DNA from: an uncultured bacterium
Lineage (GTDB): Bacteria > Patescibacteriota > Doudnabacteria > UBA920
DNA: 64,000 nucleotides
Reading direction: 5' to 3'
Assembly (NCBI GenBank): GCA_963749445.1
Contig: CAVVMJ010000010.1
Coordinates: 181,738 to 245,737, forward strand
Of the stretch, positions 1 through 64,000 are shown piece by piece; positions within the stretch are counted from its first letter, which is position 1; each line of letters opens with the position of its first letter. The translations under genes were made by a program, and so were the position numbers. The notes beneath the pieces are model-generated. The model made no database searches. It worked only from the letters and a program-made list of their open reading frames with translations, and had not been told where the DNA came from.

Positions 1-56
1 GTTGTCCTTCATGCTTCTCTTTGATTTGGCGATTTGGGCTTGTGTGGCCATTTTAT

Positions 57-130
57 TAGCTGTTAGCGTTTAGCTGTTAGCGTTTAGCCAACCAGTTTTG
101 CCTGGCTAAATGCTAAATGCTAAATGCTAC
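57..130. repeat. H1 spacer hairpin downstream of rplE
   Basis: TAGCTGTTAGCGTTTAGCTGTTAGCGTTTAGCC aaccagttttgcc TGGCTAAATGCTAAATGCTAAATGCTA. Confidence 0.8.
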
Positions 131-138
131 TTGCAGAA

Positions 139-705
139 TTATTTTTTAAAAGGAAAACCGAGTTCTTTAAGCAATTCCCTGGCGACCTCGTCCTTGCCTG
201 CGTTGGTAATGACGGAAACTTCCAGCCCGAAAATATTTTCCAGCGCGCCGGCGGACATTTCTGGAAACACCAAATGTTCGCGCACGCCCAAATGATAATT
301 GCCGCGGCCGTCAAAATTCGCCGTTACCCCTTGGAAATCGCGCACGCGGGGCAAAGCCACATTAACGAGTTTGTCCAAAAAACTGTACATCCTAAACCCC
401 CGCAAAGTTACCATCACCCCGACAATTTGGTTTTCCCTGACTTTAAATCCGGAAATGGACTTTCTGGCCTGTGTCTTAACCGGCGCCTGTCCGGTAATCT
501 TGGCCACGTCGGCAATAACGGCGTCCACTTTTTTCTTGTCTTCCTTAATTTTGCCCACGCCGCAGTTGACCACCACTTTGGTAATTTTCGGCACTGCCAA
601 AACATTGGCAAAACCAAACTTTTGCTTTAGCGACGGAATCACTTTTTTGATGTATTGTTCTTGGAGTCGTTCCATGTTAGTGGGTAGTAAGTAGTTAGTA
701 GGCAT
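139..705 (-). CDS. rplE: 50S ribosomal protein L5
   Basis: 188 aa ORF; strong resemblance to L5 throughout (KYQKEVIPAL-like N-terminus, VTLRG motif); position after rplX in spc operon order. Confidence 0.9.
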   Translation of the reverse strand: MPTNYLLPTNMERLQEQYIKKVIPSLKQKFGFANVLAVPKITKVVVNCGVGKIKEDKKKVDAVIADVAKITGQAPVKTQARKSISGFKVRENQIVGVMVTLRGFRMYSFLDKLVNVALPRVRDFQGVTANFDGRGNYHLGVREHLVFPEMSAGALENIFGLEVSVITNAGKDEVARELLKELGFPFKK

Positions 706-748
706 GTAGCCTGCGTGGCTACTTACTACTTACTACTGACTATTTGCT
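676..748. repeat. H3 spacer hairpin (TAGTAAG / TTAGTAG tandem arms) between rplE and rplX
   Basis: GTTAGTGGGTAGTAAGTAGTTAGTAGGCATGTAGCCTGCGTGGCTACTTACTACTTACTAC; related copies 2784..2864 and 6731..6806. Confidence 0.8.
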
Positions 749-750
749 AA

Positions 751-1068
751 TTAAACTGCTTTCCCGCTCTGCTTAGCCACTCTCTGCTTGTTGCCGTTTT
801 CCAAAAATTTAAAACCAATGCGCGAAGGATTGCCGGAATTGGGGTCAACCAGCATGACTTTGGAGACCGAAACCGGGGCGGCGAACACAATCTTTTTTCC
901 GCTTTCCCCGGCTTTCCGGCCGCGTTCAAATTTGGTATGCATGTTGACATTATCCACCACCACTTTACCGCGGGCTGGCAGCACGGTCAAAATTTTGCCG
1001 GTCTTGCCTTTGTCTTTGCCGGACAGCACTTTTACGGTATCGCCTTTTTTTATTCGTAGTTTGTTCAT
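751..1068 (-). CDS. rplX: 50S ribosomal protein L24
   Basis: 105 aa; MNKLRIKKGDTVKVLSGKDKGKTGKIL is the canonical L24 KOW N-terminus; between rplN and rplE. Confidence 0.9.
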   Translation of the reverse strand: MNKLRIKKGDTVKVLSGKDKGKTGKILTVLPARGKVVVDNVNMHTKFERGRKAGESGKKIVFAAPVSVSKVMLVDPNSGNPSRIGFKFLENGNKQRVAKQSGKAV

Positions 1069-1080
1069 ATAAATTTCCTT

Positions 1081-1170
1081 CGAACTTACGAACTTATCGA
1101 ACTACGAACTCAGGGTATTGCTGATGGTGGACTTACGGTTCGTAGTTCGTTTTGGTTCGTAAGTTCGTAG
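1081..1170. repeat. H2 spacer hairpin between rplX and rplN
   Basis: CGAACTTACGAACTTATCGAACTACGAAC...CGGTTCGTAGTTCGTTTTGGTTCGTAAGTTCGTAGG. Confidence 0.8.
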
Positions 1171-1180
1171 GACGCTCCTC

Positions 1181-1573
1181 TTAGATGACTTCTGGAGCGA
1201 GCGAAACTATCTTCTTAAATCCGTCCTCGTAATCGCCAATGGCCTTTTCGCGAATCTCTCTCGGGATGGGGCCAAAAATGCGGGTACCCTTTGGCTCGCC
1301 TGATTCCTTGTCCACCAGCACGCCGGCGTTTTCGTCAAACCGGATATAGGAGCCGTCTTTGCGGCGGATTTCCTTTCTTAAACGGACAATAACCGCATAA
1401 ACTTTGTCGCCCTTTTTGATGGAGGTATTGGGGGCAACCTGCTTAACCGAACCGGCAATAATATCACCCACTGTCGCAAAACGCCTGCTGTTCTTGCCGT
1501 TAACCGAAAAGACGTTGACGATTTTCGCGCCCGTGTTATCCGCTATTTTAATCCAGGAACGTACTTGTAGCAT
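1181..1573 (-). CDS. rplN: 50S ribosomal protein L14
   Basis: 130 aa; [17 protein letters not shown]...VKGD matches L14 (MIQ..T.L.VADNSGA) pattern. Confidence 0.9.
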
Positions 1574-1586
1574 TGTGTTGGCTTAT

Positions 1587-1670
1587 TAGTCGTTAGCGTT
1601 TAGCTTTTAGCAGTTAGCGTTTAGCCATTCAGTATTGCCTGGCTAAGTGCTAAATGCTAACGGCTAAGTG
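1587..1670. repeat. H1 spacer hairpin between rplN and rpsQ
   Basis: GTCGTTAGCGTTTAGCTTTTAGCAGTTAGCGTTTAGCC attcagtattgcc TGGCTAAGTGCTAAATGCTAACGGCTAAGTGCTA. Confidence 0.8.
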
Positions 1671-1675
1671 CTATT

Positions 1676-1921
1676 TTAAGCTTTAGAAATCACCTTGAAC
1701 CTCTTATCTTTAGATATCGGCCGGCAGGACTCAATTACAACCTTATCGCCGACGTGGTATTCGTTATTCTCACTGTGCGCCTTAAACTTTCTGGTAATCT
1801 TGTAAGATTTATGGTATTTCGGGTGGCGCTTCTTAGTGTCAACCTTAACCACCACGGTTTTTTGCATCTTATCCGATACCACGGTTCCAATAAGCTGTTG
1901 TTTTTTTGTAGTTGAATCCAT
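1676..1921 (-). CDS. rpsQ: 30S ribosomal protein S17
   Basis: 81 aa; GTVVSDKMQKTVVVKV...HKKY S17 signature; operon position between rpmC and rplN. Confidence 0.85.
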   Translation of the reverse strand: MDSTTKKQQLIGTVVSDKMQKTVVVKVDTKKRHPKYHKSYKITRKFKAHSENNEYHVGDKVVIESCRPISKDKRFKVISKA

Positions 1922-1986
1922 AATCCAATTGAGGATTACGGATTACGGATTACGGGTTAATCCGCAATGCGTAATTCGTAATTATA

Positions 1987-2175
1987 TTAAATCTTCTTAC
2001 TTTGTAAAAATGTCAGTATGCGTGCAATATCCTTCTTAACCGCGCCAATTTGGCGGTTGTTCTTTAACTGGTTCAGCCTGGCTTTAACCGAAAGCTCGTG
2101 CGCCTGCGCCCGCAATTCGCCCAACAGATGTTTGAGCTCAGCTTCGGTTTTGGTTGTAAGTTCTTTGTACTTCAT
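1987..2175 (-). CDS. rpmC: 50S ribosomal protein L29
   Basis: 62 aa helical protein, ELRAQ..EL...RLNQ pattern typical of L29; operon position. Confidence 0.8.
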   Translation of the reverse strand: MKYKELTTKTEAELKHLLGELRAQAHELSVKARLNQLKNNRQIGAVKKDIARILTFLQSKKI

Positions 2176-2187
2176 AGATTCTTCTTT

Positions 2188-2345
2188 ATTCCCCTCTCCA
2201 ATTTATGGAGAGGGTGCCCGACCGCTACTAGAACTTAAAAGGAAGCGGGAGGGCGGGAGAGATTAAGTCCTGGTTTTAACCTCTCTGTCCCGACTAAAGT
2301 CGGGACATCTCCCCATTAAATGGGGAGAATAATATTGTGCTTCGC
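2188..2345. repeat. R2 GC-rich hairpin repeat in rpmC-rplP spacer
   Basis: CCCCTCTCCAATTTATGGAGAGGGTG...GTCCCGACTAAAGTCGGGACATCTCCCCATTAAATGGGGAGAATAATATTGTGCTTCGCTCTATCCC. Confidence 0.8.
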
Positions 2346-2346
2346 T

Positions 2347-2763
2347 CTATCCCTGTTTTTCATTCACCAAAAATTTGCTCTTAACTGGCAGCTTATAGCT
2401 GGCCAACCGCATGGCTTCTTGCGCCTGCTCCCTAGTTACGCCGTCCATCTCAAACAAAATCTTGCCTTTTTTTACCACCGAAACAAAATGGTCCACCGCG
2501 CCTTTGCCGCCGCCCATCGGGGATTCATTGCCATGCACCGTGACCGGTTTGTCCGCGAACACGCGAATCCAAATTTTACCGCCGCGCTGGACATAGCGCG
2601 TCATGGCGCGCCGAGCCGCCTCAATCTGCCGTGCCGTCACCCAGGAACTTTCCAGAGCCTTTAAGGCAAACTGCCCAAACGCGATTTCCTGCCCGGCCGT
2701 GGCCTGCCCTTTGGTGGTTCCGCGATGGTGCTTGCGGTGTTTTAATTTCTTCGGTATAAACAT
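2347..2763 (-). CDS. rplP: 50S ribosomal protein L16
   Basis: 138 aa; [15 protein letters not shown]...[13 protein letters not shown] canonical L16. Confidence 0.9.
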
Positions 2764-2783
2764 ATGGTTGGTTATCTTACTTT

Positions 2784-2864
2784 CTTTACTAACTACTAAT
2801 CGGTACTAATATACTAATCTCTAAGGTCTTCATTAGTATATTCGTAAAAATTAGTAGTTAGTAA
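2784..2864. repeat. H3 spacer hairpin between rplP and rpsC
   Basis: CTTTACTAACTACTAAT...ATTAGTAGTTAGTAAAG. Confidence 0.75.
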
Positions 2865-2891
2865 AGACAGATTACTTAGCTCTTTCTTCGG

Positions 2892-3549
2892 CTAAAACCG
2901 GTTTCTTTCCCCCATCTTTCTTCTCCTCAAAACATCTCCCTTATAAATCCAAACCTTTATCCCGACCGTGCCGTAAGTGGTAAACGCCGTACTCCTGGCA
3001 AAGTCAATGTCGGCGCGCAGAGTATGCAAAGGGATTTTGCCGTTTGACAAATGCTCGGTACGCGCAATGTCCGCGCCGTTAAGCCGCCCGCCGATGGCCA
3101 CTTTGGCCCCTTTGGCTCCGGCCTGCATAATCTGCTCCAAAGACTGCTTCATCAGCCGGCGGAAAGCCACACGTTTTTCCAGCTGTTCGGCAATGCCGTT
3201 GGCAACCACCTGGGCCTGCAAATTTATGTCGCGCACTTCCTCAATGTTAACCTTTAATTCTTTTTTAATGCCGAGCTTGCTCTTAATCTTTTTTTTCAGC
3301 TCTTCAATTCCCGCGCCGCCCTTGCCGATAATCAAGTCCGGGTTTGGTGGTTTTGACAATGACGTTGATTGTCCCGTCGCCCATGCGCTCAATGTCAATG
3401 CGGACCAAGCCGGCTTTTTTTAGGTGCTTTTCCAGATACTCGCGGATCTGACGTCTTCCTGAAGCTGCTGTATATAATGCCCTTTGGAAAACCACCGGGA
3501 TTTCCAGGTATCGGTAATGTTCATGCGGAACGATGTGGGATTGATCTTA
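2892..3549 (-). CDS. rpsC: 30S ribosomal protein S3 (reading frame broken by two apparent frameshifts)
   Basis: N-terminus MGHKINPTSFRMNITDTWKSRWF (start 3549) is in one frame, KH-domain segment (ORF 3304..3495) in a second, C-terminal 168 aa (ORF 2892..3398) in a third; all three pieces match S3 in order. Confidence 0.8.
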
Positions 3550-3719
3550 TGGCCCATAATTTATAGATAGTTATTGGTTATAGGGTGTAGCGGCCGGTAC
3601 GGGGAAAGGTAATAGGGTATTGGTTTTGGCGGCCGGTGTAGTGGTAGGTTTTAAGGTCTCTGTTACCTAAAACCCATTCCTTACAACCACACCGGACGCC
3701 ACACCTTATACCTTACTAC

Positions 3720-4367
3720 TTATTTCTGTACTAGCCGCCACACCTTATACCTTATTACTGCTCTACTCCCCGGACTTTCTATTAAACAGTCTTCTCTTGT
3801 TCTGCATCCGGTTCTCTTTTCTCTGCTCGTCACTCCTGAACAGTTCGCGCTTTTTCGGGGCGTCCGATGTTTCCTTAATGTTGTGGCTTCCTTTTGGTCC
3901 ACGCTCATTTCCGCCGGCCGAAGGTCCCCCGAAGCTTTAGCGGAGGGGGGCTTCTCATCTTTCTTGAACAAAGCGAATCTACTCTTGGACTTAACGCCGG
4001 TCTTGCGCAGTTCCAAAACCAAATTCACGTGCGACAGTTTGCGGCGGATGACAAAAGCGCTGCCGCGGGCGCGGGGGAAATATCGCTTCAAAACTTTACC
4101 CATATCCGCGGTAATGCTTTTGATAAATAAGTGATCAATATCAAGAGAAAAATTATTTTTGGCGTTAGCCATGGCGGAACTTTAAAAGCTTAGCCACCAT
4201 GGGCGCGCCTTTTTTGTTGGATGCTGCAGCTGGACCATCGCCTCATTGGCATTCATGCCCTTAATGACATTCGTCACTAGCCGGATTTTGCTCGGTGCAA
4301 GATGAAGATCGCGGGCGGAGGCCGTAACGAACTTGTGATGATTCGGTTGTGGATATGCTTTGGGCAT
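3720..4367 (-). CDS. rplV: 50S ribosomal protein L22 (one apparent frameshift near 4175; C-terminal end uncertain)
   Basis: ORF 4182..4367 = L22 N-terminus (IRLVTNVIKGMNANEAMVQL), continues in ORF 3720..4172 (VLKRYFPRARGSAFVIRRKLSHVNLVL = L22 core); long tail after that may be artefactual. Confidence 0.65.
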
Positions 4368-4491
4368 TTTATAAATTATTTACTTACTGTAATTTCTAAT
4401 TGCCTAATAATTTCTAATACTTAATATCTATTTATAAACCATACTTTGACATTCGACATTTGATATTGGCATTGTTGAAATAAATTGAAAA

Positions 4492-4836
4492 TTAAAATTG
4501 GTTAATTATTTCTTCGGTCTCTTTCGCCGCCGCCAACTTCGCCTTCTCCGCTTCCGCGGCCGCCATTTCCTGTTCCTTGGCCATCTTGCCGCCGTGGCGG
4601 ATGAATTTGCGGGTCAAAGCGAATTCTCCCAATTTGTGTCCGACCATATTTTCCGTAACGAACACCGGCACATGCGCCCGGCCATTATGCACCAAAAAAG
4701 TAAATCCCACAAATTCCGGCGCAATGGAACAAGCCCGCGACCAGGTCTTAATCTGGTCCTTGCCGGCTTTCCCCGCCAAAACTTTCTTTAACACCCGCGG
4801 GTCTACGTATGGTCCTTTTTTGGATGATCTGGACAT
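4492..4836 (-). CDS. rpsS: 30S ribosomal protein S19 with Ala/Glu/Lys-rich C-terminal extension
   Basis: 114 aa; [19 protein letters not shown]...[23 protein letters not shown] canonical S19; extra ~25 aa tail. Confidence 0.9.
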
Positions 4837-4839
4837 AGG

Positions 4840-5730
4840 TTACTTAATAATTCGAAAACTTGAAAGAATTTTATTAAAAATTGAAGCATCGATATTGGTA
4901 AGATTAAACACATAAACTTTCCCATTCAAATCAGCCTCGTACATTTGGGTTTCAATCATGCCTAATCCAATAAAAGTTGTCCACTTAATAGAATTGATAG
5001 TCTGTGTTTTTAAACTGCCCGGCTGAATATCAGTTTTTGATCCGGCAACGTTGTAAAAACTCAATTCAGATGGCACTCCATCAGACATACAATTCTTATA
5101 CTGGTTCTCTGCCGTGCAATTTTTTGCATTTTCGTCTTGTTTTTGCTTGGTTGACGCTGAAACAAAAGTTAAGCCTTGACTATTAGATTCTACTATCCAA
5201 TCAGCAGGAATATTTACCTTAAAACCATATTGTGCACTAGAATAAGTTTTCCAATTTGCAGTCTGGCTATTGGCAAATTTTATTGGCAAACGAAATTCCT
5301 CAATATTTGACCCGTCCTTCTCTTCCTCGCTCTTAAAAACTAAAACACCGGTCTGTGTTGCCAAATGACTCATCATTTCCCTGTCGCCTACCGTAGCTTC
5401 AAAATAAGCCGGAAATTTCATCCAATCGCCCGTAATTTGCAAAGGCGCTATTTCGCTTACCGCTTTGTTGTTTGCGTCAAAAACTTGGACATTTCCAGCG
5501 ACGCCTTCAAACGCGCTCCACCCTTGGCCATCAAGATACCCTTTTACCGTAATTGGCAACTGAACTTCCTGATTCATTACCGGCTGTTCTACCACAATAC
5601 CTTTCATCTGCTGATTTTGCGCAAGCCCGCCTTGACTCGCCGAAGGCGAGACAGGTTGAACCTGCGCTGTCTGCTTGTTGCAGGCCGCGGCGAGAAGCAG
5701 AATTGGAATTGCGATGAAAAGCTTTTTCAT
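4840..5730 (-). CDS. lipoprotein of unknown function inserted between rplB and rpsS
   Basis: Start taken at MKKLFIAIPILLLAAAC (signal peptide + lipobox Cys); 5' part of the track ORF is translation of the R1 repeat; paralogous signal peptide to 11368..12303. Confidence 0.6.
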   Translation of the reverse strand: MKKLFIAIPILLLAAACNKQTAQVQPVSPSASQGGLAQNQQMKGIVVEQPVMNQEVQLPITVKGYLDGQGWSAFEGVAGNVQVFDANNKAVSEIAPLQITGDWMKFPAYFEATVGDREMMSHLATQTGVLVFKSEEEKDGSNIEEFRLPIKFANSQTANWKTYSSAQYGFKVNIPADWIVESNSQGLTFVSASTKQKQDENAKNCTAENQYKNCMSDGVPSELSFYNVAGSKTDIQPGSLKTQTINSIKWTTFIGLGMIETQMYEADLNGKVYVFNLTNIDASIFNKILSSFRIIK

Positions 5731-5739
5731 AATGTTTAT

Positions 5740-5872
5740 CTCCAACCACCTCCCCCGCCTGCGGCGGGTACTCCTCCTTAAAAAGGAGGAGAGCTCCGCG
5801 GTATTGCGGATAACTGCGGAGCTTCCCTCCTGCCAAGGAGGGATGTCCCGCAAAGCGGGACGGGGTGGTTGT
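5740..5872. repeat. R1 GC-rich modular hairpin repeat, A-spacer-B palindromic pair
   Basis: CTCCAACCACCTCCCCCGCCTGCGGCGGGTACTCCTCCTTAAAAAGGAGGAGAGCTCCGCGG ... GCGGAGCTTCCCTCCTGCCAAGGAGGGATGTCCCGCAAAGCGGGACGGGGTGGTTG; same modules as copies at 12315, 16248, 29219, 30712, 37884, 40021, 50671, 51806. Confidence 0.85.
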
Positions 5873-5886
5873 TAAATGTTAAATGT

Positions 5887-6728
5887 TTACTTCTGCCTGC
5901 GTTGGATAATCATCCGATTGGAATATTTTTTCTTCAATCTTGTCTTTACTCCCAAAGCGTGCTTTCCCCAGGGAGTCTTTGGATATTTCATACCAATCGG
6001 GTTGTGGCCTTCGCCGCCGCCGTGCGGGTGGTCTACCGGGTTCATAACTTTACCTCTTACGTCGGCCGCCAGCCCATATGCCGCATTCTTCCGGCCTTGC
6101 CAATCCTGACGTTCATCCAGTCCGCGTTCGCCAGCTGGCCGATGGACGCCAAAACCTGTCAGGCACGCTGCGGATTTCGCCGCTGGGCATTTTAAGCAAA
6201 GCGTAACCCGCTTCCACAGTCTGTAATATAGCATAATTGCCGGCGGAGCGGGCGATTTTGCCGCCCTGTCCCGGGAATCAATTCAATGTCGTGGATAAAG
6301 TGACCGACCGGAATATTTTTTACCATCAGCCGGTTGCCGGGATGGATGTCCGCGGCTCTCGCCGTACATAATTTTGTCGCCGACCTTAAGCCCCTCTGGC
6401 GTCAAAATAAAACGCTTGCTGCCGTCTTTATAAGAAACCAGCGAAATAAACGCCGTGCGCGTCGGATCGTATTCCATGGTCTAAGAATTTAGCCGGAATA
6501 TTTTTTTTGTCCAGCTCTGGAAAAATCCACAATCCTGGACTTTGCGGATAGCGCCGCCGCCCTGGTGCCGCACGGTAATTTTGCCGCTGTTGTTGCGGCC
6601 GGCCGGCTTTGGCTTTGCTGACAATTAGTCCTTTGGGCGTTTATGGCGTTTATCCAAAACCGAATAGTCGGTAACCTGAATGGATGCGTCTGCCCTGCTG
6701 ATGTTGGTTTGTAGAGTTTTACTGCCAT
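5887..6728 (-). CDS. rplB: 50S ribosomal protein L2 (reading frame broken by at least two apparent frameshifts)
   Basis: Three consecutive ORFs in different frames (6489..6728 [14 protein letters not shown]-terminus; 6283..6477 middle; 5887..6234 C-terminus with HPHGGGEG motif) together match L2 end to end. Confidence 0.8.
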
Positions 6729-6730
6729 AA

Positions 6731-6806
6731 ATTAGTTAGTAGTTGGTAGTGAGTAGGGGGTAGCCAGCAGCTGTTTGACTACTAACTACTTACTACCCAG
6801 TAAATG
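6731..6806. repeat. H3 spacer hairpin between rplB and rplW
   Basis: TAGTTAGTAGTTGGTAGTGAGTAGGGGGTAGCCAGCAGCTGTTTGACTACTAACTACTTACTAC. Confidence 0.75.
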
Positions 6807-7173
6807 CTAAATTGTCTCCGTTGCCCTCTATCTTCTGCCCTTTCTTTAAAGTGACAATGGCTTTTTTAAAACCGGAAGTATGGCCGGAAATCCGGCCGGC
6901 ATTGCGCGTCTTGCCTTTAGTGTTTAAAATATTAACAAAAATCACGTTAACTTTATAAAACCGTTCAACCGATTTCTTGATTTCCACTTTGTTGGCATGC
7001 TTTATAACGTTAAATACGTATTTGCCGCTTTCAGCCAGCTGGCCGGCTTTTTCGGAAATCCTGGGGCCCAGCAAAACCATGGGCATGCCGGAGGCAGCGG
7101 ATGATGCGGCAGCGGCCGATGAAGCCGCGGGCTTGGTTTCTTGCGTTTCTTCCTTTTTGCTGAATAATGCCAT
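6793..7173 (-). CDS. rplW: 50S ribosomal protein L23 with Ala/Ser-rich N-terminal extension
   Basis: 126 aa; C-terminal 95 aa match L23; operon position between rplD and rplB. Confidence 0.85.
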   Translation of the reverse strand: MALFSKKEETQETKPAASSAAAASSAASGMPMVLLGPRISEKAGQLAESGKYVFNVIKHANKVEIKKSVERFYKVNVIFVNILNTKGKTRNAGRISGHTSGFKKAIVTLKKGQKIEGNGDNLAFTG

Positions 7174-7248
7174 ATTATTTACAGATTTATGGGCGCACTG
7201 TAGGGGAAGATATTATCTTCCCTTTAAACGGGCGGATGATATCCGCCC

Positions 7249-7895
7249 CTACTTCTTATTAAGATATGTTTTCTCAATAACCGGTAAAGAATCTTTTAAT
7301 ACAATAATGCTGTCCGCCTTTAATACATCCACTATATTCAAACTGTTGGCCAAAACCGTAGTCAGACTCGGGATATTGCGGGAAGCGCGAAACAGCTTGT
7401 CGTCTTTCTTGGGCATCAAAAACATATTTTTCCTGCCCATATCCTTTACCGATTTTTGAAAGCCGGCCAAAATTTCGGCGAATTCCTTGGTCTTGGGTTT
7501 TTCCATGACAATTTGGTCCACGACGATAAACTGGTTATTCTTGGCTTTATCCGAAACGACATAAACAACGCTTTGGTTTTGGCCTTTTTGTTAATCTTTA
7601 ATTCCCAATTCTGGTTGGCGCGCGGGCCGAAAGTAATGCCGCCGTGGCGCCAAATCGGGCTGCGGGTGCTGCCCACGCGGGCGCGGCCCGTGCCTTTTTG
7701 CTTCCAGGGTTTTTTGCCGCCGCCGCTGACTTCGCCGCGGGTTTTGGTATTGCTGGTGCCTTGGCGGGAATTGGACTGGCTAATGCGCACGGCTTCGGCC
7801 AGCAAATGCTCAGAGGGTTTGACTTCAAAAATCTTGGGATTGAGTTCAATCTCTCCGATTTTTTCAGCTGTCTGGTTGTAAAGCGTTGTCTTCAT
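7249..7895 (-). CDS. rplD: 50S ribosomal protein L4 (one apparent frameshift near 7570)
   Basis: ORF 7446..7895 N-terminal L4 ([16 protein letters not shown]), ORF 7249..7521 C-terminal L4; junction in a T/G homopolymer-rich stretch. Confidence 0.8.
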
Positions 7896-7902
7896 GTATG
7901 AA

Positions 7903-7972
7903 AAGCTTTTAGCGATTAGCGATTAGCCAGCAAAACTGTATGGCTAAATGCTACTTGCTAAACGCTAAATGC
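7903..7972. repeat. H1 spacer hairpin between rplD and rplC
   Basis: GCTTTTAGCGATTAGCGATTAGCCAGCAAAACTGTATGGCTAAATGCTACTTGCTAAACGCTAAATGC. Confidence 0.8.
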
Positions 7973-7976
7973 TTGC

Positions 7977-8642
7977 TTACTTCTTCTTTTTCTCTTCCTT
8001 AACTTCCGTAATCTTAACAAGCGGTTTTACTACGCCCGTGGAAATAATCCTGACAAGTCCGTTGCGATACCCAGGCACCGCGCCCTTGACTGAAATCAGA
8101 TTTTTTTTGGCGTCAACTTCCACCACTTGTAAATTCTTAACAGTCACTTGTTGTACGCCCATATGTCCGGCCATCCTTAAACCTTTGCGGGTGTGCTGGG
8201 GAAAGCGCTGGCCAATGGAACCCACGCTGCGCGGTTTGTTATGGCCGTGGGTCATGGGAAAACCTTTAAAGCCGTGGCGTTTCATGGCTCCGGCAAAACC
8301 GCGGCCCTTGCCCACGCCAATGGCGTTAACCAGTTCGCCGGCCTGAAAACCGCTGACGTCAATCTTTTGGCCGCGCTGATAAGGCTTGGTGTCGCTGACC
8401 TTAAATTCTGATAAAACGGCAAAAGCACCCAAATCCTTCAAATGTCCCGCAATGGATTTTGATGCTTTTCTCTTTTTACCAATTCCGACTTGCACCGCGC
8501 TGTACTTATCTCTTCCTTCCACGGATTTAATCTGAGTAACTATCATCGGGTCTGCCTGGATTACGGTCACCGGCAAAACCGCCCCGCTCTGGGGATCAAA
8601 ATACTGCGTCATATTCAGTTTTCGTCCGATGAGGAAATTCAT
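7977..8642 (-). CDS. rplC: 50S ribosomal protein L3
   Basis: 221 aa; GRKLNMTQYFDPQSGAVLPVTVIQ and FKGFPMTHGHNKPRSVGSIG match L3. Confidence 0.9.
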   Translation of the reverse strand: MNFLIGRKLNMTQYFDPQSGAVLPVTVIQADPMIVTQIKSVEGRDKYSAVQVGIGKKRKASKSIAGHLKDLGAFAVLSEFKVSDTKPYQRGQKIDVSGFQAGELVNAIGVGKGRGFAGAMKRHGFKGFPMTHGHNKPRSVGSIGQRFPQHTRKGLRMAGHMGVQQVTVKNLQVVEVDAKKNLISVKGAVPGYRNGLVRIISTGVVKPLVKITEVKEEKKKK

Positions 8643-8879
8643 TTATCCGCCAAAATTTTTAATCAATTATTATAAATATTTTAACTGTCATCTGCTTATA
8701 TTTTTATACAACCCCCGTTTATTGTATAAAAATTTAGGCGGATGAATAAAAAAATGGCTAGATGGCAACCATCTACCCAAAAATATCTTTAGGAAATTTT
8801 CGAATAAATGGTTATCTGATAATCAAAGCTTGTTGGACTTTTAATTAACAGAACTCACTTATGCCGATATTTAATTTTC

Positions 8880-9203
8880 TTAACTCATTTTAATTTCTAC
8901 ATCCACCCCGGCCGGCAAATTCAAGTTAGTCAAAGAATCTATGGTTTTGGGCGTAGCGTCGGTAATATCAATTAACCTCTTATGGACCCGCATTTCAAAC
9001 TGTTCGCGGCTGTCTTTATGCACAAAAGTTGAGCGCAATACCGTGTATTTGCTCTTTTCCGTGGGCAGCGGGATGGGACCGCAAATGCTGGCGCCCGTGC
9101 GCTTAGCCGTGTCCACAATCTGCTTGGAACTTTGGTCTATGAGCTTGTGATCGTAAGCCCGGATTTTAATGCGAATTTTGGGCTTAGCCGCTTCCTTGTC
9201 CAT
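8880..9203 (-). CDS. rpsJ: 30S ribosomal protein S10
   Basis: 107 aa; [16 protein letters not shown]...THLRLIDI-like S10 pattern; first gene of S10 operon. Confidence 0.9.
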
Positions 9204-9304
9204 TTGTTAAAGATACCTTATTGCTAGCGCGTAGCGTGCCGATTTATCGGCGGTTAGTGATATTAAACTAGGCCTTTTGAAAAGCCTTTTCGTACTTGCA
9301 ATAG

Positions 9305-9331
9305 TTTATACTAGATGTTAAAAATTGTCAA
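9305..9331 (-). promoter_or_regulatory. candidate sigma70 promoter for S10 operon
   Basis: minus-strand TTGACA (9331..9326), 15-17 nt spacer, TATAAA/TAAACT about 110 nt upstream of rpsJ start; spacing slightly short. Confidence 0.35.
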
Positions 9332-9451
9332 GGAATTTAGAAATATTGACAAAATTAATCAAAAGTGCTGTAATAAAACATTAATTTCGTCAAGCTTTCT
9401 TCGCCCCTTGATTTCCGCTCACAAAACTTTGCGATTGGGAAAAAGATAAGA

Positions 9452-9483
9452 GTTGATAAAACGCGCGGCCGCGCGTTTTATCA
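9452..9483. terminator. bidirectional intrinsic terminator-like palindrome between tuf and rpsJ
   Basis: GTTGATAAAACGCGCGGCCGCGCGTTTTATCAAC: perfect GC stem flanked by A4/T4 runs; followed at 9497..9528 by R4 hairpin ATTTCTTAAACTCACGGCCGTGAGTTTAAGAAA. Confidence 0.55.
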
Positions 9484-9615
9484 ACAAACAGCACCATTTC
9501 TTAAACTCACGGCCGTGAGTTTAAGAAACCTGCGATCAAATGGAATGATGGCAAAATCCGCCAGGCTCATATCTCCCATATACTGGAGCATAAAAAATAC
9601 TAACTCTCTCGAACT

Positions 9616-9672
9616 GGATCCCGGATATTTTTTGCGGCTTATGATGTTCATCAGCGCAAAAAATCCGGGATG
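9616..9672. repeat. R3 hairpin repeat (GGATCCCGGATATTTTTTGCGGC...GCGCAAAAAATCCGGGATG)
   Basis: one of four copies (also 13307..13372, 58813..58870, 62041..62172); causes the spurious look-alike ORFs 9481..9720 and 58670..58903. Confidence 0.8.
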
Positions 9673-9823
9673 GACACATGTGTAGTTAGCCCGATTTTCT
9701 GGGCTGCCCAAATATCTCACAGCCGATAAATCGGCTAACTACGGGCTTAAATAGCCAAAAGGACTACCCTTTCAAGGATAGTCCTTTGTCTGTGTTAATC
9801 CGTTATCAATCCGTGTTTATCTT

Positions 9824-11015
<1,192 letters not shown>

Positions 11016-11367
11016 ACTTGTTTAAACCTTTCTTTTTCGGAGGATCGGATAAATCGGATAAATCGGAATTCTGATTTTTCCGACTTTCTGATATTCTGAT
11101 TTTTCCGAAATACTGCCCGAGATTCCCTAAGCGCTGATGCGTATCGATCCGCATAAGCGCCAAAGGGATCTCTTTTTTACGCCGAGGAGGCGTGATCCAG
11201 AGCAATAAATTAATTATTTTACCCGCCTAAACTTTGCCTTATTTATTAAAGATGGTTATTTGGATTATCCAATTGTAATTAAATTGGCCAATCCAAATTA
11301 CCATCGCAAAGTTTTGGCGGGTGAACTACAACTTATTTTAAAGATATTTCAAGGTTCTGTCAAACCG

Positions 11368-12303
11368 CTATAAGGCCCTTTCCAAAGTTAAGTTACAATG
11401 CTGGCTGACCCAAGACTGGTCAAATTCATCCAATTCCCGCCTCTGTCCGTTGAGAATGTAATACTGGCGGCTTTGGGGAGTGCCGGTTAGGGGAGGCATA
11501 TCGTTTTCTATCCACTGCTCGGGACAGACCTGGAGCTTGCCGGTTGCGGAAGGCGGGGAAGATGGCGCGGGAGCGGGAGCGGAAGTATATGAAAAGCCGT
11601 TCCTCAAAACATCAAGCTTATTCCACACATCGGCATGGTCAAATTCCGCCCTTGGTGGAGAAAAATTCCCCGCGTTGGCCCAGCGGGCGGTTTCGTCAAT
11701 TTCGTAACAAATTGTCCCGTAAAAAGCGCGGTTAAAATGGGTTTCGCTAAAATTGCCGGCTCCGGCGTCCGTGGCTACGGCCGTAATAAACACCACGCCA
11801 TTGCCCAAGGCAGCGCCTTTAACCTGGCCGCCGTTTAACTCCTGCGCGGTAAAGCTGCCGCAATCGCCAATGTTGGTTTTATCTTTTAAAACAGACACGG
11901 CAACGCCCGCTGACTCCAAATTCGTGTTTTGGTACGGCTGGCCGTTTAACACAAAACACACATCCGGCATTTCGCCGTACGGCACGCAGGCGGAAAAATT
12001 CACTCCCTTGGTATTATTCGCTTTAACTTTTGCCCCGGTAAAAAGATTAAAATAACTTAAATACAAAATCTTAAAATGTTCCGCGGCGTTATTGTAAACA
12101 TTCAAGGTCAGCGGCGGCGGCGGAACGGTTGTTTTTTGGGGAGTTGATGTTGCCGCTACCGGCGTAGACGTTGCCGGCTGGTTTTGGGCCGGTTGAATTG
12201 ATATATTTTGGCTCGCAGCCGGTACTGTCAAAACCGGCTGCGGCTTTTTAGAACAGGCGGCGGCCAAAAGTAAGATTGATGCGATGATAAAAATTTTCTT
12301 CAT
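11368..12303 (-). CDS. lipoprotein of unknown function (paralogous signal peptide to 4840..5730)
   Basis: Start at MKKIFIIASILLLAAACSKK; Thr/Pro-rich linker; R1 half-repeat immediately upstream of start codon. Confidence 0.55.
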   Translation of the reverse strand: MKKIFIIASILLLAAACSKKPQPVLTVPAASQNISIQPAQNQPATSTPVAATSTPQKTTVPPPPLTLNVYNNAAEHFKILYLSYFNLFTGAKVKANNTKGVNFSACVPYGEMPDVCFVLNGQPYQNTNLESAGVAVSVLKDKTNIGDCGSFTAQELNGGQVKGAALGNGVVFITAVATDAGAGNFSETHFNRAFYGTICYEIDETARWANAGNFSPPRAEFDHADVWNKLDVLRNGFSYTSAPAPAPSSPPSATGKLQVCPEQWIENDMPPLTGTPQSRQYYILNGQRRELDEFDQSWVSQHCNLTLERAL

Positions 12304-12314
12304 ATGGATTATGC

Positions 12315-12374
12315 GCGGAGCATCCTCCCCTGCCAAGGGGAGGTGTCCCGCGAAGCGGGACGGAGGGGTTGGAG
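12315..12374. repeat. R1 terminal inverted repeat (B orientation) abutting stop codon of DUF559 gene
   Basis: GCGGAGCATCCTCCCCTGCCAAGGGGAGGTGTCCCGCGAAGCGGGACGGAGGGGTTGGAG ends at 12374; gene stop begins at 12375. Confidence 0.85.
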
Positions 12375-12725
12375 TCAACCAAGATTTTTCTTAATCTCCT
12401 GTAACACTCCTTCTAAATTTTTTATGACATCCTTATTTTCAAATCTTATAACTTTTATATTCAGCCTTTGTAAATATTCGGTTCTATTTTCATCTTTGGC
12501 GTAACCTTGTTCGGAATCATGAGGACTGCCGTCAAGTTCAACGGCAAGCTTCTTATCGGCGCAATAAAAATCTACAATATACCTGCCAATACCGTGTTGC
12601 CGGCGAAATTTATGGCCCAATTGCTTATTTTTTAAATGATTCCAGAGCCTGGCTTCGGCTGGCGTTAAATGCTTTCTTAAGTCTTTTCTGTAATTTTTCA
12701 GACCGATGATGTTGTTTAACCTCAT
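12375..12725 (-). CDS. DUF559 domain protein (Vsr-like / PD-(D/E)xK endonuclease fold)
   Basis: 116 aa; LTPAEARLWNHLKNKQLGHKFRRQHGIGRYIVDFYC...ELDGSPHD motif set; about 65% identical to 29279..29635; framed exactly by R1 inverted repeats. Confidence 0.7.
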   Translation of the reverse strand: MRLNNIIGLKNYRKDLRKHLTPAEARLWNHLKNKQLGHKFRRQHGIGRYIVDFYCADKKLAVELDGSPHDSEQGYAKDENRTEYLQRLNIKVIRFENKDVIKNLEGVLQEIKKNLG

Positions 12726-12789
12726 ACTCCAACCCCCCTCCCGCCGCTTTGCGGCAGACTCCCCCTTAACAGGGGGAGATGCTCCGCGG
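12726..12789. repeat. R1 terminal inverted repeat (A orientation) abutting start codon of DUF559 gene
   Basis: CTCCAACCCCCCTCCCGCCGCTTTGCGGCAGACTCCCCCTTAACAGGGGGAGATGCTCCGCGG begins one base after the ATG (12725); its GGAG sits in Shine-Dalgarno position. Confidence 0.85.
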
Positions 12790-12842
12790 TTCTGCGTAAA
12801 ACCAGCGTACCTATCGGCGACAGATCAGCGGAAAACAGATTA

Positions 12843-13229
12843 TTATAAGTCATCTATCTCCACCTTGGGCCCCTCAAAATCAAAACTCGGGTCAATGACT
12901 TCGGCGCGCAAATCCTGGCGCGGGATCCGGTGGGCCGATTCGGTGATTGTCGGGCCGGTAATTTTAGGTTTGGGAATTTCCACAACCGCCGGCTTGTCGG
13001 TTTCCTGCAGCTGTGCTTTCAAAATTTCGCGATTGATTTTTTCCACATCCTCGGTTTGCTGTTTAACCTGCCTTTGGAGTTTGCCAAGCAACAGGCGCTG
13101 ATAATCTTCCACCGACATAATTACCAACTTAGCCTCCCCGCTCTCGTCCATCACAAAAAACTTGCCTCCATCGGCCTTAGCTAAATTGATGATATCGTTT
13201 AGTGATGTCATAAATCTCCCCTGTTCCAT
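12843..13229 (-). CDS. hypothetical protein with Phd/YefM-antitoxin-like N-terminal motif
   Basis: GEAKLVIMSVEDYQRLL resembles YefM GEACVLMSLEEYNSLEE; no obvious toxin partner; weak. Confidence 0.4.
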   Translation of the reverse strand: MEQGRFMTSLNDIINLAKADGGKFFVMDESGEAKLVIMSVEDYQRLLLGKLQRQVKQQTEDVEKINREILKAQLQETDKPAVVEIPKPKITGPTITESAHRIPRQDLRAEVIDPSFDFEGPKVEIDDL

Positions 13230-13306
13230 CCCAGCCGAGCATCATCGCAACACATGGGCGAGAGCCGGGATCCAGTTACCGGCTCAAATACTGTATACCG
13301 ATTCTG

Positions 13307-13372
13307 GGCCCCGGATATTTTTTGCGGCCTGCGATAACCATCAGCGCAAAAAATTCCGGGGTGGAAACTATT
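13307..13372. repeat. R3 hairpin repeat copy
   Basis: GGGCCCCGGATATTTTTTGCGGCCTGCGATAACCATCAGCGCAAAAAATTCCGGGGTGG. Confidence 0.75.
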
Positions 13373-14007
13373 TGTTATATTTAAGTATTCCAATTATACC
13401 CCTATTTTCCAGCCTTTACAACCTTCTCTCTCTTTGCTATTCTGACCTATCGCCACAAATGGATACGGACACAGAAGTCCAAAGCCCGACGAGAGAGGAG
13501 GGAAAACGATTTATCCTACGGGAACCAAGCTTCGGTTGAAAGTTAGTAGAGCCCACCCTCGCGGCAGAGCCTTACAATATCCAATCTCCGGGGTTGAGGC
13601 AATTAAAGCAACGGAGATAGTTACCGTTCAAACTGCATTTAAATCTCCGAAGGCCGGAGGATGGTGTTACACGTTCGAAGAACGGGGCCATGCACTGTCC
13701 TATTTTGCACGCGACTTTCAACCGGCTTTATTCTAGTCCGATCGCCGCACCGGACTGTTTGCAACCCTGTGCCGTTTCGCCGTTGCGCGGGACGACACTG
13801 GGCTCGTTTTTTTTTATTCCCCAAAAAGTATATACCTAAGTATATACTTCGGTATATACTAAACCGTTTTTTGCTTGTTGACATAACGCGTACGTACGCG
13901 CAAACGCAACAAGCATTTTTTTCAATAACGATAAGGGGCGGCCTTCGGCCGCCCTAAAATCCGTGATCCGTGTTAATCCGTAATCTATCCGTGTCAATCT
14001 TTTCCCC

Positions 14008-16131
14008 TCACATACCTTTTCTAACATTAATCCCCTGCCGGCTTTCAATAATCTTTTCCGCCACGTTCCTTGGCACTTCGGCGTAATGGTCAAATTCCAT
14101 TGTATAGCTGGCCTGGCCCTGCGTCATTGAACGGAGCGATGTGGCATAGCCGAACATTTCGCTGAGCGGCACCATCGCGTCAATAACTTTGAGGTGTAAT
14201 TTATCCGTCATCTCATTAATCTGCGCGCGCTTACTGTTCAAATCTCCGATGACATCGCCCATATTGGTTTCCGGCGTGGTCACTTCCACTTTCATAATCG
14301 GCTCCAAAATAACCGGATCGGCTTTTTTTACGGCATCCTGCAAACCCTTGGAAGCGGCAATTTTAAACGCCATTTCACTGGAGTCTACTTCGTGGTACGA
14401 ACCGTCAAACGCCGCGGCGCGGAAATCCACCAACGGATAGCCGGCAATTACGCCGTTGGCCGCCGACTCCTGAATGCCTTTGTCTATCGGCTTAATGTAT
14501 TCGCGCGGAATCACGCCGCCGACAATCTCGTCCACAAACTCGTAACCCTTGCCGCGCTCCAGCGGCTCCACGCGCAAATAGACGTGGCCGTATTGGCCGC
14601 GGCCTCCGGTCTGGCGGATGTATTTACTCTCGGCCTCGGCGATTTTTTTGATGGTTTCCTTGTACGCGACTTCCGGCTTGCCCACGTTGGCTTCCACTTT
14701 GAACTCGCGTTTCATTCTGTCCACAATGATTTCAAGATGTAACTCACCCATCCCGCCGATAATCGTCTGCTGGGTCTCTTCATTCGTGGATAATTTAAAA
14801 GTCGGGTCTTCCTCGGCCAATTTACCCAATGCGATGCCCATTTTTTCCTGGTCAGCCTTGGTCTTAGGCTCAATGGACATATGAATCACCGGCTCGGCAA
14901 ACTTGATGCGTTCCAGCTGGATGGGCTTATCCACGTCGCACAAAGTATCACCGGTAAAGGTTTCTTTTGGCCCGACAAGGGCGCAAATGTCGCCGGCAAA
15001 AACTTCCTTGACTTCTTCGCGGTCATCGGCCTTCATTCTTACAATGCGTCCCACGCGCTCTTTGTTTTCGGTTCTTGCGTTAAGCACATACGAGCCGGCT
15101 TCCAGAAACCCTGAGTACACGCGGAAAAAACACAAGCGCCCGACAAACGGGTCAGTGGCAATTTTAAAAGCCAAAGCCGCAAACGGCTCGCTGTCCAAAG
15201 GCTTTCGTTCTATGTCCGCGCCGGTCTTCAAGTCGTGCCCTTTGACCGGGCCGCGGTCCGTCGGGGAAGGTAAAAAATTGGTCACCGCGTCCAAAATCGT
15301 TTGCACAATAATTCCCCTGCCGTCGCCGCCCAAAACCGGAAAAAACTTACCGCTCTGCACGCTCTTTCTTATGGCCGTCAAAAATTCCCGCTCCGTCAGT
15401 TCGGCTCCGGTCAAATATTTTTCCATTATAACGTCGTCGCTTTCCACGACTTTCTCCAAAAGTTTGTGGCGCCACTCTTTGCATTTTTCCAGCATATCGG
15501 CCGGCACTTCGCCCACGGTAAACTCCTTGTCCGTGTAATCTTTGTAGGTGTAGGCCTTCATGTTTATCAAATCCACCACGCCGCAAATATCTTTTTCAAA
15601 ACCGATCGGCAATTGGATGGGCAGGGCGTCGGGCGACAATCTTTTGTGGATGGAGGTCAAAGATTTATAAAAGTCGCCGCCGGTTTGGTTGATTTTGTTG
15701 ATAAAGCACATCCGCGGCACGTGGTATTTGTCCGCCTGGCGCCAGACTGTTTCGGATTGCGGCTCCACGCCCATCTTCCCGTCAAACACGACAACTGCTC
15801 CATCAAGCACTCTTAAAGACCGCTCCACTTCCACGGTAAAATCCACGTGGCCCGGGGTATCAATAATATTGATCTTGTGTTTGACATCGCCCGCGAGCTT
15901 GACGAATTTCGGCGCCCAATAGCAAGTTACCGCGGCCGCGGTAATGGTAATGCCGCGCTCGCGCTCCTGCTCCATCCAGTCAGTCACGGTTTCGCCTTCG
16001 TGCACCGTGCCGATTTTATGGATCATTCCGGTATTATACAAAACGCCTTCGGTCACGGTCGTCTTGCCGGCGTCTATGTGCGCGATAATGCCGATGTTTC
16101 TTGTAAGTTCTATTGGATATTCACGAGCCAT
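14008..16131 (-). CDS. fusA: elongation factor G
   Basis: 707 aa; [21 protein letters not shown]-equivalent and all five EF-G domains present. Confidence 0.95.
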
Positions 16132-16247
16132 AAAAAATTAGTTTTTAGATATTAGTTGTTAGGTTTTAGGTTTTAGGTTTTACATTGTGCAGCGGAAAAG
16201 TATATACTTCGGTATATACAAAATTTTCAAAGTTCTTTTGCAAATCC

Positions 16248-16393
16248 GCGGAGCTTCCCCTCCTTCCCTCCTTGCTGAGGAGGGGTGGATCGCGTTAGCG
16301 AGACGGGGTGGTATTTATCCGCAAAGACTCCAACCACCTCCCCCCTCGACTTCGCTCGGGGTACTCCTCCTTAAAAAGGAGGAGAGGCTCCGC
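16248..16393. repeat. R1 repeat, B-spacer-A pair (gene-less derivative of the DUF559 element)
   Basis: GCGGAGCTTCCCCTCC...GGAGGGGTGGATCGCG...GACGGGGTGGTATTTATCCGCAAAGACTCCAACCACCTCCCCCC...TACTCCTCCTTAAAAAGGAGGAGAGGCTCCGC; between fusA and rpsG. Confidence 0.85.
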
Positions 16394-16438
16394 AGTTGTC
16401 CGTCTCAGTCCGTTCCCAGTCCGTAACAGTCCGCGTAC

Positions 16439-17053
16439 CTATCTCCGCCCAAACCTCGCAAAATGCGCAAACGCCTTATTGGCCTCTGCCATCCTGTGCA
16501 CGTCTTCTCTCTTCTTTATGGCTGCACCGGTGCGGTTGTAGGCGTCCATAATTTCTCCGGCCAATTTTTCCTTCATGGGCGCGCCTTTTTTGGCCCTGGC
16601 CGCGGCCAACAGCCAGCGGATGCCGAGCGTGGTCTTGCGCGGCTCCTGAACTTCCATCGGCACCTGATAGTTAGCCCCGCCGATTCTGCGGGATTTTAAC
16701 TCCATCATCGGGGCGACGTTTTTTAACGCGATATCAAATACCGCTCGGCCGTCCAACTTTTGCGGTGCCGCTGATTTTTGCGGAACTGCAGTATTCCCCT
16801 CCTTTTTAAGGAGGGGCGTCTGCGCAGCAGACGGGGTGGTTGGAGATTTGACTGAAACAGCAACCGGAGCCGCCACGGGCATCGCGGCCATTTTTTTCTC
16901 CACAATCTCCAAAGCGTCGTAAAAAATCCTGCGCGCCACGTTTTTCTTGCCGCGCTGCATCAAATAATTTATAAATTTGGCATACTTGACCGAGCCGAAT
17001 TTCGGGTCCGGCAAAGGCACGTGTTTGTCGTAGCTCCTTGATTTTCTGGGCAT
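16439..17053 (-). CDS. rpsG: 30S ribosomal protein S7 with about 46 aa in-frame insertion partly encoded by an R1 half-repeat
   Basis: 204 aa versus about 156 typical; N-terminal (PRKSRSYDKHVPLPDPKFGS) and C-terminal (KKREDVHRMAEANKAFAHF) S7 blocks flank AMPVAAPVAVSVKSPTTPSAAQTPLLKKEGNTAVPQKSAAPQKLDG. Confidence 0.9.
   Translation of the reverse strand: MPRKSRSYDKHVPLPDPKFGSVKYAKFINYLMQRGKKNVARRIFYDALEIVEKKMAAMPVAAPVAVSVKSPTTPSAAQTPLLKKEGNTAVPQKSAAPQKLDGRAVFDIALKNVAPMMELKSRRIGGANYQVPMEVQEPRKTTLGIRWLLAAARAKKGAPMKEKLAGEIMDAYNRTGAAIKKREDVHRMAEANKAFAHFARFGRR
16801..16864. repeat. R1 half-repeat (B) inside rpsG coding sequence, in frame
   Basis: GGAACTGCAGTATTCCCCTCCTTTTTAAGGAGGGGCGTCTGCGCAGCAGACGGGGTGGTTGGAG. 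Confidence 0.85.
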
Positions 17054-17055
17054 GG

Positions 17056-17130
17056 TTTTAGCTTTTAGCGATTAGCTTTTAGCGATTAGCCAGCCATGTC
17101 TGGCTAAATGCTAACTGCTAAATGCTAACT
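17056..17130. repeat. H1 spacer hairpin (TTAGCG/GCTAAA tandem-repeat arms)
   Basis: TTTTAGCTTTTAGCGATTAGCTTTTAGCGATTAGCCAGCCATGTCTGGCTAAATGCTAACTGCTAAATGCTAA; copies also at 57..130, 1587..1670, 7903..7972, 17553..17632. Confidence 0.8.
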
Positions 17131-17136
17131 TCTTGT

Positions 17137-17550
17137 TTACTTCTTCTTGGCTCCATACTTAGACCGAGAGCGTTTCCGACCGTCAACGCCTAATGTGTCC
17201 AATTTCCCTCTGATGATATGATAGCGCACGCCGGGCAAATCTTTTACCCTGCCGCCGCGGATCATCACCACACTGTGTTCCTGTAAGTTGTGGCCGATGC
17301 CCGGAATATAGGCAATCACTTCCATGCCGTTGGTGAGTTTGACTTTGGCGACTTTGCGCAAAGCCGAGTTCGGCTTTTTGGGCGTGGTGGTATAAACCTT
17401 AAGGCACACGCCACGCATAAACGGCGCGCCTTTGGCAATCCACAAGGTGCGGTTTTTGATTAAGTTGACGCGGCGCAACAAAGCCGGAGCCTTGCTTTTG
17501 GCCTGTAAACTGTGCCTGCCGTGCCTGACTAACTGGTTGATTGTGGGCAT
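17137..17550 (-). CDS. rpsL: 30S ribosomal protein S12
   Basis: 137 aa; [12 protein letters not shown]...[14 protein letters not shown]...[11 protein letters not shown] canonical S12. Confidence 0.9.
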
Positions 17551-17552
17551 TT

Positions 17553-17632
17553 CGTTAGCTTTTAGCGTTTAGCGATTAGCGATTAGCCAGCCATGTTTGG
17601 CTAAAAGCTAACTGCTAAATGCTAAATGCTTT
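17553..17632. repeat. H1 spacer hairpin upstream of rpsL
   Basis: TTCGTTAGCTTTTAGCGTTTAGCGATTAGCGATTAGCCAGCCATGTTTGGCTAAAAGCTAACTGCTAAATGCTAAATGC. Confidence 0.8.
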
Positions 17633-17862
17633 AACGGATTAAACTTGAATAAGCAATAAAAAAGCCGACAAAAGATGTCAGATCTTCTGCTTTCGCCTGC
17701 TTGGTACTCATCAGAAACCTATTGATGTCGGCCGGTGGCCTGCTTCCCAAAACCTGCGACTAAAAAATAGTGATTCGCCGCTCGCGCGGCGGGTTTCTTA
17801 TTCAATTAAAAGAATTATATACCAAGCTTGCAAAAAAGTCAACATTTAGATAATGTTATTTT

Positions 17863-18117
17863 ATGTCACAACAACAAGGTGGGCTTACTACGATCGGCGA
17901 GGTTAAACAATACTGGGTCAGTTTCGGCGCCGCAAGGGAGAAAGGCAGCTTTGACTCCGCGACAGCACAGAAGCTGGTCAGTATTTGGGTAGCAATCCGG
18001 CGAGAAGTGTTCAAGAGCACGGGAAAGGAGATTGATGATTTCTCCCGCCTGGACGAAACTCCTGCTTCGTCCGAGGTCGTAACCGAGCTTGTAAGATACC
18101 TCGACGAAGTCCAATAG
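17863..18117 (+). CDS. hypothetical small protein
   Basis: 84 aa hydrophilic ORF preceded by TTGCAA-17-TAATGT and followed by terminator 18173..18213; overlapping minus-strand ORF looks non-coding. Confidence 0.35.
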   Translation: MSQQQGGLTTIGEVKQYWVSFGAAREKGSFDSATAQKLVSIWVAIRREVFKSTGKEIDDFSRLDETPASSEVVTELVRYLDEVQ

Positions 18118-18172
18118 TCAAACCGCTCGCCGTGCCCATCTGCCAAAAGGATTGGGCAAACTGCAACCGCTC

Positions 18173-18213
18173 GCCGCGCCCTGAACGCATCACTGGGGCG
18201 CGGCATTTCTTTT
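18173..18213 (+). terminator. intrinsic terminator
   Basis: GCCGCGCC ctgaacgcatcact GGGCGCGGC ATTTCTTTT. Confidence 0.5.
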
Positions 18214-18353
18214 AGCAAATCCACGGAGTTTCTCCCCTCTTGACCCATTCGGCAAAGCTCAGGGTCACCCCGAGCTTATCGAGGTGGTGAGGGGAGATGC
18301 CGAAGTAGCAACGAGGCAGAGAGGTTGCATTCAAACCCGACACTCCTTTTTTA

Positions 18354-18737
18354 TCATCTCTGGCACCCCTCAATATTCTTATCCACGTCGTTATTCCAAA
18401 ACTGTAAAACTTTATACCCCTGTTCTTTGGCATAATCCCGTTTGGTCAAATCATAGTCAGAAACCTTTTGCTCGCTATGCTGTCCTCCGTCAAGTTCAAT
18501 CAGTAACATTTTTTCACGGCAGCTGAAATCAAAAATATATGAACCAACCTGCACCTGACGCTTAAATTTTAAATGATAAAACCGCCCGGCGCGCAGGCGG
18601 CTCCATAGCTTGGTTTCCCAAGGTGTTTGGTTTTTGCGGAGATTTTTTGAGTTTGTTAAAAAAGGTTCAGGGATTATGCGATTTTCCATATATTCTGCAA
18701 CCTCTCTGTCTAAAATTTTGGCCGATGATGAACCCAA
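18354..18737 (-). CDS. DUF559 domain protein (third, more divergent copy)
   Basis: 127 aa; HLKFKRQVQVGSYIFDFSC...ELDGGQH pattern parallels the other two; flanked only by R1 fragments (18751..18782 and 18252..18300). Confidence 0.65.
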   Translation of the reverse strand: MGSSSAKILDREVAEYMENRIIPEPFLTNSKNLRKNQTPWETKLWSRLRAGRFYHLKFKRQVQVGSYIFDFSCREKMLLIELDGGQHSEQKVSDYDLTKRDYAKEQGYKVLQFWNNDVDKNIEGCQR

Positions 18738-18822
18738 ACAAAATTTTAGACATCTCTCCTCAAAAGGAGAGAAGCTCCGCGGAAAACCCTTTCGTCATCC
18801 CAATCGGCGACCAATCACTGAT

Positions 18823-19431
18823 TTACATCAGCGGAATGTTAAAAATCCGGCTGAACAAATTTATCACCGGCAGTAAAATCAAATCCAAAATGCCCAAAGA
18901 TAAAAATACCAAAACTAAAACAAAGCCCCAGCGCTCGTAGGCAAACAGCCTGGGCCACCAGTCCTCCGGCAAAACCGAGGCCAAAATTTTGCTGCCGTCA
19001 AGCGGCGGAATGGGCACCAAATTAAAAGTCCCCAAAACCAGGTTAAGGACAATCGCTTCAATTAAAATCGGGTAAGCAATGCTATTGGCAAGGCCAAACT
19101 TGATAATCAAGGCGCAAACAATCGCCAAAACAAAGTTGGACAGCGGTCCGGCCAGGCTCACAAGAGCCATACCCAGGCGGCGCGGCCGCAGATTGCTAAA
19201 ATTCACGGGCACGGGCTTGGCCGCGCCAAAAATAATCGGCGAGCCAATGGCCAAAAGCAGCAGCGGCAACATAATGGAACCGAACGGGTCAATGTGCGGA
19301 ATCGGGTTTAAGGTGATCCGACCCATATCGCGCGCCGTACTGTCGCCTAATTTTTCCGCCATCAGACCGTGGCTGACCTCGTGCACAATAGCGGAAAACA
19401 GTACAATGATTAATATAACAATAATGTCCAT
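18823..19431 (-). CDS. site-2 protease family (peptidase M50) membrane metalloprotease
   Basis: HEVSHG (HExxH) in first TM helix and NLVPIPPLDG motif; multiple TM segments. Confidence 0.75.
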   Translation of the reverse strand: MDIIVILIIVLFSAIVHEVSHGLMAEKLGDSTARDMGRITLNPIPHIDPFGSIMLPLLLLAIGSPIIFGAAKPVPVNFSNLRPRRLGMALVSLAGPLSNFVLAIVCALIIKFGLANSIAYPILIEAIVLNLVLGTFNLVPIPPLDGSKILASVLPEDWWPRLFAYERWGFVLVLVFLSLGILDLILLPVINLFSRIFNIPLM

Positions 19432-19509
19432 ACTTGCTTATTTTATCATACTGTGTTAATCTATCAAAGACTGAAAAATCTTTCAATCTTTAAATCTTTC
19501 AATTATTCT

Positions 19510-19686
19510 ATGCCCAGAACCTGCGCCGTTTGCGGCAAAACCTATTCCCGGACCATCAAGCGTTCCCACTCCATGCGGGCGTCAATTCGCCGGCTGCTCC
19601 CGAATTTGCAATACTCCGTCTTTGATGGTAAACGCTTGAAAGCCTGTACGCGTTGCATTAAGACCAAAGCCAAGGTGGCAAAATAA
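19510..19686 (+). CDS. rpmB: 50S ribosomal protein L28
   Basis: MPRTCAVCGKTYSRTIKRSHSMRASIRRLLPNLQ matches L28; track ORF starts at an upstream Met, true start likely 19510. Confidence 0.75.
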   Translation: MPRTCAVCGKTYSRTIKRSHSMRASIRRLLPNLQYSVFDGKRLKACTRCIKTKAKVAK

Positions 19687-19736
19687 ATGCCGCGGATATC
19701 ACGCTGATAGCTACGGGGATTTATCGCTGATTTTAC

Positions 19737-19770
19737 AAAGACTGTCCCATACGGGGACAGTCTTTTTCTT
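19737..19770 (+). terminator. intrinsic terminator after rpmB
   Basis: AAAGACTGTCCCATACGGGGACAGTCTTTTTCTT. Confidence 0.6.
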
Positions 19771-19787
19771 CCTGATATAATAAACCT

Positions 19788-21080
19788 ATGAGAAAACTTA
19801 ACTCCAATATCCTACCCTGGATTTTGATAGCGCTGATTATAATTGGCGCGGGGATTTTTGCCGCCGTAAAAATCAAGCAAAATAAACCCGCTCCGGTAGC
19901 AAAGCCCAAGAACACTTACCTGGCCTTTACCGACGAAGTCTACGACACCGTCCAAAAAAATTATTGGGACAGCATTTCCAACCAACAACTTACCAAACTT
20001 TATCAGGATGCATCTGACAAACTCCTGGGCAAGCATGTAGCTTTACCGACTCCTGATAAGACCGGGCTGGAAACCATGATGACCCAAGCGATGGCCGGTT
20101 TTACCATCACACAAAAAAACCTCTATACTTCCCTCTTGTCCGCCAACGTCCTAAACAACCTGCCGCCGACCGGCCGCGGCGCGCTTTATACCCAAGCCTC
20201 CCAACAGGCGCTGATGTACGAACTTAACAACATTAACCCCAAACAAAACTTATACGCGGATTTGGGCGTGGCAAACAACGCCAGTCAGCAACAAATCCAA
20301 CAAAGTTATCAACAGCAGTCAACCGACTTAAGCAAACAAAACACGCCCGCGGCCAAACAAAAATTGGCCAAAATCAATAACGCCTACGCCACGCTGGCTA
20401 AACCCGCGAGCAAACAGCTATACGACGCGCAAGGCATCCAGGCCACCATTGTCAGCAAACAAATCCCGCCAAAAATTTTCTACCTGCATTTTGTCCGCTT
20501 TTCGCCGACGACCTCCATTAAAGAATTTACCGATGCGGTCAGCGGCATCAACGGCCAGCCCGATACATTGATTTTTGATTTACGCGGCAACATCGGCGGG
20601 TATTTGGATTTGATTCCCCAAATGCTTGGTTTCTTTGTGGGCCAAAACCAGGTCGCCTACCAATTTCTCCAGCAGGGCAATTACCAGTCATTTATGACTT
20701 CCGCGGATAAGTTGTCCGGCCTGTCGCGTTTTAAAAATATCGTGATATTAATTGACGGCCAGGACGAGTCTTCCACGGAACTGCTGGCCGGTGCGTTTAA
20801 AAAATTCAAAGTCGGGATTTTAGTCGGCAGTAAAACTTTCGGCTGGGGCACGGTGGAAAACGAACAGCCGTTCCCGATTGCGGACCAGTTTGATTTTAAC
20901 CAGGTTTATTCCGTGCACTTAGTCACCAATTTAACTGTAGTCCAAGGGCAGCAGCCGATCCAGGACCGCGGCGTTCTGCCGGATATTGATATTAGCGACA
21001 AAACCTGGCCGGCCAAACTCACCGCGGCAGTTGGCGATGCCGCGATAACGCAAGCGGTAAAAACCATCATCAGCCAATAG
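19788..21080 (+). CDS. S41 family C-terminal processing peptidase with N-terminal membrane anchor and Gln-rich linker
   Basis: IFDLRGNIGGYLD, VILIDGQDESSTELLAGAF, GSKTFGWG blocks typical of S41 (tail-specific protease) catalytic domain. Confidence 0.75.
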   Translation: MRKLNSNILPWILIALIIIGAGIFAAVKIKQNKPAPVAKPKNTYLAFTDEVYDTVQKNYWDSISNQQLTKLYQDASDKLLGKHVALPTPDKTGLETMMTQAMAGFTITQKNLYTSLLSANVLNNLPPTGRGALYTQASQQALMYELNNINPKQNLYADLGVANNASQQQIQQSYQQQSTDLSKQNTPAAKQKLAKINNAYATLAKPASKQLYDAQGIQATIVSKQIPPKIFYLHFVRFSPTTSIKEFTDAVSGINGQPDTLIFDLRGNIGGYLDLIPQMLGFFVGQNQVAYQFLQQGNYQSFMTSADKLSGLSRFKNIVILIDGQDESSTELLAGAFKKFKVGILVGSKTFGWGTVENEQPFPIADQFDFNQVYSVHLVTNLTVVQGQQPIQDRGVLPDIDISDKTWPAKLTAAVGDAAITQAVKTIISQ

Positions 21081-21288
21081 TTTGCTCCAAACTGCAAACG
21101 AAATTGCGAAGAGCCAGGGCTTTGGCTGGCGACGACTTTGTCCGATGAAGTCTTGGCGAAGTCGGAAGCAATTCCGTCTTTGTTGGGATTGCCGCGCCCC
21201 TCTCTGCATCGGGGCTCGCAATTCCCTGATTTTTTTTGGCCCACAATATAATAGGGGCTGTCCGGGTTCTAAGGGCAGCCCGATACAA

Positions 21289-21330
21289 CAAGGGGCATCC
21301 TTGCGCAGCGCAAGGATGCCCCTTGTTTTG
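21289..21330. terminator. bidirectional terminator between convergent S41 peptidase and DUF3048 genes
   Basis: CAAGGGGCATCCTTGCGCAGCGCAAGGATGCCCCTTG TTTTG. Confidence 0.65.
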
Positions 21331-21345
21331 ATATTCTACTTAAGA

Positions 21346-22410
21346 TCAATGCCAAACAACATCCTTCCCAACCGGCACAAGCTCCGCCCAAATCGGCCCG
21401 CGGTTAAAGTTGATTTCTTTACCGTCTTGATCATAATAGCGGGTACGGCCAGAAACCTTTTCCCACGTGCCGATGATAATCTTGCCGTCCTCAAACACAT
21501 CCGCCCTGCCTCCGACTTCTAAATCCAGGCCGATGGACAGCGGCGTGTCGCTTTTGACGGGATAAGTTTTCACGAACTGGACAACAATATTTTTGGCGCT
21601 AATTTGTTTGCCGGTGTCCAAATCTTTGTGCGGCTTGCCGGCCAAAAATCTTGAATAGGAATTATCCAAAATATTATATTTCCACTCCACGACGTAGTCG
21701 TGGGTGGAAAAACTGATGTTTATGTCCGCGGCCGTGGAACTGGCAAAAATTTTCCCTCCCTCCCCCTCCGGGGGAGGGATTGAGGAAGAGGGGCTGTCGT
21801 CTTTAAATCGCCACGGCTGATAAATCGTCGCGTCAGAGAAGAACTGACGGGCACCAATCAGCTTGTCCAATTTATCAATCGACGTGTAAACGTTATGCGG
21901 CATAGTGCGCCAAGTAACACGCTGGAAATACGGGTCGTTAAAAAATTGGTCAGCGTCGCTGATGTTTGGGTAATCGCCCGCTTTGATATTTGCCAAAGCA
22001 TCTGAGTTGCCGCCCACGTGCGCAAAAACCGCACCCCATTCGTCCGCAATTTCGGCAAAATACGTCCTCGCGCTTCGCACCGGCCCGATGTTTTTGGCCG
22101 CTTTACTTTGGTATAGCGCCAAAAACCGCGTAATGCCACCCTCGGTCGGGGCTTCGTAAACCACATCGGCGTCCAAAAGGCCCGACTGCGGCCTGGCGTA
22201 GGGGTAGTTTTCCACCATCACGCCAATGGGGCGCCGCCCTGCAATTTGTCCCTCAACTTTTTGCCCGTCCATAGCCAAAAACTCCTCGGGCCGCGCCGAA
22301 ATCTTTACAACCTGATTTTGCCGATCAATGCCAGCTTTATGCCCCCGATCCCAGAACCAAAAAATGATTGCGCAAAACAAAATTAGCGCAACCAAAATGC
22401 GTTTTTCCAT
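21346..22410 (-). CDS. DUF3048 domain protein (YerB-like), membrane anchored
   Basis: IGVMVENYPYARPQSGL...VVYEAPTEGGITRFLALY matches DUF3048; start taken at MEKRILVALILF; contains a small in-frame palindrome CCTCCCTCCCCCTCCGGGGGAGGGATTGAGG. Confidence 0.7.
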   Translation of the reverse strand: MEKRILVALILFCAIIFWFWDRGHKAGIDRQNQVVKISARPEEFLAMDGQKVEGQIAGRRPIGVMVENYPYARPQSGLLDADVVYEAPTEGGITRFLALYQSKAAKNIGPVRSARTYFAEIADEWGAVFAHVGGNSDALANIKAGDYPNISDADQFFNDPYFQRVTWRTMPHNVYTSIDKLDKLIGARQFFSDATIYQPWRFKDDSPSSSIPPPEGEGGKIFASSTAADINISFSTHDYVVEWKYNILDNSYSRFLAGKPHKDLDTGKQISAKNIVVQFVKTYPVKSDTPLSIGLDLEVGGRADVFEDGKIIIGTWEKVSGRTRYYDQDGKEINFNRGPIWAELVPVGKDVVWH

Positions 22411-22426
22411 AAAAGGTTCTTTATAT

Positions 22427-22612
22427 TTAGGCCTCGTGAGTGGGCTGCTCGGCGCCGGTATTGTTAGGATTAGCCAAAGCTTCGGCATGCTGCCCGTCAG
22501 TGCAATGACAAATGGCCATAGGCAATTCGTACTTAATGCAACCTTTCAGTTGGCAGGCCGCCGGCTCATCCGACACCCCATCGCACCCGCCGGTACAAAC
22601 ATAATGAGTCAT
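22427..22612 (-). CDS. small Cys-rich protein (possible metal-binding), unknown function
   Basis: MTHYVCTGGCDGVSDEPAACQLKGCIKYELPMAICHCTDGQH: six Cys in 40 aa; preceded by a tandem TTGACA-containing repeat array. Confidence 0.4.
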   Translation of the reverse strand: MTHYVCTGGCDGVSDEPAACQLKGCIKYELPMAICHCTDGQHAEALANPNNTGAEQPTHEA

Positions 22613-22700
22613 AAAAGTATTGACATGATTGACATGATTGAACAAAATTGACAAAATTGACAAAATTGCCAATCCTAAATCATGTCAATCATTTAAATCT
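22613..22700. promoter_or_regulatory. tandem direct-repeat array (3x AAAATTGAC, 2-3x ATTGACATG, 2x ATCTTTTAA) upstream of Cys-rich ORF
   Basis: TATTGACATGATTGACATGATTGAACAAAATTGACAAAATTGACAAAATTGCC...ATCATTTAAATCTTTTAAATCTTGCTC. Confidence 0.4.
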
Positions 22701-22721
22701 TTTAAATCTTGCTCAATTCGC

Positions 22722-23135
22722 CTACCTCCACGCTCCCAAAATCGCGCCCATGACCAGCATGGTCACGAGCATATTGCCGCAACTGATCCAAAACAGCGCC
22801 TGTTTGCCGCCCCAAAGGCTGTCGCTGAACTTAATCGGCAGCACAAAACCGAGCCATGCCAAAAAACCTAACTTCACGCCGCCCAGCCAGGTCATAACGC
22901 CGAGCCTGCTGATAAAAACCGCCACCACGGTCGCCATCACCAAGCCGCCGATGAAATGCCAAAAATATATGGCGCCGACGCTCCTTTTCATGCCTTCCAT
23001 TTTGGCTTTGTCGTTCGGATCCCAGCCCAAAGCGTGCATCCACTTTTGGCCGAACAGCGGCCCATACCAAAACGCGCCAATGAGCAAAGCCGCCAAGGAC
23101 GACACCAATATCGCCCACCAATTAACAGAGATCAT
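22722..23135 (-). CDS. DUF1761-like small integral membrane protein
   Basis: 137 aa, four predicted TM helices, WYGPLFG and WHFIGGLVMA-type conserved stretches. Confidence 0.6.
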   Translation of the reverse strand: MISVNWWAILVSSLAALLIGAFWYGPLFGQKWMHALGWDPNDKAKMEGMKRSVGAIYFWHFIGGLVMATVVAVFISRLGVMTWLGGVKLGFLAWLGFVLPIKFSDSLWGGKQALFWISCGNMLVTMLVMGAILGAWR

Positions 23136-23256
23136 TATTTCAATTCACCCCCTTTCACAAATGCGAAAATTACGTGCGAAACTACGAAATCACTTCGAAA
23201 ACTATTTCGTAATTTTTTCGCAGATTCGCATACTTTTCGCAGTTTCGTATTTTAAA

Positions 23257-25065
23257 TTAATGGCCGAAAAATCCTCTGGCTAAACTGTCCGGCAATAAAC
23301 AAAGGCTGATGTTTTTATCTTTGCAAAACTTTTTAATTTCAGGGTCGCGCACACTGCCGCTTGTGGCTATTATAGCACAAATCCCGGCTTTTGCCAAAAC
23401 TTCCACCCCGTCCACGAACGGGAAAAAACTGTCGCTGTAGGCCACCGCGCCTTTGGTTTGATGTCCCGCGTCCAGGGCCCGTTTGATGGCCAACTGGCAG
23501 CAGCCGACTCTGTCCTGCTGCCCCACACCGTTGCCGATTAACATCCCGTCTTTGACCAAAGTGACAGTGTTGCTGTTGCTGGTGGAACCGATTGCCCAGG
23601 CCAAAAGCATATCGGATTTTTGCTGATCGGATAATTTGCCGATAAACTCCGGCCGAGGGTTCCCCTCGGTTTCCGAACGGCTCCGGTCCGAGGGGAACCC
23701 TCGGGTCAAATCCAAAACAAAATCATAATTCGGCTGGGCCAAAAACCCGCCGCGCACATAACGGAACCGACGATGGCTATCCGGCGAGTTTTTTGACAGA
23801 TTCCCCAGCGCGGGGTTTACCAAAAACCGGCACTTGTCGCCTTTGCGTTTTAACATTCTGACCGCTCCTTCGGTAAAGGATGGAGCAATAATCCCATCAA
23901 GCAACCTCCGCGGCTTGCCCGCCGAAGCTTCAGCGAAGGTGGGAGCTTTCCCCTCCTTTTCAAGGAGGGGTCCGGCCGAAGGCCGGGGGGTGGTTGGAGC
24001 CATCCGATGTGTAAGCAATATTTCCGCCAATTTTTCGTCAACCAAAAAATTTACCATCACCAGCCCGCCAAAAATCGCGCGCAAATCCCCTTCCAGCATT
24101 TTTTGGATGGCCGATGACGGCGTATCGGAAACCGCCGCACCGCACGGGTTGCCGTGCTTTACCCCCAAAGCTATATTCATTATTCCCTTCCCCCTCTGGG
24201 GGAAGGTGGCCGTGAGGCGGCCGGATGAGGGTTTTATTACGGATTGCAACAAAGTGGGATTGCAGTCAAACCCTGCCGCAATGTGCGTTATGGTCTGCAG
24301 CAATCTGTCCACGTCCGCCCAGTTGTTGTAACTTACCGGCATGCCGGCCAATAATCGGAATTTCGATAGCGATAATTCATCACTATCTGAAATCGCATAC
24401 AATCCCGCCGGCGTCTGGCATGCATTCTCGCCATATTTACAAATTGCGGCGCGGTGACCAACCATTCCTTCGTATTCGCCCGCTCCGTGATAGCGCGCGG
24501 ACGACAAACAGTACTCCGCCACAATAAATTCCGCTTTAGCTGCAAGCTGGTCCAAAAATTTTTCTTTATCAGGCTTGCCGTTTTTTAACCAGCTGATGAC
24601 TGCCACCCTGTCGTCCGGATCACAAACGACGATTCTTCTTCCCTTGGCCGCGCTCCGGAGCATTGTCGGCCCGCCAATGTCAGTCTTTTCGATAACAGCT
24701 TCCCTGGCCTTTGCCGATCCGACTTCCGATTTTCCGATTTTTCCGATTTCTTCCGACAACGGATACAAATCCACGCACACCAAATCTATCCACGGGATTT
24801 TTAATCGATTTAATTCCTGCCGATCTTCATCGGTATCCCGCGCCAAAAGCCCGGCGTGGACTTCGCGCGACAACGTGACTACGCGATGACCCAAAATCGC
24901 CTTACCGCCGGCCAAAGAAGCCACATCAGTCACTTTAATTCCTGCGTCTGACAAAGCTTTGGCTGTCCCTCCGCTCGCCAAAATTTTAAATCCCAAATCC
25001 GCCAACTCTTTGGCAAATTCCACAATCCCGTCTTTATTATAAACCGAAATCAGTGCGGTTTTCAT
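23257..25065 (-). CDS. purH: bifunctional AICAR transformylase / IMP cyclohydrolase, with several in-frame repeat-encoded insertions
   Basis: 602 aa; N-terminal MGS-like domain (MKTALISVYNKDGIVEFAKELADLGFKILASGGTAKAL) and AICARFT domain; about 80 aa longer than typical because of insertions at 23653..23706, 23941..24000, 24170..24235, 24711..24760. Confidence 0.9.
   Translation of the reverse strand: MKTALISVYNKDGIVEFAKELADLGFKILASGGTAKALSDAGIKVTDVASLAGGKAILGHRVVTLSREVHAGLLARDTDEDRQELNRLKIPWIDLVCVDLYPLSEEIGKIGKSEVGSAKAREAVIEKTDIGGPTMLRSAAKGRRIVVCDPDDRVAVISWLKNGKPDKEKFLDQLAAKAEFIVAEYCLSSARYHGAGEYEGMVGHRAAICKYGENACQTPAGLYAISDSDELSLSKFRLLAGMPVSYNNWADVDRLLQTITHIAAGFDCNPTLLQSVIKPSSGRLTATFPQRGKGIMNIALGVKHGNPCGAAVSDTPSSAIQKMLEGDLRAIFGGLVMVNFLVDEKLAEILLTHRMAPTTPRPSAGPLLEKEGKAPTFAEASAGKPRRLLDGIIAPSFTEGAVRMLKRKGDKCRFLVNPALGNLSKNSPDSHRRFRYVRGGFLAQPNYDFVLDLTRGFPSDRSRSETEGNPRPEFIGKLSDQQKSDMLLAWAIGSTSNSNTVTLVKDGMLIGNGVGQQDRVGCCQLAIKRALDAGHQTKGAVAYSDSFFPFVDGVEVLAKAGICAIIATSGSVRDPEIKKFCKDKNISLCLLPDSLARGFFGH
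23941..24000. repeat. R1 half-repeat (B) in frame inside purH
   Basis: GGGAGCTTTCCCCTCCTTTTCAAGGAGGGGTCCGGCCGAAGGCCGGGGGGTGGTTGGAG encodes APTTPRPSAGPLLEKEGKAP. Confidence 0.8.
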
Positions 25066-25114
25066 AATTGGACAAATCCTATCATCCTACAGTGCATAGT
25101 AGGTTCTGACTATT

Positions 25115-25651
25115 TTAATTTTTCATTCCCTTCCATTCCCGGTCTAAAATCGACATATGCAAAACGTCGTAAAATCTTTTTTGGTACGCATTGTGTTCGC
25201 GCAATCGGCCTTCCAGCTTAAAACCCAGGCGCTTATAGACTTTAATCGCTCGCGGATTGTAAACCATTACATCCAATTCTATACGGTGCAATTTTAATTT
25301 CTTAAAGCCAAAATTGATCATGGTCTTGCCGGCGTCGGTGCCAAAGCCCTTATTCCAATATTTTTTGTCGCCGATGACAATTCCGAACACGGCGCGCCGG
25401 TTCGGCACATTTATATCCAAACTGACCGAGCCTATATGCCTACGCTCCAAAGTTTCTATGGTAAAATTTTTCTTTACTTTACTGTCTTTTTTATTCTGAC
25501 TAATCCACTTTCTCTCTTTGCTCAAAGTCAAACGCCGGTCGTGCGCCTGTAAAAATCGATGAACCTCTTTGTCATTCAACCACTTCACAAACCGCGGAGC
25601 GTCGCTCATTTTTATCGGCCGCAAAATGACTTTTTCACCTTTTAAAATCAT
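25115..25651 (-). CDS. GNAT family N-acetyltransferase (RimJ/RimL-like)
   Basis: 178 aa; acetyl-CoA binding region R..G.G...F-type motif, EGRLREHNAYQKRFYDVLHMSIL C-terminal block. Confidence 0.75.
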   Translation of the reverse strand: MILKGEKVILRPIKMSDAPRFVKWLNDKEVHRFLQAHDRRLTLSKERKWISQNKKDSKVKKNFTIETLERRHIGSVSLDINVPNRRAVFGIVIGDKKYWNKGFGTDAGKTMINFGFKKLKLHRIELDVMVYNPRAIKVYKRLGFKLEGRLREHNAYQKRFYDVLHMSILDREWKGMKN

Positions 25652-25725
25652 GGCTTTATTTTATTATAGCAAAAAATACCTTTTTAGGCATTTCCAATCC
25701 TCTGTTATCTTTTACTAAAAATCCT

Positions 25726-25763
25726 AGTGATTGCTTTTTTGACGGCCGTCAAAAAAGCAATCA
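25726..25763. terminator. perfect 16-bp palindrome, terminator-like, after maf
   Basis: AGTGATTGCTTTTTTGACGGCCGTCAAAAAAGCAATCACT. Confidence 0.5.
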
Positions 25764-25764
25764 C

Positions 25765-26337
25765 TCATTTGAATACGCCAAATTTTTTTAACATCTTTTG
25801 CAAAACATCCAGCGGCAAGCCCACCACCGCGCTGTAGTCGCCAATAATTTTTTTGATTAGCCCGGCTCCCCTGTCCTGCACGGCGTAAGCCCCGGCCCGG
25901 TCCATGGGCTCGCCCGTGGCAATGTAATTTTGGATTCCCTGACGGCTTAATTTGCGAAAATAAATTTTGCTTTTGACTACGCGAATCTGTTTTTTCTTAA
26001 TCGATGAATCAACCACCGCAACCGCGGTATAAATGTAATTTGAACGGCCGCTCAATTTCCGTAACATCAAAATAGCACCAGCTCCATCCTTAGGTTTGCC
26101 AAACACCTTTCCTTTATAAACGACAATCGTGTCCGCGCCAATCACAATCGCCTTAGGATATTTTTTTGCCACAGCTTCGGCTTTGCCCAAAGCCAAAAAT
26201 TTGACCAAAGCTTCCGGTTTTAAATGCTTATGGTGAATTTCCCGATAATTGCTCTCCGCCACCTTAAACGGCAGCCCCAAGTGCATCATCAAGGCTTTTC
26301 GGCGCGGCGAGGTGGAAGCTAGAATTATCGATCTCAT
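25765..26337 (-). CDS. maf: Maf-like nucleoside triphosphate pyrophosphatase
   Basis: 190 aa; ILASTSPRRKALM, GADTIV, RAGAYAVQ motifs of Maf/YhdE family. Confidence 0.85.
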   Translation of the reverse strand: MRSIILASTSPRRKALMMHLGLPFKVAESNYREIHHKHLKPEALVKFLALGKAEAVAKKYPKAIVIGADTIVVYKGKVFGKPKDGAGAILMLRKLSGRSNYIYTAVAVVDSSIKKKQIRVVKSKIYFRKLSRQGIQNYIATGEPMDRAGAYAVQDRGAGLIKKIIGDYSAVVGLPLDVLQKMLKKFGVFK

Positions 26338-26366
26338 AACGTCATTATAACATTTTCTCTAAATTT

Positions 26367-26394
26367 TTGACGGGAACGGAATTTATGCTATTAT
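26367..26394 (+). promoter_or_regulatory. candidate sigma70 promoter for membrane-protein gene
   Basis: TTGACG (26367..26372), 16 nt spacer, TATTAT (26389..26394); GGAAAGGA RBS before ATG at 26430. Confidence 0.45.
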
Positions 26395-26429
26395 TCCCAT
26401 ATCACATCATTCATTGGGAAAGGAAAAAT

Positions 26430-27116
26430 ATGACAAAATGGTTTGGGAAAAAAAGTTTGCTTTTTATCGGCATTTTCGCCGTACTGGGTTTTTTGGCCCT
26501 GCAGGTGCCGCTGACCCATTTGGTCGGCTCCAAAGCGACCTTTACGGTCTTTGATGCCTTTGGGCCCATTGCCACAGGTTTTATCGGCACCCTGCCGGGA
26601 ATTATTGCCGTGGCTTTAATGCAACTGCTGAATTTTTTGGTTCACGGTTCCAGAGTGCTTGATGCCGGCACCGTAATCCGCTTTTTCCCCATGCTGTTTG
26701 CCGCGTTCTATTTTGGCAAAAACACCAAACTCAATTTTATTATTCCGGCGCTGGCGATTATCATCTTTAACCTCAACCCCGTCGGCCGCTCGGCTTGGAT
26801 TTATTCCATGTTTTGGTTAATCCCAATAGTTTGCTACTTTTTCTACGAAAAATCTTTGCTGGCCAAGAGCCTGGGCGCGACCTTTACCGCGCACGCGGTC
26901 GGCGGCGCTATGTGGGTTTGGGCGTTCGGCCTTTCCAAGGCAATGTGGCTGGCTTTGATTCCGATTACGGCCATTGAACGCTCCGCATTTACCTTGGGCA
27001 TCGCCGCTACCTATCTGGTTACCAACAACGTCTTAAATTTTTTGGTGCAAAAGAAAATCGTCAAATGGGATTTTTTGGTCAACCAAAAGTATGCATTAAA
27101 ATGGAAAACCGCCTAA
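26430..27116 (+). CDS. polytopic membrane protein (possibly ECF-transporter S-component-like)
   Basis: about 228 aa from MTKWFGKK; 6 predicted TM helices; track ORF begins at an upstream TTG. Confidence 0.5.
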   Translation: MTKWFGKKSLLFIGIFAVLGFLALQVPLTHLVGSKATFTVFDAFGPIATGFIGTLPGIIAVALMQLLNFLVHGSRVLDAGTVIRFFPMLFAAFYFGKNTKLNFIIPALAIIIFNLNPVGRSAWIYSMFWLIPIVCYFFYEKSLLAKSLGATFTAHAVGGAMWVWAFGLSKAMWLALIPITAIERSAFTLGIAATYLVTNNVLNFLVQKKIVKWDFLVNQKYALKWKTA

Positions 27117-27124
27117 GCCGCTTA

Positions 27125-27159
27125 AACCCCGGAAAGTTCCGGGGTTTTAAATTTTTTTT
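27125..27159 (+). terminator. intrinsic terminator
   Basis: AACCCCGGAAAGTTCCGGGGTT TTAAATTTTTTTTG. Confidence 0.75.
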
Positions 27160-27212
27160 GATTGTTCTCGACAAGCTCAAACAATATTGTTAAAATATCG
27201 GTATCAATTTAT

Positions 27213-27286
27213 CGGGATGTAGTATAGTGGTAGTACGCATGCATGGGGTGCATGTAGTCCGAGTCCGATTCTCGGCATCCCGACCA
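27213..27286 (+). tRNA. tRNA-Pro (anticodon GGG)
   Basis: Hand-folded cloverleaf: acceptor CGGGATG/CATCCCG with C1:G72, discriminator A73, D-arm GTAT-AGTGGTA-GTAC, anticodon arm CATGC-ATGGGGT-GCATG, T-arm CCGAG-TCCGATT-CTCGG, encoded CCA. Confidence 0.85.
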
Positions 27287-27287
27287 G

Positions 27288-27470
27288 CCTTCGCCAAGAC
27301 TACGGCTAGCTTGTGCCAGCAGCAGGTTTGTCGAAGTTTGGATAGAATATAAAATCAAATTGTAGTGAAGGCTGCGCGCCGAAGTTAGACGAAGGCGGGC
27401 CAAGATGGTTTAAATTAGCCGCCATTCTGGCGGCTTTTGAATTTATCCGCCTTCGCCAAGGCTACGGCGG
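27288..27470. repeat. direct repeats CCTTCGCCAAG(A/G)CTACGGC flanking a 140-bp segment directly 3' of tRNA-Pro
   Basis: GCCTTCGCCAAGACTACGGCTAG at 27288 and GCCTTCGCCAAGGCTACGGCGGA at 27448; att-site-like. Confidence 0.5.
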
Positions 27471-28203
27471 ATTGTTCTCTATAAATAAATTAAATTTGTG
27501 AACAAAAACTGGTGCCCCGGGAACCACTCTACCGATCAATACGATCGGCGTTTAGTGGACCCGGGGCGCATTCAAAGCTATGCGGTAACTCTCGTACCGT
27601 TGGCGGCACGAGTGATATGCTTTACAAACCTCGCGGCCCCTTTACTCGGAAGGAAAGGCGGCTCGCAAGAATACCTTTGGTTGTAAAGGGAAATATATCG
27701 CCGCTCGAGATTATGGAAGATAGCCAGCTCTTCCTCGGTCGGAACGCGCTTGTAGCGCGCTATTCTTAATATCGTACCGACCATCTCTTGTTCCAGCGAC
27801 GTAACTTCCCGGTATTCAACCGGCGGATACCACACGGCGCGCATCGTTTCCTCCTTTCTGCACACCGAATTGCGATCAAACTTTAATTGCAATTCGCTAT
27901 ACAAAAAATAAATCCGCCTTTCGGGCGGGGTGGAAGTTTCCGATTTCTTGATATCTCTAAATTTCCAACCTGCCCTTTTTGCCAACATTAACAACAACCC
28001 CGACGACGAGGTTAAGGATGTTAATGATTTGGGTGGGTAAATAATTCATGGTTGTATTCTATATTGCAAAAAAAATAAACTGATAAAGTGAAATAAAAAT
28101 TTTAGAAATAGCGTGCCGAGGAACCACGCTGTACGAAAGACTTTGAAATAATCTTAGTCAGTATACAGCGGGCTCCCCGGCGGCTTGCGGGAGAAAAAGC
28201 GCA

Positions 28204-28521
28204 TCAGGCGTGAGCGGTAACGAACTGGGCCAAACGAACGGCTCGAGGGACGCCATGCCCTCGGATCTGTCCGGCTTGATGGTGCTTTTCCGACTTGATG
28301 CTATCCGCATATTTCCGGATCATCGTCCGGGTTACCGGTAAAGCTTTCAGCTTAAAACCGATCCTCCTATGAAGCTCTTGATGCACCTTGAACAAATGAT
28401 CGGAATGCGGATTGTGCATCTTGTGGCGCAGGTTCCGCCGTTCTACCAACAAACGGAACGCCTTTGCCGCCGGACTATCGTCCGGCTTCTCCTTATCAGG
28501 CCAAATATCCTGAATCTTCAT
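28204..28521 (-). CDS. hypothetical protein (in low-coding region after tRNA-Pro)
   Basis: basic His-rich 105 aa ORF from MKIQDIWPDKEK; no recognisable motifs. Confidence 0.3.
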   Translation of the reverse strand: MKIQDIWPDKEKPDDSPAAKAFRLLVERRNLRHKMHNPHSDHLFKVHQELHRRIGFKLKALPVTRTMIRKYADSIKSEKHHQAGQIRGHGVPRAVRLAQFVTAHA

Positions 28522-29218
28522 CGATTGCCCTCCTTGGCAACTGGATCCCTCTTCTGCATCAGCAAAAGAGGATACTACACCGCACAACGACGGCCTTAGA
28601 ATTGGACGGGTCAGGGCTTATCCCAATCTTTCCCATGCTCTCAACCGTACTTGGTCGTGAACTGAATCGGGACATGCCCTAATCAGACATTACATCCACG
28701 ATCGTTCCGCAATTGAGCACATTTGCCAACTTGGTAAGTCGGCGGGAAAAACTGAGCACCCCTTTTCTCGGAGAATGAGGTATTATTGCATCCGAGCCTT
28801 TGACCCGTAATCTTTTGAGCATTGCTGCTCAGAAAATTTTATCCAATTCTTTTAGATAAAAATTCCTAAGCACCATCCTCTGCCCAACAAAATACCTAGC
28901 CTTCTCGTTTTGGCTAGGTTGGTGTTTGTTCTAAATTCCGTTTAACTTTTTCCCCTTCAAACCCCACCTAGCCCGTCCCAAACATAGCCCTTAACAAAAA
29001 GGACCGGGCGGACGACAATGGTGGTGGAAAGGTTTTTATACATTCTTGTACTGGTTAACTGATACAAGTATACAACAAACTGGCAAATTGTCAATATATT
29101 TATAAATTTGGCTTAAATAAAAGACTAATTTTATATGATGGCGTAATACTTAATGAAAATTTATTGGTTATCCCCAATCACGAACAATATATTCGGCTAT
29201 CCTGTTATTCGGTTATAC

Positions 29219-29278
29219 GCGGAGCTTCCCCTCCTGCCAAGGAGGGGTGTCGCGCGAAGCGTGACGGGGTGGTTGGAG
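29219..29278. repeat. R1 terminal inverted repeat (B) abutting stop of DUF559 gene
   Basis: GCGGAGCTTCCCCTCCTGCCAAGGAGGGGTGTCGCGCGAAGCGTGACGGGGTGGTTGGAG. Confidence 0.85.
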
Positions 29279-29635
29279 TTATTGCAAATGTTTCCCGATT
29301 TCAGCCAACACCCCTTCTAAATTTTTAATTACATCGCCGTTTTGAAAACGGATAACCTTTATGCCTTTGCTCTCCAAATATCTTGCGCGTTCCTGGTCTT
29401 TTGTGTAGCCCTGTTCCGTATCGTGAGGCGAACCATCAAGTTCTATGGCTAATTGCCTGCTTGGGCAATAAAAGTCCAGGATATAATAACCAATGCCGTG
29501 CTGCCGCCTGAATTTTACTCCCAATTGGTTATTCTTGAGATGCACCCAAAGTCTGGCTTCTGCCGGGGTTAAATGCTTGCGTAGTTCTTTCCGGTTATTT
29601 TTTGAGCCTATTAGATTATTCAACCTATCAGTCAT
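29279..29635 (-). CDS. DUF559 domain protein (Vsr-like endonuclease fold), second intact copy
   Basis: 118 aa; LTPAEARLWVHLKNNQLGVKFRRQHGIGYYILDFYC...ELDGSPHD; framed exactly by R1 inverted repeats as at 12375..12725. Confidence 0.7.
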   Translation of the reverse strand: MTDRLNNLIGSKNNRKELRKHLTPAEARLWVHLKNNQLGVKFRRQHGIGYYILDFYCPSRQLAIELDGSPHDTEQGYTKDQERARYLESKGIKVIRFQNGDVIKNLEGVLAEIGKHLQ

Positions 29636-29698
29636 GCTCCAACCCCCTCCCCCGCCTTCGGCGGGTACTCCCCCTTGACAGGGGGAGAGGCTCCGCGG
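29636..29698. repeat. R1 terminal inverted repeat (A) abutting start of DUF559 gene
   Basis: GCTCCAACCCCCTCCCCCGCCTTCGGCGGGTACTCCCCCTTGACAGGGGGAGAGGCTCCGCGG. Confidence 0.85.
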
Positions 29699-30655
29699 TT
29701 AGACCGTCAAGTACCCCCCGCCCTCGGCTGAACGCTGTTCAGCCATTCGCTTAATAATGTCCTCCAGCTCCTCGTCGCTGAAAAAATCTATGGTGATTCT
29801 GCCGCCCTTGCCCTGGCGCTGGATTTTGACCTGCGTGCCGAGCTTGCCGCGCAGCTCGGTTTCAAAAGCCATCAGCTTTGGGTCAGGCGCCACGCCGTCC
29901 ATTTGCCTTTTTTGGGTGAGCTCGCGCACCTTTTGTTCCACCTGCCGCACGTTTAAATTCTGCTCCAGCACCAGTTTATACATCAACAATATTTTTTCCG
30001 GATCGTTCAGCCCGAGTAACGCACGCGCGTGGCCTTCCATAATTTTCCCTTCTATCACGCCGCGCTGGATTTCCGCCGGAAGATTTAAAAGCCGCACGGT
30101 GTTGGCCACGGCCGGCCGGCTCTTACCCACTTTTTTGGCCACCTGGTCCTGCGTCAAATTAAACGTCTTCATCAGCCGCTCAAACGCCTGCGCTTCTTCT
30201 ATGGGATTTAATTCCTTGCGTTGGATGTTCTCGATTAAAGCCACCTCCAGCTTGGTCTGGTCCACCATATCTTTTTTAATGATGGCCGGCGCGAATTTTA
30301 GCCCCGCCAACTGGCAGGCGCGGAAACGCCGCTCCCCCACCACCAACTCGTAACCGACCGGGGTTTTGGTCACCACCAAAGGCTGGATGACGCCGTGCTC
30401 CACAATGGAGTCGGCAAGTTCCTGCAAAGCTTTTGGCTCAAAACTTTTGCGCGGTTGGAACGGGTTGGGGGAAATCAGAGCCACCTCAATTTCCTCAATC
30501 TTGGCATCTTTGTAAGACAACGGCTCGGAAACCGGTGGAACAATCGGCGGCGCTTCATTTACAACGTTCGGCGCGCCTATTAAATGCGGCTCTGCCGCCG
30601 GCCCGATTTGCGGCTCGGTCGTAATGTTTAGTTGTGGGTTTAAATTATCTTCCAT
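29699..30655 (-). CDS. parB: ParB/Spo0J family partition protein with Pro-rich N-terminal extension
   Basis: LISPNPFQPRKSFEPKALQELADSIVEHGVIQPLVV (ParB box), HTH region, C-terminal dimerisation region. Confidence 0.8.
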   Translation of the reverse strand: MEDNLNPQLNITTEPQIGPAAEPHLIGAPNVVNEAPPIVPPVSEPLSYKDAKIEEIEVALISPNPFQPRKSFEPKALQELADSIVEHGVIQPLVVTKTPVGYELVVGERRFRACQLAGLKFAPAIIKKDMVDQTKLEVALIENIQRKELNPIEEAQAFERLMKTFNLTQDQVAKKVGKSRPAVANTVRLLNLPAEIQRGVIEGKIMEGHARALLGLNDPEKILLMYKLVLEQNLNVRQVEQKVRELTQKRQMDGVAPDPKLMAFETELRGKLGTQVKIQRQGKGGRITIDFFSDEELEDIIKRMAEQRSAEGGGYLTV

Positions 30656-30711
30656 GGATTATTTTTTAAGATTTACTATAGTGAATCTGCTTTTCAGATG
30701 CACGGATATCC

Positions 30712-30840
30712 GCGGAGCTCCCCTCCTAATATAGGAGGGGTGTCCTGCGAAGCGGGACGGGGTGGTATTATCTGTGCCGGTATTTTACCACCTCCCCGCC
30801 CTGCGGGCGGTACTCCTCCTTTTCAGGAGGAGAGTACTGC
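30712..30840. repeat. R1 repeat B-spacer-A pair (gene-less)
   Basis: GCGGAGCTCCCCTCCTAATATAGGAGGGGTGTCCTGCGAAGCGGGACGGGGTGGTATTATCTGTGCCGGTATTTTACCACCTCCCCGCCCTGCGGGCGGTACTCCTCCTTTTCAGGAGGAGAGTACTGCAG. Confidence 0.85.
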
Positions 30841-30886
30841 AGCCGATAAATCGGCACGCTACACTAAAGCGTATGCCCCGCACAAG

Positions 30887-30970
30887 TGGTGGCCGAGGAG
30901 GGAGTCGAACCCTCATGCCGTTAAGCGCGCGCTCTTGAGGCGCGTGTGTCTGCCATTTCACCACTCGGCC
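30887..30970 (-). tRNA. tRNA-Leu (anticodon CAA), class II with long variable arm
   Basis: Hand-folded: GGCCGAG acceptor, D-arm GTG-AAATGGCAGA-CAC, anticodon arm CGCGC-CTCAAGA-GCGCG, 11-nt variable arm, T-arm GAGGG-TTCGACT-CCCTC, CCA encoded. Confidence 0.85.
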
Positions 30971-31120
30971 CCCATTTGTGCGGGGTAAATCTGCCAACTT
31001 GCCCCGACCTTGCGTCGGGGTTTCATCACTCCGGCGTAAAACAAATGTATTTTGGCTTATTTGATTATAGCAAACAATAAAAAAGGCGTAAAGTTTCACG
31101 CCTTTATCCATCAAATCAAA

Positions 31121-31642
31121 TTATCTGATGATTATCGGTGCCAGCCATAAAATTATCGCCAAAGCTGAAGCCAACCCAACCAGCCATCCGGCCAAGACAT
31201 GGAGCACATAATGATAACCCAAAACTACCCTGGCCCAGCCGTTAATTAAAGTCATGGCCAATAAAATCAAACCCAAAACCGGAAAAAACCAATACACCAC
31301 CACGGCCACGGCCGCAAAACTGGCGGCATGGTCGGACGGGAAAGAATTGGCTTTGGTCGTGGGCTCGGAAAATAAAACCGAACGCTGCGGGACGAAATGT
31401 AGCCGCTGGTATGGCCGCGGTTTTCTATATGCTAGATAAACCAGCGGCGAAATAATCAGCCGCGCCAAAACAAAAGCGGCTAGGGCTAAAATCACCTGCC
31501 GCCATTGTCCGATAATTAACAAATAGAAACCGGCAGCAAATACCGCCAGCACGGAATAAATTCCCCAAAATCTCCAAAAATTCCTGTAAGCCTTGCTTGC
31601 GTTGAGGAGTTTTTGCTGGTTAAGATAAAATTGGTCGTCCAT
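31121..31642 (-). CDS. PAP2 superfamily phosphatase
   Basis: KANSFPSDHAA and GYHYVLHVLAG match PAP2 motifs 2 and 3; 4-5 TM helices. Confidence 0.75.
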   Translation of the reverse strand: MDDQFYLNQQKLLNASKAYRNFWRFWGIYSVLAVFAAGFYLLIIGQWRQVILALAAFVLARLIISPLVYLAYRKPRPYQRLHFVPQRSVLFSEPTTKANSFPSDHAASFAAVAVVVYWFFPVLGLILLAMTLINGWARVVLGYHYVLHVLAGWLVGLASALAIILWLAPIIIR

Positions 31643-32448
31643 TATTTACGGAATAAGAATACGGCAATCACTAAGGCCGCGGCCAGGATCCGGTACCAAA
31701 CAAAAATTTTATAATCGTGGCTTCCCAAATACTGCAGCATATATTTGATGGATAAAAACCCGAACAGCGCGGCCGTAATGAAACCGACGATGAGTTCTTG
31801 GCCGGTAACGCCGTCGTGAAAATGTTTTAAGCTCACCAGACCGGCGCCGAAAATTATCGGAATGGACATTAAAAAGCTAAAGCGCGCCGCGTCCTCGCGT
31901 TTAAAACCCAAACCTAAACCCGTGGCAATCGTGGAGCCTGAGCGCGACACGCCGGGAAAAATCGCCAAGGCCTGGCTGCAGCCGATAAGTAACGCGTCCA
32001 AACCGGTTATACGGTCCAAATTTTTCTTTTTTTTGCCCCACATATCCGCCACAAACAAAATTGCCGCAAAAGCGCTTAAGGTTGCAGCTATCAGCAAAGG
32101 GTCCCGAAAAGCGGCTTCTGCCTTGCTTTCCAGCAAGTAACCGATAATCGCGCCGGGAATGCTGGCAACGATAATCAGCCACGATAATTTCTGATAAATA
32201 TTCGCCGCGTCGCGCGTGCTGGATTTTAAGGAGTGGAAAAATCCGCGGATCAACAGCCAAACATCGTTTCTGAAATACGCGAGTACGGCCAACAGCGTGC
32301 CCCAATGCAGCGCCACATCAAAACCCAATCCCGGATCCGGCCATTTAAACAGCCACGGCACCAAAATTAAATGGGCCGATGAGGAAATCGGCAAAAACTC
32401 CCCGAGCCCCTGCACCAAACCCAACACAAAAGCGTGCAAAATATTCAT
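31642..32448 (-). CDS. uppP: undecaprenyl-diphosphate phosphatase
   Basis: 268 aa; GLGEFLPISSSAHL and PGVSRSGSTI motifs of BacA/UppP. Confidence 0.85.
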   Translation of the reverse strand: MNILHAFVLGLVQGLGEFLPISSSAHLILVPWLFKWPDPGLGFDVALHWGTLLAVLAYFRNDVWLLIRGFFHSLKSSTRDAANIYQKLSWLIIVASIPGAIIGYLLESKAEAAFRDPLLIAATLSAFAAILFVADMWGKKKKNLDRITGLDALLIGCSQALAIFPGVSRSGSTIATGLGLGFKREDAARFSFLMSIPIIFGAGLVSLKHFHDGVTGQELIVGFITAALFGFLSIKYMLQYLGSHDYKIFVWYRILAAALVIAVFLFRK

Positions 32449-32461
32449 AATGATAATTTAA

Positions 32462-33826
32462 TTACTCAATCCCGGGCACCGGGAAATCCTTGCATAATTC
32501 TTTAATTTCCCCGCAGATTTTTTTGAGGGTGGAATTTTTCCTTATCTCTTCTTTGAATTTCGCGATATATACGGCGCGGTCGGCTTTATTCTCCGGCAAC
32601 TTGTAGCTTTTGGCTTCCATTATCGCTTTGGCCACCCACTCCCCCACTTGTTCCATTTCTTTTTCCTTCATGCCGCGCGTGGTCAGGGCCGGCGTGCCCA
32701 TGCGGACGCCGCTTGGATAAAACGGGCTGCCCGGCTCGCCGGGAATAGTGTTTTTATTGGCGGTCATGCCCGCGGCTTCCAAAACCTCACTGCCGAAAAT
32801 CCCGCCGCCCGGGCCGAACACCGGCACCAAATCCAAAAGCAGCAAATGATTTTCCGTGCCGTTGCCTATTAGCTTAATCTCGTTGTGCATCAGACTCTTG
32901 GCCAAAGCTTTAGCGTTTTTGACAATCTGTTTGCCGTAAACTTTAAACTCGTCCGTAGCCGCTTCTTTTAAGGCAATGGCAATGGCGCCGGTTTGGTGGT
33001 CGTGCGGTCCACCCTGCAGGCCCGGGAAAACCGCTTTGTCCATCCGCTCGCCCAGCTCCGGATCTTTTTCCAAACCCTTTTTTGTCGCCATAATCATGCC
33101 GCCGCGCGGGCCGCGCAAAGTTTTGTGCGTGGTCGTGGTGATGATATGAGCAAAATTTGCCGGGCTTTTATGCGCGCCCGCGACAATTAATCCCGCCACG
33201 TGCGCGATGTCAGCCGCCAAAAAAGCGCCAACGCTGTCGGCAATTTCCGCAAACTGTTCGTATTCTATTTCATACATGTATGCCGTGGCACCACACCAAA
33301 TTAATTTCGGTTTGTGTTCTTCGGCCAATTTGCGGACTTCGTCAAAATCCACCCGGCCGTCAGGCTTGGTGTGGTAGCCGAAAGTTTTGTAAAAAATTCC
33401 CGTCGCGGAAACTTTCCAGCCGTGCGTCAAATGCCCGCCGTCGGTCAAATTTAATCCCAATACGACATCGCCGGGCTGGCAGGTCGCCATATAAACCGCC
33501 AAGTTGGCAGGGCTGCCCGAATACGGCTGGACATTGGCGTGCGGCACGCCAAAAAGCTTTTTAGCCCGCTCAATAGCCAGCTGTTCTATCTGGTCAATAA
33601 ATTCCTGCCCTCCATAATAGCGTTTTCTCGGGTAACCCTCGGAGTATTTGTTAGTCAGGATGGAACCCATACTTTCCATCACCGCGGGCGAAGTGTAATT
33701 TTCCGAAGGGATAAGCTCCAGCCCGTCTTTTTGACGCGATGATTCTTGCCCGATTAGCTTGTAAATTTCCAAGTCCTGGTTTTTGATGTGTTGATACTTC
33801 ATTGTAAAATAATTAATAGTTGGCAA
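32462..33826 (-). CDS. glyA: serine hydroxymethyltransferase
   Basis: 454 aa; LIPSENYTSPAVMESMGS, THKTLRGPRGG (PLP lysine) motifs; about 35 aa C-terminal extension. Confidence 0.9.
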   Translation of the reverse strand: MPTINYFTMKYQHIKNQDLEIYKLIGQESSRQKDGLELIPSENYTSPAVMESMGSILTNKYSEGYPRKRYYGGQEFIDQIEQLAIERAKKLFGVPHANVQPYSGSPANLAVYMATCQPGDVVLGLNLTDGGHLTHGWKVSATGIFYKTFGYHTKPDGRVDFDEVRKLAEEHKPKLIWCGATAYMYEIEYEQFAEIADSVGAFLAADIAHVAGLIVAGAHKSPANFAHIITTTTHKTLRGPRGGMIMATKKGLEKDPELGERMDKAVFPGLQGGPHDHQTGAIAIALKEAATDEFKVYGKQIVKNAKALAKSLMHNEIKLIGNGTENHLLLLDLVPVFGPGGGIFGSEVLEAAGMTANKNTIPGEPGSPFYPSGVRMGTPALTTRGMKEKEMEQVGEWVAKAIMEAKSYKLPENKADRAVYIAKFKEEIRKNSTLKKICGEIKELCKDFPVPGIE

Positions 33827-33933
33827 AAATTATCGAATTCATTTGTACTAGCGTACTAGTACGCTAGTACATTGATACCTACCAATTTATGATTTGATAT
33901 TTAATTTGTAGTTTGGATTTTTGCATAACAGTA

Positions 33934-34329
33934 TTACGATGTCCACATATAACATTTTTGCATTTCTCTAAACTTTGCTAAAAGAAGCTTGTATAATGAC
34001 TGATTTGAAAAATCCGGAACAGCTTCCTCATGGTCTACTCTCATCTCAATCACCGTAGCTATCGGACTTTCTCCTACCTCTTGTTCTAATAAATCGATCA
34101 TGGCCTCAACCACTTGTGAATGATTTGCCCGGGATAAAAATTCCCTAGCTTTATCTTGCAAGTGTCCAGGTAAAAACCTAGCGAGGAAATTAAAATCTTT
34201 AACCACTTTTTCATCAAACACTCCCTCTGTTTTTCCAAATTGATAATCCCTAAGTTCCTGTAATCTCTCTCTCTGAATTCCTGAGTCTGGATTGAATCTT
34301 TGCAAACTTCTGCGGTCTGGATCTGGCAT
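33934..34329 (-). CDS. hypothetical protein
   Basis: 131 aa acidic ORF, no recognised motifs. Confidence 0.4.
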   Translation of the reverse strand: MPDPDRRSLQRFNPDSGIQRERLQELRDYQFGKTEGVFDEKVVKDFNFLARFLPGHLQDKAREFLSRANHSQVVEAMIDLLEQEVGESPIATVIEMRVDHEEAVPDFSNQSLYKLLLAKFREMQKCYMWTS

Positions 34330-34341
34330 AAATCTTAAATC

Positions 34342-34899
34342 TTAATTTTTTGCATAAACGAATAATTTTCCCAACTGGGGACGGTCTTTATCGATAATTT
34401 GGACAGAAGACGGCGGCCAACTTGCGAAATGCGAGACGCCGGTGGTGGTGTTGGTAATTGCCAGGCTGCCGGGTTTTAGCTCCGAAAATAGCTTTTTCTC
34501 CAAGCGGGGCATCAGGGCTTTATCCAAAAACATAAACACCACGTCCGCTTTTGATATGTCAACGGCAAAAATGTCCTGCTTGATAAATATCGGATGGCCG
34601 GAATGAAACCGTGAGCGGATTCTTGCAAAATTCGTCCTAAACCAACTATCATCTATTCCGTAAACTTTTAAGCCGGGGCATTCCCGCGATATTGTAAAAA
34701 CAAAATTTCCCCTGGCACTGCCTAAATCATACAACACGCCATGCTCCAGATGATTTTGACGGATAATCGCGGCCACAACTTTAATGGCGGCATCGCTGGT
34801 AGTAAAATCCTCGCCTCCAAATATAGAGTCAATTACATAAAAAAACAAAACGCAGAGAATAACAGCTAAAAATCCCAAAATTACGGCAATAATCAACAT
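34342..34899 (-). CDS. membrane-anchored class I SAM-dependent methyltransferase-like protein
   Basis: VLYDLGSARGNF (motif I-like) and VYGIDDS; N-terminal TM helix. Confidence 0.5.
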   Translation of the reverse strand: MLIIAVILGFLAVILCVLFFYVIDSIFGGEDFTTSDAAIKVVAAIIRQNHLEHGVLYDLGSARGNFVFTISRECPGLKVYGIDDSWFRTNFARIRSRFHSGHPIFIKQDIFAVDISKADVVFMFLDKALMPRLEKKLFSELKPGSLAITNTTTGVSHFASWPPSSVQIIDKDRPQLGKLFVYAKN

Positions 34900-34904
34900 C
34901 TTTT

Positions 34905-34952
34905 AGTCCGCGTGAGATCCGCGTCGCAATCCGCGTGTATATCCGCGGCTTA
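34905..34952. repeat. 4 x 12-bp tandem array (A/G)TCCGCG(T)NNNN
   Basis: AGTCCGCGTGAG ATCCGCGTCGCA ATCCGCGTGTAT ATCCGCGGCTTA between methyltransferase and MFS genes. Confidence 0.6.
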
Positions 34953-36119
34953 TATATACATATACAGCAAACTATACACCCCTCCCAATATGAATAATAC
35001 CACAAAACTCCCCGTGAGGCTAAACAGCAGCGCGCCGAGCAGGCAGGCCATAAGTTTGCCGATTGACAATGACTGCTCAAAAAACACGGCGTAAGGCATC
35101 ACGTGGGTGGATTCCGCGCGCAAATAAGTCACGGTGGAAATGGGGATAAAATCCATTTCCTTGCTGGCGCGCGACAGCGTGTCCAAAGCGAACACGTTCC
35201 AAACGTTGGTGGCCATAAAGCGCGCAAACCACACCAGAGCGCTAAAAAACGCGCCGAGCTTAATTAAAATCCGTTTGGTGTACTGATCGGTAATTTTGCC
35301 TATAACCACGGCCAACGCGGCGGCAATCAGGCTGGCCACCGTGGCCAAAAGCCCCGTGGTCTGGTAATTTTTGACGATGATGTAAATAAAAATCGGCCAA
35401 ATGGTCAAAACCAAAAGCTCTTCGCCGAAACCCACGTAACCCAAAAACTTTTTGGGAAAAGTTTTATACAGCTGCCAGGTATCGCGGTAATGATAGGCTT
35501 TGGGCACGAACACCTCCATTTTGGTAAACAGCGGCATTACGGAAAAACAGTAAATCAGCGACGCCATCACAAAGGTCGCGACCATGCCAAAATGTTCGGC
35601 CAAAAATCCGCCCAAAAACGGACCCAAAACCTGGGTTACGCCGATTATGGCGTAGATGGCGCTAAACTCCCGCCCCACCTGACCCTGGTCGGCGTAGCGC
35701 GCCATAAGAGCGTGGAAGCCCGGCCAGTACAAAGCCTTTTGCAGGCCCAAAGCGATAGCCGCGAGAATAACCAATCCCGGGTTGTCGCGCGCGAGCAGCA
35801 ACAGCACCCAGTAAAAAACCTGAAACGGCACACTCATGGCAATGGCGTGCTTATAGCCGTAAACGCTGGCAAACCATCCGCCTAAAATTATGGTCGGGAT
35901 GTAGACCGCGTAAACTACCGCAAAAAACAGCAGGACCTGGGGCACGGTAAAACCCAGCACGCTGTACAAAAAAATCGGCTCAAACACCAGAGCGATTGAC
36001 AAAGCCAAATTGGCAATGGCCGAAGCCGCGAACAGTTCGCCGATTTCCTCGCGGACTTTTTTGGTGAAATACGATGGCAGATGATAGTTCAAAAGCATGT
36101 TTATTTTGATATTTGACAA
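34950..36119 (-). CDS. MFS transporter
   Basis: 389 aa, 12 predicted TM helices, G..LAEHFGM-type MFS loop motif. Confidence 0.7.
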   Translation of the reverse strand: MSNIKINMLLNYHLPSYFTKKVREEIGELFAASAIANLALSIALVFEPIFLYSVLGFTVPQVLLFFAVVYAVYIPTIILGGWFASVYGYKHAIAMSVPFQVFYWVLLLLARDNPGLVILAAIALGLQKALYWPGFHALMARYADQGQVGREFSAIYAIIGVTQVLGPFLGGFLAEHFGMVATFVMASLIYCFSVMPLFTKMEVFVPKAYHYRDTWQLYKTFPKKFLGYVGFGEELLVLTIWPIFIYIIVKNYQTTGLLATVASLIAAALAVVIGKITDQYTKRILIKLGAFFSALVWFARFMATNVWNVFALDTLSRASKEMDFIPISTVTYLRAESTHVMPYAVFFEQSLSIGKLMACLLGALLFSLTGSFVVLFILGGVYSLLYMYI

Positions 36120-36140
36120 AAAGCTAAAATAAGCGCAAGT

Positions 36141-36503
36141 TTGAGGTGGAAGGAGGGTCTTATGGCAGACTTGCCCGAAGATCCAGTTAGGGAATGCTAC
36201 CGCAGGTATAAAAACTTGCGGGATTCGCTCGACGCTAACGGTGGCGCAATTAGTGCTCTGGCCCTAGTGGGGATATCCGATTACAAAAAATTGATCGGCT
36301 TCCTTGCGGCTCCCGAAACTATCGTTCCGGCTTTAGAAAAAATCAAAGACCAGCTGCTTAATGCGAGAATCCGTTTTGACCCGAGAGTCCATCCCGTAAT
36401 CCAGATCCAGCGAGCAATCCTTTACCAGCTGGCAAAAGAAAACCGGAATCTCTTTAGGGTCGCCGAGGATATTGTCAGCTGGCGGGAAGAACGCCGGAAA
36501 TAG
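36141..36503 (+). CDS. hypothetical protein
   Basis: 120 aa ORF, only plus-strand gene in the region; no motifs. Confidence 0.4.
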   Translation: MRWKEGLMADLPEDPVRECYRRYKNLRDSLDANGGAISALALVGISDYKKLIGFLAAPETIVPALEKIKDQLLNARIRFDPRVHPVIQIQRAILYQLAKENRNLFRVAEDIVSWREERRK

Positions 36504-36532
36504 GTACGGGAAAACATCCCTGTACCTTTCTT

Positions 36533-39500
36533 TTAAACCACAAAATTTATTAAGCGGTCAGGCACAAAAATCACCCGCCTGATATTTTGGGTTCCGACGA
36601 TTGCCACAGCCTGCTGTTTAACTTGATTCTCATCGCTTCCCGGCGACACCGTAATGCGGCCTTTGACTTTGCCGTTGACCTGCACCACGATTTCAATTGT
36701 GGCGTCAACGATTTTTGCCGGGTCAAACGCCGGCCAGCTTTCCAGCTGGAGCGATTTTTTGCCTCCGATGATTGAATTTAGTTCTTCTGCCAGATGCGGC
36801 GCGAACGGATGTAACAATTTTAGAAAAATTTTAAAATCTTCCTTCGAAATATTTTGGCCAAAAGCTTGAATATTTTTTAAATTTAAATATTTTTCAAACT
36901 TTGGATCTTTTGATTTAATCATTTCTTCTCGGGTAATATAAATTTCGTTCATAAACACCATAAGACCGGATACGCAGGTGTTAAATCGAAAATTTTCTAT
37001 ATCCTCTTCGACTTTTTTTATAGTTTTATTCAAAGCTTTCTCAACTTGTCCGTCAGTAAAATTCATTACATCGTTATCTTCCATCGCCTTTAGACTTAAA
37101 CCGACCTGATATACCTTATCCAAAAATCTTTTGACCCCGACTACGCTTTTGTCGTTCCAGGCGATGGTGTCCTCGTGCGGACCCAAAAACAACTCAAACA
37201 TGCGCAACGTGTCCGCGCCGTGCGAGGCTACAATATCCTGCGGATTGACCACGTTGCCGCGGCTTTTGGACATTTTTTCGCCGTCCGCAGCCAAAATTAT
37301 GCCGTGAGGCACGCGTTTAACATACGGCTCCCTTGATGTAACCAATCCTTGATCAAACAAAAATAAATTCCAAAACCGGCTGTAAAGCAAATGCAAAGTC
37401 GTGTGCTCCATGCCGCCAAAATAAACGTCCACCGGCGTCCAGTATTTTTGTTTGCTGATGGACGCGAATTCTTTTTTGTCTTTTGGATCGATATACCTTA
37501 ACCAATACCAACTGCTACCTGCCCATTGCGGCATAGTGTTGGTTTCTCTTTTTGCCGGCGATTTGCAATTCGGACATTTTACATTAACCCAGTTTGATAT
37601 TGCGGCCAATGGCGATTCTCCTGTTCCTGTCGGCTGGTAATTTTTGACCGGCGGGAGTTTTACCGGCAAATCCTTTTCGGCTACCTCCACAATACCGCAT
37701 TTTGGGCAATGAATAATCGGAATCGGCTCGCCCCAGTAGCGCTGGCGGGAAAATACCCAATCACGGAGTTTATACTGGACAGTCGCTCTGCCGAATTTTG
37801 CTGCCATTTTGGGAATTGCATCTTCTGACTTCATTCCGGTAAATTCACCGGAATTAATCAAAGCACCATAATCCGCAACGGCTCCGACCACCTCCCCGCC
37901 TGACGGCGGTACTCCCCCTTGAAAAGGAGGAGAGCTCCGCGTGACATCCGAGAATAACTGCAGAGCTTCCCCTCGCTTCTTTAAGGAGGGGTGGACGCGA
38001 AGCGAACGGGGTGGTTGGAGACACAACTTGCTTAATTGGTAAACCGTATTTCTTCGCAAACTCAAAATCCCGCTCATCATGCGCCGGCACGGCCATAATC
38101 GCGCCGGTGCCATAACCCCAAAGCACGTAATCCGCCGCCCAAATCGGGATTTCTTCTTTTGTTGCAGGATTAATCGCCTTAATACCTTTTAACTCCACTC
38201 CGGTTTTTTCCTTACCTTCTGATGAACGATCCATTTCCGATTTTTTCTTTGCCTTTTCTACATATTCCTCAACTTCTTTGTAATTTGATCCGCCTTGGCG
38301 GATGAAATTTTCTGTCAACGGATGTTCCGGTGCCACCACCATATATGTCGCGCCGAAGATAGTGTCCGGCCGCGTGGTAAAAACTTTGATTAACGGCAAG
38401 ACGGCGGCCAAAACTTCCGGTTCTTGCTCGGCGCGAAAATGAACCAGTTGCCCTGCTTTTCTAGTGATAGGCGCGTTCAAAACTTCCGACAGTTGGGCAG
38501 CTTGATCGTCGGAAATTGCATCGTCGTTGGGATCATGTAAAATTGTAATTGAACCGGCTTTATTTTTAATCGCCGAAAAATCAAAACTCCATTTAAAATT
38601 TTTTTGAAAAGGCCTGGGTGGTCTTTAAAATTTGGGCTGACAAAACCGCCGACCAATACCAGTCCAGCGATTTTTGCCTGTAATTTTTCCAGAACTTTCA
38701 TCGCCACCACCGTTCCCAAACTATGGCCGACTAAAATTGTATTTTCGCCAAAACGGCAATTTTTCAAAACAAAATTAACCTGCGCTTCTTCACTGGGATT
38801 AGTCGGATTCGGCAAGGCCGGTATATCCACTTTCATACCTTTAAATTCCAATTGGCTTTTTAGCCAAGGATAGAATCTGGTTTCCGGCGTTTCATTCCAA
38901 CCGTGCAAAATTACGTAATTATGTTTTGCGTTTAGGGTAAAATTAATTTCCGCGCCCACAGACTTGCCAATCCAGTTTTCCTGTTGGAGCTTAACCGCTT
39001 CCGGCCACTCGGGCAGATGTTTTAATCCTTCCAAAAGTTTTTCCGCATACGCAGTAATTCTTAAATACCACTGGCGCAATTCTTTTTTTTCAACGACTGT
39101 GCCGCAGCGCTCGCATTTGCCGTCTATGACTTCTTCGTTAGCCAAACCGGTTTTGTCTTTCGGACACCAATTAATCAAACCTGTTGCCTCGTAGGCCAAT
39201 CCTTTTTTAAAGAATTGCAAAAACAGCCATTGTGTCCATTTATAATAATTCGGGTCTGTGGTATTTATTTCCCGCGACCAATCAAAACTTAAACCCCACG
39301 ACTGCATTTGTTTTTTGGCATTTTTGATATTTTTCGCCGTGGTTACCGCGGGCTGGACGCCTTTTTTATGGCATAATTTTCCGCCGGCAAACCAAACGCG
39401 TCCCAGCCGATGGGAAACATAACCTCATAGCCCCGCATACGATGATAACGAGCATAAACATCCGCGGCCACGTACGGCCGCAAATGCCCCATATGCAAAC

Positions 39501-39639
39501 CCTCGCCGCTGGGATATGGAAATTCCACTAAAACATATTTTTTCGGCTTTTTGGCAAAATCCGCGGCCTGAAAAATTTTCTTGGTTTGCCAAACCTTTTG
39601 CCACTTGGCCTCAATTTTTTTGTGATTATACTTTTCCAT
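36533..39639 (-). CDS. leuS: leucyl-tRNA synthetase with an embedded YdeN-type serine-hydrolase domain and an R1-repeat insertion; reading frame broken by about three apparent frameshifts
   Basis: ORFs 39343..39639 (HMGH), 38477..39307, 37854..38480 ([24 protein letters not shown] editing motifs) and 36533..38113 (KMSKS: EKMSKSRGN; anticodon-binding and C-terminal domains) are collinear with LeuS; junctions at A6 (39351), T7 (about 38605) runs and inside the R1 element. Confidence 0.85.
37884..38030. repeat. R1 repeat A-spacer-B pair inside leuS coding sequence
   Basis: CCGACCACCTCCCCGCCTGACGGCGGTACTCCCCCTTGAAAAGGAGGAGAGCTCCGCG...GAGCTTCCCCTCGCTTCTTTAAGGAGGGGTGGACGCGAAGCGAACGGGGTGGTTGGAG; encodes [20 protein letters not shown]... 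in the same relative frame as the TatD copy. Confidence 0.85.
38420..38932 (-). other. YdeN/RBBP9-type alpha/beta serine hydrolase domain embedded in LeuS between the WIGKS motif and the CP1 editing domain
   Basis: [24 protein letters not shown]...[18 protein letters not shown]...LVGGFVSP...[11 protein letters not shown]...QLVHF aligns along its length with B. subtilis YdeN (YIIHGY...WFPWLKKRL...YLVAHSLGCPA...ILVSGF...SKDDQIVPF...HGGHF): Ser-Asp-His triad conserved. Confidence 0.7.
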
Positions 39640-39649
39640 AATAACGCTG

Positions 39650-39683
39650 ATTTCTTAAACTCACGGCCGTGAATTTAAGAAAT
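39650..39683. repeat. R4 hairpin (second copy)
   Basis: ATTTCTTAAACTCACGGCCGTGAATTTAAGAAAT, near-identical to 9497..9528. Confidence 0.7.
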
Positions 39684-39691
39684 ATGCTTAA

Positions 39692-40666
39692 TCAGATGTT
39701 AAATAGTTTTTTTGCATTTTTGGTCGTCGATTCCGTAACTTCTTTAATTGACAAACCTTTTATCTCCGCAACCTTATCGGCCACAAACCTTACATAGCTC
39801 GGCTCGTTTCTTTTGCCTCGATGAGGCGCCGGCGATAAATACGGGCAATCGGTTTCCAGTAAAATTTTATCAAGCGGCGCGAGTTTTACCAACTTTTCCA
39901 TATTGCCGGTTTTGTCAAATGTGATTATTCCGTTAAAGCTGACATACGCGCCGCGGTCGAGGAATTTTTGGAGATATTCTGGACTTCCCGTGTAACTGTG
40001 CACCTCAAACCTCAAACCGGCTCCAACCCCCTCCCCGCCCTTCGGGCGGTACTCCCCCTTGTCAGGGGGAGAGGCTCCGCCTATATCCTCGGTCAACTGC
40101 GGAACTTCCCCTCCTGCCAAGGAGGGGTGTCCCGCGGAGCGGGACGGGGTGGTTGGAGTTTTTTCCTCATCAAGTATCTCCAGTAAATCATCATAAAGCG
40201 ACTCATCACCTTTTGCCGGGCGACTGTGGACTACTAAAACTTTATTTAATTCTTTTGCTAATTTCACTTGCTCCCGAAATGCAGCTTTTTGTTTATCTTT
40301 GACTTGCTGATGGTCGCCATCCGCAGGAAACCGATAATAATCCAGCCCGCACTCCCCTATCCCGACAACTTTCGGGTTTGTCGCTATACTTTGGTATAGC
40401 GCTTCGTCAAAATGCTCTTCGCGGGTAAGAAAATGCGTTTCTTCTTCATCAACGTATTGGGAATGGGTATGCTCGGGATGCAAACCGACAACCGCGTAAA
40501 TCCCCTCTTTAAATTGATTAGCCAATTCCACGGCCTCTCGTGACGTGTCTATTTGCGACCCGACGTTTATGACCCAAGTATCATTATCAAGCGCCCGCTG
40601 CAAAGCTTCTTTGGCATCGCCCTTAAACGCGCGAAAATTCACGTGAGCGTGGGTGTCAATCAACAT
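39692..40666 (-). CDS. tatD: TatD family hydrolase with about 50 aa in-frame insertion encoded by an R1 pair
   Basis: MLIDTHAHVNF, GIGECGLDYYR, VVHSR, ETDCPYL motifs; 324 aa versus about 260 typical. Confidence 0.85.
   Translation of the reverse strand: MLIDTHAHVNFRAFKGDAKEALQRALDNDTWVINVGSQIDTSREAVELANQFKEGIYAVVGLHPEHTHSQYVDEEETHFLTREEHFDEALYQSIATNPKVVGIGECGLDYYRFPADGDHQQVKDKQKAAFREQVKLAKELNKVLVVHSRPAKGDESLYDDLLEILDEEKTPTTPSRSAGHPSLAGGEVPQLTEDIGGASPPDKGEYRPKGGEGVGAGLRFEVHSYTGSPEYLQKFLDRGAYVSFNGIITFDKTGNMEKLVKLAPLDKILLETDCPYLSPAPHRGKRNEPSYVRFVADKVAEIKGLSIKEVTESTTKNAKKLFNI
40021..40158. repeat. R1 repeat A-spacer-B pair, in frame inside tatD
   Basis: CTCCAACCCCCTCCCCGCCCTTCGGGCGGTACTCCCCCTTGTCAGGGGGAGAGGCTCCGC ctatatcctcggtcaactgc GGAACTTCCCCTCCTGCCAAGGAGGGGTGTCCCGCGGAGCGGGACGGGGTGGTTGGAG; encodes KTPTTPSRSAGHPSLAGGEVPQLTEDIGGASPPDKGEYRPKGGEGVGAG. 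Confidence 0.9.
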
Positions 40667-40690
40667 GAATTATGAAGAAAGAATTATGAA

Positions 40691-42304
40691 TTATGAATCG
40701 ATGCGGGGAAATAACCGTGGGATATTTTCCAATTTCGGATCTTTCAAAACCTTATCCGCCTTCGCTAAAGCTTCGGCGGATGGCCCGCTATTTATTAAAT
40801 TAAGGTGGGCCAAAATCTTTTCGCTGGTTTGAGGAAGGAAGGGAATTAAATCGGTTGCGATTTTGTGCAGCTCCGACAGCAGATATTGTATATCTTTCAC
40901 TGCTTTTTCTTTGTCAGTTTTTATAACTTTAAAGGGCTCGCTTTTCTGGATAAATTCGTCACAGGCTTTTATTTTTTGCCAAATTTGGTCCAAGGCTTTT
41001 TGGAACTGATAGCTATCCATAAATAATTTTAACCCCTCTGCCTCGGATGCACTCGGCATCTCCCCATGAATTGGGGAGAATAATATTGAGTTGGCTCTAG
41101 CCATCTTTAAAATCCTGCTGGTCAAATTCCCCAAGCCGTTGGCCAAGCCGGCGTTATAGCTTTCCACGAACTTTTCCCAGGTATAGTCGCCGTCTTCAAA
41201 GGTGGAAATTTCGCGGAGCAAAAAATAACGCAAGGCGTCTATAGCCTGCTCGTTGGTAAGGCCTTTGGATTTTAATTTGTCGATAATTTGATATGGGTCG
41301 GCCACATTGCCCAAAGATTTGGACATTTTTTGCCCGCCGCTGTTAATGAAGCCGTGGATAATGATTTGCTTGGAATTCGGCAGGCCGGCGGACATTAGCA
41401 TCGCCTGCCACATTGCCGATTGCTGCCTGAGATTGTCCTTACCCGCGATTTGGATGGCATTCGGATGCTCGTGAGTTCCCCAGAAATCGGGGAATCGGAG
41501 GTCGGATGAATCGGAGGTCGGAGCAGTATCCGATTTTCCGATTTTCCGATTTTCCGATCTATCCGATTCAGGCCAGCCCAAAGTTGAAACGTAATTTATC
41601 AGCGCGTCAAACCAGACGTACATTACGTGATCTTCGTCCTCCGGCACGGGCACGCCCCAAGGCATTTTTGATTTTAATCGCGATATGGAAAAATCGTGCA
41701 GGCCGGATTTTACAAACTGCTTAATTTCATTAAAGCGGAAATCCGGCACCACAAACTCGGGATTTTTTTCGTAAAACTCCAAAAGCGGCTGTTGGTAGCG
41801 GGAAAACCGGAAAAAATAATTTTCTTCGTCAATCAGTTCAATTCGCAAATGCGGGTGGATTAGGCACTGGCCGTCTCCGTTCAAATCGCTTTCCGTTTTT
41901 TCCAGCTCGCAGCCCACGCAGTATTTAACTTTATAAATTTTCTTATAAATATCACTCTTGTTAAAACATCTTTTCCAAAACTCCCGGCTGGCGGCAATGT
42001 GGTGCTTGTCCGTAGTGCGGATAAAATGGATGCCCGATGAAATGCCCAAAGCCGGCATCAACTGCCTAAACTTATCCGCGTACTCATCAACATAACTCTG
42101 GATATCCTTGCCGGTACTTCGCGCCTTGGCATAAACTTTTTGCCCGTGTTCGTCCGTGCCGGTATTAAAAAACACGTCCTGCTTTAACACCTCCTTGTGG
42201 TAACGGGCAATGGCATCGGCCTGGACCATTTCCAAAGCAAACCCAAGGTGCGGGTCAGCATTCACATAAGGCAGGGTGGTGGTGATGTAAAATTTATCGG
42301 GCAT
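40691..42304 (-). CDS. metG: methionyl-tRNA synthetase with two in-frame repeat-encoded insertions
   Basis: 537 aa; PYVNADPHLGFA (HIGH-type), KMSKSLGN; insertions at 41031..41101 (R2 hairpin) and 41487..41570 (TTTTCCGAT micro-repeats). Confidence 0.9.
   Translation of the reverse strand: MPDKFYITTTLPYVNADPHLGFALEMVQADAIARYHKEVLKQDVFFNTGTDEHGQKVYAKARSTGKDIQSYVDEYADKFRQLMPALGISSGIHFIRTTDKHHIAASREFWKRCFNKSDIYKKIYKVKYCVGCELEKTESDLNGDGQCLIHPHLRIELIDEENYFFRFSRYQQPLLEFYEKNPEFVVPDFRFNEIKQFVKSGLHDFSISRLKSKMPWGVPVPEDEDHVMYVWFDALINYVSTLGWPESDRSENRKIGKSDTAPTSDSSDLRFPDFWGTHEHPNAIQIAGKDNLRQQSAMWQAMLMSAGLPNSKQIIIHGFINSGGQKMSKSLGNVADPYQIIDKLKSKGLTNEQAIDALRYFLLREISTFEDGDYTWEKFVESYNAGLANGLGNLTSRILKMARANSILFSPIHGEMPSASEAEGLKLFMDSYQFQKALDQIWQKIKACDEFIQKSEPFKVIKTDKEKAVKDIQYLLSELHKIATDLIPFLPQTSEKILAHLNLINSGPSAEALAKADKVLKDPKLENIPRLFPRIDS
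41031..41101. repeat. R2 hairpin repeat in frame inside metG
   Basis: CCCCTCTGCCTCGGATGCACTCGGCATCTCCCCATGAATTGGGGAGAATAATATTGAGTTGGCTCTAGCC; near-identical 3' part to intergenic copy 2293..2345. Confidence 0.8.
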
Positions 42305-42320
42305 AATAACTGCTTTTACT

Positions 42321-42414
42321 CCTACGAACTTACGAACGGAATCGAACTACGAACTCTTGGTGTTGCCTATATCAGTGCGCCCGTTCGTAGTTCGTAAATT
42401 TCGTAAGTTCGTAG
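42321..42414. repeat. H2 spacer hairpin (GTTCGTAA tandem-repeat arms), second copy
   Basis: CTACGAACTTACGAACGGAATCGAACTACGAAC...CGTTCGTAGTTCGTAAATTTCGTAAGTTCGTAGG; other copy 1081..1170 in rplX-rplN spacer. Confidence 0.8.
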
Positions 42415-42477
42415 GAATATATAAAAAGGCTATTTCTAGCCCTTTTATTATACAATTTATTAAGATTTTGGACAAAT

Positions 42478-42822
42478 CTATTCTCGAGGATTGGCTTTTT
42501 TAAATTCTTTAAAGAAGATTTCCTTCACAACCCGATTTTCGCCTTCTCCTCTTGCTACAGCAGCATATAAACCAAGGGGTTCGCCTTTTGGTGAAAAAAG
42601 TTTATTTGATGTGCCTATATAAACCCACCCTTCTTCCGTCCCTCCGCTTGGTAAAGGGACCACCACCGGTTCGTTAACCCTATAAAGATTGCTGTCGCGT
42701 TGCAAACCTAATTGTTCTGGTGTTTTAGGATGGGTTCTTCTTGTGGACTCGGTATCATGATCAAGTTTTCTTACATCGTCTCGATTGCCTTTATCCATAA
42801 TTACCCTTTCTCCCCCGGCCAC
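42478..42822 (-). CDS. hypothetical protein
   Basis: 114 aa ORF overlapping 3' end of transporter gene by 22 bp. Confidence 0.35.
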   Translation of the reverse strand: MAGGERVIMDKGNRDDVRKLDHDTESTRRTHPKTPEQLGLQRDSNLYRVNEPVVVPLPSGGTEEGWVYIGTSNKLFSPKGEPLGLYAAVARGEGENRVVKEIFFKEFKKANPRE

Positions 42823-43783
42823 AATTCCTTAACCGTTACGGTCAGCGCCGTGGCAATGGGGATGGAAATAATTAAGCCGACAATTCCGGCCAGCTCATAG
42901 CCTACCATTAAAGCCACTAAAGTTAAAAGCGGTGAAGTGTCCGTGGTCTTTTCCATAATTTTTGGCACCAAAACGTAGCCTTCCACCTCATGTACCAAAA
43001 GATAAAGGACGGCTACCCAAATAGCCAGGCTGGGATGCTGAATAAAGCCAATAAACATGGCGGGGATGGCCGAAATAAACGGGCCGATGTAAGGCACGAC
43101 TTCAAACAATCCCGAAAGCAAAGCCAAAACCAGTGCGTATTGGACGTGCAGCAGCAGCAAGCCGATGTAGGTAAACAAAAAAATGCCGAAACTGATAATA
43201 ATCTGCCCCAAAACCCAGCCGCCCATTTTTTTTTGGATTTTGACGATTAAATTAAAAGTAAAATCGTGGTGGCGGGCGGGCAGCAAGGATGCCACAAAAG
43301 TCTTCATGCCCTTTTCTTCGGCCACCAGGTAAACCGATATGATTACCACGGCAATGGCGTTAAGCGCGCCGTTAAATACGCCAAAAGTGCTTTGCACCAC
43401 GTTGCCGCCGTTAAAGCCGGAAACCAAACTTTGCAAAAAGCCCTGGACGTCCAAACCGCCGAACTGCGATTGCAGCGCCTGGCCGTATTGCGGCAAATTA
43501 GCCTGCAAAATTTTTATTTCCCGGATTACGGGCGGGATCATCAAATAAATGACCAGCGCGGCCAGGCCGATAAAAATTACGTAAACCGCAAACACGCTTA
43601 AAACCCGCGGCACTTTTTTTCGTGCAAGGCGTCCACCAAAGGCTCCATCGCCGAGGCTAAAATAAGGGAAATTAACAGCAGGAGAATAATGTCGCGGATC
43701 AGCCACAAAAAAACCAAAGCCAAAAACACAAACACGACCTGCAAAATAATTTTGGTGGACCGGTCCAAATCCTGATAGCGCAT
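42801..43783 (-). CDS. AI-2E family transporter (UPF0118), one apparent frameshift in a T7 run near 43610
   Basis: ORF 43598..43783 gives first TM helices, ORF 42801..43706 remainder; 8 TM helices, conserved GxxxxP and ALxVG-type regions. Confidence 0.7.
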
Positions 43784-43866
43784 AACGTGTGTAAATTATT
43801 ACGTAATCTATTACATATTTAATTACGTAACTCCTTTAAATTATAGCATAAAAAGCAAAAACCGGC

Positions 43867-44091
43867 CTACTGGGACCGGTTGATAGCATTTTGTTGTGAT
43901 AATATCTTTTTTGCTTCTTCAATCTCAACCGTTGTCTTCTTAATCCCCTCCAGGCAGTAAGCAATTATCTGTTCACGCAAAAAATCATTTAGCCCGTCAT
44001 TTTGTAAATCTCTGATTAAGATATTCTTAATTGTCTCATCAAGCGCCGATGACTTAATCAACGAAATTATTTTATTTACTGAATTATCCAT
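43867..44091 (-). CDS. hypothetical small protein
   Basis: 74 aa helical ORF. Confidence 0.35.
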   Translation of the reverse strand: MDNSVNKIISLIKSSALDETIKNILIRDLQNDGLNDFLREQIIAYCLEGIKKTTVEIEEAKKILSQQNAINRSQ

Positions 44092-44241
44092 AAAAAGTTA
44101 AAACCCAGTCGCGGCCGCGCGCATTAATTCAGAAAAACCGACGATGGCGATAGTACCTTTTACGATATTATCCCTTGCCTCTTCTACTCTATCTTTTTGC
44201 TCCACAGGAGCGGGTCCATATTCTGCCATATGGGTATCCTT

Positions 44242-45174
44242 TCAATTTTTATTTCTTAATTTTTTTAATATCTCAATATCTGCCTTTACCTTATCATGTT
44301 CTGTTTCAAATATCAATGGCATGTCAAGGCCAACAGCGCCGAAGGCATCATTATTTCTCTCCCCCTTCGGGGGAGATGTCGCGTTTGACGCGACGGAGAG
44401 GGTGCCAAAATAACGGATAAGCGCCCCAAAACCCTTTTCCCCGATTTTACCGTCGCCAATGTGCTCGTGACGGTCTTTTTTGCCGCCAAGGTCTATTTTG
44501 GAGTCGTTAATGTGGCTCATTTTTAGCCATTTGAGGCCAATGATTTTATCAAATTTTTTAAAAACCGATGACACCGCCGCGTCGTCGCGCAAATCATAAC
44601 CGCTGGCAAAAGCGTGCTGGGTATCAAAACAAATGCCGCCAAAAGTTTTAAATTTCACCAACGGTTTCATAAGTTCAGCCAACTGTTCAAACGTGCCGCC
44701 TAAAGTTTCCCCGGCTCCAGCCGCTATCTCGAGCAGAAACTGCGTGTCGCCCTGATATTTTTTTAGAACTTCTGATAAGCCTTCTTTAGCCTGCTTTAAA
44801 GCCTTCTCTTTTCCCAGATCCTTACCGCTGCCCAAATGCGTCATCACATATTTTGCGCCAAGTAAATTTGCGCGCTTTAATTCTTCCCCAACAACGGAAA
44901 TTGAGCCGTGATAAATTCTTGGCGCCTTTGAACCAAAATTGATGAAATAAGGGCAATGGACCACAAAAATATCTAGCTGATATTTTTGCATCTCATCTTT
45001 AAATCTTTCAATCATTAAATCATTCAATTCCGGAGCTTTCCCTCCCATCGGCGGCCGCGTGAAAATCTGGAAAGTTTCGCAGCCCAAAAGAGCCGCGTTT
45101 TTTGGCGCGTTAAAAACCCCTCCCGCGACGGAAACATGGCAGCCGATTAACAGTTTATTTATCATCGACCTCAT
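44242..45174 (-). CDS. nfo: endonuclease IV (AP endonuclease, TIM barrel) with a short in-frame palindrome-encoded insertion
   Basis: GCHVSVAGG, HxxYLINL-type and HDxxGxG metal-binding blocks; palindrome TCTCTCCCCCTTCGGGGGAGATGTCGCGTTTGACGCGACGGAGAGGG at 44353..44410 in frame. Confidence 0.8.
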   Translation of the reverse strand: MRSMINKLLIGCHVSVAGGVFNAPKNAALLGCETFQIFTRPPMGGKAPELNDLMIERFKDEMQKYQLDIFVVHCPYFINFGSKAPRIYHGSISVVGEELKRANLLGAKYVMTHLGSGKDLGKEKALKQAKEGLSEVLKKYQGDTQFLLEIAAGAGETLGGTFEQLAELMKPLVKFKTFGGICFDTQHAFASGYDLRDDAAVSSVFKKFDKIIGLKWLKMSHINDSKIDLGGKKDRHEHIGDGKIGEKGFGALIRYFGTLSVASNATSPPKGERNNDAFGAVGLDMPLIFETEHDKVKADIEILKKLRNKN

Positions 45175-45376
45175 TCCAATCTTTTACGGAAATCTCAGCT
45201 TGGCGCAGGATTTCCGACACTAAATATTTTGAAATGTCGCCCTTGTGCGGATTTGGGATACGAACTTTTAAAGCACCTTTGGCCATAAACAAATGACGGC
45301 CGCCGGAATACGGGCCGTCAAAACCAAATTGGCGAAATTTTAATATTAACTTCTTTAAGGAAATATTTTTAGGCAT
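45155..45376 (-). CDS. hicA: HicA/YcfA-like mRNA-interferase toxin
   Basis: 73 aa; KKLILKFRQFGFDGPYSGGRHLFMAKGALKVRIPNPHKGDISKYLVSEILRQAEI matches YcfA/HicA dsRBD-like fold pattern. Confidence 0.6.
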   Translation of the reverse strand: MPKNISLKKLILKFRQFGFDGPYSGGRHLFMAKGALKVRIPNPHKGDISKYLVSEILRQAEISVKDWNEVDDK

Positions 45377-45623
45377 ACTTAACCACAGCCAAATTTTTTA
45401 TTTTGGCGGCCTTGATTTTAAAACCGCTTATCGGCCTCCGGTCGCGCAACTGCAAAACCAGCCAGTCTTCCAGTACGTCCCGAAGCTCAATTCGGCAACC
45501 TTCCAATGTTCTTGCGTTTGCCCATACGCCCGGCAGTCCCGGAATCTCGCCAAAATACGACCCGCCTTTTAGGATCTTATACTTTGCAATTTTTAGCTTA
45601 TTCCTTATAAATTCCGTAAGCAT
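45369..45623 (-). CDS. hicB: HicB-like antitoxin (UPF0150 family)
   Basis: 84 aa; YFGEIPGLPGVWANARTLEGCRIELRDVLEDWL matches HicB N-terminal RNase-H-like fold signature; 8-bp overlap with hicA. Confidence 0.6.
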   Translation of the reverse strand: MLTEFIRNKLKIAKYKILKGGSYFGEIPGLPGVWANARTLEGCRIELRDVLEDWLVLQLRDRRPISGFKIKAAKIKNLAVVKYA

Positions 45624-45665
45624 ACTAATATTATATAATAACGTTTATATAAAAGCAATCTTTTC

Positions 45666-46950
45666 TTATTGCTTGATGTTTTCCACTTCCAATATCTTCT
45701 TGAATTGGGTGTCGATTTTGTAAGGGCCGATGACGGCTAGGGTCAGGTTTTTATTTTGGAAGAGGTCACGCGCGACTTTTTGGATGATGGGTGATGTGAC
45801 AGCGTCAATTCTTTTAAAAATTTCCTCCGGGGTTTCGATTTTTTTATAAAACGCGGCGCGTTCCAAAAACCAATCCAAGCCGGACCTGGTTGTCTTCCAA
45901 GGCTAAGACGGTTTTACCCTTAATGTATTCTTTAGCTTTTTGAATTTCTTTTTCGCCGACGGGCGCATCTTTTATCTTTTTTAATTCGCCGATAATAACC
46001 TAAGTCGCTTCGCTGATTTTATCCACCTGCACGCCCGCGCTAACCGTAAACGATCCTGTGTCCTGATAACTCCCCGGACTACAACGCACGTAATATCCCA
46101 AACCGCGTTTCTCCCGCACTTCAGTAAAAAGCCGGCTGGACATTCCCCCGCCGAGAATGGATGCCAAAACCGAAACCGCGGAGTTGCGGCTGTCGTTATA
46201 AGCAAACCCCTTAAAGCCCAACGCCAAGTGCGCTTGCTGGGTATCTTTGTATTCAATTTTTACGCGCTGATGGTTTTGTTTATCTTTTACTTTATTCCAA
46301 CCGTAAAAACGTTTTTTCGGATACGTCTGCCAATATTTTTTTATCAGCTGATCTAATTGCCGCGTATCATACTTCCCCGAAACTCCCAAAATCATATTTG
46401 AAGTTTGGTAATGGCGACCGATATAGTCTAAAAACATCGCGCGGTCAAATTTGGTAACGGTTTGTTTGGTGCCGGCAATGTCACGGCCCAAGGCATCGTT
46501 CGGCCACATTGTCCGCTCCAGAACATTGTCCACTTCCATCATGGGGGTGTCTTTATACATATTTATTTCTTCTACAATAACGCCCTTTTCTCGCTCCATT
46601 TCCGCTTTATCAAGCAGCGGATTTTGGATCATGTCCGTAAGAATTTCAAAAATCAGCGGCAGATGTTTGCTGGCCGCTTTAATATAAAACTGCGTGTACT
46701 CCTTGCCCGTGCTGGCGTTCATTTCCCCGCCAATGGCGTCCACGACCTCCGATATGGCCATGGCCGAAGGATATTTTTTACTGCCCTTGAACAAAAAATG
46801 CTCCAAAAAATGCGAAATGCCGTTTTCTTTTGGCGTCTCGCTCCGGCTACCCGTCTTCACAAAAAAATCCACCACTACGCTTTCAGCATCATGGCTGGGG
46901 ACTTCAATGACGGTTAAACCATTGGATAATGTTTTTTTGCTATACTTCAT
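45666..46950 (-). pseudogene. M16 (pitrilysin) family zinc peptidase disrupted by an in-frame TAG (46000) and a frameshift near 45880
   Basis: HFLEHFLFKGSKKYP (HxxEH zinc motif) in ORF 46000..46950; translation continues past TAG as VIIGELKKIKDAPVGEKEIQKAKEY... then shifts into ORF 45666..45878 (M16 C-terminal LTLAVIGP). Confidence 0.6.
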
Positions 46951-47297
46951 GCCGTTTCTAAAATTCTAGCGCCTGATTCTCAGGATCAATTCTCGAAATT
47001 AATGCTTTAAGATCAACTAGTAATTCCTCATATTCGTCCCAGCCAACTGGTTGCTTGCTTCTATATCTTGTCAAAGCTTGCAAGGTTCTTTGAGAGATAT
47101 TTGCCGCATCTACTTTTAACGCAGTGGGGTCATATTCTAGGCCCTAATGTCCTAAATCTTCCTGGGAATCGGCCTGAACTGATATCTTAGCTTCAAGTTT
47201 TGGAACAAGCTCGACCAAGGCCATGGCCAAAGCCCGAAGCCGGTCATACTCACTTTCTCCCATGGGTAGAAATTTGCTTTCTCTGCCTATCATAATT

Positions 47298-48428
47298 TTA
47301 CCCTCTAACAACATTAGCCAACAACGGGGTTGGTACAATGATGAATTTTTTGACTTTTCCTTTTTCCAAGTATACCAAATCCTCAATCCTAATGCCGCCG
47401 AGTTTGGGAATGTAGACGCCGGGTTCTATGGAAAAAACCATCCCGTCTTTTAATATGTCTTTTGATCCCGGTGATAAATTCGGCAGCTCGTGGATTTCCA
47501 GGCCCGTACCGTGACCGAGGCTGTGGATAAAATATTTATCGAGGTGTTTTTCTTTTAAAACATCCACGGATTTTTGATAGACATCTCCTGCAATAATCAT
47601 CGACGGCACGCCGCGGCGTGCCGCTACATTGGCTGCCTGTGTAGAGGCATGCCGCAGCATGCCTTTTTCGTCAATAAAATTAATAGACTCATTATACGCC
47701 TTCTCCACCTGATTATAAGCCATTTCCAGGCGCTTGGGAACTGTTTTCAAAAATACGGTACGGGTAAAATCACTGCAATAATTTTTGTATTTAAAGCCAA
47801 AATCCAAAATAATAGACTCCCCTGCCCGCAGAAGCTTATTCGACGGAACATGATGGGGAACGGCGGCATTTGCTCCGCTGGCCACAATCGGGGGAAAAGA
47901 AACGTCTTCGGCGCCTAATTTTATTCCTGATGATTTGATAAAATTCGCCAACTTAATTTCCGTCATTCCCGGTTTTTTTATTTCCCTGCGTACCTGCCCA
48001 AACACTTTTTCCACTATTTGCATCGACTTTTTTACCAATCCAATTTCTACGTTATCCTTAACCATCCTAAGACGGTCAACCGGATCGTGCTTGATGACAA
48101 CTTTAAGTTTCAGTTTGGGATTTTTATGCTTTATATATTTTACTTCCGCGTACGTAAATTCCCCAAACACTTCCAGGGTCTGATTTTTTGGCACATACAT
48201 TCCAACATTCTTAAAAAAATCAGAATGTACTCCTTCTATTTTCTCCAACCCATCCCCCAAAAACACCACGTCCGTCTTTGTCCGTTTCCTGTCCGCCGCA
48301 GTCGGTTTTACCAGCAAATACCCCGCCAAAAAAGAACGACCTGTCAAATACAACAGGTTTTCTTTTTTCTTTATAAGCAACGGATTACGCAGAGCCTCCG
48401 CTAATTTAATTAGGCGTTTTTTATTCAT
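47298..48428 (-). CDS. pepP: Xaa-Pro aminopeptidase (M24 family)
   Basis: 376 aa; HGTGLEIHE, GMVFSIEPG, IRIEDLV metal-binding blocks of M24B. Confidence 0.8.
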   Translation of the reverse strand: MNKKRLIKLAEALRNPLLIKKKENLLYLTGRSFLAGYLLVKPTAADRKRTKTDVVFLGDGLEKIEGVHSDFFKNVGMYVPKNQTLEVFGEFTYAEVKYIKHKNPKLKLKVVIKHDPVDRLRMVKDNVEIGLVKKSMQIVEKVFGQVRREIKKPGMTEIKLANFIKSSGIKLGAEDVSFPPIVASGANAAVPHHVPSNKLLRAGESIILDFGFKYKNYCSDFTRTVFLKTVPKRLEMAYNQVEKAYNESINFIDEKGMLRHASTQAANVAARRGVPSMIIAGDVYQKSVDVLKEKHLDKYFIHSLGHGTGLEIHELPNLSPGSKDILKDGMVFSIEPGVYIPKLGGIRIEDLVYLEKGKVKKFIIVPTPLLANVVRG

Positions 48429-48820
48429 TGCTTATTACCTGTTTTCTCTAAGCGATCCAAAAAAGCTTTGAACACCCGCAAGCTGCCTTCGATGGAATCA
48501 AGGTTGGATTTATCCTGTTCATTAAGTTTGTTTTGGCCGATGCTCACCTTCAGGTCTTCTATCACCCCTTCTAATTGTTTAACTAACGGAGTCATCGCAT
48601 TTTTCTTTTCTTCCGCGGCCAAATCGCCGGTTTGAAGTTTTTGTAGTTCAGGTAAAATATAATCACTTATTCTTTCAAAGGAACTCTCCAAAGCCCGAAC
48701 CAGTTCTCGGGAATAAGGTTTTTCTTGAGGTAACCCAATAGTTCTTCTGTCAGGACCGCGTCGAGATACAATATCCATTTTATAGTAATTTATTTGATAA
48801 ATAATTTTGCAATTCCTCAA
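48425..48820 (-). CDS. hypothetical protein
   Basis: 131 aa helical ORF overlapping glyS 3' end. Confidence 0.35.
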   Translation of the reverse strand: MRNCKIIYQINYYKMDIVSRRGPDRRTIGLPQEKPYSRELVRALESSFERISDYILPELQKLQTGDLAAEEKKNAMTPLVKQLEGVIEDLKVSIGQNKLNEQDKSNLDSIEGSLRVFKAFLDRLEKTGNKQ

Positions 48821-50177
48821 TCTTCACCCTCGCCTGCTCTTTGCTGTCGCGGTCGCGGACGGTGACATCGCCTTTCTCCAAAGAGTCAAAATCCACGGTA
48901 ATGCAAAACGGGGTGCCGATTTCGTCCTGGCTGTAATAACGTTTGCCCACGTTACCGCGGTCGTCCCAGGCAATGGGACCAAGTGCTAAGTTACTAGTGC
49001 TAAGTGCTAAGTAGATTTCCTTGGCTTTAGCTACCAATTCAGGCTTATTTTTTAGCAACGGAAAAACCGCAACTTTATACGGCGCAAGTTTGGGAGGCAA
49101 TGATAAATAAACGCGGTCAGCATCTTCGCGGTAAAATTCACACAATACCGCCAAAACGCTTCTATCCACGCCCCAAGTCGGCTCAATTACGTGAGGGAGA
49201 TATTTTTCGTTGGTCTGCGGGTCGGTGTAGCGTAAATCATGGCCCGATGCTTTTTGGTGCTGGGATAAATCGTAATCCGTGCGGTAAGCCAAGCCGTATA
49301 ACTCCGATTTTCCAAAAGGAAAATCATATTCAAAATCTATGGTGCGCTTGGAATAAAACGCGCGGTCGCTTTCCGGCACTTCCAATTCGTGAATGTGCGC
49401 GATGTCTATGCCAAGATCGTTTTGTATCCAATCCAGCATATCGCGCCGCCAGAGCTCAAAATATTCGTCCCAGTCCTCGTCGGTTTTAGGCGGCTCAATA
49501 AAATACTCAATTTCCATTTGCTCAAATTCGCGCGTGCGGAAAATAAAATTTCCGGGCGTAATTTCGTTGCGGAACGCCTTGCCGATTTGCGCGATGCCGA
49601 AAGGAATAGTCTTTCTGGCCGTATCCAAAACATTTTTAAAATCCACAAACATCGCCTGCGCGGTTTCAGGGCGGAAGTAGGCAACTGACTTTTCACCCTC
49701 AACAGGCCCTAAGTTAGTCTTTAACATCATATTAAATTGCCTAACAGGCATAAATACATGTTCTTTTTTTGTGACCGGACAGATTACAAATTCCCGATCT
49801 TCCTTTGAAGCGTTTTGAGGATCATGATAATGTTCAGCCATCATTCTTTGTTTAGCTTCTAACTGATGATCAACGCGAAATCGCTGATGACAATTTTCAC
49901 ACTCTATCAATGGGTCATTGAATTCTTTCAAGTGCCCGCTGGCTTCCCACACGCTCGGCTTCATTATCAAAGCTGCGTCTATGCCGACCATATCGTCGCG
50001 CTGCTGGACAAAGCGCTTCCACCACAACTGCTTGATGTTATTTTTCAGCTCCACCCCGACCGGCCCGTAATCAAAAGAATTGGCAAACCCGCCATAAATC
50101 TCGCTGCCGGGGAACACAAATCCCCGCCTTTTGCAAAGCGATACAATTTTTTCCATTAAGTCATTTTGTTCTGGCAT
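48780..50177 (-). CDS. glyQS: glycyl-tRNA synthetase (alpha2 type)
   Basis: 465 aa; class II motifs, FPGSEIYGGFANSFDYGP N-terminus typical of GlyRS; contains in-frame GTGCTAAGT x3 micro-repeat at 48979..49011. Confidence 0.9.
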   Translation of the reverse strand: MPEQNDLMEKIVSLCKRRGFVFPGSEIYGGFANSFDYGPVGVELKNNIKQLWWKRFVQQRDDMVGIDAALIMKPSVWEASGHLKEFNDPLIECENCHQRFRVDHQLEAKQRMMAEHYHDPQNASKEDREFVICPVTKKEHVFMPVRQFNMMLKTNLGPVEGEKSVAYFRPETAQAMFVDFKNVLDTARKTIPFGIAQIGKAFRNEITPGNFIFRTREFEQMEIEYFIEPPKTDEDWDEYFELWRRDMLDWIQNDLGIDIAHIHELEVPESDRAFYSKRTIDFEYDFPFGKSELYGLAYRTDYDLSQHQKASGHDLRYTDPQTNEKYLPHVIEPTWGVDRSVLAVLCEFYREDADRVYLSLPPKLAPYKVAVFPLLKNKPELVAKAKEIYLALSTSNLALGPIAWDDRGNVGKRYYSQDEIGTPFCITVDFDSLEKGDVTVRDRDSKEQARVKIEELQNYLSNKLL

Positions 50178-50181
50178 AAAT

Positions 50182-50379
50182 TTACTTTTTCTTCTGGAAT
50201 TGCCTTAAATCTTCAAGCAATCTAATGACGTACTCTACTCTATCTTTTTCTGCTTTTACGAGCTCTATTGCCTCAGCTGTATTTCCAATTTTGACACCCC
50301 TTGATTCCGCTAACTTTCTTGCATATTCTAAGGCATTAACTGCCTCCTCCGCCGGATTTCTTACATCTGGATTTGACAT
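50182..50379 (-). CDS. hypothetical small protein
   Basis: 65 aa ORF. Confidence 0.3.
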   Translation of the reverse strand: MSNPDVRNPAEEAVNALEYARKLAESRGVKIGNTAEAIELVKAEKDRVEYVIRLLEDLRQFQKKK

Positions 50380-50401
50380 ATATTTTTAATTAAATTCTTA
50401 T

Positions 50402-51793
50402 TTAATAATGCTCTTTATAATATTTTAGCATATCTTCAAAATAATCGTAAGTGATGGCGGTGCGGATTTTTTTCATTAGGTTTAGATAAAAACGCAGGTT
50501 GTGCATTGTGGCCAGGCGGGTGCCGAGCTGTTCACCGGTGGCAAATAAATGCCGCAGATAAGATTTGGTGTGGTTTAAACACAAGTAGCAATCGCAAGTG
50601 TTGTCTATGGGGGTAAAATCTTCTTTGTATTTTTCCAGGCGGATGTCGATGGTTTGGTAGCCTTCTACAACTCCAACCCCCTCCCCCCGCTTCGCGGGAT
50701 ACTCCCCCTTGTCACCCCTCGACTCCGCTCGGGGTGACCCTGAGCGGTAGCCGAATGAGTCAGGGGGAGAGGCTCCGCGTTTGTTCGAGGATATACGCGG
50801 AGCTTCCCCTCCGAGCTTGGGAGGGGTGGCCGCGCCAGCGGCCTGTTCGACTTCGCTCAAGGCCGCCCTGAGCCCAGCCGAATGGGCGGACGGGGTGGTT
50901 GGAGTCGGAATATTTTTTGCCGCGATATAAAGCCTTCCATGCCTCGCCTCCCTTGTCGGAATAACGCAATCAAAAGTATCGCAGCCGCGCGCCGTACCCT
51001 GGACAATATCGTAAGGCGTGCCTACGCCCAAAAGATGTTTGGGTTTTTGTTCCGGCAAATGCGCTATTGACCACTCCACGGCTTTCATCATTTCTTCAAA
51101 CGGCTCGTCAACCGTGGCTACGCCGCCGATGGCAAATCCTTCAAAACCAAAATTCGCCATCGCTTGGGCGGAAATTTTACGCAAGTCCTCAAAATTCGAA
51201 CCCTGAACTATACCCCAAAGTTTTTGTCCGGAGTTGATGGGGTCGCCGTGCTTCATAATATTTAAATGTTCGCGGATGGCGCGCTCGGCCCAGCGGTTGG
51301 TCAGCTCCGTGGAGATTTTACTTTTTTCATACTCAAACGGCACGCCGGAAAAATCATCCAAAATTAAAGCGATGTCGCTGCCCAGGTTGGCCTGGATTTG
51401 AATGGATTTTTCCGGCGATAAAATTTCCTGTTTGCCGTCCAAATCAAAATTAAACAGCACCCCGGCTTCCATTACCTTTTTAAATTTTGCCAGTGATTGC
51501 ACCTGAAATCCCCCGCTGTCAGTAAATATCGGCCCTTTCCAGTTCATAAATTGGTGCAAGCCGCCGGCTTTATAAATCAGTGCGTCGCCCGGACGTTGCC
51601 ACAAGTGGTAAGTATTAGCGAGTATCATTTCCGCGCCCCAAAATTTTAACTCCTCGCTCGTAACCGACTTAACCGTCCCCCTCGTCCCAATAGGCAAAAA
51701 CGCCGGCGTATGCACATCCCCGTGCGCGGTATGTATTATGCCGTTTCTTGCGGCTGATGAGGAATCTTTTTTTTGGATGTCGAAATAAGGCAT
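50402..51793 (-). CDS. tgt: queuine tRNA-ribosyltransferase with 78 aa in-frame insertion encoded by an extended R1 element
   Basis: 463 aa versus about 375 typical; FLPIGTRGTVK, DSGGFQ, DCVIPTR, CDCYLC zinc site all present; insertion NIPTPTTPSAHSAGLRAALSEVEQAAGAATPPKLGGEAPRISSNKRGASPPDSFGYRSGSPRAESRGDKGEYPAKRGEGVGVVEG. Confidence 0.9.
   Translation of the reverse strand: MPYFDIQKKDSSSAARNGIIHTAHGDVHTPAFLPIGTRGTVKSVTSEELKFWGAEMILANTYHLWQRPGDALIYKAGGLHQFMNWKGPIFTDSGGFQVQSLAKFKKVMEAGVLFNFDLDGKQEILSPEKSIQIQANLGSDIALILDDFSGVPFEYEKSKISTELTNRWAERAIREHLNIMKHGDPINSGQKLWGIVQGSNFEDLRKISAQAMANFGFEGFAIGGVATVDEPFEEMMKAVEWSIAHLPEQKPKHLLGVGTPYDIVQGTARGCDTFDCVIPTREARHGRLYIAAKNIPTPTTPSAHSAGLRAALSEVEQAAGAATPPKLGGEAPRISSNKRGASPPDSFGYRSGSPRAESRGDKGEYPAKRGEGVGVVEGYQTIDIRLEKYKEDFTPIDNTCDCYLCLNHTKSYLRHLFATGEQLGTRLATMHNLRFYLNLMKKIRTAITYDYFEDMLKYYKEHY
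50671..50904. repeat. R1 repeat, extended A-X-B form, in frame inside tgt
   Basis: CTCCAACCCCCTCCCCCCGCTTCGCGGGATACTCCCCCTTGTCACCCCTCGACTCCGCTCGGGGTGACCCTGAGCGG...GAGGCTCCGCG...GCGGAGCTTCCCCTCCGAGCTTGGGAGGGGTGGCCGCGCCAGCGGCC...GGACGGGGTGGTTGGAG. Confidence 0.9.
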
Positions 51794-51805
51794 AAAGAAA
51801 TTGAT

Positions 51806-51956
51806 GCGGAGCCTCCCCTCCTATTCCAAGAATTTCATTAGAACATAGGAGGGGTGGATCGCGAAGCGAGACGGGGTGGTATATAAATTGCCGATAACTA
51901 CCACCTCCCCCGCCTGCGGCGGGTACTCCTCCTATTCTAGGAGGAGAAGCTCCGCG
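51806..51956. repeat. R1 repeat B-spacer-A pair immediately upstream of tgt
   Basis: GCGGAGCCTCCCCTCCTATTCCAAGAATTTCATTAGAACATAGGAGGGGTGGATCGCGAAGCGAGACGGGGTGGTATATAAATTGCCGATAACTACCACCTCCCCCGCCTGCGGCGGGTACTCCTCCTATTCTAGGAGGAGAAGCTCCGCG. Confidence 0.85.
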
Positions 51957-51971
51957 ATTTTGCTCATTAAC

Positions 51972-52004
51972 TATACCAAAACAGCGCCCCGATGTCGAAG
52001 CGCT
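51972..52004 (-). terminator. intrinsic terminator after small ORF 52017..52199
   Basis: minus strand AGCGCTTCGACATCGGGGCGCT GTTTTGG. Confidence 0.5.
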
Positions 52005-52016
52005 ATTTATAAAAAA

Positions 52017-52199
52017 CTAATTTACATTATCTCGAACATCTTTCATTTTTTCCATAAACTCTTTCTTAGAGTTTGCCGTAATGAAAGTGCCGTCTGGAAG
52101 TTCCAACCTAAAAGCTGGCTTGTGAATATCTTTCATTTCCCGAGAAAAATCTCTAGGAGGGGTTTCGTTTGGCATAGGAGCCACTTCTGGTGTAGCCAT
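52017..52199 (-). CDS. hypothetical small protein, co-transcribed downstream of pnp
   Basis: 60 aa ORF 27 bp after pnp stop. Confidence 0.35.
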   Translation of the reverse strand: MATPEVAPMPNETPPRDFSREMKDIHKPAFRLELPDGTFITANSKKEFMEKMKDVRDNVN

Positions 52200-52225
52200 A
52201 AATTTATTTATTCGTTAATTATTTT

Positions 52226-54487
52226 TTATCTGTCAAAATTCCGTCTCGGGGGCCTGCCGCTCGAAGAGTCCGAGCCACGTCGAGGACCAAAGGATGGGCG
52301 CCGCGGGCCGCGGGGGCCGTCAAAACCGCGGTCGTTGGCGGAAGCCGCCAACTGTTCCGCTGTAGCGGCAGAGGCGAACGGTTTGTGGGTCAGATTGATC
52401 CGGCCCTGGTCGTCAATTTCGCTAACCTGCACTTTTAACGTATCCCCGACTTTGACCACGTCTTCCACTCGGCCTACGCGATAATTTGCCAATTGCGATA
52501 TATGCACCAAGCCTTCTTTGCCGGGCAAGACTTCCACAAACGCGCCAAAATCCATAAGGCGGGTAACCTTGCCTTCGTAAATTTCCCCGGCCTGGACTTC
52601 CTTAACAATATTCTGAATCCACTCCACGGCTTTTTTGGACATTTCCGCGTCCGTGGACGTAACCATCACCAGCCCGCTGTCTTCTATATCTATTTTCACG
52701 CCCGGACAATTGGCAATAATTTCGTTGATGATTTTGCCGCCGGCGCCAATGACTTCGCGGATCTTGTCGGGTTTAATCATGAATGATGTTATGCGAGGGG
52801 CGTAAGGAGACAAATCCGGCCGCGGCGCGGCAATGGCTTCCTTCATTTTGCTGATAATGTGAATGCGCGCGGGCTTGGCCTGCTCCAAAGCTTTGGCCAA
52901 AATATCCGCCGACAAACCCTTGAGCTTCATATCCAACTGAAGTGCCGTTACTCCCGTTTCCGAACCCGTAACTTTAAAATCCATATGCCCGTTAAAATCT
53001 TCTATGCCCGCGATGTCCGTGAGCACTTTGAATTTTTCCGGATGTTCTTCGTCCATTACCAAACCCATGGCGCAGCCGCCGATAATTTCTGTAATTGGCA
53101 CGCCGGCGTCCATTAAAGCCAAAGTGGAACCGCAGGTGCTGGCCATAGATGTAGAACCGTTAGACGACATAATCTCCGATACTAATCTCATCGTATATGG
53201 AAAAGTTTCCTGCGGCGGCAAAACGACTTCCACCGCGCGCTCGGCCAGCATACCGTGGCCGATTTCGCGGCGGCCCGGGCCGCGCAGCGGAGCGACTTCG
53301 CCAACAGAGTAACCCGGCATATTATAGTGGTGGATGTAACGCTTGGTGCGGCCTTCGGTGGGGTCTTCCATACCGTCCAAAGTCTGTTCGTCGCCTTTGC
53401 TGCCCAAAGTCACAACCGTTAAAGCCTGGGTTTCGCCGCGGGTAAACAAAGCACTGCCGTGCGTGCGGGGAAGGACGCCGACTTCGCAGGTAATCGGCCG
53501 GGTTTCGGTAAGCTTGCGCCCGTCCACGCGGCGTTCCTTTGTTAAAATCTGCTTTTGCTGATATTTCTTTAAAACTTTATCCACGGCCTTGGCCGCGTCT
53601 TTTTCCACGCTTACGCCTTCAATTTCCCCCAGCGCTGATTTAACGGCTGCCGTAATTTCTTCAGTCAGTTTTTTGATGTTATGCTCGCGCAGCTCTTTGC
53701 CCGTTACATAAATCGCGGCGTCCATTTTATCTTCGGTCAAAAGTTCATTAACTTTATCCATTACGGCCGGGTTGGGCAAAACCGTAATCGGCACTGATTT
53801 TTCTTTGCCGACCTGTTTGGCAAATTCCAACTGGCATTTTACCAGTTCGCCCAAAAACGGCTGCGCGAATTTGATGCCTTCCACAATTTCTTCTTCCGTA
53901 ACCAGCTTAGCGCCCATTTCCACCATTATAATATGTTCGCCCGTGCCGCAAACCACCAAATCCATTGTGGATGTTTCCTGCTGTTTGTGGGTTGGGTTGA
54001 TAATATATTTGCCGTCAACTTTGCCCACGCGAACGCCTGCCACGGGGCCGTCAAAAGGCACGTTAGAAATGGCCAAAGCCATTGAGCAGGCGTTAACCGC
54101 CAGCATATCCGGCTCGTTTTCGCCGTCAATGGACAAAACCATTGCCGTTACCTGCAAATCATTGCGCATGCCGTCCGGAAACAGCGGGCGCAGTGTCCGG
54201 TCAATAACGCGTCCTTTTAAAATCGCGTCGTCCGTTGCCCGGCCTTCGCGCTTAATCCAGCGACTGCCTTTGATTTTTCCGGCCGCGTAAAGCCGCTCTT
54301 CGTAATCCATCAAAAGCGGGAAGAAATCAATTCCTTCCCTGGCCTTGTCGCTCATTATCGTGGTGGCTAAAACCACCGTGTCGCCCACGCGCGCCAAAAC
54401 CGCGGCGCTGGCCTGCCCGGCTAATTTGCCGGTTTCAAAACTAAAATCGGCGTCACCGATTTTTACACTAATCTTTTTTGCTTCCAT
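52226..54487 (-). CDS. pnp: polyribonucleotide nucleotidyltransferase with Arg/Gly-rich C-terminal tail
   Basis: 753 aa; two RNase PH domains, KH (GPGGKIINEI-like) and S1 domains in order; tail GPRGPRRPSFGPRRGSDSSSGRPPRR. Confidence 0.95.
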   Translation of the reverse strand: MEAKKISVKIGDADFSFETGKLAGQASAAVLARVGDTVVLATTIMSDKAREGIDFFPLLMDYEERLYAAGKIKGSRWIKREGRATDDAILKGRVIDRTLRPLFPDGMRNDLQVTAMVLSIDGENEPDMLAVNACSMALAISNVPFDGPVAGVRVGKVDGKYIINPTHKQQETSTMDLVVCGTGEHIIMVEMGAKLVTEEEIVEGIKFAQPFLGELVKCQLEFAKQVGKEKSVPITVLPNPAVMDKVNELLTEDKMDAAIYVTGKELREHNIKKLTEEITAAVKSALGEIEGVSVEKDAAKAVDKVLKKYQQKQILTKERRVDGRKLTETRPITCEVGVLPRTHGSALFTRGETQALTVVTLGSKGDEQTLDGMEDPTEGRTKRYIHHYNMPGYSVGEVAPLRGPGRREIGHGMLAERAVEVVLPPQETFPYTMRLVSEIMSSNGSTSMASTCGSTLALMDAGVPITEIIGGCAMGLVMDEEHPEKFKVLTDIAGIEDFNGHMDFKVTGSETGVTALQLDMKLKGLSADILAKALEQAKPARIHIISKMKEAIAAPRPDLSPYAPRITSFMIKPDKIREVIGAGGKIINEIIANCPGVKIDIEDSGLVMVTSTDAEMSKKAVEWIQNIVKEVQAGEIYEGKVTRLMDFGAFVEVLPGKEGLVHISQLANYRVGRVEDVVKVGDTLKVQVSEIDDQGRINLTHKPFASAATAEQLAASANDRGFDGPRGPRRPSFGPRRGSDSSSGRPPRRNFDR

Positions 54488-54667
54488 TTTTTACCTTCGG
54501 GGTTATGCAGAGCATAGTTGCCTGATTTATCAGGCCTGATAAATCAAACGGCTACATCCAGCAACCTCTTTGCGTTTCGGAAGCTAGGCAAATGAACGAG
54601 ACTGATTAGAGTCTTCGTGATATCTGCCTACCTTCGGAAAGCTTAATTATTTTCAAACAACAAAATC

Positions 54668-55078
54668 CTAAACCGCTTTGTCCTTGCGCCTGGGCAGGCT
54701 GCCCAAAGTTTCTTCCTCAAAGTGCAGCAAGAACGGCTCCGGATCCGGCGTGCTGCCGAACAAAATGTGCTCCACGCTGTTGCGCTGGCCGCGGTTCTTG
54801 CTGGAGCCCACGCCTTTTTTTTGGAACCACTGCCGCCAGGCATTGCTAAAATCTTTGTAACCTTTGCTGCCTTCATCCCCGTATCTGGTGTAAATCACCC
54901 GGTACTTGACCGCGTCGCAAATATTAATGAATTCGCTTTTTTGTTCCAAAGTTAAAAATCCGTTCTTCTGCAACGCCTCTTTAAGCTTTTGGCTTTTGGG
55001 GTCAATGTAAATGGCCTGGCAAATTTCTATGCCCAGTTCAGTCCATTCTTTTTCAAATTGTTCAATGTCTGTATCCAT
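54668..55078 (-). CDS. hypothetical protein between rpsO and pnp
   Basis: 136 aa ORF; no motifs. Confidence 0.4.
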   Translation of the reverse strand: MDTDIEQFEKEWTELGIEICQAIYIDPKSQKLKEALQKNGFLTLEQKSEFINICDAVKYRVIYTRYGDEGSKGYKDFSNAWRQWFQKKGVGSSKNRGQRNSVEHILFGSTPDPEPFLLHFEEETLGSLPRRKDKAV

Positions 55079-55147
55079 ATTGGTATTATGTGGAAGCGAA
55101 GCTAAACGCGAATTAATTCTTACGCGAATTCGCGTCTGTTTTCGCTT

Positions 55148-55423
55148 CTATTGTACGGTAATTTTTAACTTGAGTTTGTCCGAAATTTTTTCAAACCGCT
55201 TTTGGTCTTCGTTCTTTAAATAACGCAGCAAACGGCGGCGGTTGCCGACCATCTTTAGCAAGCCGCGACGGGAATGGTTGTCTTTGCGATGAGTTTTAAG
55301 GTGCTCGCTGACCTGCTCAATTTCGCGGGTCAAAATGGCAATCTGCACTTCCGGACTGCCCGTGTCGTCCTTATGGATCTGGTATTTTCTGATAATGGCG
55401 TTCTTTTCTTTGGGGGTAAGCAT
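55148..55423 (-). CDS. rpsO: 30S ribosomal protein S15
   Basis: 91 aa; [48 protein letters not shown] canonical S15. Confidence 0.9.
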
Positions 55424-55675
55424 TGGTTCTTTCTGCCTGATGTAGTGCAGGCCATCGGCCTGCTTTCAGGGTCTGCACGTGATGAGTAGCAAAATATAAT
55501 TTAAAAATAGAATAATAGAAAATTTAAAGATTCCTTATCTTTTAATCTTTAAATTTTCAAATCTTTCTATTTTTTAAATTGCTTTTTAACTCATCCGTGG
55601 ATTAAAAATTGTACGCTAATTATACACTACCCAACCAAAACAAGCAAATTTGGCTTATTCAAGGCTGTTTTATTA

Positions 55676-55704
55676 TTGACAACTTTCCTATTTTGTGCTA
55701 TAAT
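55676..55704 (+). promoter_or_regulatory. consensus sigma70 promoter
   Basis: TTGACA (55676..55681), 17 nt spacer, TATAAT (55699..55704); followed by a 160-nt hairpin-rich leader and AGGAGG RBS. Confidence 0.6.
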
Positions 55705-55872
55705 ATAAAGATATAATTTCAAATTAATAACAGAGCTTGTTTGGCCGTTTTTTGGCTAAATTCGCTCTCCAGTTAGTTGGAAATCGATGCGCCGACATAC
55801 GAAACTTGAGTGTCGGCAAACATTCACGTTTTTCAAAAATATCCGTCCGGAAGACGGATCATAGGAGGTTCC

Positions 55873-56241
55873 GTGAACAAGTCTTTGATGTTGTTGATTC
55901 CAGTCAGTGTAATCGCACTTTTGATTGCGCTGGCTTTTAGCGGCGTCGATTTCTCGGCAGTGCGGGTCTATGCTGCTCTACGGCCAGACAATACTGCCAA
56001 GGTCACCCTTCCTGGCAAATCTGCAACAACAGCCGCGGTGCGGGTGATCGATGGCGAGAGGGTAAGGCTCGAAATCAGGCAAGACGCCTGCGTCGAGTCC
56101 TTCCTCTATACTGACCAAGGGGAAAAACGCATATTGTCCCATGAGGGCGGAGAATGCGCTCCCGAAAGGGTCCCGATGGCCCGCCTGACGGGCTACATCC
56201 ACAGAATCAAAGAGACCATCTTTAACTCCGACAAGAAGTAG
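55873..56241 (+). CDS. hypothetical membrane-anchored protein (GTG start after AGGAGG), GC-rich
   Basis: VNKSLMLLIPVSVIALLIALAFSG TM anchor; GC content clearly above neighbours; followed by perfect 17-bp-stem hairpin TAGTCCCAATTTTAACG acc GTTAAAATTGGGACTA at 56327..56362. Confidence 0.45.
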   Translation: MNKSLMLLIPVSVIALLIALAFSGVDFSAVRVYAALRPDNTAKVTLPGKSATTAAVRVIDGERVRLEIRQDACVESFLYTDQGEKRILSHEGGECAPERVPMARLTGYIHRIKETIFNSDKK

Positions 56242-56474
56242 CCGGAGTTTGAGGGCCTGGGGCGACGACTGAATGCGAAAGCAAACAGTTGACGCCCCCG
56301 GCCCTCTTCAATTTGCCTAAATTTTTTAGTCCCAATTTTAACGACCGTTAAAATTGGGACTATTTGGAAATTAAATATTGCAAAAAATTTTCCACCGCGC
56401 TGTAGCCAGTCAATTTCTCAAACGATTTCAGCCCGATCCAACGGCTGACTTTCAAAGACATAAATCTGACTTAT

Positions 56475-57473
56475 CTATTCCATAGCCCTTAAAACCTCGG
56501 TATACATATCTTCCACTATTTTCTCCTGCTTTTTTCCCGTGAGCACGTAATGGTCAAGGCCGGGGGCGGCATTGGTTTCTAGGATGCAATATTTTTTTGG
56601 TTTTTCTTTTATGTCGCCGTCAATCAGCAAATCCACGCCGCACAGCCTAAGACCCATATCCCTAGTCAAGTTAATGGCCAGCTTTTTAAATTCCGGGTGG
56701 ACGTATTTTGTCACGTCAACCGAATCCCCACCGGAAGAAAGGTTGGCGTTATCCAAAAGAAAGACGCGCTGGTTTTTTTTAAGCACGCTGCGCATATTCA
56801 AACCCTGGCGCTTAAGCTTTTGCGCAATCCGAAAATCTTTGGGCTTAATTCTGGTGTCGCGGCTGGATGCGATAAACTCGGCCTGTTTGAGCGCGAGCAG
56901 TTTCCGGATTGTGGATTTTCCGTCCCCGACAATGTTTAACGGGATTCTTTGGTAAGCGGAAATTACCCGGTTGTCCAAAACCACCACGCGGTAATCTTTT
57001 CCCTGCATGACTTTTTGCACCAGGGCGACTTTGTCGCGCTCAAAAATAAAACGCATCGCCTTGTAAAATTCGCGTTTGTTGTAAACTTTGGAAACTCCGG
57101 TCCCTTGGCTGCCACTGTTGGGCTTAATAATTACCGGGAATCCCAATTTGCGGGCATAACGGTAAGCGGCGTGGATATCCCTCCGGGAACCAATGGCTTT
57201 TGACCACCGGTTGGAAAAAAATGTTTTCCCCAAAATAACCGGATAGCCCATCATTTTCATAAAAAAATTGGCAAAATCCTTGTCTTTGGAAATTTCCGAC
57301 GCCCCCAAAGGGTTTAAGTCCAGGCTGGAATACCTAAAATAGCGTTTTTTGCCGTTTTTAAAAATTATTTGCCCAACAATGTTCCACTGCGGCTCAAGCA
57401 CCACCCTGGCCCCGACCCTGGGAGCGATTTTTTTTAAAATGCGCCCCAAAAGAGGGCTGATTTGTTTTTTCAT
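56475..57473 (-). CDS. ATP-grasp domain protein (RimK / cyanophycin-synthetase-like ligase)
   Basis: 332 aa; VIIKPNSGSQGTGVS (ATP-grasp B loop), DYRVVVLDNRVISAYQR, ILETNAAPGLD C-terminal motif. Confidence 0.7.
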   Translation of the reverse strand: MKKQISPLLGRILKKIAPRVGARVVLEPQWNIVGQIIFKNGKKRYFRYSSLDLNPLGASEISKDKDFANFFMKMMGYPVILGKTFFSNRWSKAIGSRRDIHAAYRYARKLGFPVIIKPNSGSQGTGVSKVYNKREFYKAMRFIFERDKVALVQKVMQGKDYRVVVLDNRVISAYQRIPLNIVGDGKSTIRKLLALKQAEFIASSRDTRIKPKDFRIAQKLKRQGLNMRSVLKKNQRVFLLDNANLSSGGDSVDVTKYVHPEFKKLAINLTRDMGLRLCGVDLLIDGDIKEKPKKYCILETNAAPGLDHYVLTGKKQEKIVEDMYTEVLRAME

Positions 57474-57699
57474 GATTTAATTCTACCATATTTAATCCGG
57501 CTTTAAAATCTGTGATGATATGATGTCGCATAACGTTGAGCAGAAAACAAAATTTTTACGTTGTCGCAATAACCACAGTGGATACTGTGGATAACCATCA
57601 GGTCGCATAATGTAATAATGTGCTACGCTAAAAGCGTCGCACATTATGCCAATATTGCGCAACATTTACAATATCGCGCAATATTGGCCTTAGGAACTT

Positions 57700-58749
57700 A
57701 TGGAAAACCAAACAAAAACCCCCACTCCCCTGCGCAGGTTTATTAATGACTTTTTGGAATACTGCGAAATCGCTAAAAACCAAAGCTTAAACACCGTAAA
57801 AGCTTACGACAGGTATTTAAAAAAATTCGCCGCGTTTACCGCGACTTTAGGCATCAACGATCCAAAAAGCATTACTTTACAGGCCGTAAACAAATACCGG
57901 CTTTATTTAAACCGGCTGGAAAACGACAAAGGCAACAGTCTAAAATTAATTACTCAAAACTACCATCTTATAGCGCTGCGGGCATTTTTAAAATATTTAA
58001 TGAAAAATGACGTGGAAACATTAAGCCCGGAAAAAATTGAACTGCCGAAAAATCCCCAAAGGCAGGTGGAATTTTTGGAGGGCGACGAGTTAAAAAGGCT
58101 GTTTGACGCCACCGCGCGGGAAAACCAAGAACTCCCCCGCCTTAGGGACACCGCCATTTTGCACACGCTTTTTTCCACGGGCTTGCGCGTGTCCGAGCTG
58201 GCAGGCCTGCGTCGCGACAGCATTAACTTGGAACGCCGGGAATTTACGGTCCGCGGCAAGGGCAGCAAGTTGCGCCTGGTATTTTTAAGCGACGAAGCCG
58301 CGGAGGACATAAAAAAATATCTGGCCAAAAGGCCGGACAACAGCAAGGCTTTGTTTGTGGGCCATTCCATAATCGGCAAGGCAAAAAATCTGCCGGAAAA
58401 AAAGAATGACGAAAAATCGGTTGCCGCCAGGCAAAAACGCATGGAAAAAGAAATCCAAAGCCAAAATGACAATAACGACAAAAATAACAATAACAAAATC
58501 CCCGGATTAACCCCGCGGCAAATCCAGCGCATTATAAAAAAATACTGCCGCCTGGCCGGAATCGTAAAAAAGGTCACGCCCCACACTTTAAGACACTCAT
58601 TTGCCACCGATCTTTTGCAAAACGGCGCGGACATCCGCTCTGTGCAAAGCATGCTTGGGCATTCTTCAATCACGACCACACAGATATATACCCACGTGAC
58701 CAATGAAGGGCTACGGGATATTCATAGGAAATTCCATAATAAAAAATAG
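57700..58749 (+). CDS. tyrosine site-specific recombinase (XerC/XerD-like) with Asn/Lys-rich low-complexity insert
   Basis: N-terminal SAM-like core-binding domain; catalytic R..HxxR..Y: TPHTLRHSFATDLLQNGADIRSVQSMLGHSSITTTQIYTHV; upstream operator-like inverted repeats (AATATTGCGC aacatttacaatatc GCGCAATATT at 57650..57690). Confidence 0.8.
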   Translation: MENQTKTPTPLRRFINDFLEYCEIAKNQSLNTVKAYDRYLKKFAAFTATLGINDPKSITLQAVNKYRLYLNRLENDKGNSLKLITQNYHLIALRAFLKYLMKNDVETLSPEKIELPKNPQRQVEFLEGDELKRLFDATARENQELPRLRDTAILHTLFSTGLRVSELAGLRRDSINLERREFTVRGKGSKLRLVFLSDEAAEDIKKYLAKRPDNSKALFVGHSIIGKAKNLPEKKNDEKSVAARQKRMEKEIQSQNDNNDKNNNNKIPGLTPRQIQRIIKKYCRLAGIVKKVTPHTLRHSFATDLLQNGADIRSVQSMLGHSSITTTQIYTHVTNEGLRDIHRKFHNKK

Positions 58750-58812
58750 TGTCCATCCCGGCCGAGCCCAAGCATACAGGGCGAGAGACGGGACCCGAAA
58801 AAAAGCTTATAC

Positions 58813-58870
58813 CTGGATCCCGGATATTTTTACGGCTGATAATATTCAGGAACGTAAAAATTCCGGGATG
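58813..58870. repeat. R3 hairpin repeat copy downstream of recombinase gene
   Basis: GGATCCCGGATATTTTTACGGCTGATAATATTCAGGAACGTAAAAATTCCGGGATG. Confidence 0.75.
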
Positions 58871-58994
58871 ACAACTGAATATACGTCTGTATAAAACTAC
58901 CACTTTAAAAGCCCGTCTGGTTTTCCAAACGGGCTTTTAAGTTTGTTGACTCTTACTCATCTGTTTCTTATTACTGATTAATTATTGCCGATTA

Positions 58995-59168
58995 TCAAAT
59001 ATACCACTTATTCAAGCTCTGGCTACGCATGGCCTCCTCCATATTGACCTGGTATTCGCCTTGCGTATCCTTGGAATATTCGGTCAGCGGCTGGTCGCAG
59101 TGCGGGCAAATTCCGGGTTTGTCGCGTGAAAACCCGCAATTGTCGCACAAATACATGTGAAAATCCTG
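58995..59168 (-). CDS. small zinc-ribbon protein
   Basis: MQDFHMYLCDNCGFSRDKPGICPHCDQPL: CxxC...CxxC; track ORF extended upstream through non-coding sequence. Confidence 0.4.
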   Translation of the reverse strand, partial: QDFHMYLCDNCGFSRDKPGICPHCDQPLTEYSKDTQGEYQVNMEEAMRSQSLNKWYI

Positions 59169-59395
59169 CATAAACTTCACCTCCCTTTCGTCTACAAATA
59201 TTAATGATATAGCAGACGATCCGCCGAAGCCTGGCGAAGGCGGACAACCATGGCTATTCGACATTGTAGCCACTTGATTGTTAAAGAACCATCTACTTTT
59301 GGTTTAATACTTTTGCGTGTGATTGTCAAGCAGTTGGATTGCTGATATTTTTATGTTAATATTGATTAAGAATATCAAGAATTAAAAAGACACTC

Positions 59396-60430
59396 ATGAA
59401 AGCTACAATTTTTTACGGGCCACGGGACATTCGCGTGGAGGAAGTTCCGGATCCAAAAATTCAAAATCCCGACGAAGCGATTGTGCGCGTAACCTACGCC
59501 TGCATTTGCGGAAGCGACCTGTGGCCGTACCGTGGTTTGGTTAAGCGGGAGGCGCCCAGCCGCATTGGCCATGAATTTATGGGCATTGTGGAAAAAGTCG
59601 GGGCGGATGTCAAAAACGTCCGCGCCGGAAATTTAGTCGTGGCGCCTTTTCTTGCCGCGGACGGAACCTGTCCGGAATGTTTGGCCGGGATGTCCAGCGC
59701 CTGCAGAAACCGCAAAAGCTGGGGCATAGGCGGCTACGACGGCTGCCAGGGCGAAAAAATCCGCGTGCCTTTGGCTGACGGCACTTTGTTTAAAATTCCC
59801 AAAGGCGTTCCGGAAACGCTGGTGCCGGCCTTGTTGCCTTTGTCCGATGTTCTGTGCACCGGCCATCACGCCGCAATTTCCGCGGGCGTGGGCCCGGGCA
59901 AAACCGTTGCCGTAATCGGCGACGGCGCGGTCGGTTTGTGCGCCGTCGCGGCCAGCAAACGGCTGGGAGCCAAACAAATTATTTTAATCAGCACGCACCA
60001 AGACCGCGCCAAAGTCGGCAAAAAATTCGGCGCCACGGACATTGTGGCCGAACGCGAAGAAGCGGCCGCGGCTGCCATAAAAAAAATGACAGGTGATTTA
60101 GGCGTGGACTGCGCTTTGGAATGCGTGGGCCTGCCCGCTTCCTGGAAAACCGCGTTTTTGGCAGTGAGGCGCGGCGGCAACATCGGTTTTGTGGGCGTGC
60201 CGGTGGGCGTGCCGGATCTTGCGGTCAGAAATTTATTGGACAGCAACATTGGCGTCAAAGGCGGCATCGCGCCGGCGGCCACTTACATTCCCCAACTGAT
60301 GCCAGATGTGCTTTCCGGCAAGCTGGATGTCTCCGCCATTTTCACCAAAACCGTGGCCTTAAAAGACATCGCTCAAGGCTACCGCGCCATGGACGAACGC
60401 AAAGACATTAAAGTGCTGGTTAAGCCGTAA
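59396..60430 (+). CDS. zinc-dependent alcohol dehydrogenase family (MDR) oxidoreductase, GC-rich
   Basis: 344 aa; catalytic Zn site C.CGSD...H, structural Zn CPEC..G...C, Rossmann GDGAVG; GC about 58 percent versus about 48 percent locally. Confidence 0.85.
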   Translation: MKATIFYGPRDIRVEEVPDPKIQNPDEAIVRVTYACICGSDLWPYRGLVKREAPSRIGHEFMGIVEKVGADVKNVRAGNLVVAPFLAADGTCPECLAGMSSACRNRKSWGIGGYDGCQGEKIRVPLADGTLFKIPKGVPETLVPALLPLSDVLCTGHHAAISAGVGPGKTVAVIGDGAVGLCAVAASKRLGAKQIILISTHQDRAKVGKKFGATDIVAEREEAAAAAIKKMTGDLGVDCALECVGLPASWKTAFLAVRRGGNIGFVGVPVGVPDLAVRNLLDSNIGVKGGIAPAATYIPQLMPDVLSGKLDVSAIFTKTVALKDIAQGYRAMDERKDIKVLVKP

Positions 60431-60446
60431 AAATTGTAAACCAATC

Positions 60447-60490
60447 GAAAACTGCTCCGGCATTATGCCGGAGCAGTTTTATAAAAAAAT
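60447..60490 (+). terminator. intrinsic terminator after ADH gene
   Basis: AAAACTGCTCCGGCATTATGCCGGAGCAGTTTT ATAAAAAAATT. Confidence 0.75.
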
Positions 60491-60532
60491 TCGCGTGGCT
60501 GCGCCATGTATCTGAGCGAAGCGAATGGTGCG

Positions 60533-60728
60533 TGGTGACCTCGGTTGGAATCGGACCAACATCAGCGCCTTATTATTAGAAAAGCGCTGCTCCCCGCCCG
60601 CCTGACTCGTCTGGTGATCTCGGTTGGAATCGAACCAACATCAGCGCCTTAGAAGAGCGCGGCTCTATCCATTGAGCTACGAGACCTCGTCAGGCGAGTC
60701 GGGCGGGTATCCATTGAGCTACGAGGCC
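60533..60728 (-). pseudogene. degenerate tRNA-Arg(TCT)-like gene split in its D-loop by an insertion carrying an intact tRNA-Arg(TCT)
   Basis: 5' part GGCCTCGTAGCTCAATGGATA (60728..60708) and 3' part GGGGAGCAGCGCTTTTCTAATAATAAGGCGCTGATGTTGGTCCGATTCCAACCGAGGTCACCA (60592..60533) would form acceptor, D, T and anticodon arms, with a 13-nt anticodon loop carrying an extra TAATAA. Confidence 0.45.
60612..60686 (-). tRNA. tRNA-Arg (anticodon TCT)
   Basis: Hand-folded: GGTCTCG acceptor, D-arm GCTC-AATGGAT-AGAGC, anticodon arm GCGCT-CTTCTAA-GGCGC, T-arm TTGGT-TCGATTC-CAACC, CCA encoded; flanked by inverted CCCGCCCG...CGGGCGGG. Confidence 0.85.
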
Positions 60729-60807
60729 ATTTATGAAAACAATTGACAATTAACGCATCATACAGCCGTTAATCGTTAACAGTAAATCGTTAATTGTAAT
60801 TTATTAA

Positions 60808-60883
60808 TGGTGATCCCGGCAGGAGTTGAACCTGCGACCTCAAGCTCCGCAAGCTTGCGCTCTATCCAGCTGAGCTACGGGAC
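60808..60883 (-). tRNA. tRNA-Arg (anticodon GCG as read from sequence)
   Basis: Hand-folded: GGTCCCG acceptor, D-arm GCTC-AGCTGGATA-GAGC, anticodon arm CAAGC-TTGCGGA-GCTTG, T-arm GCAGG-TTCAACT-CCTGC, discriminator A, CCA encoded. Confidence 0.8.
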
Positions 60884-60949
60884 CACGATTTGAAAAACCC
60901 GTCTAAAACTCTTTGATTTTACCATAAACCCTAAAAAAACTCAACCGGG

Positions 60950-60995
60950 AAAAAAATAAAAATCGCCCAAGGTTTGGGGCGATTTTTATTTTTTG
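60950..60995. terminator. bidirectional intrinsic terminator
   Basis: A-run, ATCGCCCAAGGTTTGGGGCGAT, T-run (TTTTTATTTTTT). Confidence 0.7.
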
Positions 60996-61002
60996 ATGGC
61001 AA

Positions 61003-61992
61003 TTATTTTATCTTCACCGTGGTCAAATAACGCCTGTTAATCCTGACCGCATAATAACCGATTACTATAATCACCAAACCGGCCAAAACCAAGGCCAGCG
61101 GCCAGCCGAGGCCGGAGGTAAAGTATTCGCCCGTCAATTTTAAAATGTAGGCAATTAAAAAGATGGTGCCAAACACCAAAAAAGATTTGCTCTTAATGTG
61201 GACGCTCAAAAAAATCACGCCAAAGACCAGCAGCGGGTAAACCAGTTCCCAAAAAGAATTCTGCGACGGTTGCCAGCCGCCCAATGCCAGAGTTGAAGAC
61301 AGGAAGAACAAACTGCCAAAACCGTAAAGCGCCCCGACCAGGGCTTTTTGCGAGCCTTGCGCCAAAAAATATCCGACCAACATATAAACCAAACCGATGA
61401 CCAAAAATTGGTACTCCCAAACTTTGGTCATATCGCTGTAGCTTAAGCTGCCCCCCACCAGCCAGCTGATTAAATAATGGAACAGGATTGTGCCAAAAGC
61501 GATGCTAAAAAAGAGCAGAATAATTTGCTGCTTGTAATACCAAAATACGCCAAAAAATACCGCGGTGAGCGCGGCGTAAATGCCGACCCACAGTACATCA
61601 ACCGACAAATCATAACCCGCTTCCTTAAAAGCCACGCCAACGCCCAAGGGCGCCAGCATGCCGAACAGCAAAAAGAACGCCTGTCCAACTTTACGCAAGT
61701 TTTCGTATTTATTCAGCAATGCCGCCACCACAAATGCGGCCAGGCAGCTGCCCAAGGTCACGAAAATCCGCAGAAAACTATTAAAGTTGTCCCAATTTTG
61801 GTAACACAGCACGCAAATGCCCAAAAACACAATGGCTCCGCCGATGTAATACAGAATTTCCGAGATGTTTAAATTTTTCTCGACGGGCGCAGACGCGGCG
61901 TGGCCCGAAAACGCGGCTAAAACTTCCGCCTGGCTCAGCTGTCCCGCGGCAGACATCTGGGAAATTTCCGATAACAATTGTTGTTTGTCCAT
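61003..61992 (-). CDS. polytopic membrane protein of unknown function
   Basis: 329 aa, about 9 predicted TM helices. Confidence 0.5.
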   Translation of the reverse strand: MDKQQLLSEISQMSAAGQLSQAEVLAAFSGHAASAPVEKNLNISEILYYIGGAIVFLGICVLCYQNWDNFNSFLRIFVTLGSCLAAFVVAALLNKYENLRKVGQAFFLLFGMLAPLGVGVAFKEAGYDLSVDVLWVGIYAALTAVFFGVFWYYKQQIILLFFSIAFGTILFHYLISWLVGGSLSYSDMTKVWEYQFLVIGLVYMLVGYFLAQGSQKALVGALYGFGSLFFLSSTLALGGWQPSQNSFWELVYPLLVFGVIFLSVHIKSKSFLVFGTIFLIAYILKLTGEYFTSGLGWPLALVLAGLVIIVIGYYAVRINRRYLTTVKIK

Positions 61993-62040
61993 AGTCGTAT
62001 TTTAAATGATAAATATTTGATTTTAATATAGATGCCATCC

Positions 62041-62172
62041 CGGAATTTTTCAAGCTTGAGGATGTTTTCAGTCTTGAAAAATATCCGGGATCCAGATTTT
62101 TGCTTCTACTGGATCCCGGATATTTTTTACGGCTGCTGATATCCCAACGCGTAAAAAATTCCGGGATGACAA
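62041..62172. repeat. R3 hairpin repeat, tandem pair
   Basis: CCGGAATTTTTCAAGCTTGAGGATGTTTTCAGTCTTGAAAAATATCCGGGATCCAGATTTTTGC...GGATCCCGGATATTTTTTACGGCTGCTGATATCCCAACGCGTAAAAAATTCCGGGATG. Confidence 0.75.
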
Positions 62173-62178
62173 AAAATT

Positions 62179-62703
62179 TTATTCAATCCAACCAAGAAAA
62201 CGAAAATTTGAGTAAGCGCTTCCGCTGAGCTTTAAGTTTAACTTTATCGCGCGGTTGTGGCCCTTAATGAACCAGCTGCTGTAATCTCCCCCGCCGCCGC
62301 CGAACAAAAAGTCGCCGCCGTTGCCGTTTCCCTGCGAAACGGTGTAGCCGTCGGACGACGTATTGGTTGGGTCCAAAGTATAGCTTTGCGCCTCGGCCAA
62401 AGTGGCTTCCCTGGCCTGATTGGCAGTAACATCATAAACAAAAAACTGCACTTGGCCGGTTTGCGACGTATTCGGATAATTATAATTTGCCGCTGGAGGG
62501 TTGTAAACCAAATGCCCGCCGCCAACCTGGTAGCCGCCGCTTCCGTAACCGTAATCGTAAACGTAAGTGCCGGTCATATACAAAAAATTGATTTTGGGTT
62601 TTTTGCCAATTCCGGGCAAATAAATCATGGCCGCCACGACCACTATCATAAGCACCGGCACGGCCAACGCGATATACAAAGGCAAGTTCTTTTTGTTGAG
62701 CAT
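62179..62703 (-). CDS. membrane-anchored Gly/Tyr-rich protein of unknown function
   Basis: N-terminal TM helix, then YDYGYGSGGYQVGGG and GNGNGGDFLFGGGGGDY low-complexity regions. Confidence 0.45.
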   Translation of the reverse strand: MLNKKNLPLYIALAVPVLMIVVVAAMIYLPGIGKKPKINFLYMTGTYVYDYGYGSGGYQVGGGHLVYNPPAANYNYPNTSQTGQVQFFVYDVTANQAREATLAEAQSYTLDPTNTSSDGYTVSQGNGNGGDFLFGGGGGDYSSWFIKGHNRAIKLNLKLSGSAYSNFRFLGWIE

Positions 62704-62850
62704 ATGTATGGGTTAAATTCTTCCCCCAAATTATAGCACTTTTCTGGCAAATAGGGTATGATACTAAAAGTTTCTACTAAATACGAAAAAATCGAAATGT
62801 GAAAACTGACAGCTTTAGTATTTAGTTCTTTTCGTATTTCGTAGAAGTTT

Positions 62851-63538
62851 ATGCAAGAAAGAGTCCAAAAATTCATCAGCAGCGCCGGGGTGGCCAGCCG
62901 CAGAAAGGCCGAAGAATTCATTAAATCCGGCCAAGTTTTGATTAATGGTAAAAAGGCCAAACTCGGGGACAAAATTGACCCTTTGACCGACGTGGTTAAA
63001 GTTTACGGCAAACTCATTAAGCCGGCCGAGAAAAAAATTTATTTGATAATAAACAAACCCAAAGGCATGGTAGTGAGCAAATCGGATCCGCGGCACAGAA
63101 AGACAGTATTTGATTTATTGCCCGATGATATTCGCGGCAAAGTCTGGAACGTGGGCCGTTTGGATTACGACACCGAAGGGCTTTTGATTATGACCAACGA
63201 CGGCGACCTGACCCAGGCCCTGGCGCACCCGAGTTTTGAGCACGACAAGGAATACGAGGTTGCCACGCAGGAAAATCCTGATGAGAGCCAGTTGGACAAA
63301 TTACGGGAAGGGCGTGGACATTGCCACGGGCACCACGTATCCGGCCAAAGTCAAAACCAAAGGCGGCAAAGTTTACATTATTATCCATGAGGGGAAAAAA
63401 CGCCAAATCCGCCGGATGTTTGAAGCCGTGGGCCTCACGGTTATCAACTTAAAACGCATCCGGATAAACAAGCTCCATCTGCCTGCCGATCTGCCACAGG
63501 GCCAGTATAGACAAATTTCCAAAGACGACATCTTATAA
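62851..63538 (+). CDS. RluB/RsuA-family pseudouridine synthase (one apparent frameshift near 63305)
   Basis: S4 domain (FISSAGVASRRKAEEFIKSGQVLINGKKAKLGDKI), catalytic GRLDYDTEGLLIMTNDG; C-terminal GKKRQIRRMF block is in ORF 63236..63538. Confidence 0.8.
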
Positions 63539-63542
63539 CTTG

Positions 63543-63576
63543 TCTAACATCATTTCCGGCCGGAAATGATGTTAGA
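63543..63576. terminator. perfect palindrome after rluB stop, terminator-like
   Basis: TCTAACATCATTTCCGGCCGGAAATGATGTTAGA; no U-tract. Confidence 0.3.
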
Positions 63577-64000
63577 CTAAAAATCCAAAAAACTGAACGC
63601 TTTATAACCATTTTGCGTGGCCGGGCAAAATCGCTAAAAAATAAAACCGCGATTGCGGTTTGGAAGTAATTTTTTTACGTTTTTGTATACATTTGTATAT
63701 AAAAACGTAATTTTTTTATTTTTCCCAGTCTCTGATTGATTAAAATTCCGCCGCGATGGCAGGCAACGATTGTGGTTTGGAAATAAATCTACATACAAAA
63801 ATGCCTGTTGCAAACACAACAAACATTTTTGTAATTATAATGCTACTTTAATATCTTCCGATATATGTTCTTCTAAAAACTCTCCGACGGTTGTGACAAC
63901 TTTTTTCTCATAGGTATAAGTTTTGGCATATTCCTGAATGTCAAACGGCCCTTTGTGTTTGTCCCAAAACTTTCCATTATCTTTTACATTTACCATGCGC

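Follow-up and report, generated by a model that had tools for sequence, protein, structure and literature searches.

We confirmed a real in-frame insertion of a dispersed palindromic repeat, resembling the Rickettsia palindromic elements (RPEs), in the queuine tRNA-ribosyltransferase gene (tgt) of a member of the Patescibacteria. Very probably, a selfish GC-rich palindromic repeat, designated R1, entered tgt in frame and yields a 78-residue loop that the enzyme tolerates. The analysis was based on a stretch of 64,000 nucleotides, which will be referred to as the window and within which all positions are numbered.

The tgt ORF (50402..51793, minus strand) encodes a protein of 463 aa that contains the additional peptide described in the original prediction. 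Pfam family TGT (PF01702) matched residues 14-460 (4e-130), and no other domain was detected in the protein. Alignment with the solved Tgt structure 10fb_A paired residues 12-291 with positions 10-281 of the chain and residues 382-456 with positions 285-359, so that ~87 residues of the query stand in place of a 3-residue turn. The TGT domain is full length and carries the catalytic Asp and the CxCxxC...H zinc ligands. Residues D92, D146, D275, C400, C402, C405 and H431 were invariant in both orthologue alignments examined (28 and 93 sequences), in agreement with the original prediction that the insertion leaves the catalytic and zinc motifs undisrupted. D275 pairs in the PDB alignment with residue 280 of the Z. 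mobilis Tgt chain, which we take to be the catalytic nucleophile.

The element within tgt (50671..50904, minus strand) begins with CTCCAACC at 50671 and finishes with GGTTGGAG at 50904. Its 234 bp correspond to 78 codons (Tgt residues 297-374) and run from the second position of codon 297 to the first position of codon 375, which is exactly the extent that had been predicted. The GC content is 68% compared to 47% for the whole window. As had also been proposed, the insert is located between the DCVIPTR segment, belonging to the catalytic Asp block, and the zinc subdomain, and the PDB and orthologue alignments place it in a β-hairpin turn. The repeat nature of the insert was borne out by further copies elsewhere in the window, but not its description as one 234-bp unit, as it is a nested composite of a 138-bp palindromic core and two 48-bp hairpin modules (50714-50761 and 50844-50891). 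The core has the same length as the R1 copy in TatD, and the lengths of the core and of both modules are all multiples of three.

Read along the coding strand, the element (minus strand throughout, apart from the central loop) starts with a terminal inverted repeat at 50892..50904 (CTCCAACCACCCC, read as TPTTP), a terminus that recurs in the TatD, LeuRS, S7 and PurH copies. It is followed by the nested hairpin module S1 of 16 codons (50844..50891) and by the inner part of arm A (50796..50843), comprising two hairpins (GGCCGC/GCGGCC and CCCCTCC/GGAGGGG) and one half of the central stem, GCTCCGCG. The central loop of the palindrome consists of 16 nt (50780..50795, TATATCCTCGAACAAA on the coding strand), and other R1 copies have a similar centre. 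The inner part of arm B (50762..50779) contributes the other half of the central stem, CGCGGAGC, as well as the 5′ side of a CTCCCCC/GGGGGAG hairpin, in the loop of which the second 16-codon module S2 is inserted (50714..50761). The outer part of arm B with the second terminal inverted repeat (50671..50713) ends in GGGGGTTGGAG and is read as GEGVG. Modules S1 and S2 share direct repeats (D1 and D2), and a composite of the S2 type is also present at 18224-18290. The terminal inverted repeats of the tgt element are 12 nt long with 92% match, and the R1 arm ends read GGGGTGGT/ACCACCCC. Folding of the tgt element resulted in a closed multi-hairpin structure of -147 kcal/mol; the palindromic folds of the R1 copies reached z = -7.5 (tgt, against shuffled sequences) and z = -5.7. 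A hammerhead HH9 match at 51736-51801 (E = 0.083) scored far under the gathering score and was taken as chance. On the coding strand, the insert showed no terminator-like signal.

The 138-bp core occurs in approximately ten places in the 64 kb and is clearly a dispersed palindromic repeat. Copies related to the tgt element were found at 5740 and at 12.3, 16.3, 18.2, 29.2, 30.7, 37.9, 40.0 and 51.8 kb, some R1 copies being intergenic and at least five in the window intragenic. The reference copy for the tgt core is the canonical 138-bp R1 located in frame inside TatD (40021..40158, minus strand, within ORF 39692-40666). In-frame arms are present in Tgt, TatD, ribosomal protein S7 and PurH. The copy in LeuRS has a length of 139 bp, breaks the frame and separates two reading frames. 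Since one of the two LeuRS frame breaks in the window is located at an A-run, assembly indels in the window sequence are possible. S7 carries a single arm, and the conserved unit of R1 is one arm of 45-60 bp that is able to insert alone. In other genomes, in-frame arms were detected in KsgA, GatB, TatD, DUF6580, a dihydroorotase-type amidohydrolase and a ValRS-type synthetase, and 8/13 CPR loci carrying an arm were read through. The arm signature was found in at least eight phyla. It occurred only once in phage contigs, so that a phage vector is unsupported.

Within the tgt element, the host frame contains no stop, as had been predicted, and each of the other five frames contains 1-3. According to our own arithmetic, a random insertion of the same size and base composition would be in frame and free of stops ~6% of the time, so that survivorship under selection, rather than a property of the insertion itself, is the best account of the in-frame state. 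The encoded peptide, which includes AALSEVEQAAGAATPPK and GASPPDSFGYR, consists of 55% Ala+Gly+Ser+Pro in comparison to 24% in the rest of Tgt, and of 12% hydrophobic residues in comparison to 34%. AlphaFold2 placed the insert between strands 287-293 and 377-383 with a pLDDT of ~35, in a model of mediocre overall quality (mean pLDDT 70.8). In line with the original prediction, the composition and the model suggest that the 78 residues probably form a disordered loop. In the orthologues, the loop at this position is between 7 and 98 aa long; this variability and the low pLDDT appear compatible with what would be expected of a permissive exposed turn.

The preservation of the frame suggests that the insert is translated. 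An alternative reading, which we consider improbable, is that the element never appears in the protein owing to intron-like removal, to translational bypass or to synthesis of Tgt as two polypeptides. This might be argued from the extreme structure of the RNA (-147 kcal/mol, z = -7.5) and from the 139-bp LeuRS copy, which splits reading frames and raises the possibility of split or frame-shifted products in this genome. However, no Rfam family, introns included, matched the R1 arms or the insert at E ≤ 1, and no group I/II intron RNA was found by Rfam and no Hint or other splicing domain by Pfam. Moreover, removal would give no reason for lengths of 138 + 48 + 48 bp that are all multiples of three, nor for the host frame being the only one free of stops, and the frame is also preserved in TatD, S7, PurH and genes of other genomes.

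Comparison with orthologues showed that the boundaries of the insertion are those of the repeat, as predicted: insert-free Tgt proteins with 78-86% identity have 7-14 residues at the turn versus 87 here, 78 of which are encoded by the repeat. Two related Doudnabacteria-like genomes (L001 and L003) carry the same R1 unit at the identical nucleotide of tgt, and other relatives harbour different repeat types in the same loop. The Tgt loop is thus shown to be a recurrent landing site for several repeat types in related lineages. The PNPase of the window genome is 88-89% identical to those of L001 and L003 in comparison to 69-77% for the insert-free genomes. R1 probably entered tgt in the common ancestor of these three genomes and has been carried since, which makes the insertion old rather than recent. 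Sliding-window comparison revealed tgt to be a recombinant mosaic, and this blurs the reading of a single ancestral insertion. A neighbour-joining tree of masked Tgt suggested four independent R1 insertions at one tgt site; we reject this reading because the PNPase identities and the sliding-window analysis identified the three same-site carriers as close relatives and tgt as a mosaic.

Still less probable than an untranslated element is the possibility that the extra segment represents an ancestral, lineage-specific loop extension or domain that serves a separate function in Tgt, its likeness to the repeat being secondary. The insert has indeed been kept in frame in three related genomes at a synonymous divergence of ~1.3, and expanded loops occur at this position in many orthologues. 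Against this, R1 DNA is also found between genes and in unrelated genes, orthologues at 78-86% identity lack the insert, and the inserts found in relatives are drawn from several types of repeat. The peptide itself is not conserved: omega was ~0.8 in the insert arm, with a dS of 0.26 versus ~1.3 in the backbone, as calculated from 21 codons only. When the 48-aa R1 peptide was compared exhaustively by phmmer with 1.84 billion proteins, only 3 matches reached E ≤ 1e-3, which argues against a conserved domain. A word-indexed protein search with the peptide gave no match, since none of the candidates had enough 5-residue words in common with it. Close relatives with a conserved peptide lacking repeat-like DNA, the observation named in advance as speaking against an insertion, were not encountered among the orthologues compared, and the reading as an ancestral domain is already largely refuted.

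We give hardly any weight to an assembly artefact, be it a chimera induced by the repeat or a collapsed repeat misplaced within the gene. Multi-copy repeats are prone to misassembly, the exact 463-aa protein was absent from the public collection searched, and the frame breaks in LeuRS could be assembly indels. Nevertheless, both flanks lie in one Tgt reading frame collinear with the orthologues, and the nested modules of the tgt copy are private to it and not found elsewhere as such. Furthermore, the same R1 unit at the same tgt nucleotide was recovered in orthologous genes of independent assemblies, on five contigs for P0008, among them an NCBI MAG as well as Logan runs, and in two JGI samples for P0009. 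A metagenome search with the upstream tgt flank gave one chance match, to an unrelated ABC-transporter-like gene, and no independent copy of the allele. It is just as hard to believe that tgt is a decaying pseudogene left open by chance. It is true that tgt is dispensable in many bacteria and that a LeuRS with a broken frame is tolerated in this genome. Nevertheless, tgt retains a full-length ORF that scores strongly in Pfam, its catalytic and zinc residues are conserved without exception, and a dN/dS of 0.07-0.12 in the Tgt backbone among insert carriers shows that the backbone is under strong purifying selection.

Our preferred explanation is the insertion of R1 as a tolerated repeat. A 138-bp unit made of two inverted hairpin-bearing arms would have landed in the β-hairpin turn of Tgt, between the DCVIPTR segment and the zinc subdomain, and the two 48-bp hairpin modules would have nested in it. 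Since its length is divisible by three and it brings no stop into the host frame, R1 would be translated as an Ala/Gly/Ser/Pro-rich loop of 78 residues, and the enzyme appears to tolerate this addition. The constraint on the element may rest on its DNA hairpins rather than on the peptide, and in conserved genes presumably only frame-preserving insertions survive. More speculatively, the R1 family might be mobilised, or spread by homing, via a candidate small nuclease of the DUF559 family.

A DUF559 ORF at 29279-29635 is bracketed exactly by R1 arms (29217..29698, minus strand) and represents a candidate autonomous or partner unit; a second one, at 12375-12725, is likewise bracketed by R1 arms (12313..12789, minus strand). 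Inverted arm ends enclose all DUF559 (PF04480) ORFs examined (9/9), with start and stop codons adjoining the arm ends. DUF559, which is not a known transposase, is the only ORF found bracketed by R1 arms, and copies without an ORF far outnumber those bearing it. An uninterrupted palindromic target of the nuclease, with the arm ends abutting, was not found among the ORF-less inward-facing arm pairs because these always contain a non-conserved spacer of 10-50 nt. In the literature searched, coverage of which was incomplete, we found no description of R1, of repeats flanking DUF559 or of in-frame repeats in candidate-phyla bacteria, and the candidate association of DUF559 with R1 appears to be undescribed.

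Tentatively, and with rather more doubt than belief, we suggest that R1 is the non-autonomous form of an undescribed cross-phylum class of mobile elements, consisting of a 45-60 bp arm and a candidate DUF559 partner (Vsr-fold PD-(D/E)xK), similar to REPIN/RAYT or homing systems with a different enzyme, which routinely remodels core proteins of Patescibacteria. If true, the R1 family together with its nested hairpin modules would remodel Tgt, TatD, S7, PurH, aminoacyl-tRNA synthetases, GatB and KsgA, and would continually supply new surface loops to genomes thought to be streamlined. DUF559 would then be a testable candidate for the enzyme behind a hairpin repeat conserved in at least eight phyla.

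The in-frame entry of palindromic repeats into conserved genes has been regarded as almost exclusive to Rickettsia. In the present case, a Patescibacteria genome shows four in-frame cases and one frame-breaking case of R1 within 64 kb, including a ribosomal protein, with consequences for annotation and for protein-length statistics of candidate-phyla genomes. In addition, R1 inserts provide natural maps of insertion tolerance for essential enzymes.

Among the known systems, homing endonucleases of the PD-(D/E)xK or Vsr-like type resemble the DUF559 units in that a free-standing nuclease gene is located at the centre of a palindrome whose halves flank it exactly. In contrast to those systems, DUF559 has neither an intron nor an intein as host, and the search among ORF-less arm pairs yielded no uninterrupted target. 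With miniature inverted-repeat elements (MITEs), R1 shares its small size (138-234 bp), the lack of a transposase gene, terminal inverted repeats, strong secondary structure, high copy number and occasional in-frame fusion with host ORFs. It differs in that no insertion sequence encoding a recognised transposase could be identified as its parent, in that its conserved unit is a single 45-60 bp arm, and in that no target-site duplication was seen at four junction pairs; none was detected in the flanks of the tgt, TatD, LeuRS and 5740 copies or of the copies in L001 and L003.

REP and REPIN sequences are likewise short GC-rich hairpin repeats occurring singly or as inverted pairs, and the REPIN-RAYT arrangement of a small gene flanked on both sides by inverted repeats, with ORF-less copies far commoner, is also seen for R1. 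However, the genes bracketed by R1 arms encode DUF559 (PF04480, a Vsr-like PD-(D/E)xK fold) in 9/9 cases and not a Y1 HUH transposase, so that no RAYT was found among them, and many R1 copies are intragenic and presumably translated, while REPs are extragenic by definition.

The closest counterpart is the RPE, described as a dispersed palindromic repeat located in frame in conserved genes (Ogata et al. 2000, 2002, as summarised in PMC10969869). The original prediction of an RPE-like phenomenon in an unrelated lineage stands with respect to the in-frame insertion, but not with respect to a lineage-specific repeat, as R1 arms occur in at least eight phyla and are not confined to Rickettsia. Judged by this distribution and by the 68% GC, R1 does not appear to belong to RPE families 1-10. 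Rickettsia genomes are AT-rich, in contrast to the GC-rich modular hairpin arms of R1. R1 modules, furthermore, nest within one another, R1 arms bracket a DUF559 nuclease gene, and the host belongs to the Patescibacteria instead of being an intracellular alphaproteobacterium. Nevertheless, R1 falls within the ~100-150 bp of a dispersed palindrome and, with the exception of the LeuRS copy, is in frame and non-disruptive. Like RPEs, this palindrome of ~140 bp is dispersed in frame among unrelated conserved genes, is presumably read as an extra peptide at tolerated sites and has hit several genes in one small reduced genome.

The tgt gene (50402-51793, minus strand) encodes a protein of 463 aa, residues 14-460 of which match Pfam TGT (PF01702; 4e-130). 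Alignment with the PDB chain 10fb_A falls into two parts, query residues 12-291 matching chain residues 10-281 and query residues 382-456 matching chain residues 285-359; about 87 residues therefore replace a 3-residue turn of the reference enzyme. The boundaries originally predicted for R1, the GC-rich palindromic repeat in this gene, proved to be exact: CTCCAACC starts at 50671 and GGTTGGAG ends at 50904, and the 234 bp extend from codon 297 base 2 to codon 375 base 1. The insert has a GC content of 68% (47% for the window), carries terminal inverted repeats and is predicted, as RNA, to form seven hairpins in a closed multi-branch fold (-147 kcal/mol, z = -7.5 versus shuffles).

Parts of the tgt element recur about 10 times within the window. 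The reference copy, a 138-bp palindrome at 40021-40158 (minus strand) inside a TatD-like ORF, is closed by the outer ends CTCCAACC...GGTTGGAG and consists of two arms with two GC-rich hairpins each, joined by a GCTCCGC / GCGGAGC stem around a 16-18-nt centre. Compared with this copy, the predicted length of 234 bp for the tgt element stands but its description as a single unit does not, as the insert is a composite of the 138-bp core and two additional hairpin modules (S modules) of exactly 48 bp each (50714-50761 and 50844-50891), which are direct repeats of each other. One module lies within the loop of a core hairpin, and the same composite of a hairpin with a nested module was detected again at 18224-18290. 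The window also contains a second, unrelated repeat family of AT-rich palindromes with TTAGCG/GCTAA heptamer-like units, apparently intergenic (43-129, 1593-1678, 7902-7988, 17044-17148 and 17541-17632), and at 62030-62172 an AT-rich palindromic repeat with GGATCCCGGATATTTTT... motifs and internal inverted copies that is likewise unrelated to R1.

No stop codon is present in the host frame of the tgt element, versus one to three in each of the other five frames. From the base composition of the element, the chance of being both in frame and open was estimated at ~6% for a random insert of equal size; the in-frame open state is therefore a residue of selection and not guaranteed by the element. 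The lengths of the core and of both added modules are all divisible by three. We infer that ribosomes read through R1 in tgt, the main argument being a frame kept by three independent pieces, and a terminator on the coding strand was not found within the insert.

Orthologue alignments showed the catalytic aspartates and the CxCxxC...H zinc ligands to be invariant, in agreement with the original prediction that these motifs are undisturbed. Between insert carriers the Tgt backbone has a dN/dS of 0.07-0.12 at a synonymous divergence of ~1.3, and tgt has therefore remained under purifying selection while carrying R1. For the first arm of the insert, a comparison of L001 and L003, two loci on other genome contigs, over only 21 codons gave a dN/dS of ~0.8 and a dS of 0.26, ~5x below the flanking gene, which points to constraint at the DNA level or homogenisation rather than constraint on the peptide. 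When the canonical 48-aa R1 peptide was searched exhaustively against 1.84 billion proteins, three hits only were obtained; the peptide does not constitute a protein domain. Pfam detected no intein domain in the insert-bearing Tgt, and Rfam scans of R1 matched no family. The expectation of a Pro/Gly/Ser-rich and likely disordered insert is supported by composition (Ala+Gly+Ser+Pro 55% versus 24% in the rest of Tgt; hydrophobic residues 12% versus 34%) and by an AlphaFold2 model of middling quality, in which the insert lies between strands 287-293 and 377-383 with a pLDDT of ~35.

R1 or its arms were also found in other genes of the window. The canonical 138-bp copy is in frame within the gene of a TatD-family hydrolase (39692-40666, minus strand), adding ~49 residues relative to 2gzx_A, and the same site is occupied in the Doudnabacteria MAG that holds L001 (L082). 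Ribosomal protein S7 (204 aa; 16439-17053, minus strand) carries an intact single arm in frame (16786-16846; SPTTPSAAQTPLLKKEG); compared with solved S7 structures (3gty_S), the insert that contains it adds ~40-45 residues. In PurH (AICARFT/IMPCHase, 602 aa; 23257-25065, minus strand), an arm and a second small hairpin (FAEASAGKP) are inserted in frame at 23906-24000, exactly where the match to the Pfam AICARFT profile breaks; this small hairpin is also dispersed in L003, L005 and L067. On other Patescibacteria contigs, 8 of the 13 arm matches lie within long ORFs, among them KsgA, GatB, DUF6580 and TatD, that read through them with the same orientation and reading frame. Outside the CPR, in-frame arms occur in a ValRS-type synthetase of Chloracidobacterium (L112) and a dihydroorotase-type amidohydrolase of another bacterium (L076).

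LeuRS, present in four ORF pieces (36533-39639, minus strand), carries in its editing domain a 139-bp copy (37882-38020) that does break the frame and separates two of the frames. A further frame break is located near 39343 at an A-run (AAAAAAG), and a segment inside the gene, residues 132-224 of ORF 38477-39307, resembles a YdeN/RBBP9-type serine hydrolase (1uxo_A, 2e-13). The pieces could represent a split gene, frameshifting, a pseudogene or assembly indels. Such indels may thus occur in the window, as shown by these breaks, one of them at an A-run; an intact frame of 463 codons across a 234-bp insert is not the expected product of indel error. The exact tgt allele was not found in public collections.

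The closest Tgt proteins derive from Patescibacteria, several labelled Candidatus Doudnabacteria. The loop between HGRLY and EGY varies in length across 118 orthologues, from 7 to 98 residues; in the majority it comprises 7-14 residues (78-86% identity to the window Tgt), and in 34 it has at least 20, in a hit list skewed to insert carriers because the query itself contained the insert. The long loops are of several types with differing peptide signatures, and of the DNA pieces that encode them, at least two occur dispersed in their own contigs. L001 and L003 carry R1 in the orientation seen in the window and at the identical nucleotide, following AAAAATATYCCG. L005, with a Tgt backbone 93% identical to that of the window, carries a different but related palindrome 3 nt away, and the orthologue P0056 has R1 at another junction of tgt. 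The latter is a separate insertion event, as are the other repeat types, and the loop has thus been hit recurrently, whether owing to structural permissiveness, the preceding A/T-rich run or both. In some orthologous Tgt proteins the C-terminal tail (...PSEVEG) has its coding sequence in a small hairpin, CCCGAGCGAAGTCGAGGGGT, which is related to part of the S module (L005 4198-4217, L006 2776-2795); repeats therefore also lengthen gene ends.

In a neighbour-joining tree of masked Tgt, R1 carriers were scattered among insert-free sequences, which was at first read as repeated R1 hits on one site. This reading was dropped after comparing the adjacent PNPase, 88-89% identical among the window, L001 and L003 and 69-77% identical to two insert-free genomes, and after a sliding comparison of tgt. 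Over nt 240-780 the window gene is 86-96% identical to L005; at the insertion region this similarity is lost and it resembles L001 and L003 instead. For GlyRS, identity between the window and L005 is only 51%. On these identities tgt is a recombinant mosaic, and the most economical reading is that R1 inserted once, in the ancestor shared by the window genome, L001 and L003, and was kept in frame and later modified. The window copy would have gained the two S modules, L003 a nested hairpin, a flank duplication and a second element, and L001 would have lost five terminal bases, after which recombination would have swapped parts of tgt. The PNPase itself is of similar length in L001, L003 and L116 (746-764 aa), and its C-terminal tail in the window (52226-52400; RGFDGPRGPRRPSFGPRRGS...) is Arg/Gly/Pro-rich with 66% GC.

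Scanning with a 27-base arm signature (CCAACCACCCCG, a variable hairpin, then ACCCCTCC-loop-GGAGGGG) returned at least 108 matches (L007-L114), including megabase contigs and an isolate genome, against a chance expectation, by arithmetic, of less than one even for sequence of 70% GC. The matches listed cover at least eight phyla (Bacteroidota, Pseudomonadota, Acidobacteriota, Actinomycetota, Verrucomicrobiota, Planctomycetota, Spirochaetota and Patescibacteria); phage contigs contained the signature only once. The stem of the variable hairpin is maintained across 51 different stem sequences. In Patescibacteria the arms pair into the 138-bp palindrome, whereas elsewhere most arms (45-55 bp) stand alone, with occasional tandem arrays (L012, L049, L095).

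All nine ORFs examined for the small nuclease DUF559 (PF04480), three in the window and six at other loci (Bacteroidota, Proteobacteria, Doudnabacteria), have inverted arm ends on both sides. The window units (12313-12789, 29217-29698 and 18221-18782) encode 116-127 aa and are bracketed exactly by inverted hairpin arms, which directly adjoin the start and stop codons; in the third, the arms differ but the architecture is the same, with a 16-nt inner inverted repeat. Across phyla the proteins are 48-55% identical, whereas the arm signature is identical. Inward-facing arm pairs with no ORF are frequent, their spacers being non-conserved and 10-50 nt long. The association is strong but correlative, and DUF559 may mobilise the arms, home into them or merely shelter between them. 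DUF559 bracketing was seen in Hymenobacter, Burkholderiales, Gammaproteobacteria and Bacteroidetes loci (L007, L049, L075, L095, L102). Permuted R1 copies in intergenic regions (51842-51963, 16278-16404 and 30703-30834), one directly upstream of tgt, consist of the right arm, a 17-20-nt AT-rich spacer and the left arm, the layout of a DUF559 unit minus the ORF.

In-frame fusions are on record for RPEs (Rickettsia palindromic elements), intragenic ERIC, BOX, QMITE1 and Anabaena MITEs, Rickettsia being set apart by their frequency (2024 review of prokaryotic MITEs, PMC10969869). Literature searches retrieved no paper on such in-frame elements in candidate-phyla bacteria and none on repeats flanking DUF559. 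The tgt insert behaves like an RPE but differs in sequence, composition and distribution, and by these it is not an RPE. Unlike classical MITEs, it shows no target-site duplication, and no parent transposase was found. The layout of the R1 family is similar to that of REPIN/RAYT, but the gene flanked is different. A cross-phylum, nuclease-linked repeat family would be the more novel reading, which we suggest only tentatively and consider somewhat doubtful.

Follow-up and report, generated by a model that had tools for sequence, protein, structure and literature searches.

A complete tRNA-Arg(TCT) gene nested within a decaying tRNA-Arg(TCT) gene points to a probable target-replacing cassette in Patescibacteria

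Results

Analysis of the minus strand of the window (the whole 64-kb stretch of DNA under study) revealed a nested tRNA locus of 196 nt at positions 60728 to 60533. The earlier note had described a tRNA-Arg(TCT) gene lying in the D-loop of a second copy, and all five parts of this arrangement were confirmed base for base at their minus-strand coordinates. The locus begins with the 5' piece of the outer tRNA-Arg(TCT) (60708 to 60728; 21 nt, GGCCTCGTAGCTCAATGGATA), in which the acceptor 5' strand, the D-stem 5' strand, and the D-loop to nucleotide 21 can be read directly. It is followed by the left inverted repeat, or L arm (60687 to 60707; 21 nt, CCCGCCCGACTCGCCTGACGA), which forms the 5' leader of the inner tRNA, by the complete inner tRNA-Arg(TCT) with an encoded CCA (60612 to 60686; 75 nt; detected by ARAGORN and Rfam), and by the right inverted repeat, or R arm (60593 to 60611; 19 nt, GACGAGTCAGGCGGGCGGG). 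The outer 3' piece (60533 to 60592; 60 nt), also assigned by direct reading, contributes the D-stem 3' strand, the anticodon arm, the T arm, the acceptor 3' strand, and CCA. In the covariance model check that had been proposed, the inner gene matched Rfam family RF00005 (tRNA) with 65.6 bits (E = 1.5e-13; gathering score, 29). With its cloverleaf, a 7-nt anticodon loop, and a score above the Rfam threshold, it has the properties of a bacterial elongator tRNA gene and is presumed to be the working gene.

The insert consisting of the L arm, the tRNA, and the R arm comprises about 115 bp, 75 nt of which are tRNA, and contains no open reading frame (ORF). Its flanks are complementary, as had been noted, but the predicted pairing is longer than the inverted 8-mer described before: the L/R helix extends over 14 bp and contains one bulged A. 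Excision of L through R restores GGATA joined directly to GAGC; no base is duplicated, so there is no target site duplication. The L arm is unique within the 64-kb window even when three mismatches are allowed, CCCGCCCG also occurs there only once, and the 15-mer GTAGCTCAATGGATA occurs twice, compared to 0.06 expected occurrences. The minimum-energy fold predicted for the 196-nt RNA reproduces the nested design (z = -3.96 versus shuffled sequences), with the outer 5' piece paired with the outer 3' piece.

The outer halves, once joined, fold as a cloverleaf in which the acceptor, D, and T arms pair, in agreement with the acceptor pairing that had been claimed. At pair 3-70, the outer copy has C-G where the inner copy has T-A; therefore, the two outer halves belong together. 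The 13-nt anticodon loop claimed for the outer copy is present at positions 60570 to 60582 of the minus strand (TTTCTAATAATAA), where TAA is tripled and C32 is replaced by T. A functional tRNA would have 7 nt at this place, and ARAGORN called the outer copy a tRNA-Arg(TCT) only after 6 nt (TAATAA) had been removed from the loop. Judged from its sequence, the enlarged loop is a lesion marking the outer copy as a pseudogene. With the exception of this loop, the outer 3' piece is identical to the intact inner tRNA of the related contig L072.

The nested locus is flanked on the minus strand by a promoter-like site (TTTACT, 18 nt, TATGAT; 60757 to 60786), recognized by consensus match only, 29 nt upstream of the outer 5' end and by an intrinsic-terminator-like hairpin of 15 pairs with a T-rich tail (60448 to 60480) 53 nt downstream of the outer 3' end. 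An un-nested tRNA-Arg(GCG) gene (60808 to 60884, minus strand; ARAGORN and Rfam) is a neighbor of the nest. The recombinase gene mentioned in the earlier note is present (57700 to 58749; Phage_integrase family), although it ends 1.78 kb and not 1.9 kb from the locus. This gene, homologues of which adjoin the tRNA-Arg(TCT) nest in five contigs (L002, L005, L072, L105, and L125), would be the source of the nest if the locus were an integration or excision scar of a tyrosine recombinase with duplicated attachment sites. However, the recombinase scores as a XerC/XerD/XerA-type protein (238, 237, and 235 bits; the XerA-type score is above the cutoff of that model) and sits in a gene order with DUF2157, pseudouridine synthase, and zinc-ribbon protein genes that is conserved in related genomes, and nests of other isoacceptors do not have such a recombinase as a neighbor. 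Moreover, the insert of 115 bp has inverted instead of direct repeats, no duplicated core, and no ORF, unlike the traces expected from integration by a tyrosine integrase. These results make the integrase scar, one of three explanations offered initially, highly improbable.

Comparison with relatives, as proposed in the earlier note, revealed the same arms and the same nested architecture in related contigs. The cassette recurs in Patescibacteria, is specific for arginine tRNA genes, and has its insertion sites mainly in the D-loop. An arm-agnostic genome scan detected the same arms in 5 Patescibacteria MAGs, and L was followed by a tRNA at 40 sites in public Patescibacteria contigs, a count that pools a metagenome scan with the loci of the five MAGs and the window and that was based on a match to the first 18 nt of L. 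An intact inner tRNA stood directly after L at 35 of the 40 sites and was always a tRNA-Arg (anticodons cct, 15; tct, 12; ccg, 4; tcg, 3; gcg, 1). The cassette was inserted between nucleotides 21 and 22 of the D-loop at 29 sites and between nucleotides 35 and 36 of the anticodon loop at 7 sites, and the nucleotides before L varied by site (GGATA, CTTC, CTGC, AATACG, and others). Every L arm preceding a tRNA lay inside an older tRNA-Arg remnant, and nesting reached up to three levels. The inner and outer copies had the anticodon in common wherever both were readable and often carried the same lineage-specific D-arm signatures. A scan of viral contigs for the L arm yielded no cassette and one stand-alone hairpin, and in phage and plasmid collections, BLAST found matches to the tRNA body of the 196-nt locus only.

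The repeated sequence itself is all that would suggest an assembly artifact in which two tandem tRNA genes were collapsed or chimerically joined. Dozens of contigs, obtained in unrelated projects and with various assemblers, show the same architecture and arms; the syntenic relatives L052, L072, L005, and L002 are among them. The inner and outer copies of the window differ from each other at several positions. The probability of an artifact is thus close to nil.

The arms are almost invariant, whereas the tRNAs between them have diverged and show a median identity of 71%. Of the 23 related loci in which an R arm is retained, 19 have the identical R-arm 16-mer, and no covariation was seen between L and R. 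R was always present where the outer 3' half was present, and the two were jointly missing in 8 of 31 loci with an intact inner tRNA. This conservation suggests a sequence-specific recognition of L and R or a role at the RNA level. It is not explained by simple homing; nearly invariant arms of 19 to 21 nt imply a recognition partner.

The window contains a second nest, which is bounded by different arms. It occupies positions 30775 to 31035 of the minus strand, where a decayed tRNA-Leu-like gene, in which further small GC-rich hairpins occur as well, contains a complete tRNA-Leu(CAA) (30970 to 30887) immediately ahead of its D-stem 3' strand. The arms are CCCCGCACAA, within positions 30985 to 30971, and TTGTGCGGGG, at positions 30886 to 30876. 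Their core, CCCCGCAC..GTGCGGGG, also bounds a T-loop insertion in L026, and the variant CCTCGCAC..GTGCGGGG bounds a T-loop insertion in L005.

The outer copies decay and are not maintained. Among 28 sites elsewhere with both arms, rejoining of the outer halves gave an intact tRNA-Arg at only 9, always with the anticodon of the inner copy; most outer copies were interrupted, mismatched, or truncated. In L024 and L053, which belong to one orthologous group, the 73-nt inner tRNA shows no differences, and the outer 3' piece differs at about 11 of 78 positions (manual count from the alignment). These data bear on the intron-like alternative of the earlier note, in which L-tRNA-R would be an intervening sequence cut from a precursor and the outer halves would be ligated or would act as a helix-joined split tRNA, so that both tRNAs function. 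This alternative agrees with the predicted fold, which unites the outer halves and lets the long L/R helix emerge at position 21/22 in the variable part of the D-loop, with the nine outer copies that are intact once the cassette is removed, and with the confinement of hairpins and cassettes to loop-coding positions. A hint at removal also comes from a Y1 transposase gene whose frame is broken by F1 hairpins and whose exons still have a dN/dS ratio of 0.05 to 0.12. However, the 13-nt anticodon loop in the window, the condition of most outer copies, and the joint loss of R and the outer 3' half beside an intact inner tRNA are at odds with a function of the outer copy, and seven cassettes split the anticodon itself. 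At permissive thresholds, Rfam searches of the locus, the window, the hairpin-class loci, and the GIY-YIG loci returned tRNA only, with no intron, ribozyme, or repeat family. To our knowledge, no bacterial enzyme system performs such splicing. An intervening sequence with two functional tRNAs is accordingly very unlikely.

Known intron and ribozyme types were also considered for the locus. The archaeal type was rejected; a bulge-helix-bulge motif has two 3-nt bulges with the splice sites and a 4-bp helix between them, and the predicted fold places the 5' junction within a large asymmetric loop and the 3' junction between two stacked helices without a bulge. [quoted passage not shown] A hammerhead, considered on account of the CUGACGA with which L ends, was rejected as well: only 4 of 35 L arms contain the GA, and the would-be stem II lacks a subsequent GAA.

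Filled and empty sites and exchanged alleles were found among the relatives. The tRNA-Arg(GCG) gene is un-nested in the window and in L052 and nested in L072; since the L072 orthologue contains the same L/R cassette, the gene of the window represents an empty site. The outer GCG copy of L072 matches the un-nested allele of L052, whereas two acceptor pairs, with compensatory changes, and the T loop are different in the inner copy. Apart from the enlarged anticodon loop, the outer copy of the TCT nest in the window equals the inner copy in L072. Of two CCT alleles, either one can enclose the other; L057 shows one order, and L024, L053, and L074 show the reverse. In L143, the 5' acceptor strand of the restored tRNA-Lys (GGGAACG) mismatches its own 3' strand (CCATCCC), with which the displaced 5' remnant (GGGATGG) pairs perfectly. 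Invasion, and not local copying, would account for these allele patterns, and we infer from them that the cassette is mobile. Part of the filled/empty polymorphism could reflect loss because nests can be removed when their repeated pieces recombine. Compensatory differences between the two copies of a nest are no general proof of two once-independent functional genes because the changes could lie in the inner copy alone; they were used as an argument only where sister genomes polarize the changes.

The same patterns were weighed against an origin without any mobile element, by which a local duplication occurred once or a few times and was spread across arginine isoacceptors and lineages by ordinary recombination and gene conversion, the L/R helix serving as an RNA folding clamp or processing stem. 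The almost invariant arms, the stability of the predicted 14-bp helix, the agreement of inner and outer anticodons and often of the D-arm signatures, the R arm accompanying every outer 3' half, and the genes flanking the nests, which are housekeeping genes only, are compatible with such an origin. A clamp, however, needs complementarity and not a fixed sequence, and L/R covariation was not seen. Reciprocal nesting, the foreign inner copy of L072, and chimeric acceptor stems need invasion, and the L arm with a related right end also bounds nuclease genes and stand-alone hairpins outside tRNA genes. Local duplication is thus an unlikely source of the nests.

Analysis of these further L-arm copies revealed a link to GIY-YIG nucleases. 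The L 18-mer and the right end ...GATGGCGGGCGGG bound GIY-YIG ORFs in L047, L071, L111, and L113, and a GIY-YIG element with the variant left end CCCGCCCGCCTCGCCTGA was found in L058. The nuclease of the L-arm-bounded elements has 85 aa. Within tRNA nests, GIY-YIG ORFs were detected in L029, L040, and L079, and L131 to L143 likewise have a GIY-YIG ORF within or beside the insert. Pfam domain PF01541 was confirmed for the ORFs of L111, L029, and L079 and was precomputed for the database homologues. Eight further relatives of an 82-aa Patescibacteria homologue, two pairs of which are orthologous loci, were examined for their contexts. All eight lie inside a tRNA gene (Lys, Arg, Ala, or Ser) beside an intact replacement copy of the disrupted tRNA, and in these contexts the GIY-YIG gene stands behind a pair of small hairpins (twin hairpins). 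The Patescibacteria GIY-YIG cassettes use hairpins different from L/R; the association of the window's arms with GIY-YIG genes, as read from sequence, appears in elements in non-tRNA contexts. The GIY-YIG protein of 82 to 95 aa has no obvious DNA-binding domain. In the window, tblastn gave no GIY-YIG match at E < 1, and clustering of all ORFs around 39 nest loci did not reveal a dedicated enzyme. The ORF families most shared near nests resembled, by eye and without a family search, RmuC, DNA polymerase III delta, O-antigen ligase, and ribosomal protein S15; the recombinase cluster scored as Xer-type.

The arm family is also connected with a Y1 transposase. L/R-family hairpins cluster in and around a Y1_Tnp gene, and the same L arm with a related right end occurs on stand-alone hairpins of 39 to 41 nt in non-tRNA contexts, where such hairpins sit within the loops of other hairpins. 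Together with the lack of target duplication and the exact restoration of the target upon removal of the cassette, this would fit REP/REPIN-like hairpin ends that an IS200/RAYT-type Y1 (HUH) transposase mobilizes in single-stranded form, with the tRNA and GIY-YIG genes as cargo. However, there is no conserved target of 4 to 5 nt on the 5' side of the left end, L pairs with R and the ends lack separate hairpins of their own, and some intergenic copies of the arm family carry direct repeats of 7 to 9 bp. A Y1 gene was not found by tblastn in the window or in any Patescibacteria locus, and the 64-kb window contains no other candidate enzyme. Movement by a Y1 transposase is therefore unlikely. A broader reading, which we consider improbable, takes the GC-rich elements bounded by hairpins (the L/R family, the CCCCGCAC family, and the twin hairpins) as new ribozyme-free intervening sequences that would be removed from RNA or precisely excised from DNA while the genes stay functional. 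Young outer tRNA halves and the Y1 gene would then be functional, and the window would show a tRNA carried within the insert of a tRNA.

Discussion

The nested locus is probably an ORF-less, target-replacing cassette that entered a resident tRNA-Arg(UCU) gene as DNA, exactly at position 21/22, with a nuclease-type system as its likely generator. A tRNA-carrying insertion had been the first of the three alternatives raised earlier, and it has gained support from recurrence in many independent assemblies, filled and empty orthologous sites, reciprocal and multilevel nesting, and the decay of outer copies. From the patterns described above, we infer how and in which direction the insertion took place, as well as the roles of the nuclease and the arms. 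Transcription would start upstream of the outer 5' piece and end at the terminator. RNase P and 3' trimming would release the inner tRNA, which would then decode, and the outer halves, no longer needed, would decay; in the window, the anticodon loop would have grown to 13 nt in this way. Small genomes presumably have single-copy tRNA genes. An element that breaks such a gene would then survive only by supplying a replacement of the same isoacceptor. Since the replacement recreates the target, reinvasion would be possible and would give rise to Russian-doll loci, which would later collapse by recombination between the repeated pieces. The likeliest generator would be a selfish element of the homing nuclease type, as suggested by the GIY-YIG elements with the same L arm, and the cassette of the window may be a form that lost its ORF or was moved in trans. 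The restored target is not immune to recutting, which is unusual among homing elements.

The recurrence of the cassette suggests a form of selfish DNA, so far undescribed, that disrupts a tRNA gene and supplies the substitute itself. Our literature searches yielded no account of nested tRNA genes or of Patescibacteria tRNA genes with GIY-YIG cassettes. If the proposed model is true, a selfish element resides in the smallest known bacterial genomes, where it invades an essential and presumably single-copy tRNA gene at conserved positions of the loop-coding sequence and becomes tolerable by delivering a replacement. The model would explain the Russian-doll tRNA loci and the stray tRNA halves of Patescibacteria; nests confuse tRNA annotation because standard finders see the inner gene only. 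It would also offer a route by which foreign tRNA alleles displace resident ones, so that tRNA histories become separable from that of the genome, and it would give a testable genomic role to the very abundant "GIY-YIG nuclease family proteins" of 82 to 106 aa in this phylum. Finally, it would provide a bacterial comparison for the origin of split, permuted, and intron-containing tRNA genes.

Comparison with known systems

The cassette resembles REP/REPIN elements with RAYT, MITEs, and Rickettsia palindromic elements in its short GC-rich inverted repeats, in mutual nesting, and in ORF-less copies dispersed in non-coding DNA and even within genes. We know of none of these elements that carries a tRNA gene or targets the loop-coding sequence of a tRNA. 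The terminal inverted repeats of MITEs and REP elements are present in the cassette, but many dispersed copies were not found within the 64 kb; there is one copy of the L/R arm family in the window, and tRNA nests are without target duplication.

The disrupted tRNA genes of archaea and algae (noncanonical bulge-helix-bulge introns, split genes, and permuted genes) share with the nests the interruption in the D-loop region and the GC-rich complements that unite the halves. Mobile tRNA introns have been proposed in archaea (summarized in PMC10714607). In contrast, the nests are bacterial, lack a bulge-helix-bulge, have interrupted copies that decay, and contain as the insert a complete tRNA of the same isoacceptor. 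Group I introns have been described in tRNA genes of Patescibacteria as self-splicing inserts of 184 to 894 nt in otherwise intact genes (PMC13011429). They occur in the same phylum, at positions that include 35/36, and some carry homing endonuclease genes (PMC13011429). The insert of the window differs in that it is too short and has no ribozyme, and the interrupted gene is replaced and not spliced.

Phage T4 SegB is a free-standing GIY-YIG homing endonuclease gene in a tRNA cluster (PMC2330249). The systems are alike in that a GIY-YIG gene lies among or inside tRNA genes and is inherited with flanking tRNA sequence by the logic of gene conversion, and related Patescibacteria loci hold GIY-YIG ORFs directly beside the restored tRNA. 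SegB, however, sits between intact tRNA genes and has no nested remnants, whereas the Patescibacteria proteins of 82 to 106 aa have little beyond the catalytic domain and their elements have palindromic ends or twin hairpins, the cassette of the window being without an ORF. Phages, ICEs, and genomic islands that target tRNA genes likewise invade an essential tRNA gene, rebuild it from element sequence, and leave a partial duplicate. These integrative elements are kilobases long, use a tyrosine integrase, usually replace the 3' part of the gene, and have direct repeats at distant ends. The cassette of the window, in contrast, carries a whole tRNA between inverted repeats in about 115 bp, uses a D-loop site, and leaves both old halves touching it.

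Anatomy of the nested tRNA-Arg locus

Analysis of the minus strand of the window revealed a complete tRNA-Arg(TCT) gene with CCA (60686-60612, 75 nt) inside an older tRNA-Arg gene. In 5'-to-3' order, this locus consists of the outer 5' piece GGCCTCGTAGCTCAATGGATA (60728-60708, 21 nt), the left (L) arm CCCGCCCGACTCGCCTGACGA (60707-60687, 21 nt), the inner gene, the right (R) arm GACGAGTCAGGCGGGCGGG (60611-60593, 19 nt), and the outer 3' piece (60592-60533, 60 nt). This is exactly the five-part layout described in the earlier note. The L arm, the inner tRNA, and the R arm are referred to as the cassette. The inner gene was the sole tRNA called at the locus by ARAGORN and Rfam (65.6 bits). Joining of the outer halves gave a cloverleaf in which the acceptor, D, and T stems are perfect and the anticodon loop has the 13 nt that had been noted before. 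This loop is the lesion of the outer copy, the rest of which matches, base for base, the intact inner tRNA in the related contig L072 (L001 to L143 designate loci or contigs found in the searches). After removal of six bases (TAA is tripled), ARAGORN called the outer copy as tRNA-Arg(TCT). At pair 3-70, the outer copy has C-G where the inner copy has T-A; the outer pieces thus represent one gene distinct from the inner one.

The minimum-energy fold of the 196-nt RNA recovered the nested design (z = -3.96), with a predicted L/R pairing of 14 bp and one bulged A. A 15-mer common to both 5' parts occurs twice in the window versus 0.06 times expected, and the L arm occurs once; chance is therefore not an explanation of the nest. 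The nest is preceded by a promoter-like site at 29 nt and followed by a strong terminator-like hairpin at 53 nt.

Recurrence of the cassette

One genome per prokaryotic species was scanned for a tRNA 5' fragment followed, 15 to 45 nt on, by the same 5' part running into the D-stem, with the arms left unspecified. Nine loci matched, five of them in Patescibacteria MAGs (labeled Saccharibacteria, Doudnabacteria, or Patescibacteria group). In all five MAGs, a complete tRNA-Arg is flanked by the same L and R arms and lies within an older tRNA-Arg. Metagenomes were then scanned with the first 18 nt of L, and the matches listed were pooled with the earlier loci and the window and classified. L was followed by a tRNA at at least 40 pooled sites and directly by an intact tRNA at at least 35, all tRNA-Arg among the matches listed (anticodons CCT, 15; TCT, 12; CCG, 4; TCG, 3; GCG, 1; 31 distinct sequences). 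Among the matches listed from the pooled loci, no L arm with a tRNA was found outside an older tRNA-Arg. The cassette occupied the D-loop at 21/22 (between ...GGATA and GAGC or GAAC) at at least 29 sites and the anticodon at 35/36 (between ...CTTC and TAAGC) at at least 7. Outer and inner anticodons agreed in all nine rejoinable, readable outer copies among the matches listed. The deepest nests (L026, L117, and L030) have three levels. Misassembly, which the earlier note had raised, is ruled out with near certainty because the same nested architecture and arms recur across these pooled loci.

The window shares a recombinase (68 to 83% identity), a zinc-ribbon protein, DUF2157, a pseudouridine synthase, and an unnamed ORF in the same order with L002, L005, or L072, and by this synteny the window organism is a Patescibacterium. 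The earlier note had listed a scar of an integrase-mediated event among the possible origins and had pointed to the nearby recombinase. This recombinase is of the Xer type, belongs to the conserved gene order, and is absent at the nests of other isoacceptors, which makes such a scar highly improbable.

In four further loci (L001, L006, L008, and L009), a complete tRNA is preceded at a distance of 15 to 45 nt by a 21- to 26-nt tRNA 5' fragment, and the spacers are unrelated; L008 has a 16-nt tRNA 3' fragment downstream as well. The hosts are non-Patescibacteria or unrelated MAGs (Chloroflexia, a gammaproteobacterium, and one Patescibacteria MAG). Partial tRNA duplications of other origin thus exist.

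Decay of the outer copies

Among the matches listed, rejoining gave an intact tRNA-Arg at just 9 of 28 two-armed sites. At the remaining sites, the D, anticodon, or T loops contained additional small GC-rich hairpins, acceptor stems were broken, or 3' halves were missing. Within one orthologous group (L024, L074, L053, L037, and L107), the 73-nt inner tRNA is the same in L024 and L053, and a count from the alignment gave about 11 differences over 78 positions of the outer 3' piece. The R arm and the outer 3' half were jointly missing in 8 of 31 distinct loci among the matches listed, with the inner tRNA intact, and the inner gene therefore needs neither. The outer copies are relics. A functional intron or split tRNA, with the insert excised from a precursor as the earlier note had suggested, is very unlikely, since outer copies decay, some insertions split the anticodon, and neither a bulge-helix-bulge motif nor a ribozyme was found.

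Evidence for repeated invasion of tRNA genes

The neighboring tRNA-Arg(GCG) gene is un-nested in the window and in L052 and carries the same L/R cassette in L072. The outer copy in L072 matches the un-nested L052 allele; in the inner copy, the T loop and two acceptor pairs differ, the latter in a compensatory manner. The TCT lineage comprises three allele types, which occur as inner or outer copies in varied combinations. The outer 5' and 3' pieces of L052 are of different allele types, as expected if multilayer nests collapse via recombination between repeated L, R, or tRNA pieces. For two CCT alleles, each is found nested inside the other (L057 versus L024, L053, and L074). In the "complete" tRNA-Lys adjoining the GIY-YIG gene of L143, the two acceptor strands (5', GGGAACG; 3', CCATCCC) do not match; the 3' strand is matched perfectly by the displaced upstream remnant (GGGATGG). 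Therefore, a foreign 5' part has been joined to a resident 3' part. The GCG, TCT, and CCT alleles, the three-deep nests, and L143 argue for several invasions instead of a single local duplication. Of the origins proposed in the earlier note, a tRNA-carrying insertion is favored by the filled and empty GCG sites, the reciprocal CCT nesting, and the L143 chimera.

We consider it probable, at somewhat better than even confidence, that a cassette of about 115 bp with a complete tRNA-Arg(UCU) entered the resident gene at 21/22 as DNA. The inner gene would have taken over the function, leaving the outer halves as a decaying leader and trailer. The window cassette would be the ORF-less form of a target-replacing selfish family, the autonomous members of which would encode a small GIY-YIG nuclease. 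We infer that such a nuclease would be the driver of the window cassette, with both cleavage and mobility presumed.

Arms and their other settings

The 31 enclosed tRNAs had a median pairwise identity of 0.71 (range, 0.53 to 0.99) among the matches listed. The R 16-mer, which was unconstrained by the search, was identical in 19 of the 23 listed loci that keep R. Recency cannot account for this invariance. Judging from this comparison, the arms must be either recognized sequence specifically by some partner or re-templated. Arm invariance is the main point that the insertion reading leaves unexplained.

The 18-nt L start also opens stand-alone palindromes of 39 to 41 nt (e.g., CCCGCCCGACTCGCCTGAGCGAGAGCGATGGCGGGCAGG), which are found in non-tRNA DNA, frequently within the loop of a second hairpin, and are sometimes mutually nested. 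It further forms the left end of elements of about 430 nt (L047, L071, L111, and L113; L058 with the variant left end CCCGCCCGCCTCGCCTGA) that carry an 85-aa GIY-YIG nuclease gene (Pfam PF01541) and end in ...GATGGCGG(G/A)CGGG. Taken together with the tRNA nests, these settings indicate an arm family in three states: empty, nuclease carrying, and tRNA-Arg carrying. An origin by recombination alone, in which the arms would be conserved for service as an RNA clamp, is unlikely: a clamp requires pairing and not a fixed sequence and so fits the arm invariance poorly, and this origin leaves unexplained the foreign inner alleles and the occurrence on nuclease genes of the same L arm with a related right end.

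Intergenic L/R-family copies with or without the nuclease gene (L058, L010, L119, and L015) are flanked by 6- to 9-bp direct repeats (CACAGA, CCGTTGAAC, and AACAAAC). No direct repeats flank the tRNA nests, and this difference suggests more than one insertion mode.

In L047, L071, L111, and L113, the GIY-YIG element with L/R-type arms splits a Y1 (IS200/RAYT-like) transposase gene exactly between the N and the H of HUH. Intact copies of this gene occur in L099 and L128. The same gene is further broken by 41-nt frame-shifting hairpins, at sites differing between contigs. Hairpin transposition by a Y1 transposase would fit the identity of this host gene, but it is rather improbable, as there is no conserved target and no Y1 gene was found in the Patescibacteria loci. 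Despite the interruptions, the exons have a dN/dS of 0.05 to 0.12, with saturated dS. This reflects either constant re-invasion of the gene copies or removal of the insertions. The low dN/dS of the interrupted gene hints at removal; that elements bounded by hairpins constitute a new class of intervening sequence, lost from the RNA or the DNA, is nevertheless quite doubtful.

GIY-YIG nuclease genes at tRNA loci

GIY-YIG ORFs were found within tRNA nests at three loci. L029 has the ORF in the T loop of a tRNA after an L arm, followed by a complete tRNA-Arg(TCG). L040 shows 13 nt of tRNA-Leu, hairpins including CCCTGCAC..GTGCGGGG, the ORF, and a complete tRNA-Leu. A CCG nest in L079/L093 contains the ORF in its outer 3' half. 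With the 82-aa L029 protein as the query, a database search revealed 443 relatives at E <= 1e-8; the best 120 of these are mostly 82 to 110 aa long, and the named ones are mostly from candidate phyla of this radiation. Comparison of the genomic contexts of eight relatives, including two pairs of orthologous loci, revealed the same order in seven: the 5' part of an old tRNA, two tandem hairpins (e.g., CCCTGTCATGCGACAGGGCG CCCTATCGAATGATAGGGCG), the GIY-YIG ORF, and a complete copy of the same tRNA. The eighth context (L141) is reversed, with the complete tRNA upstream and decayed copies downstream. The genes hit are tRNA-Lys (T loop), tRNA-Arg, tRNA-Ala, and tRNA-Ser (35/36). These loci and the window obey the same logic, in which a tRNA gene is broken at a conserved loop-coding position and a replacement is supplied. 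No GIY-YIG gene is located within the 64-kb window, the hairpins of the Patescibacteria nuclease cassettes differ from the L/R arms of the window, and a group I intron model gave no match in the GIY-YIG loci regions.

The tandem hairpins have 7-bp stems, each followed by CG, and precede the nuclease gene in most of L029, L131, L135, and L138 to L143; single hairpins of this type lie inside the decayed tRNA copies downstream of the ORF in L141. The stems covary across lineages (CCCTGTC/GACAGGG, CCCTATC/GATAGGG, CCCCGTC/GACGGGG, CCATGTC/GACATGG, and CACGGTC/GACCGTG), and the loops stay similar. This pattern looks like a protein- or RNA-level recognition element.

Other features of the window

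A second nest on the minus strand comprises an inner tRNA-Leu(CAA) (30970-30887) bracketed by CCCCGCACAA and TTGTGCGGGG and immediately preceding the D-stem 3' strand in a decayed, tRNA-Leu-like outer gene (31035-30775). The outer gene carries three further small hairpins (CCCCGACGCAAGGTCGGGG, GTACTCTCCTCCTGAAAAGGAGGAGTAC, and CCGCCCGCAGGGCGG); its anticodon loop is TTTAGTGTA, possibly a former TAG. The arm core of this nest also bounds a T-loop insertion in L026, where the cargo is another tRNA-Arg, and the variant CCTCGCAC..GTGCGGGG bounds a T-loop insertion in L005 with AT-rich non-tRNA cargo.

The tRNA-Arg at 60808-60884, also present in L052 and, nested, in L072, has the anticodon GCG; the usual bacterial anticodon for this tRNA-Arg is ACG. 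U55 is normally universal in tRNA. The T loop TCCGATT, with C at this position, occurs in tRNA-Pro GGG (27213-27286), in the outer 3' piece (60533-60592), and in the inner tRNAs of L052 and L072; the tRNAs bearing it appear to be working copies. The inner tRNA-Arg of the window has the usual TTCGATT.

In the stretch at about 56000-60000, GC skew levels off and AT skew reverses sign near 56 to 58 kb. A 19-nt near-perfect inverted repeat (GCCAATATTGCGCAACATT / AATATCGCGCAATATTGGC; 57648-57688) is positioned just upstream of the Xer-type recombinase gene. Skew shift and palindrome may mark a replication terminus with a dif-like site. Small hairpins cluster in an intergenic region at 2190-2330 (TCCCCTCTCC..GGAGAGGG, GTCCCGACTAAAGTCGGGAC, and TCTCCCCATTAAATGGGGAGA); the middle one is of the CCCGAC..GTCGGG type, which related contigs carry as insertions in the D-loops of outer tRNAs. 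A 63-nt inverted repeat (62033-62171; 79% complementary, 13-nt spacer) located between the DUF2157 gene and the following ORF includes the motifs ATCCCGGA / TCCGGGAT.

Comparison with known systems

Literature searches turned up no account of tRNA-replacing GIY-YIG cassettes in Patescibacteria or of tRNA genes nested between conserved inverted-repeat arms. A recent survey of Patescibacteria tRNA introns described ribozyme introns, including introns at 35/36, but nothing like these nested cassettes (PMC13011429). The closest described relative is segB of phage T4, a free-standing GIY-YIG gene in a tRNA cluster that drives the inheritance of that region (PMC2330249). The targeting and restoration of a tRNA gene by selfish DNA is a known principle; the anatomy, scale, and recursion observed here are unusual.
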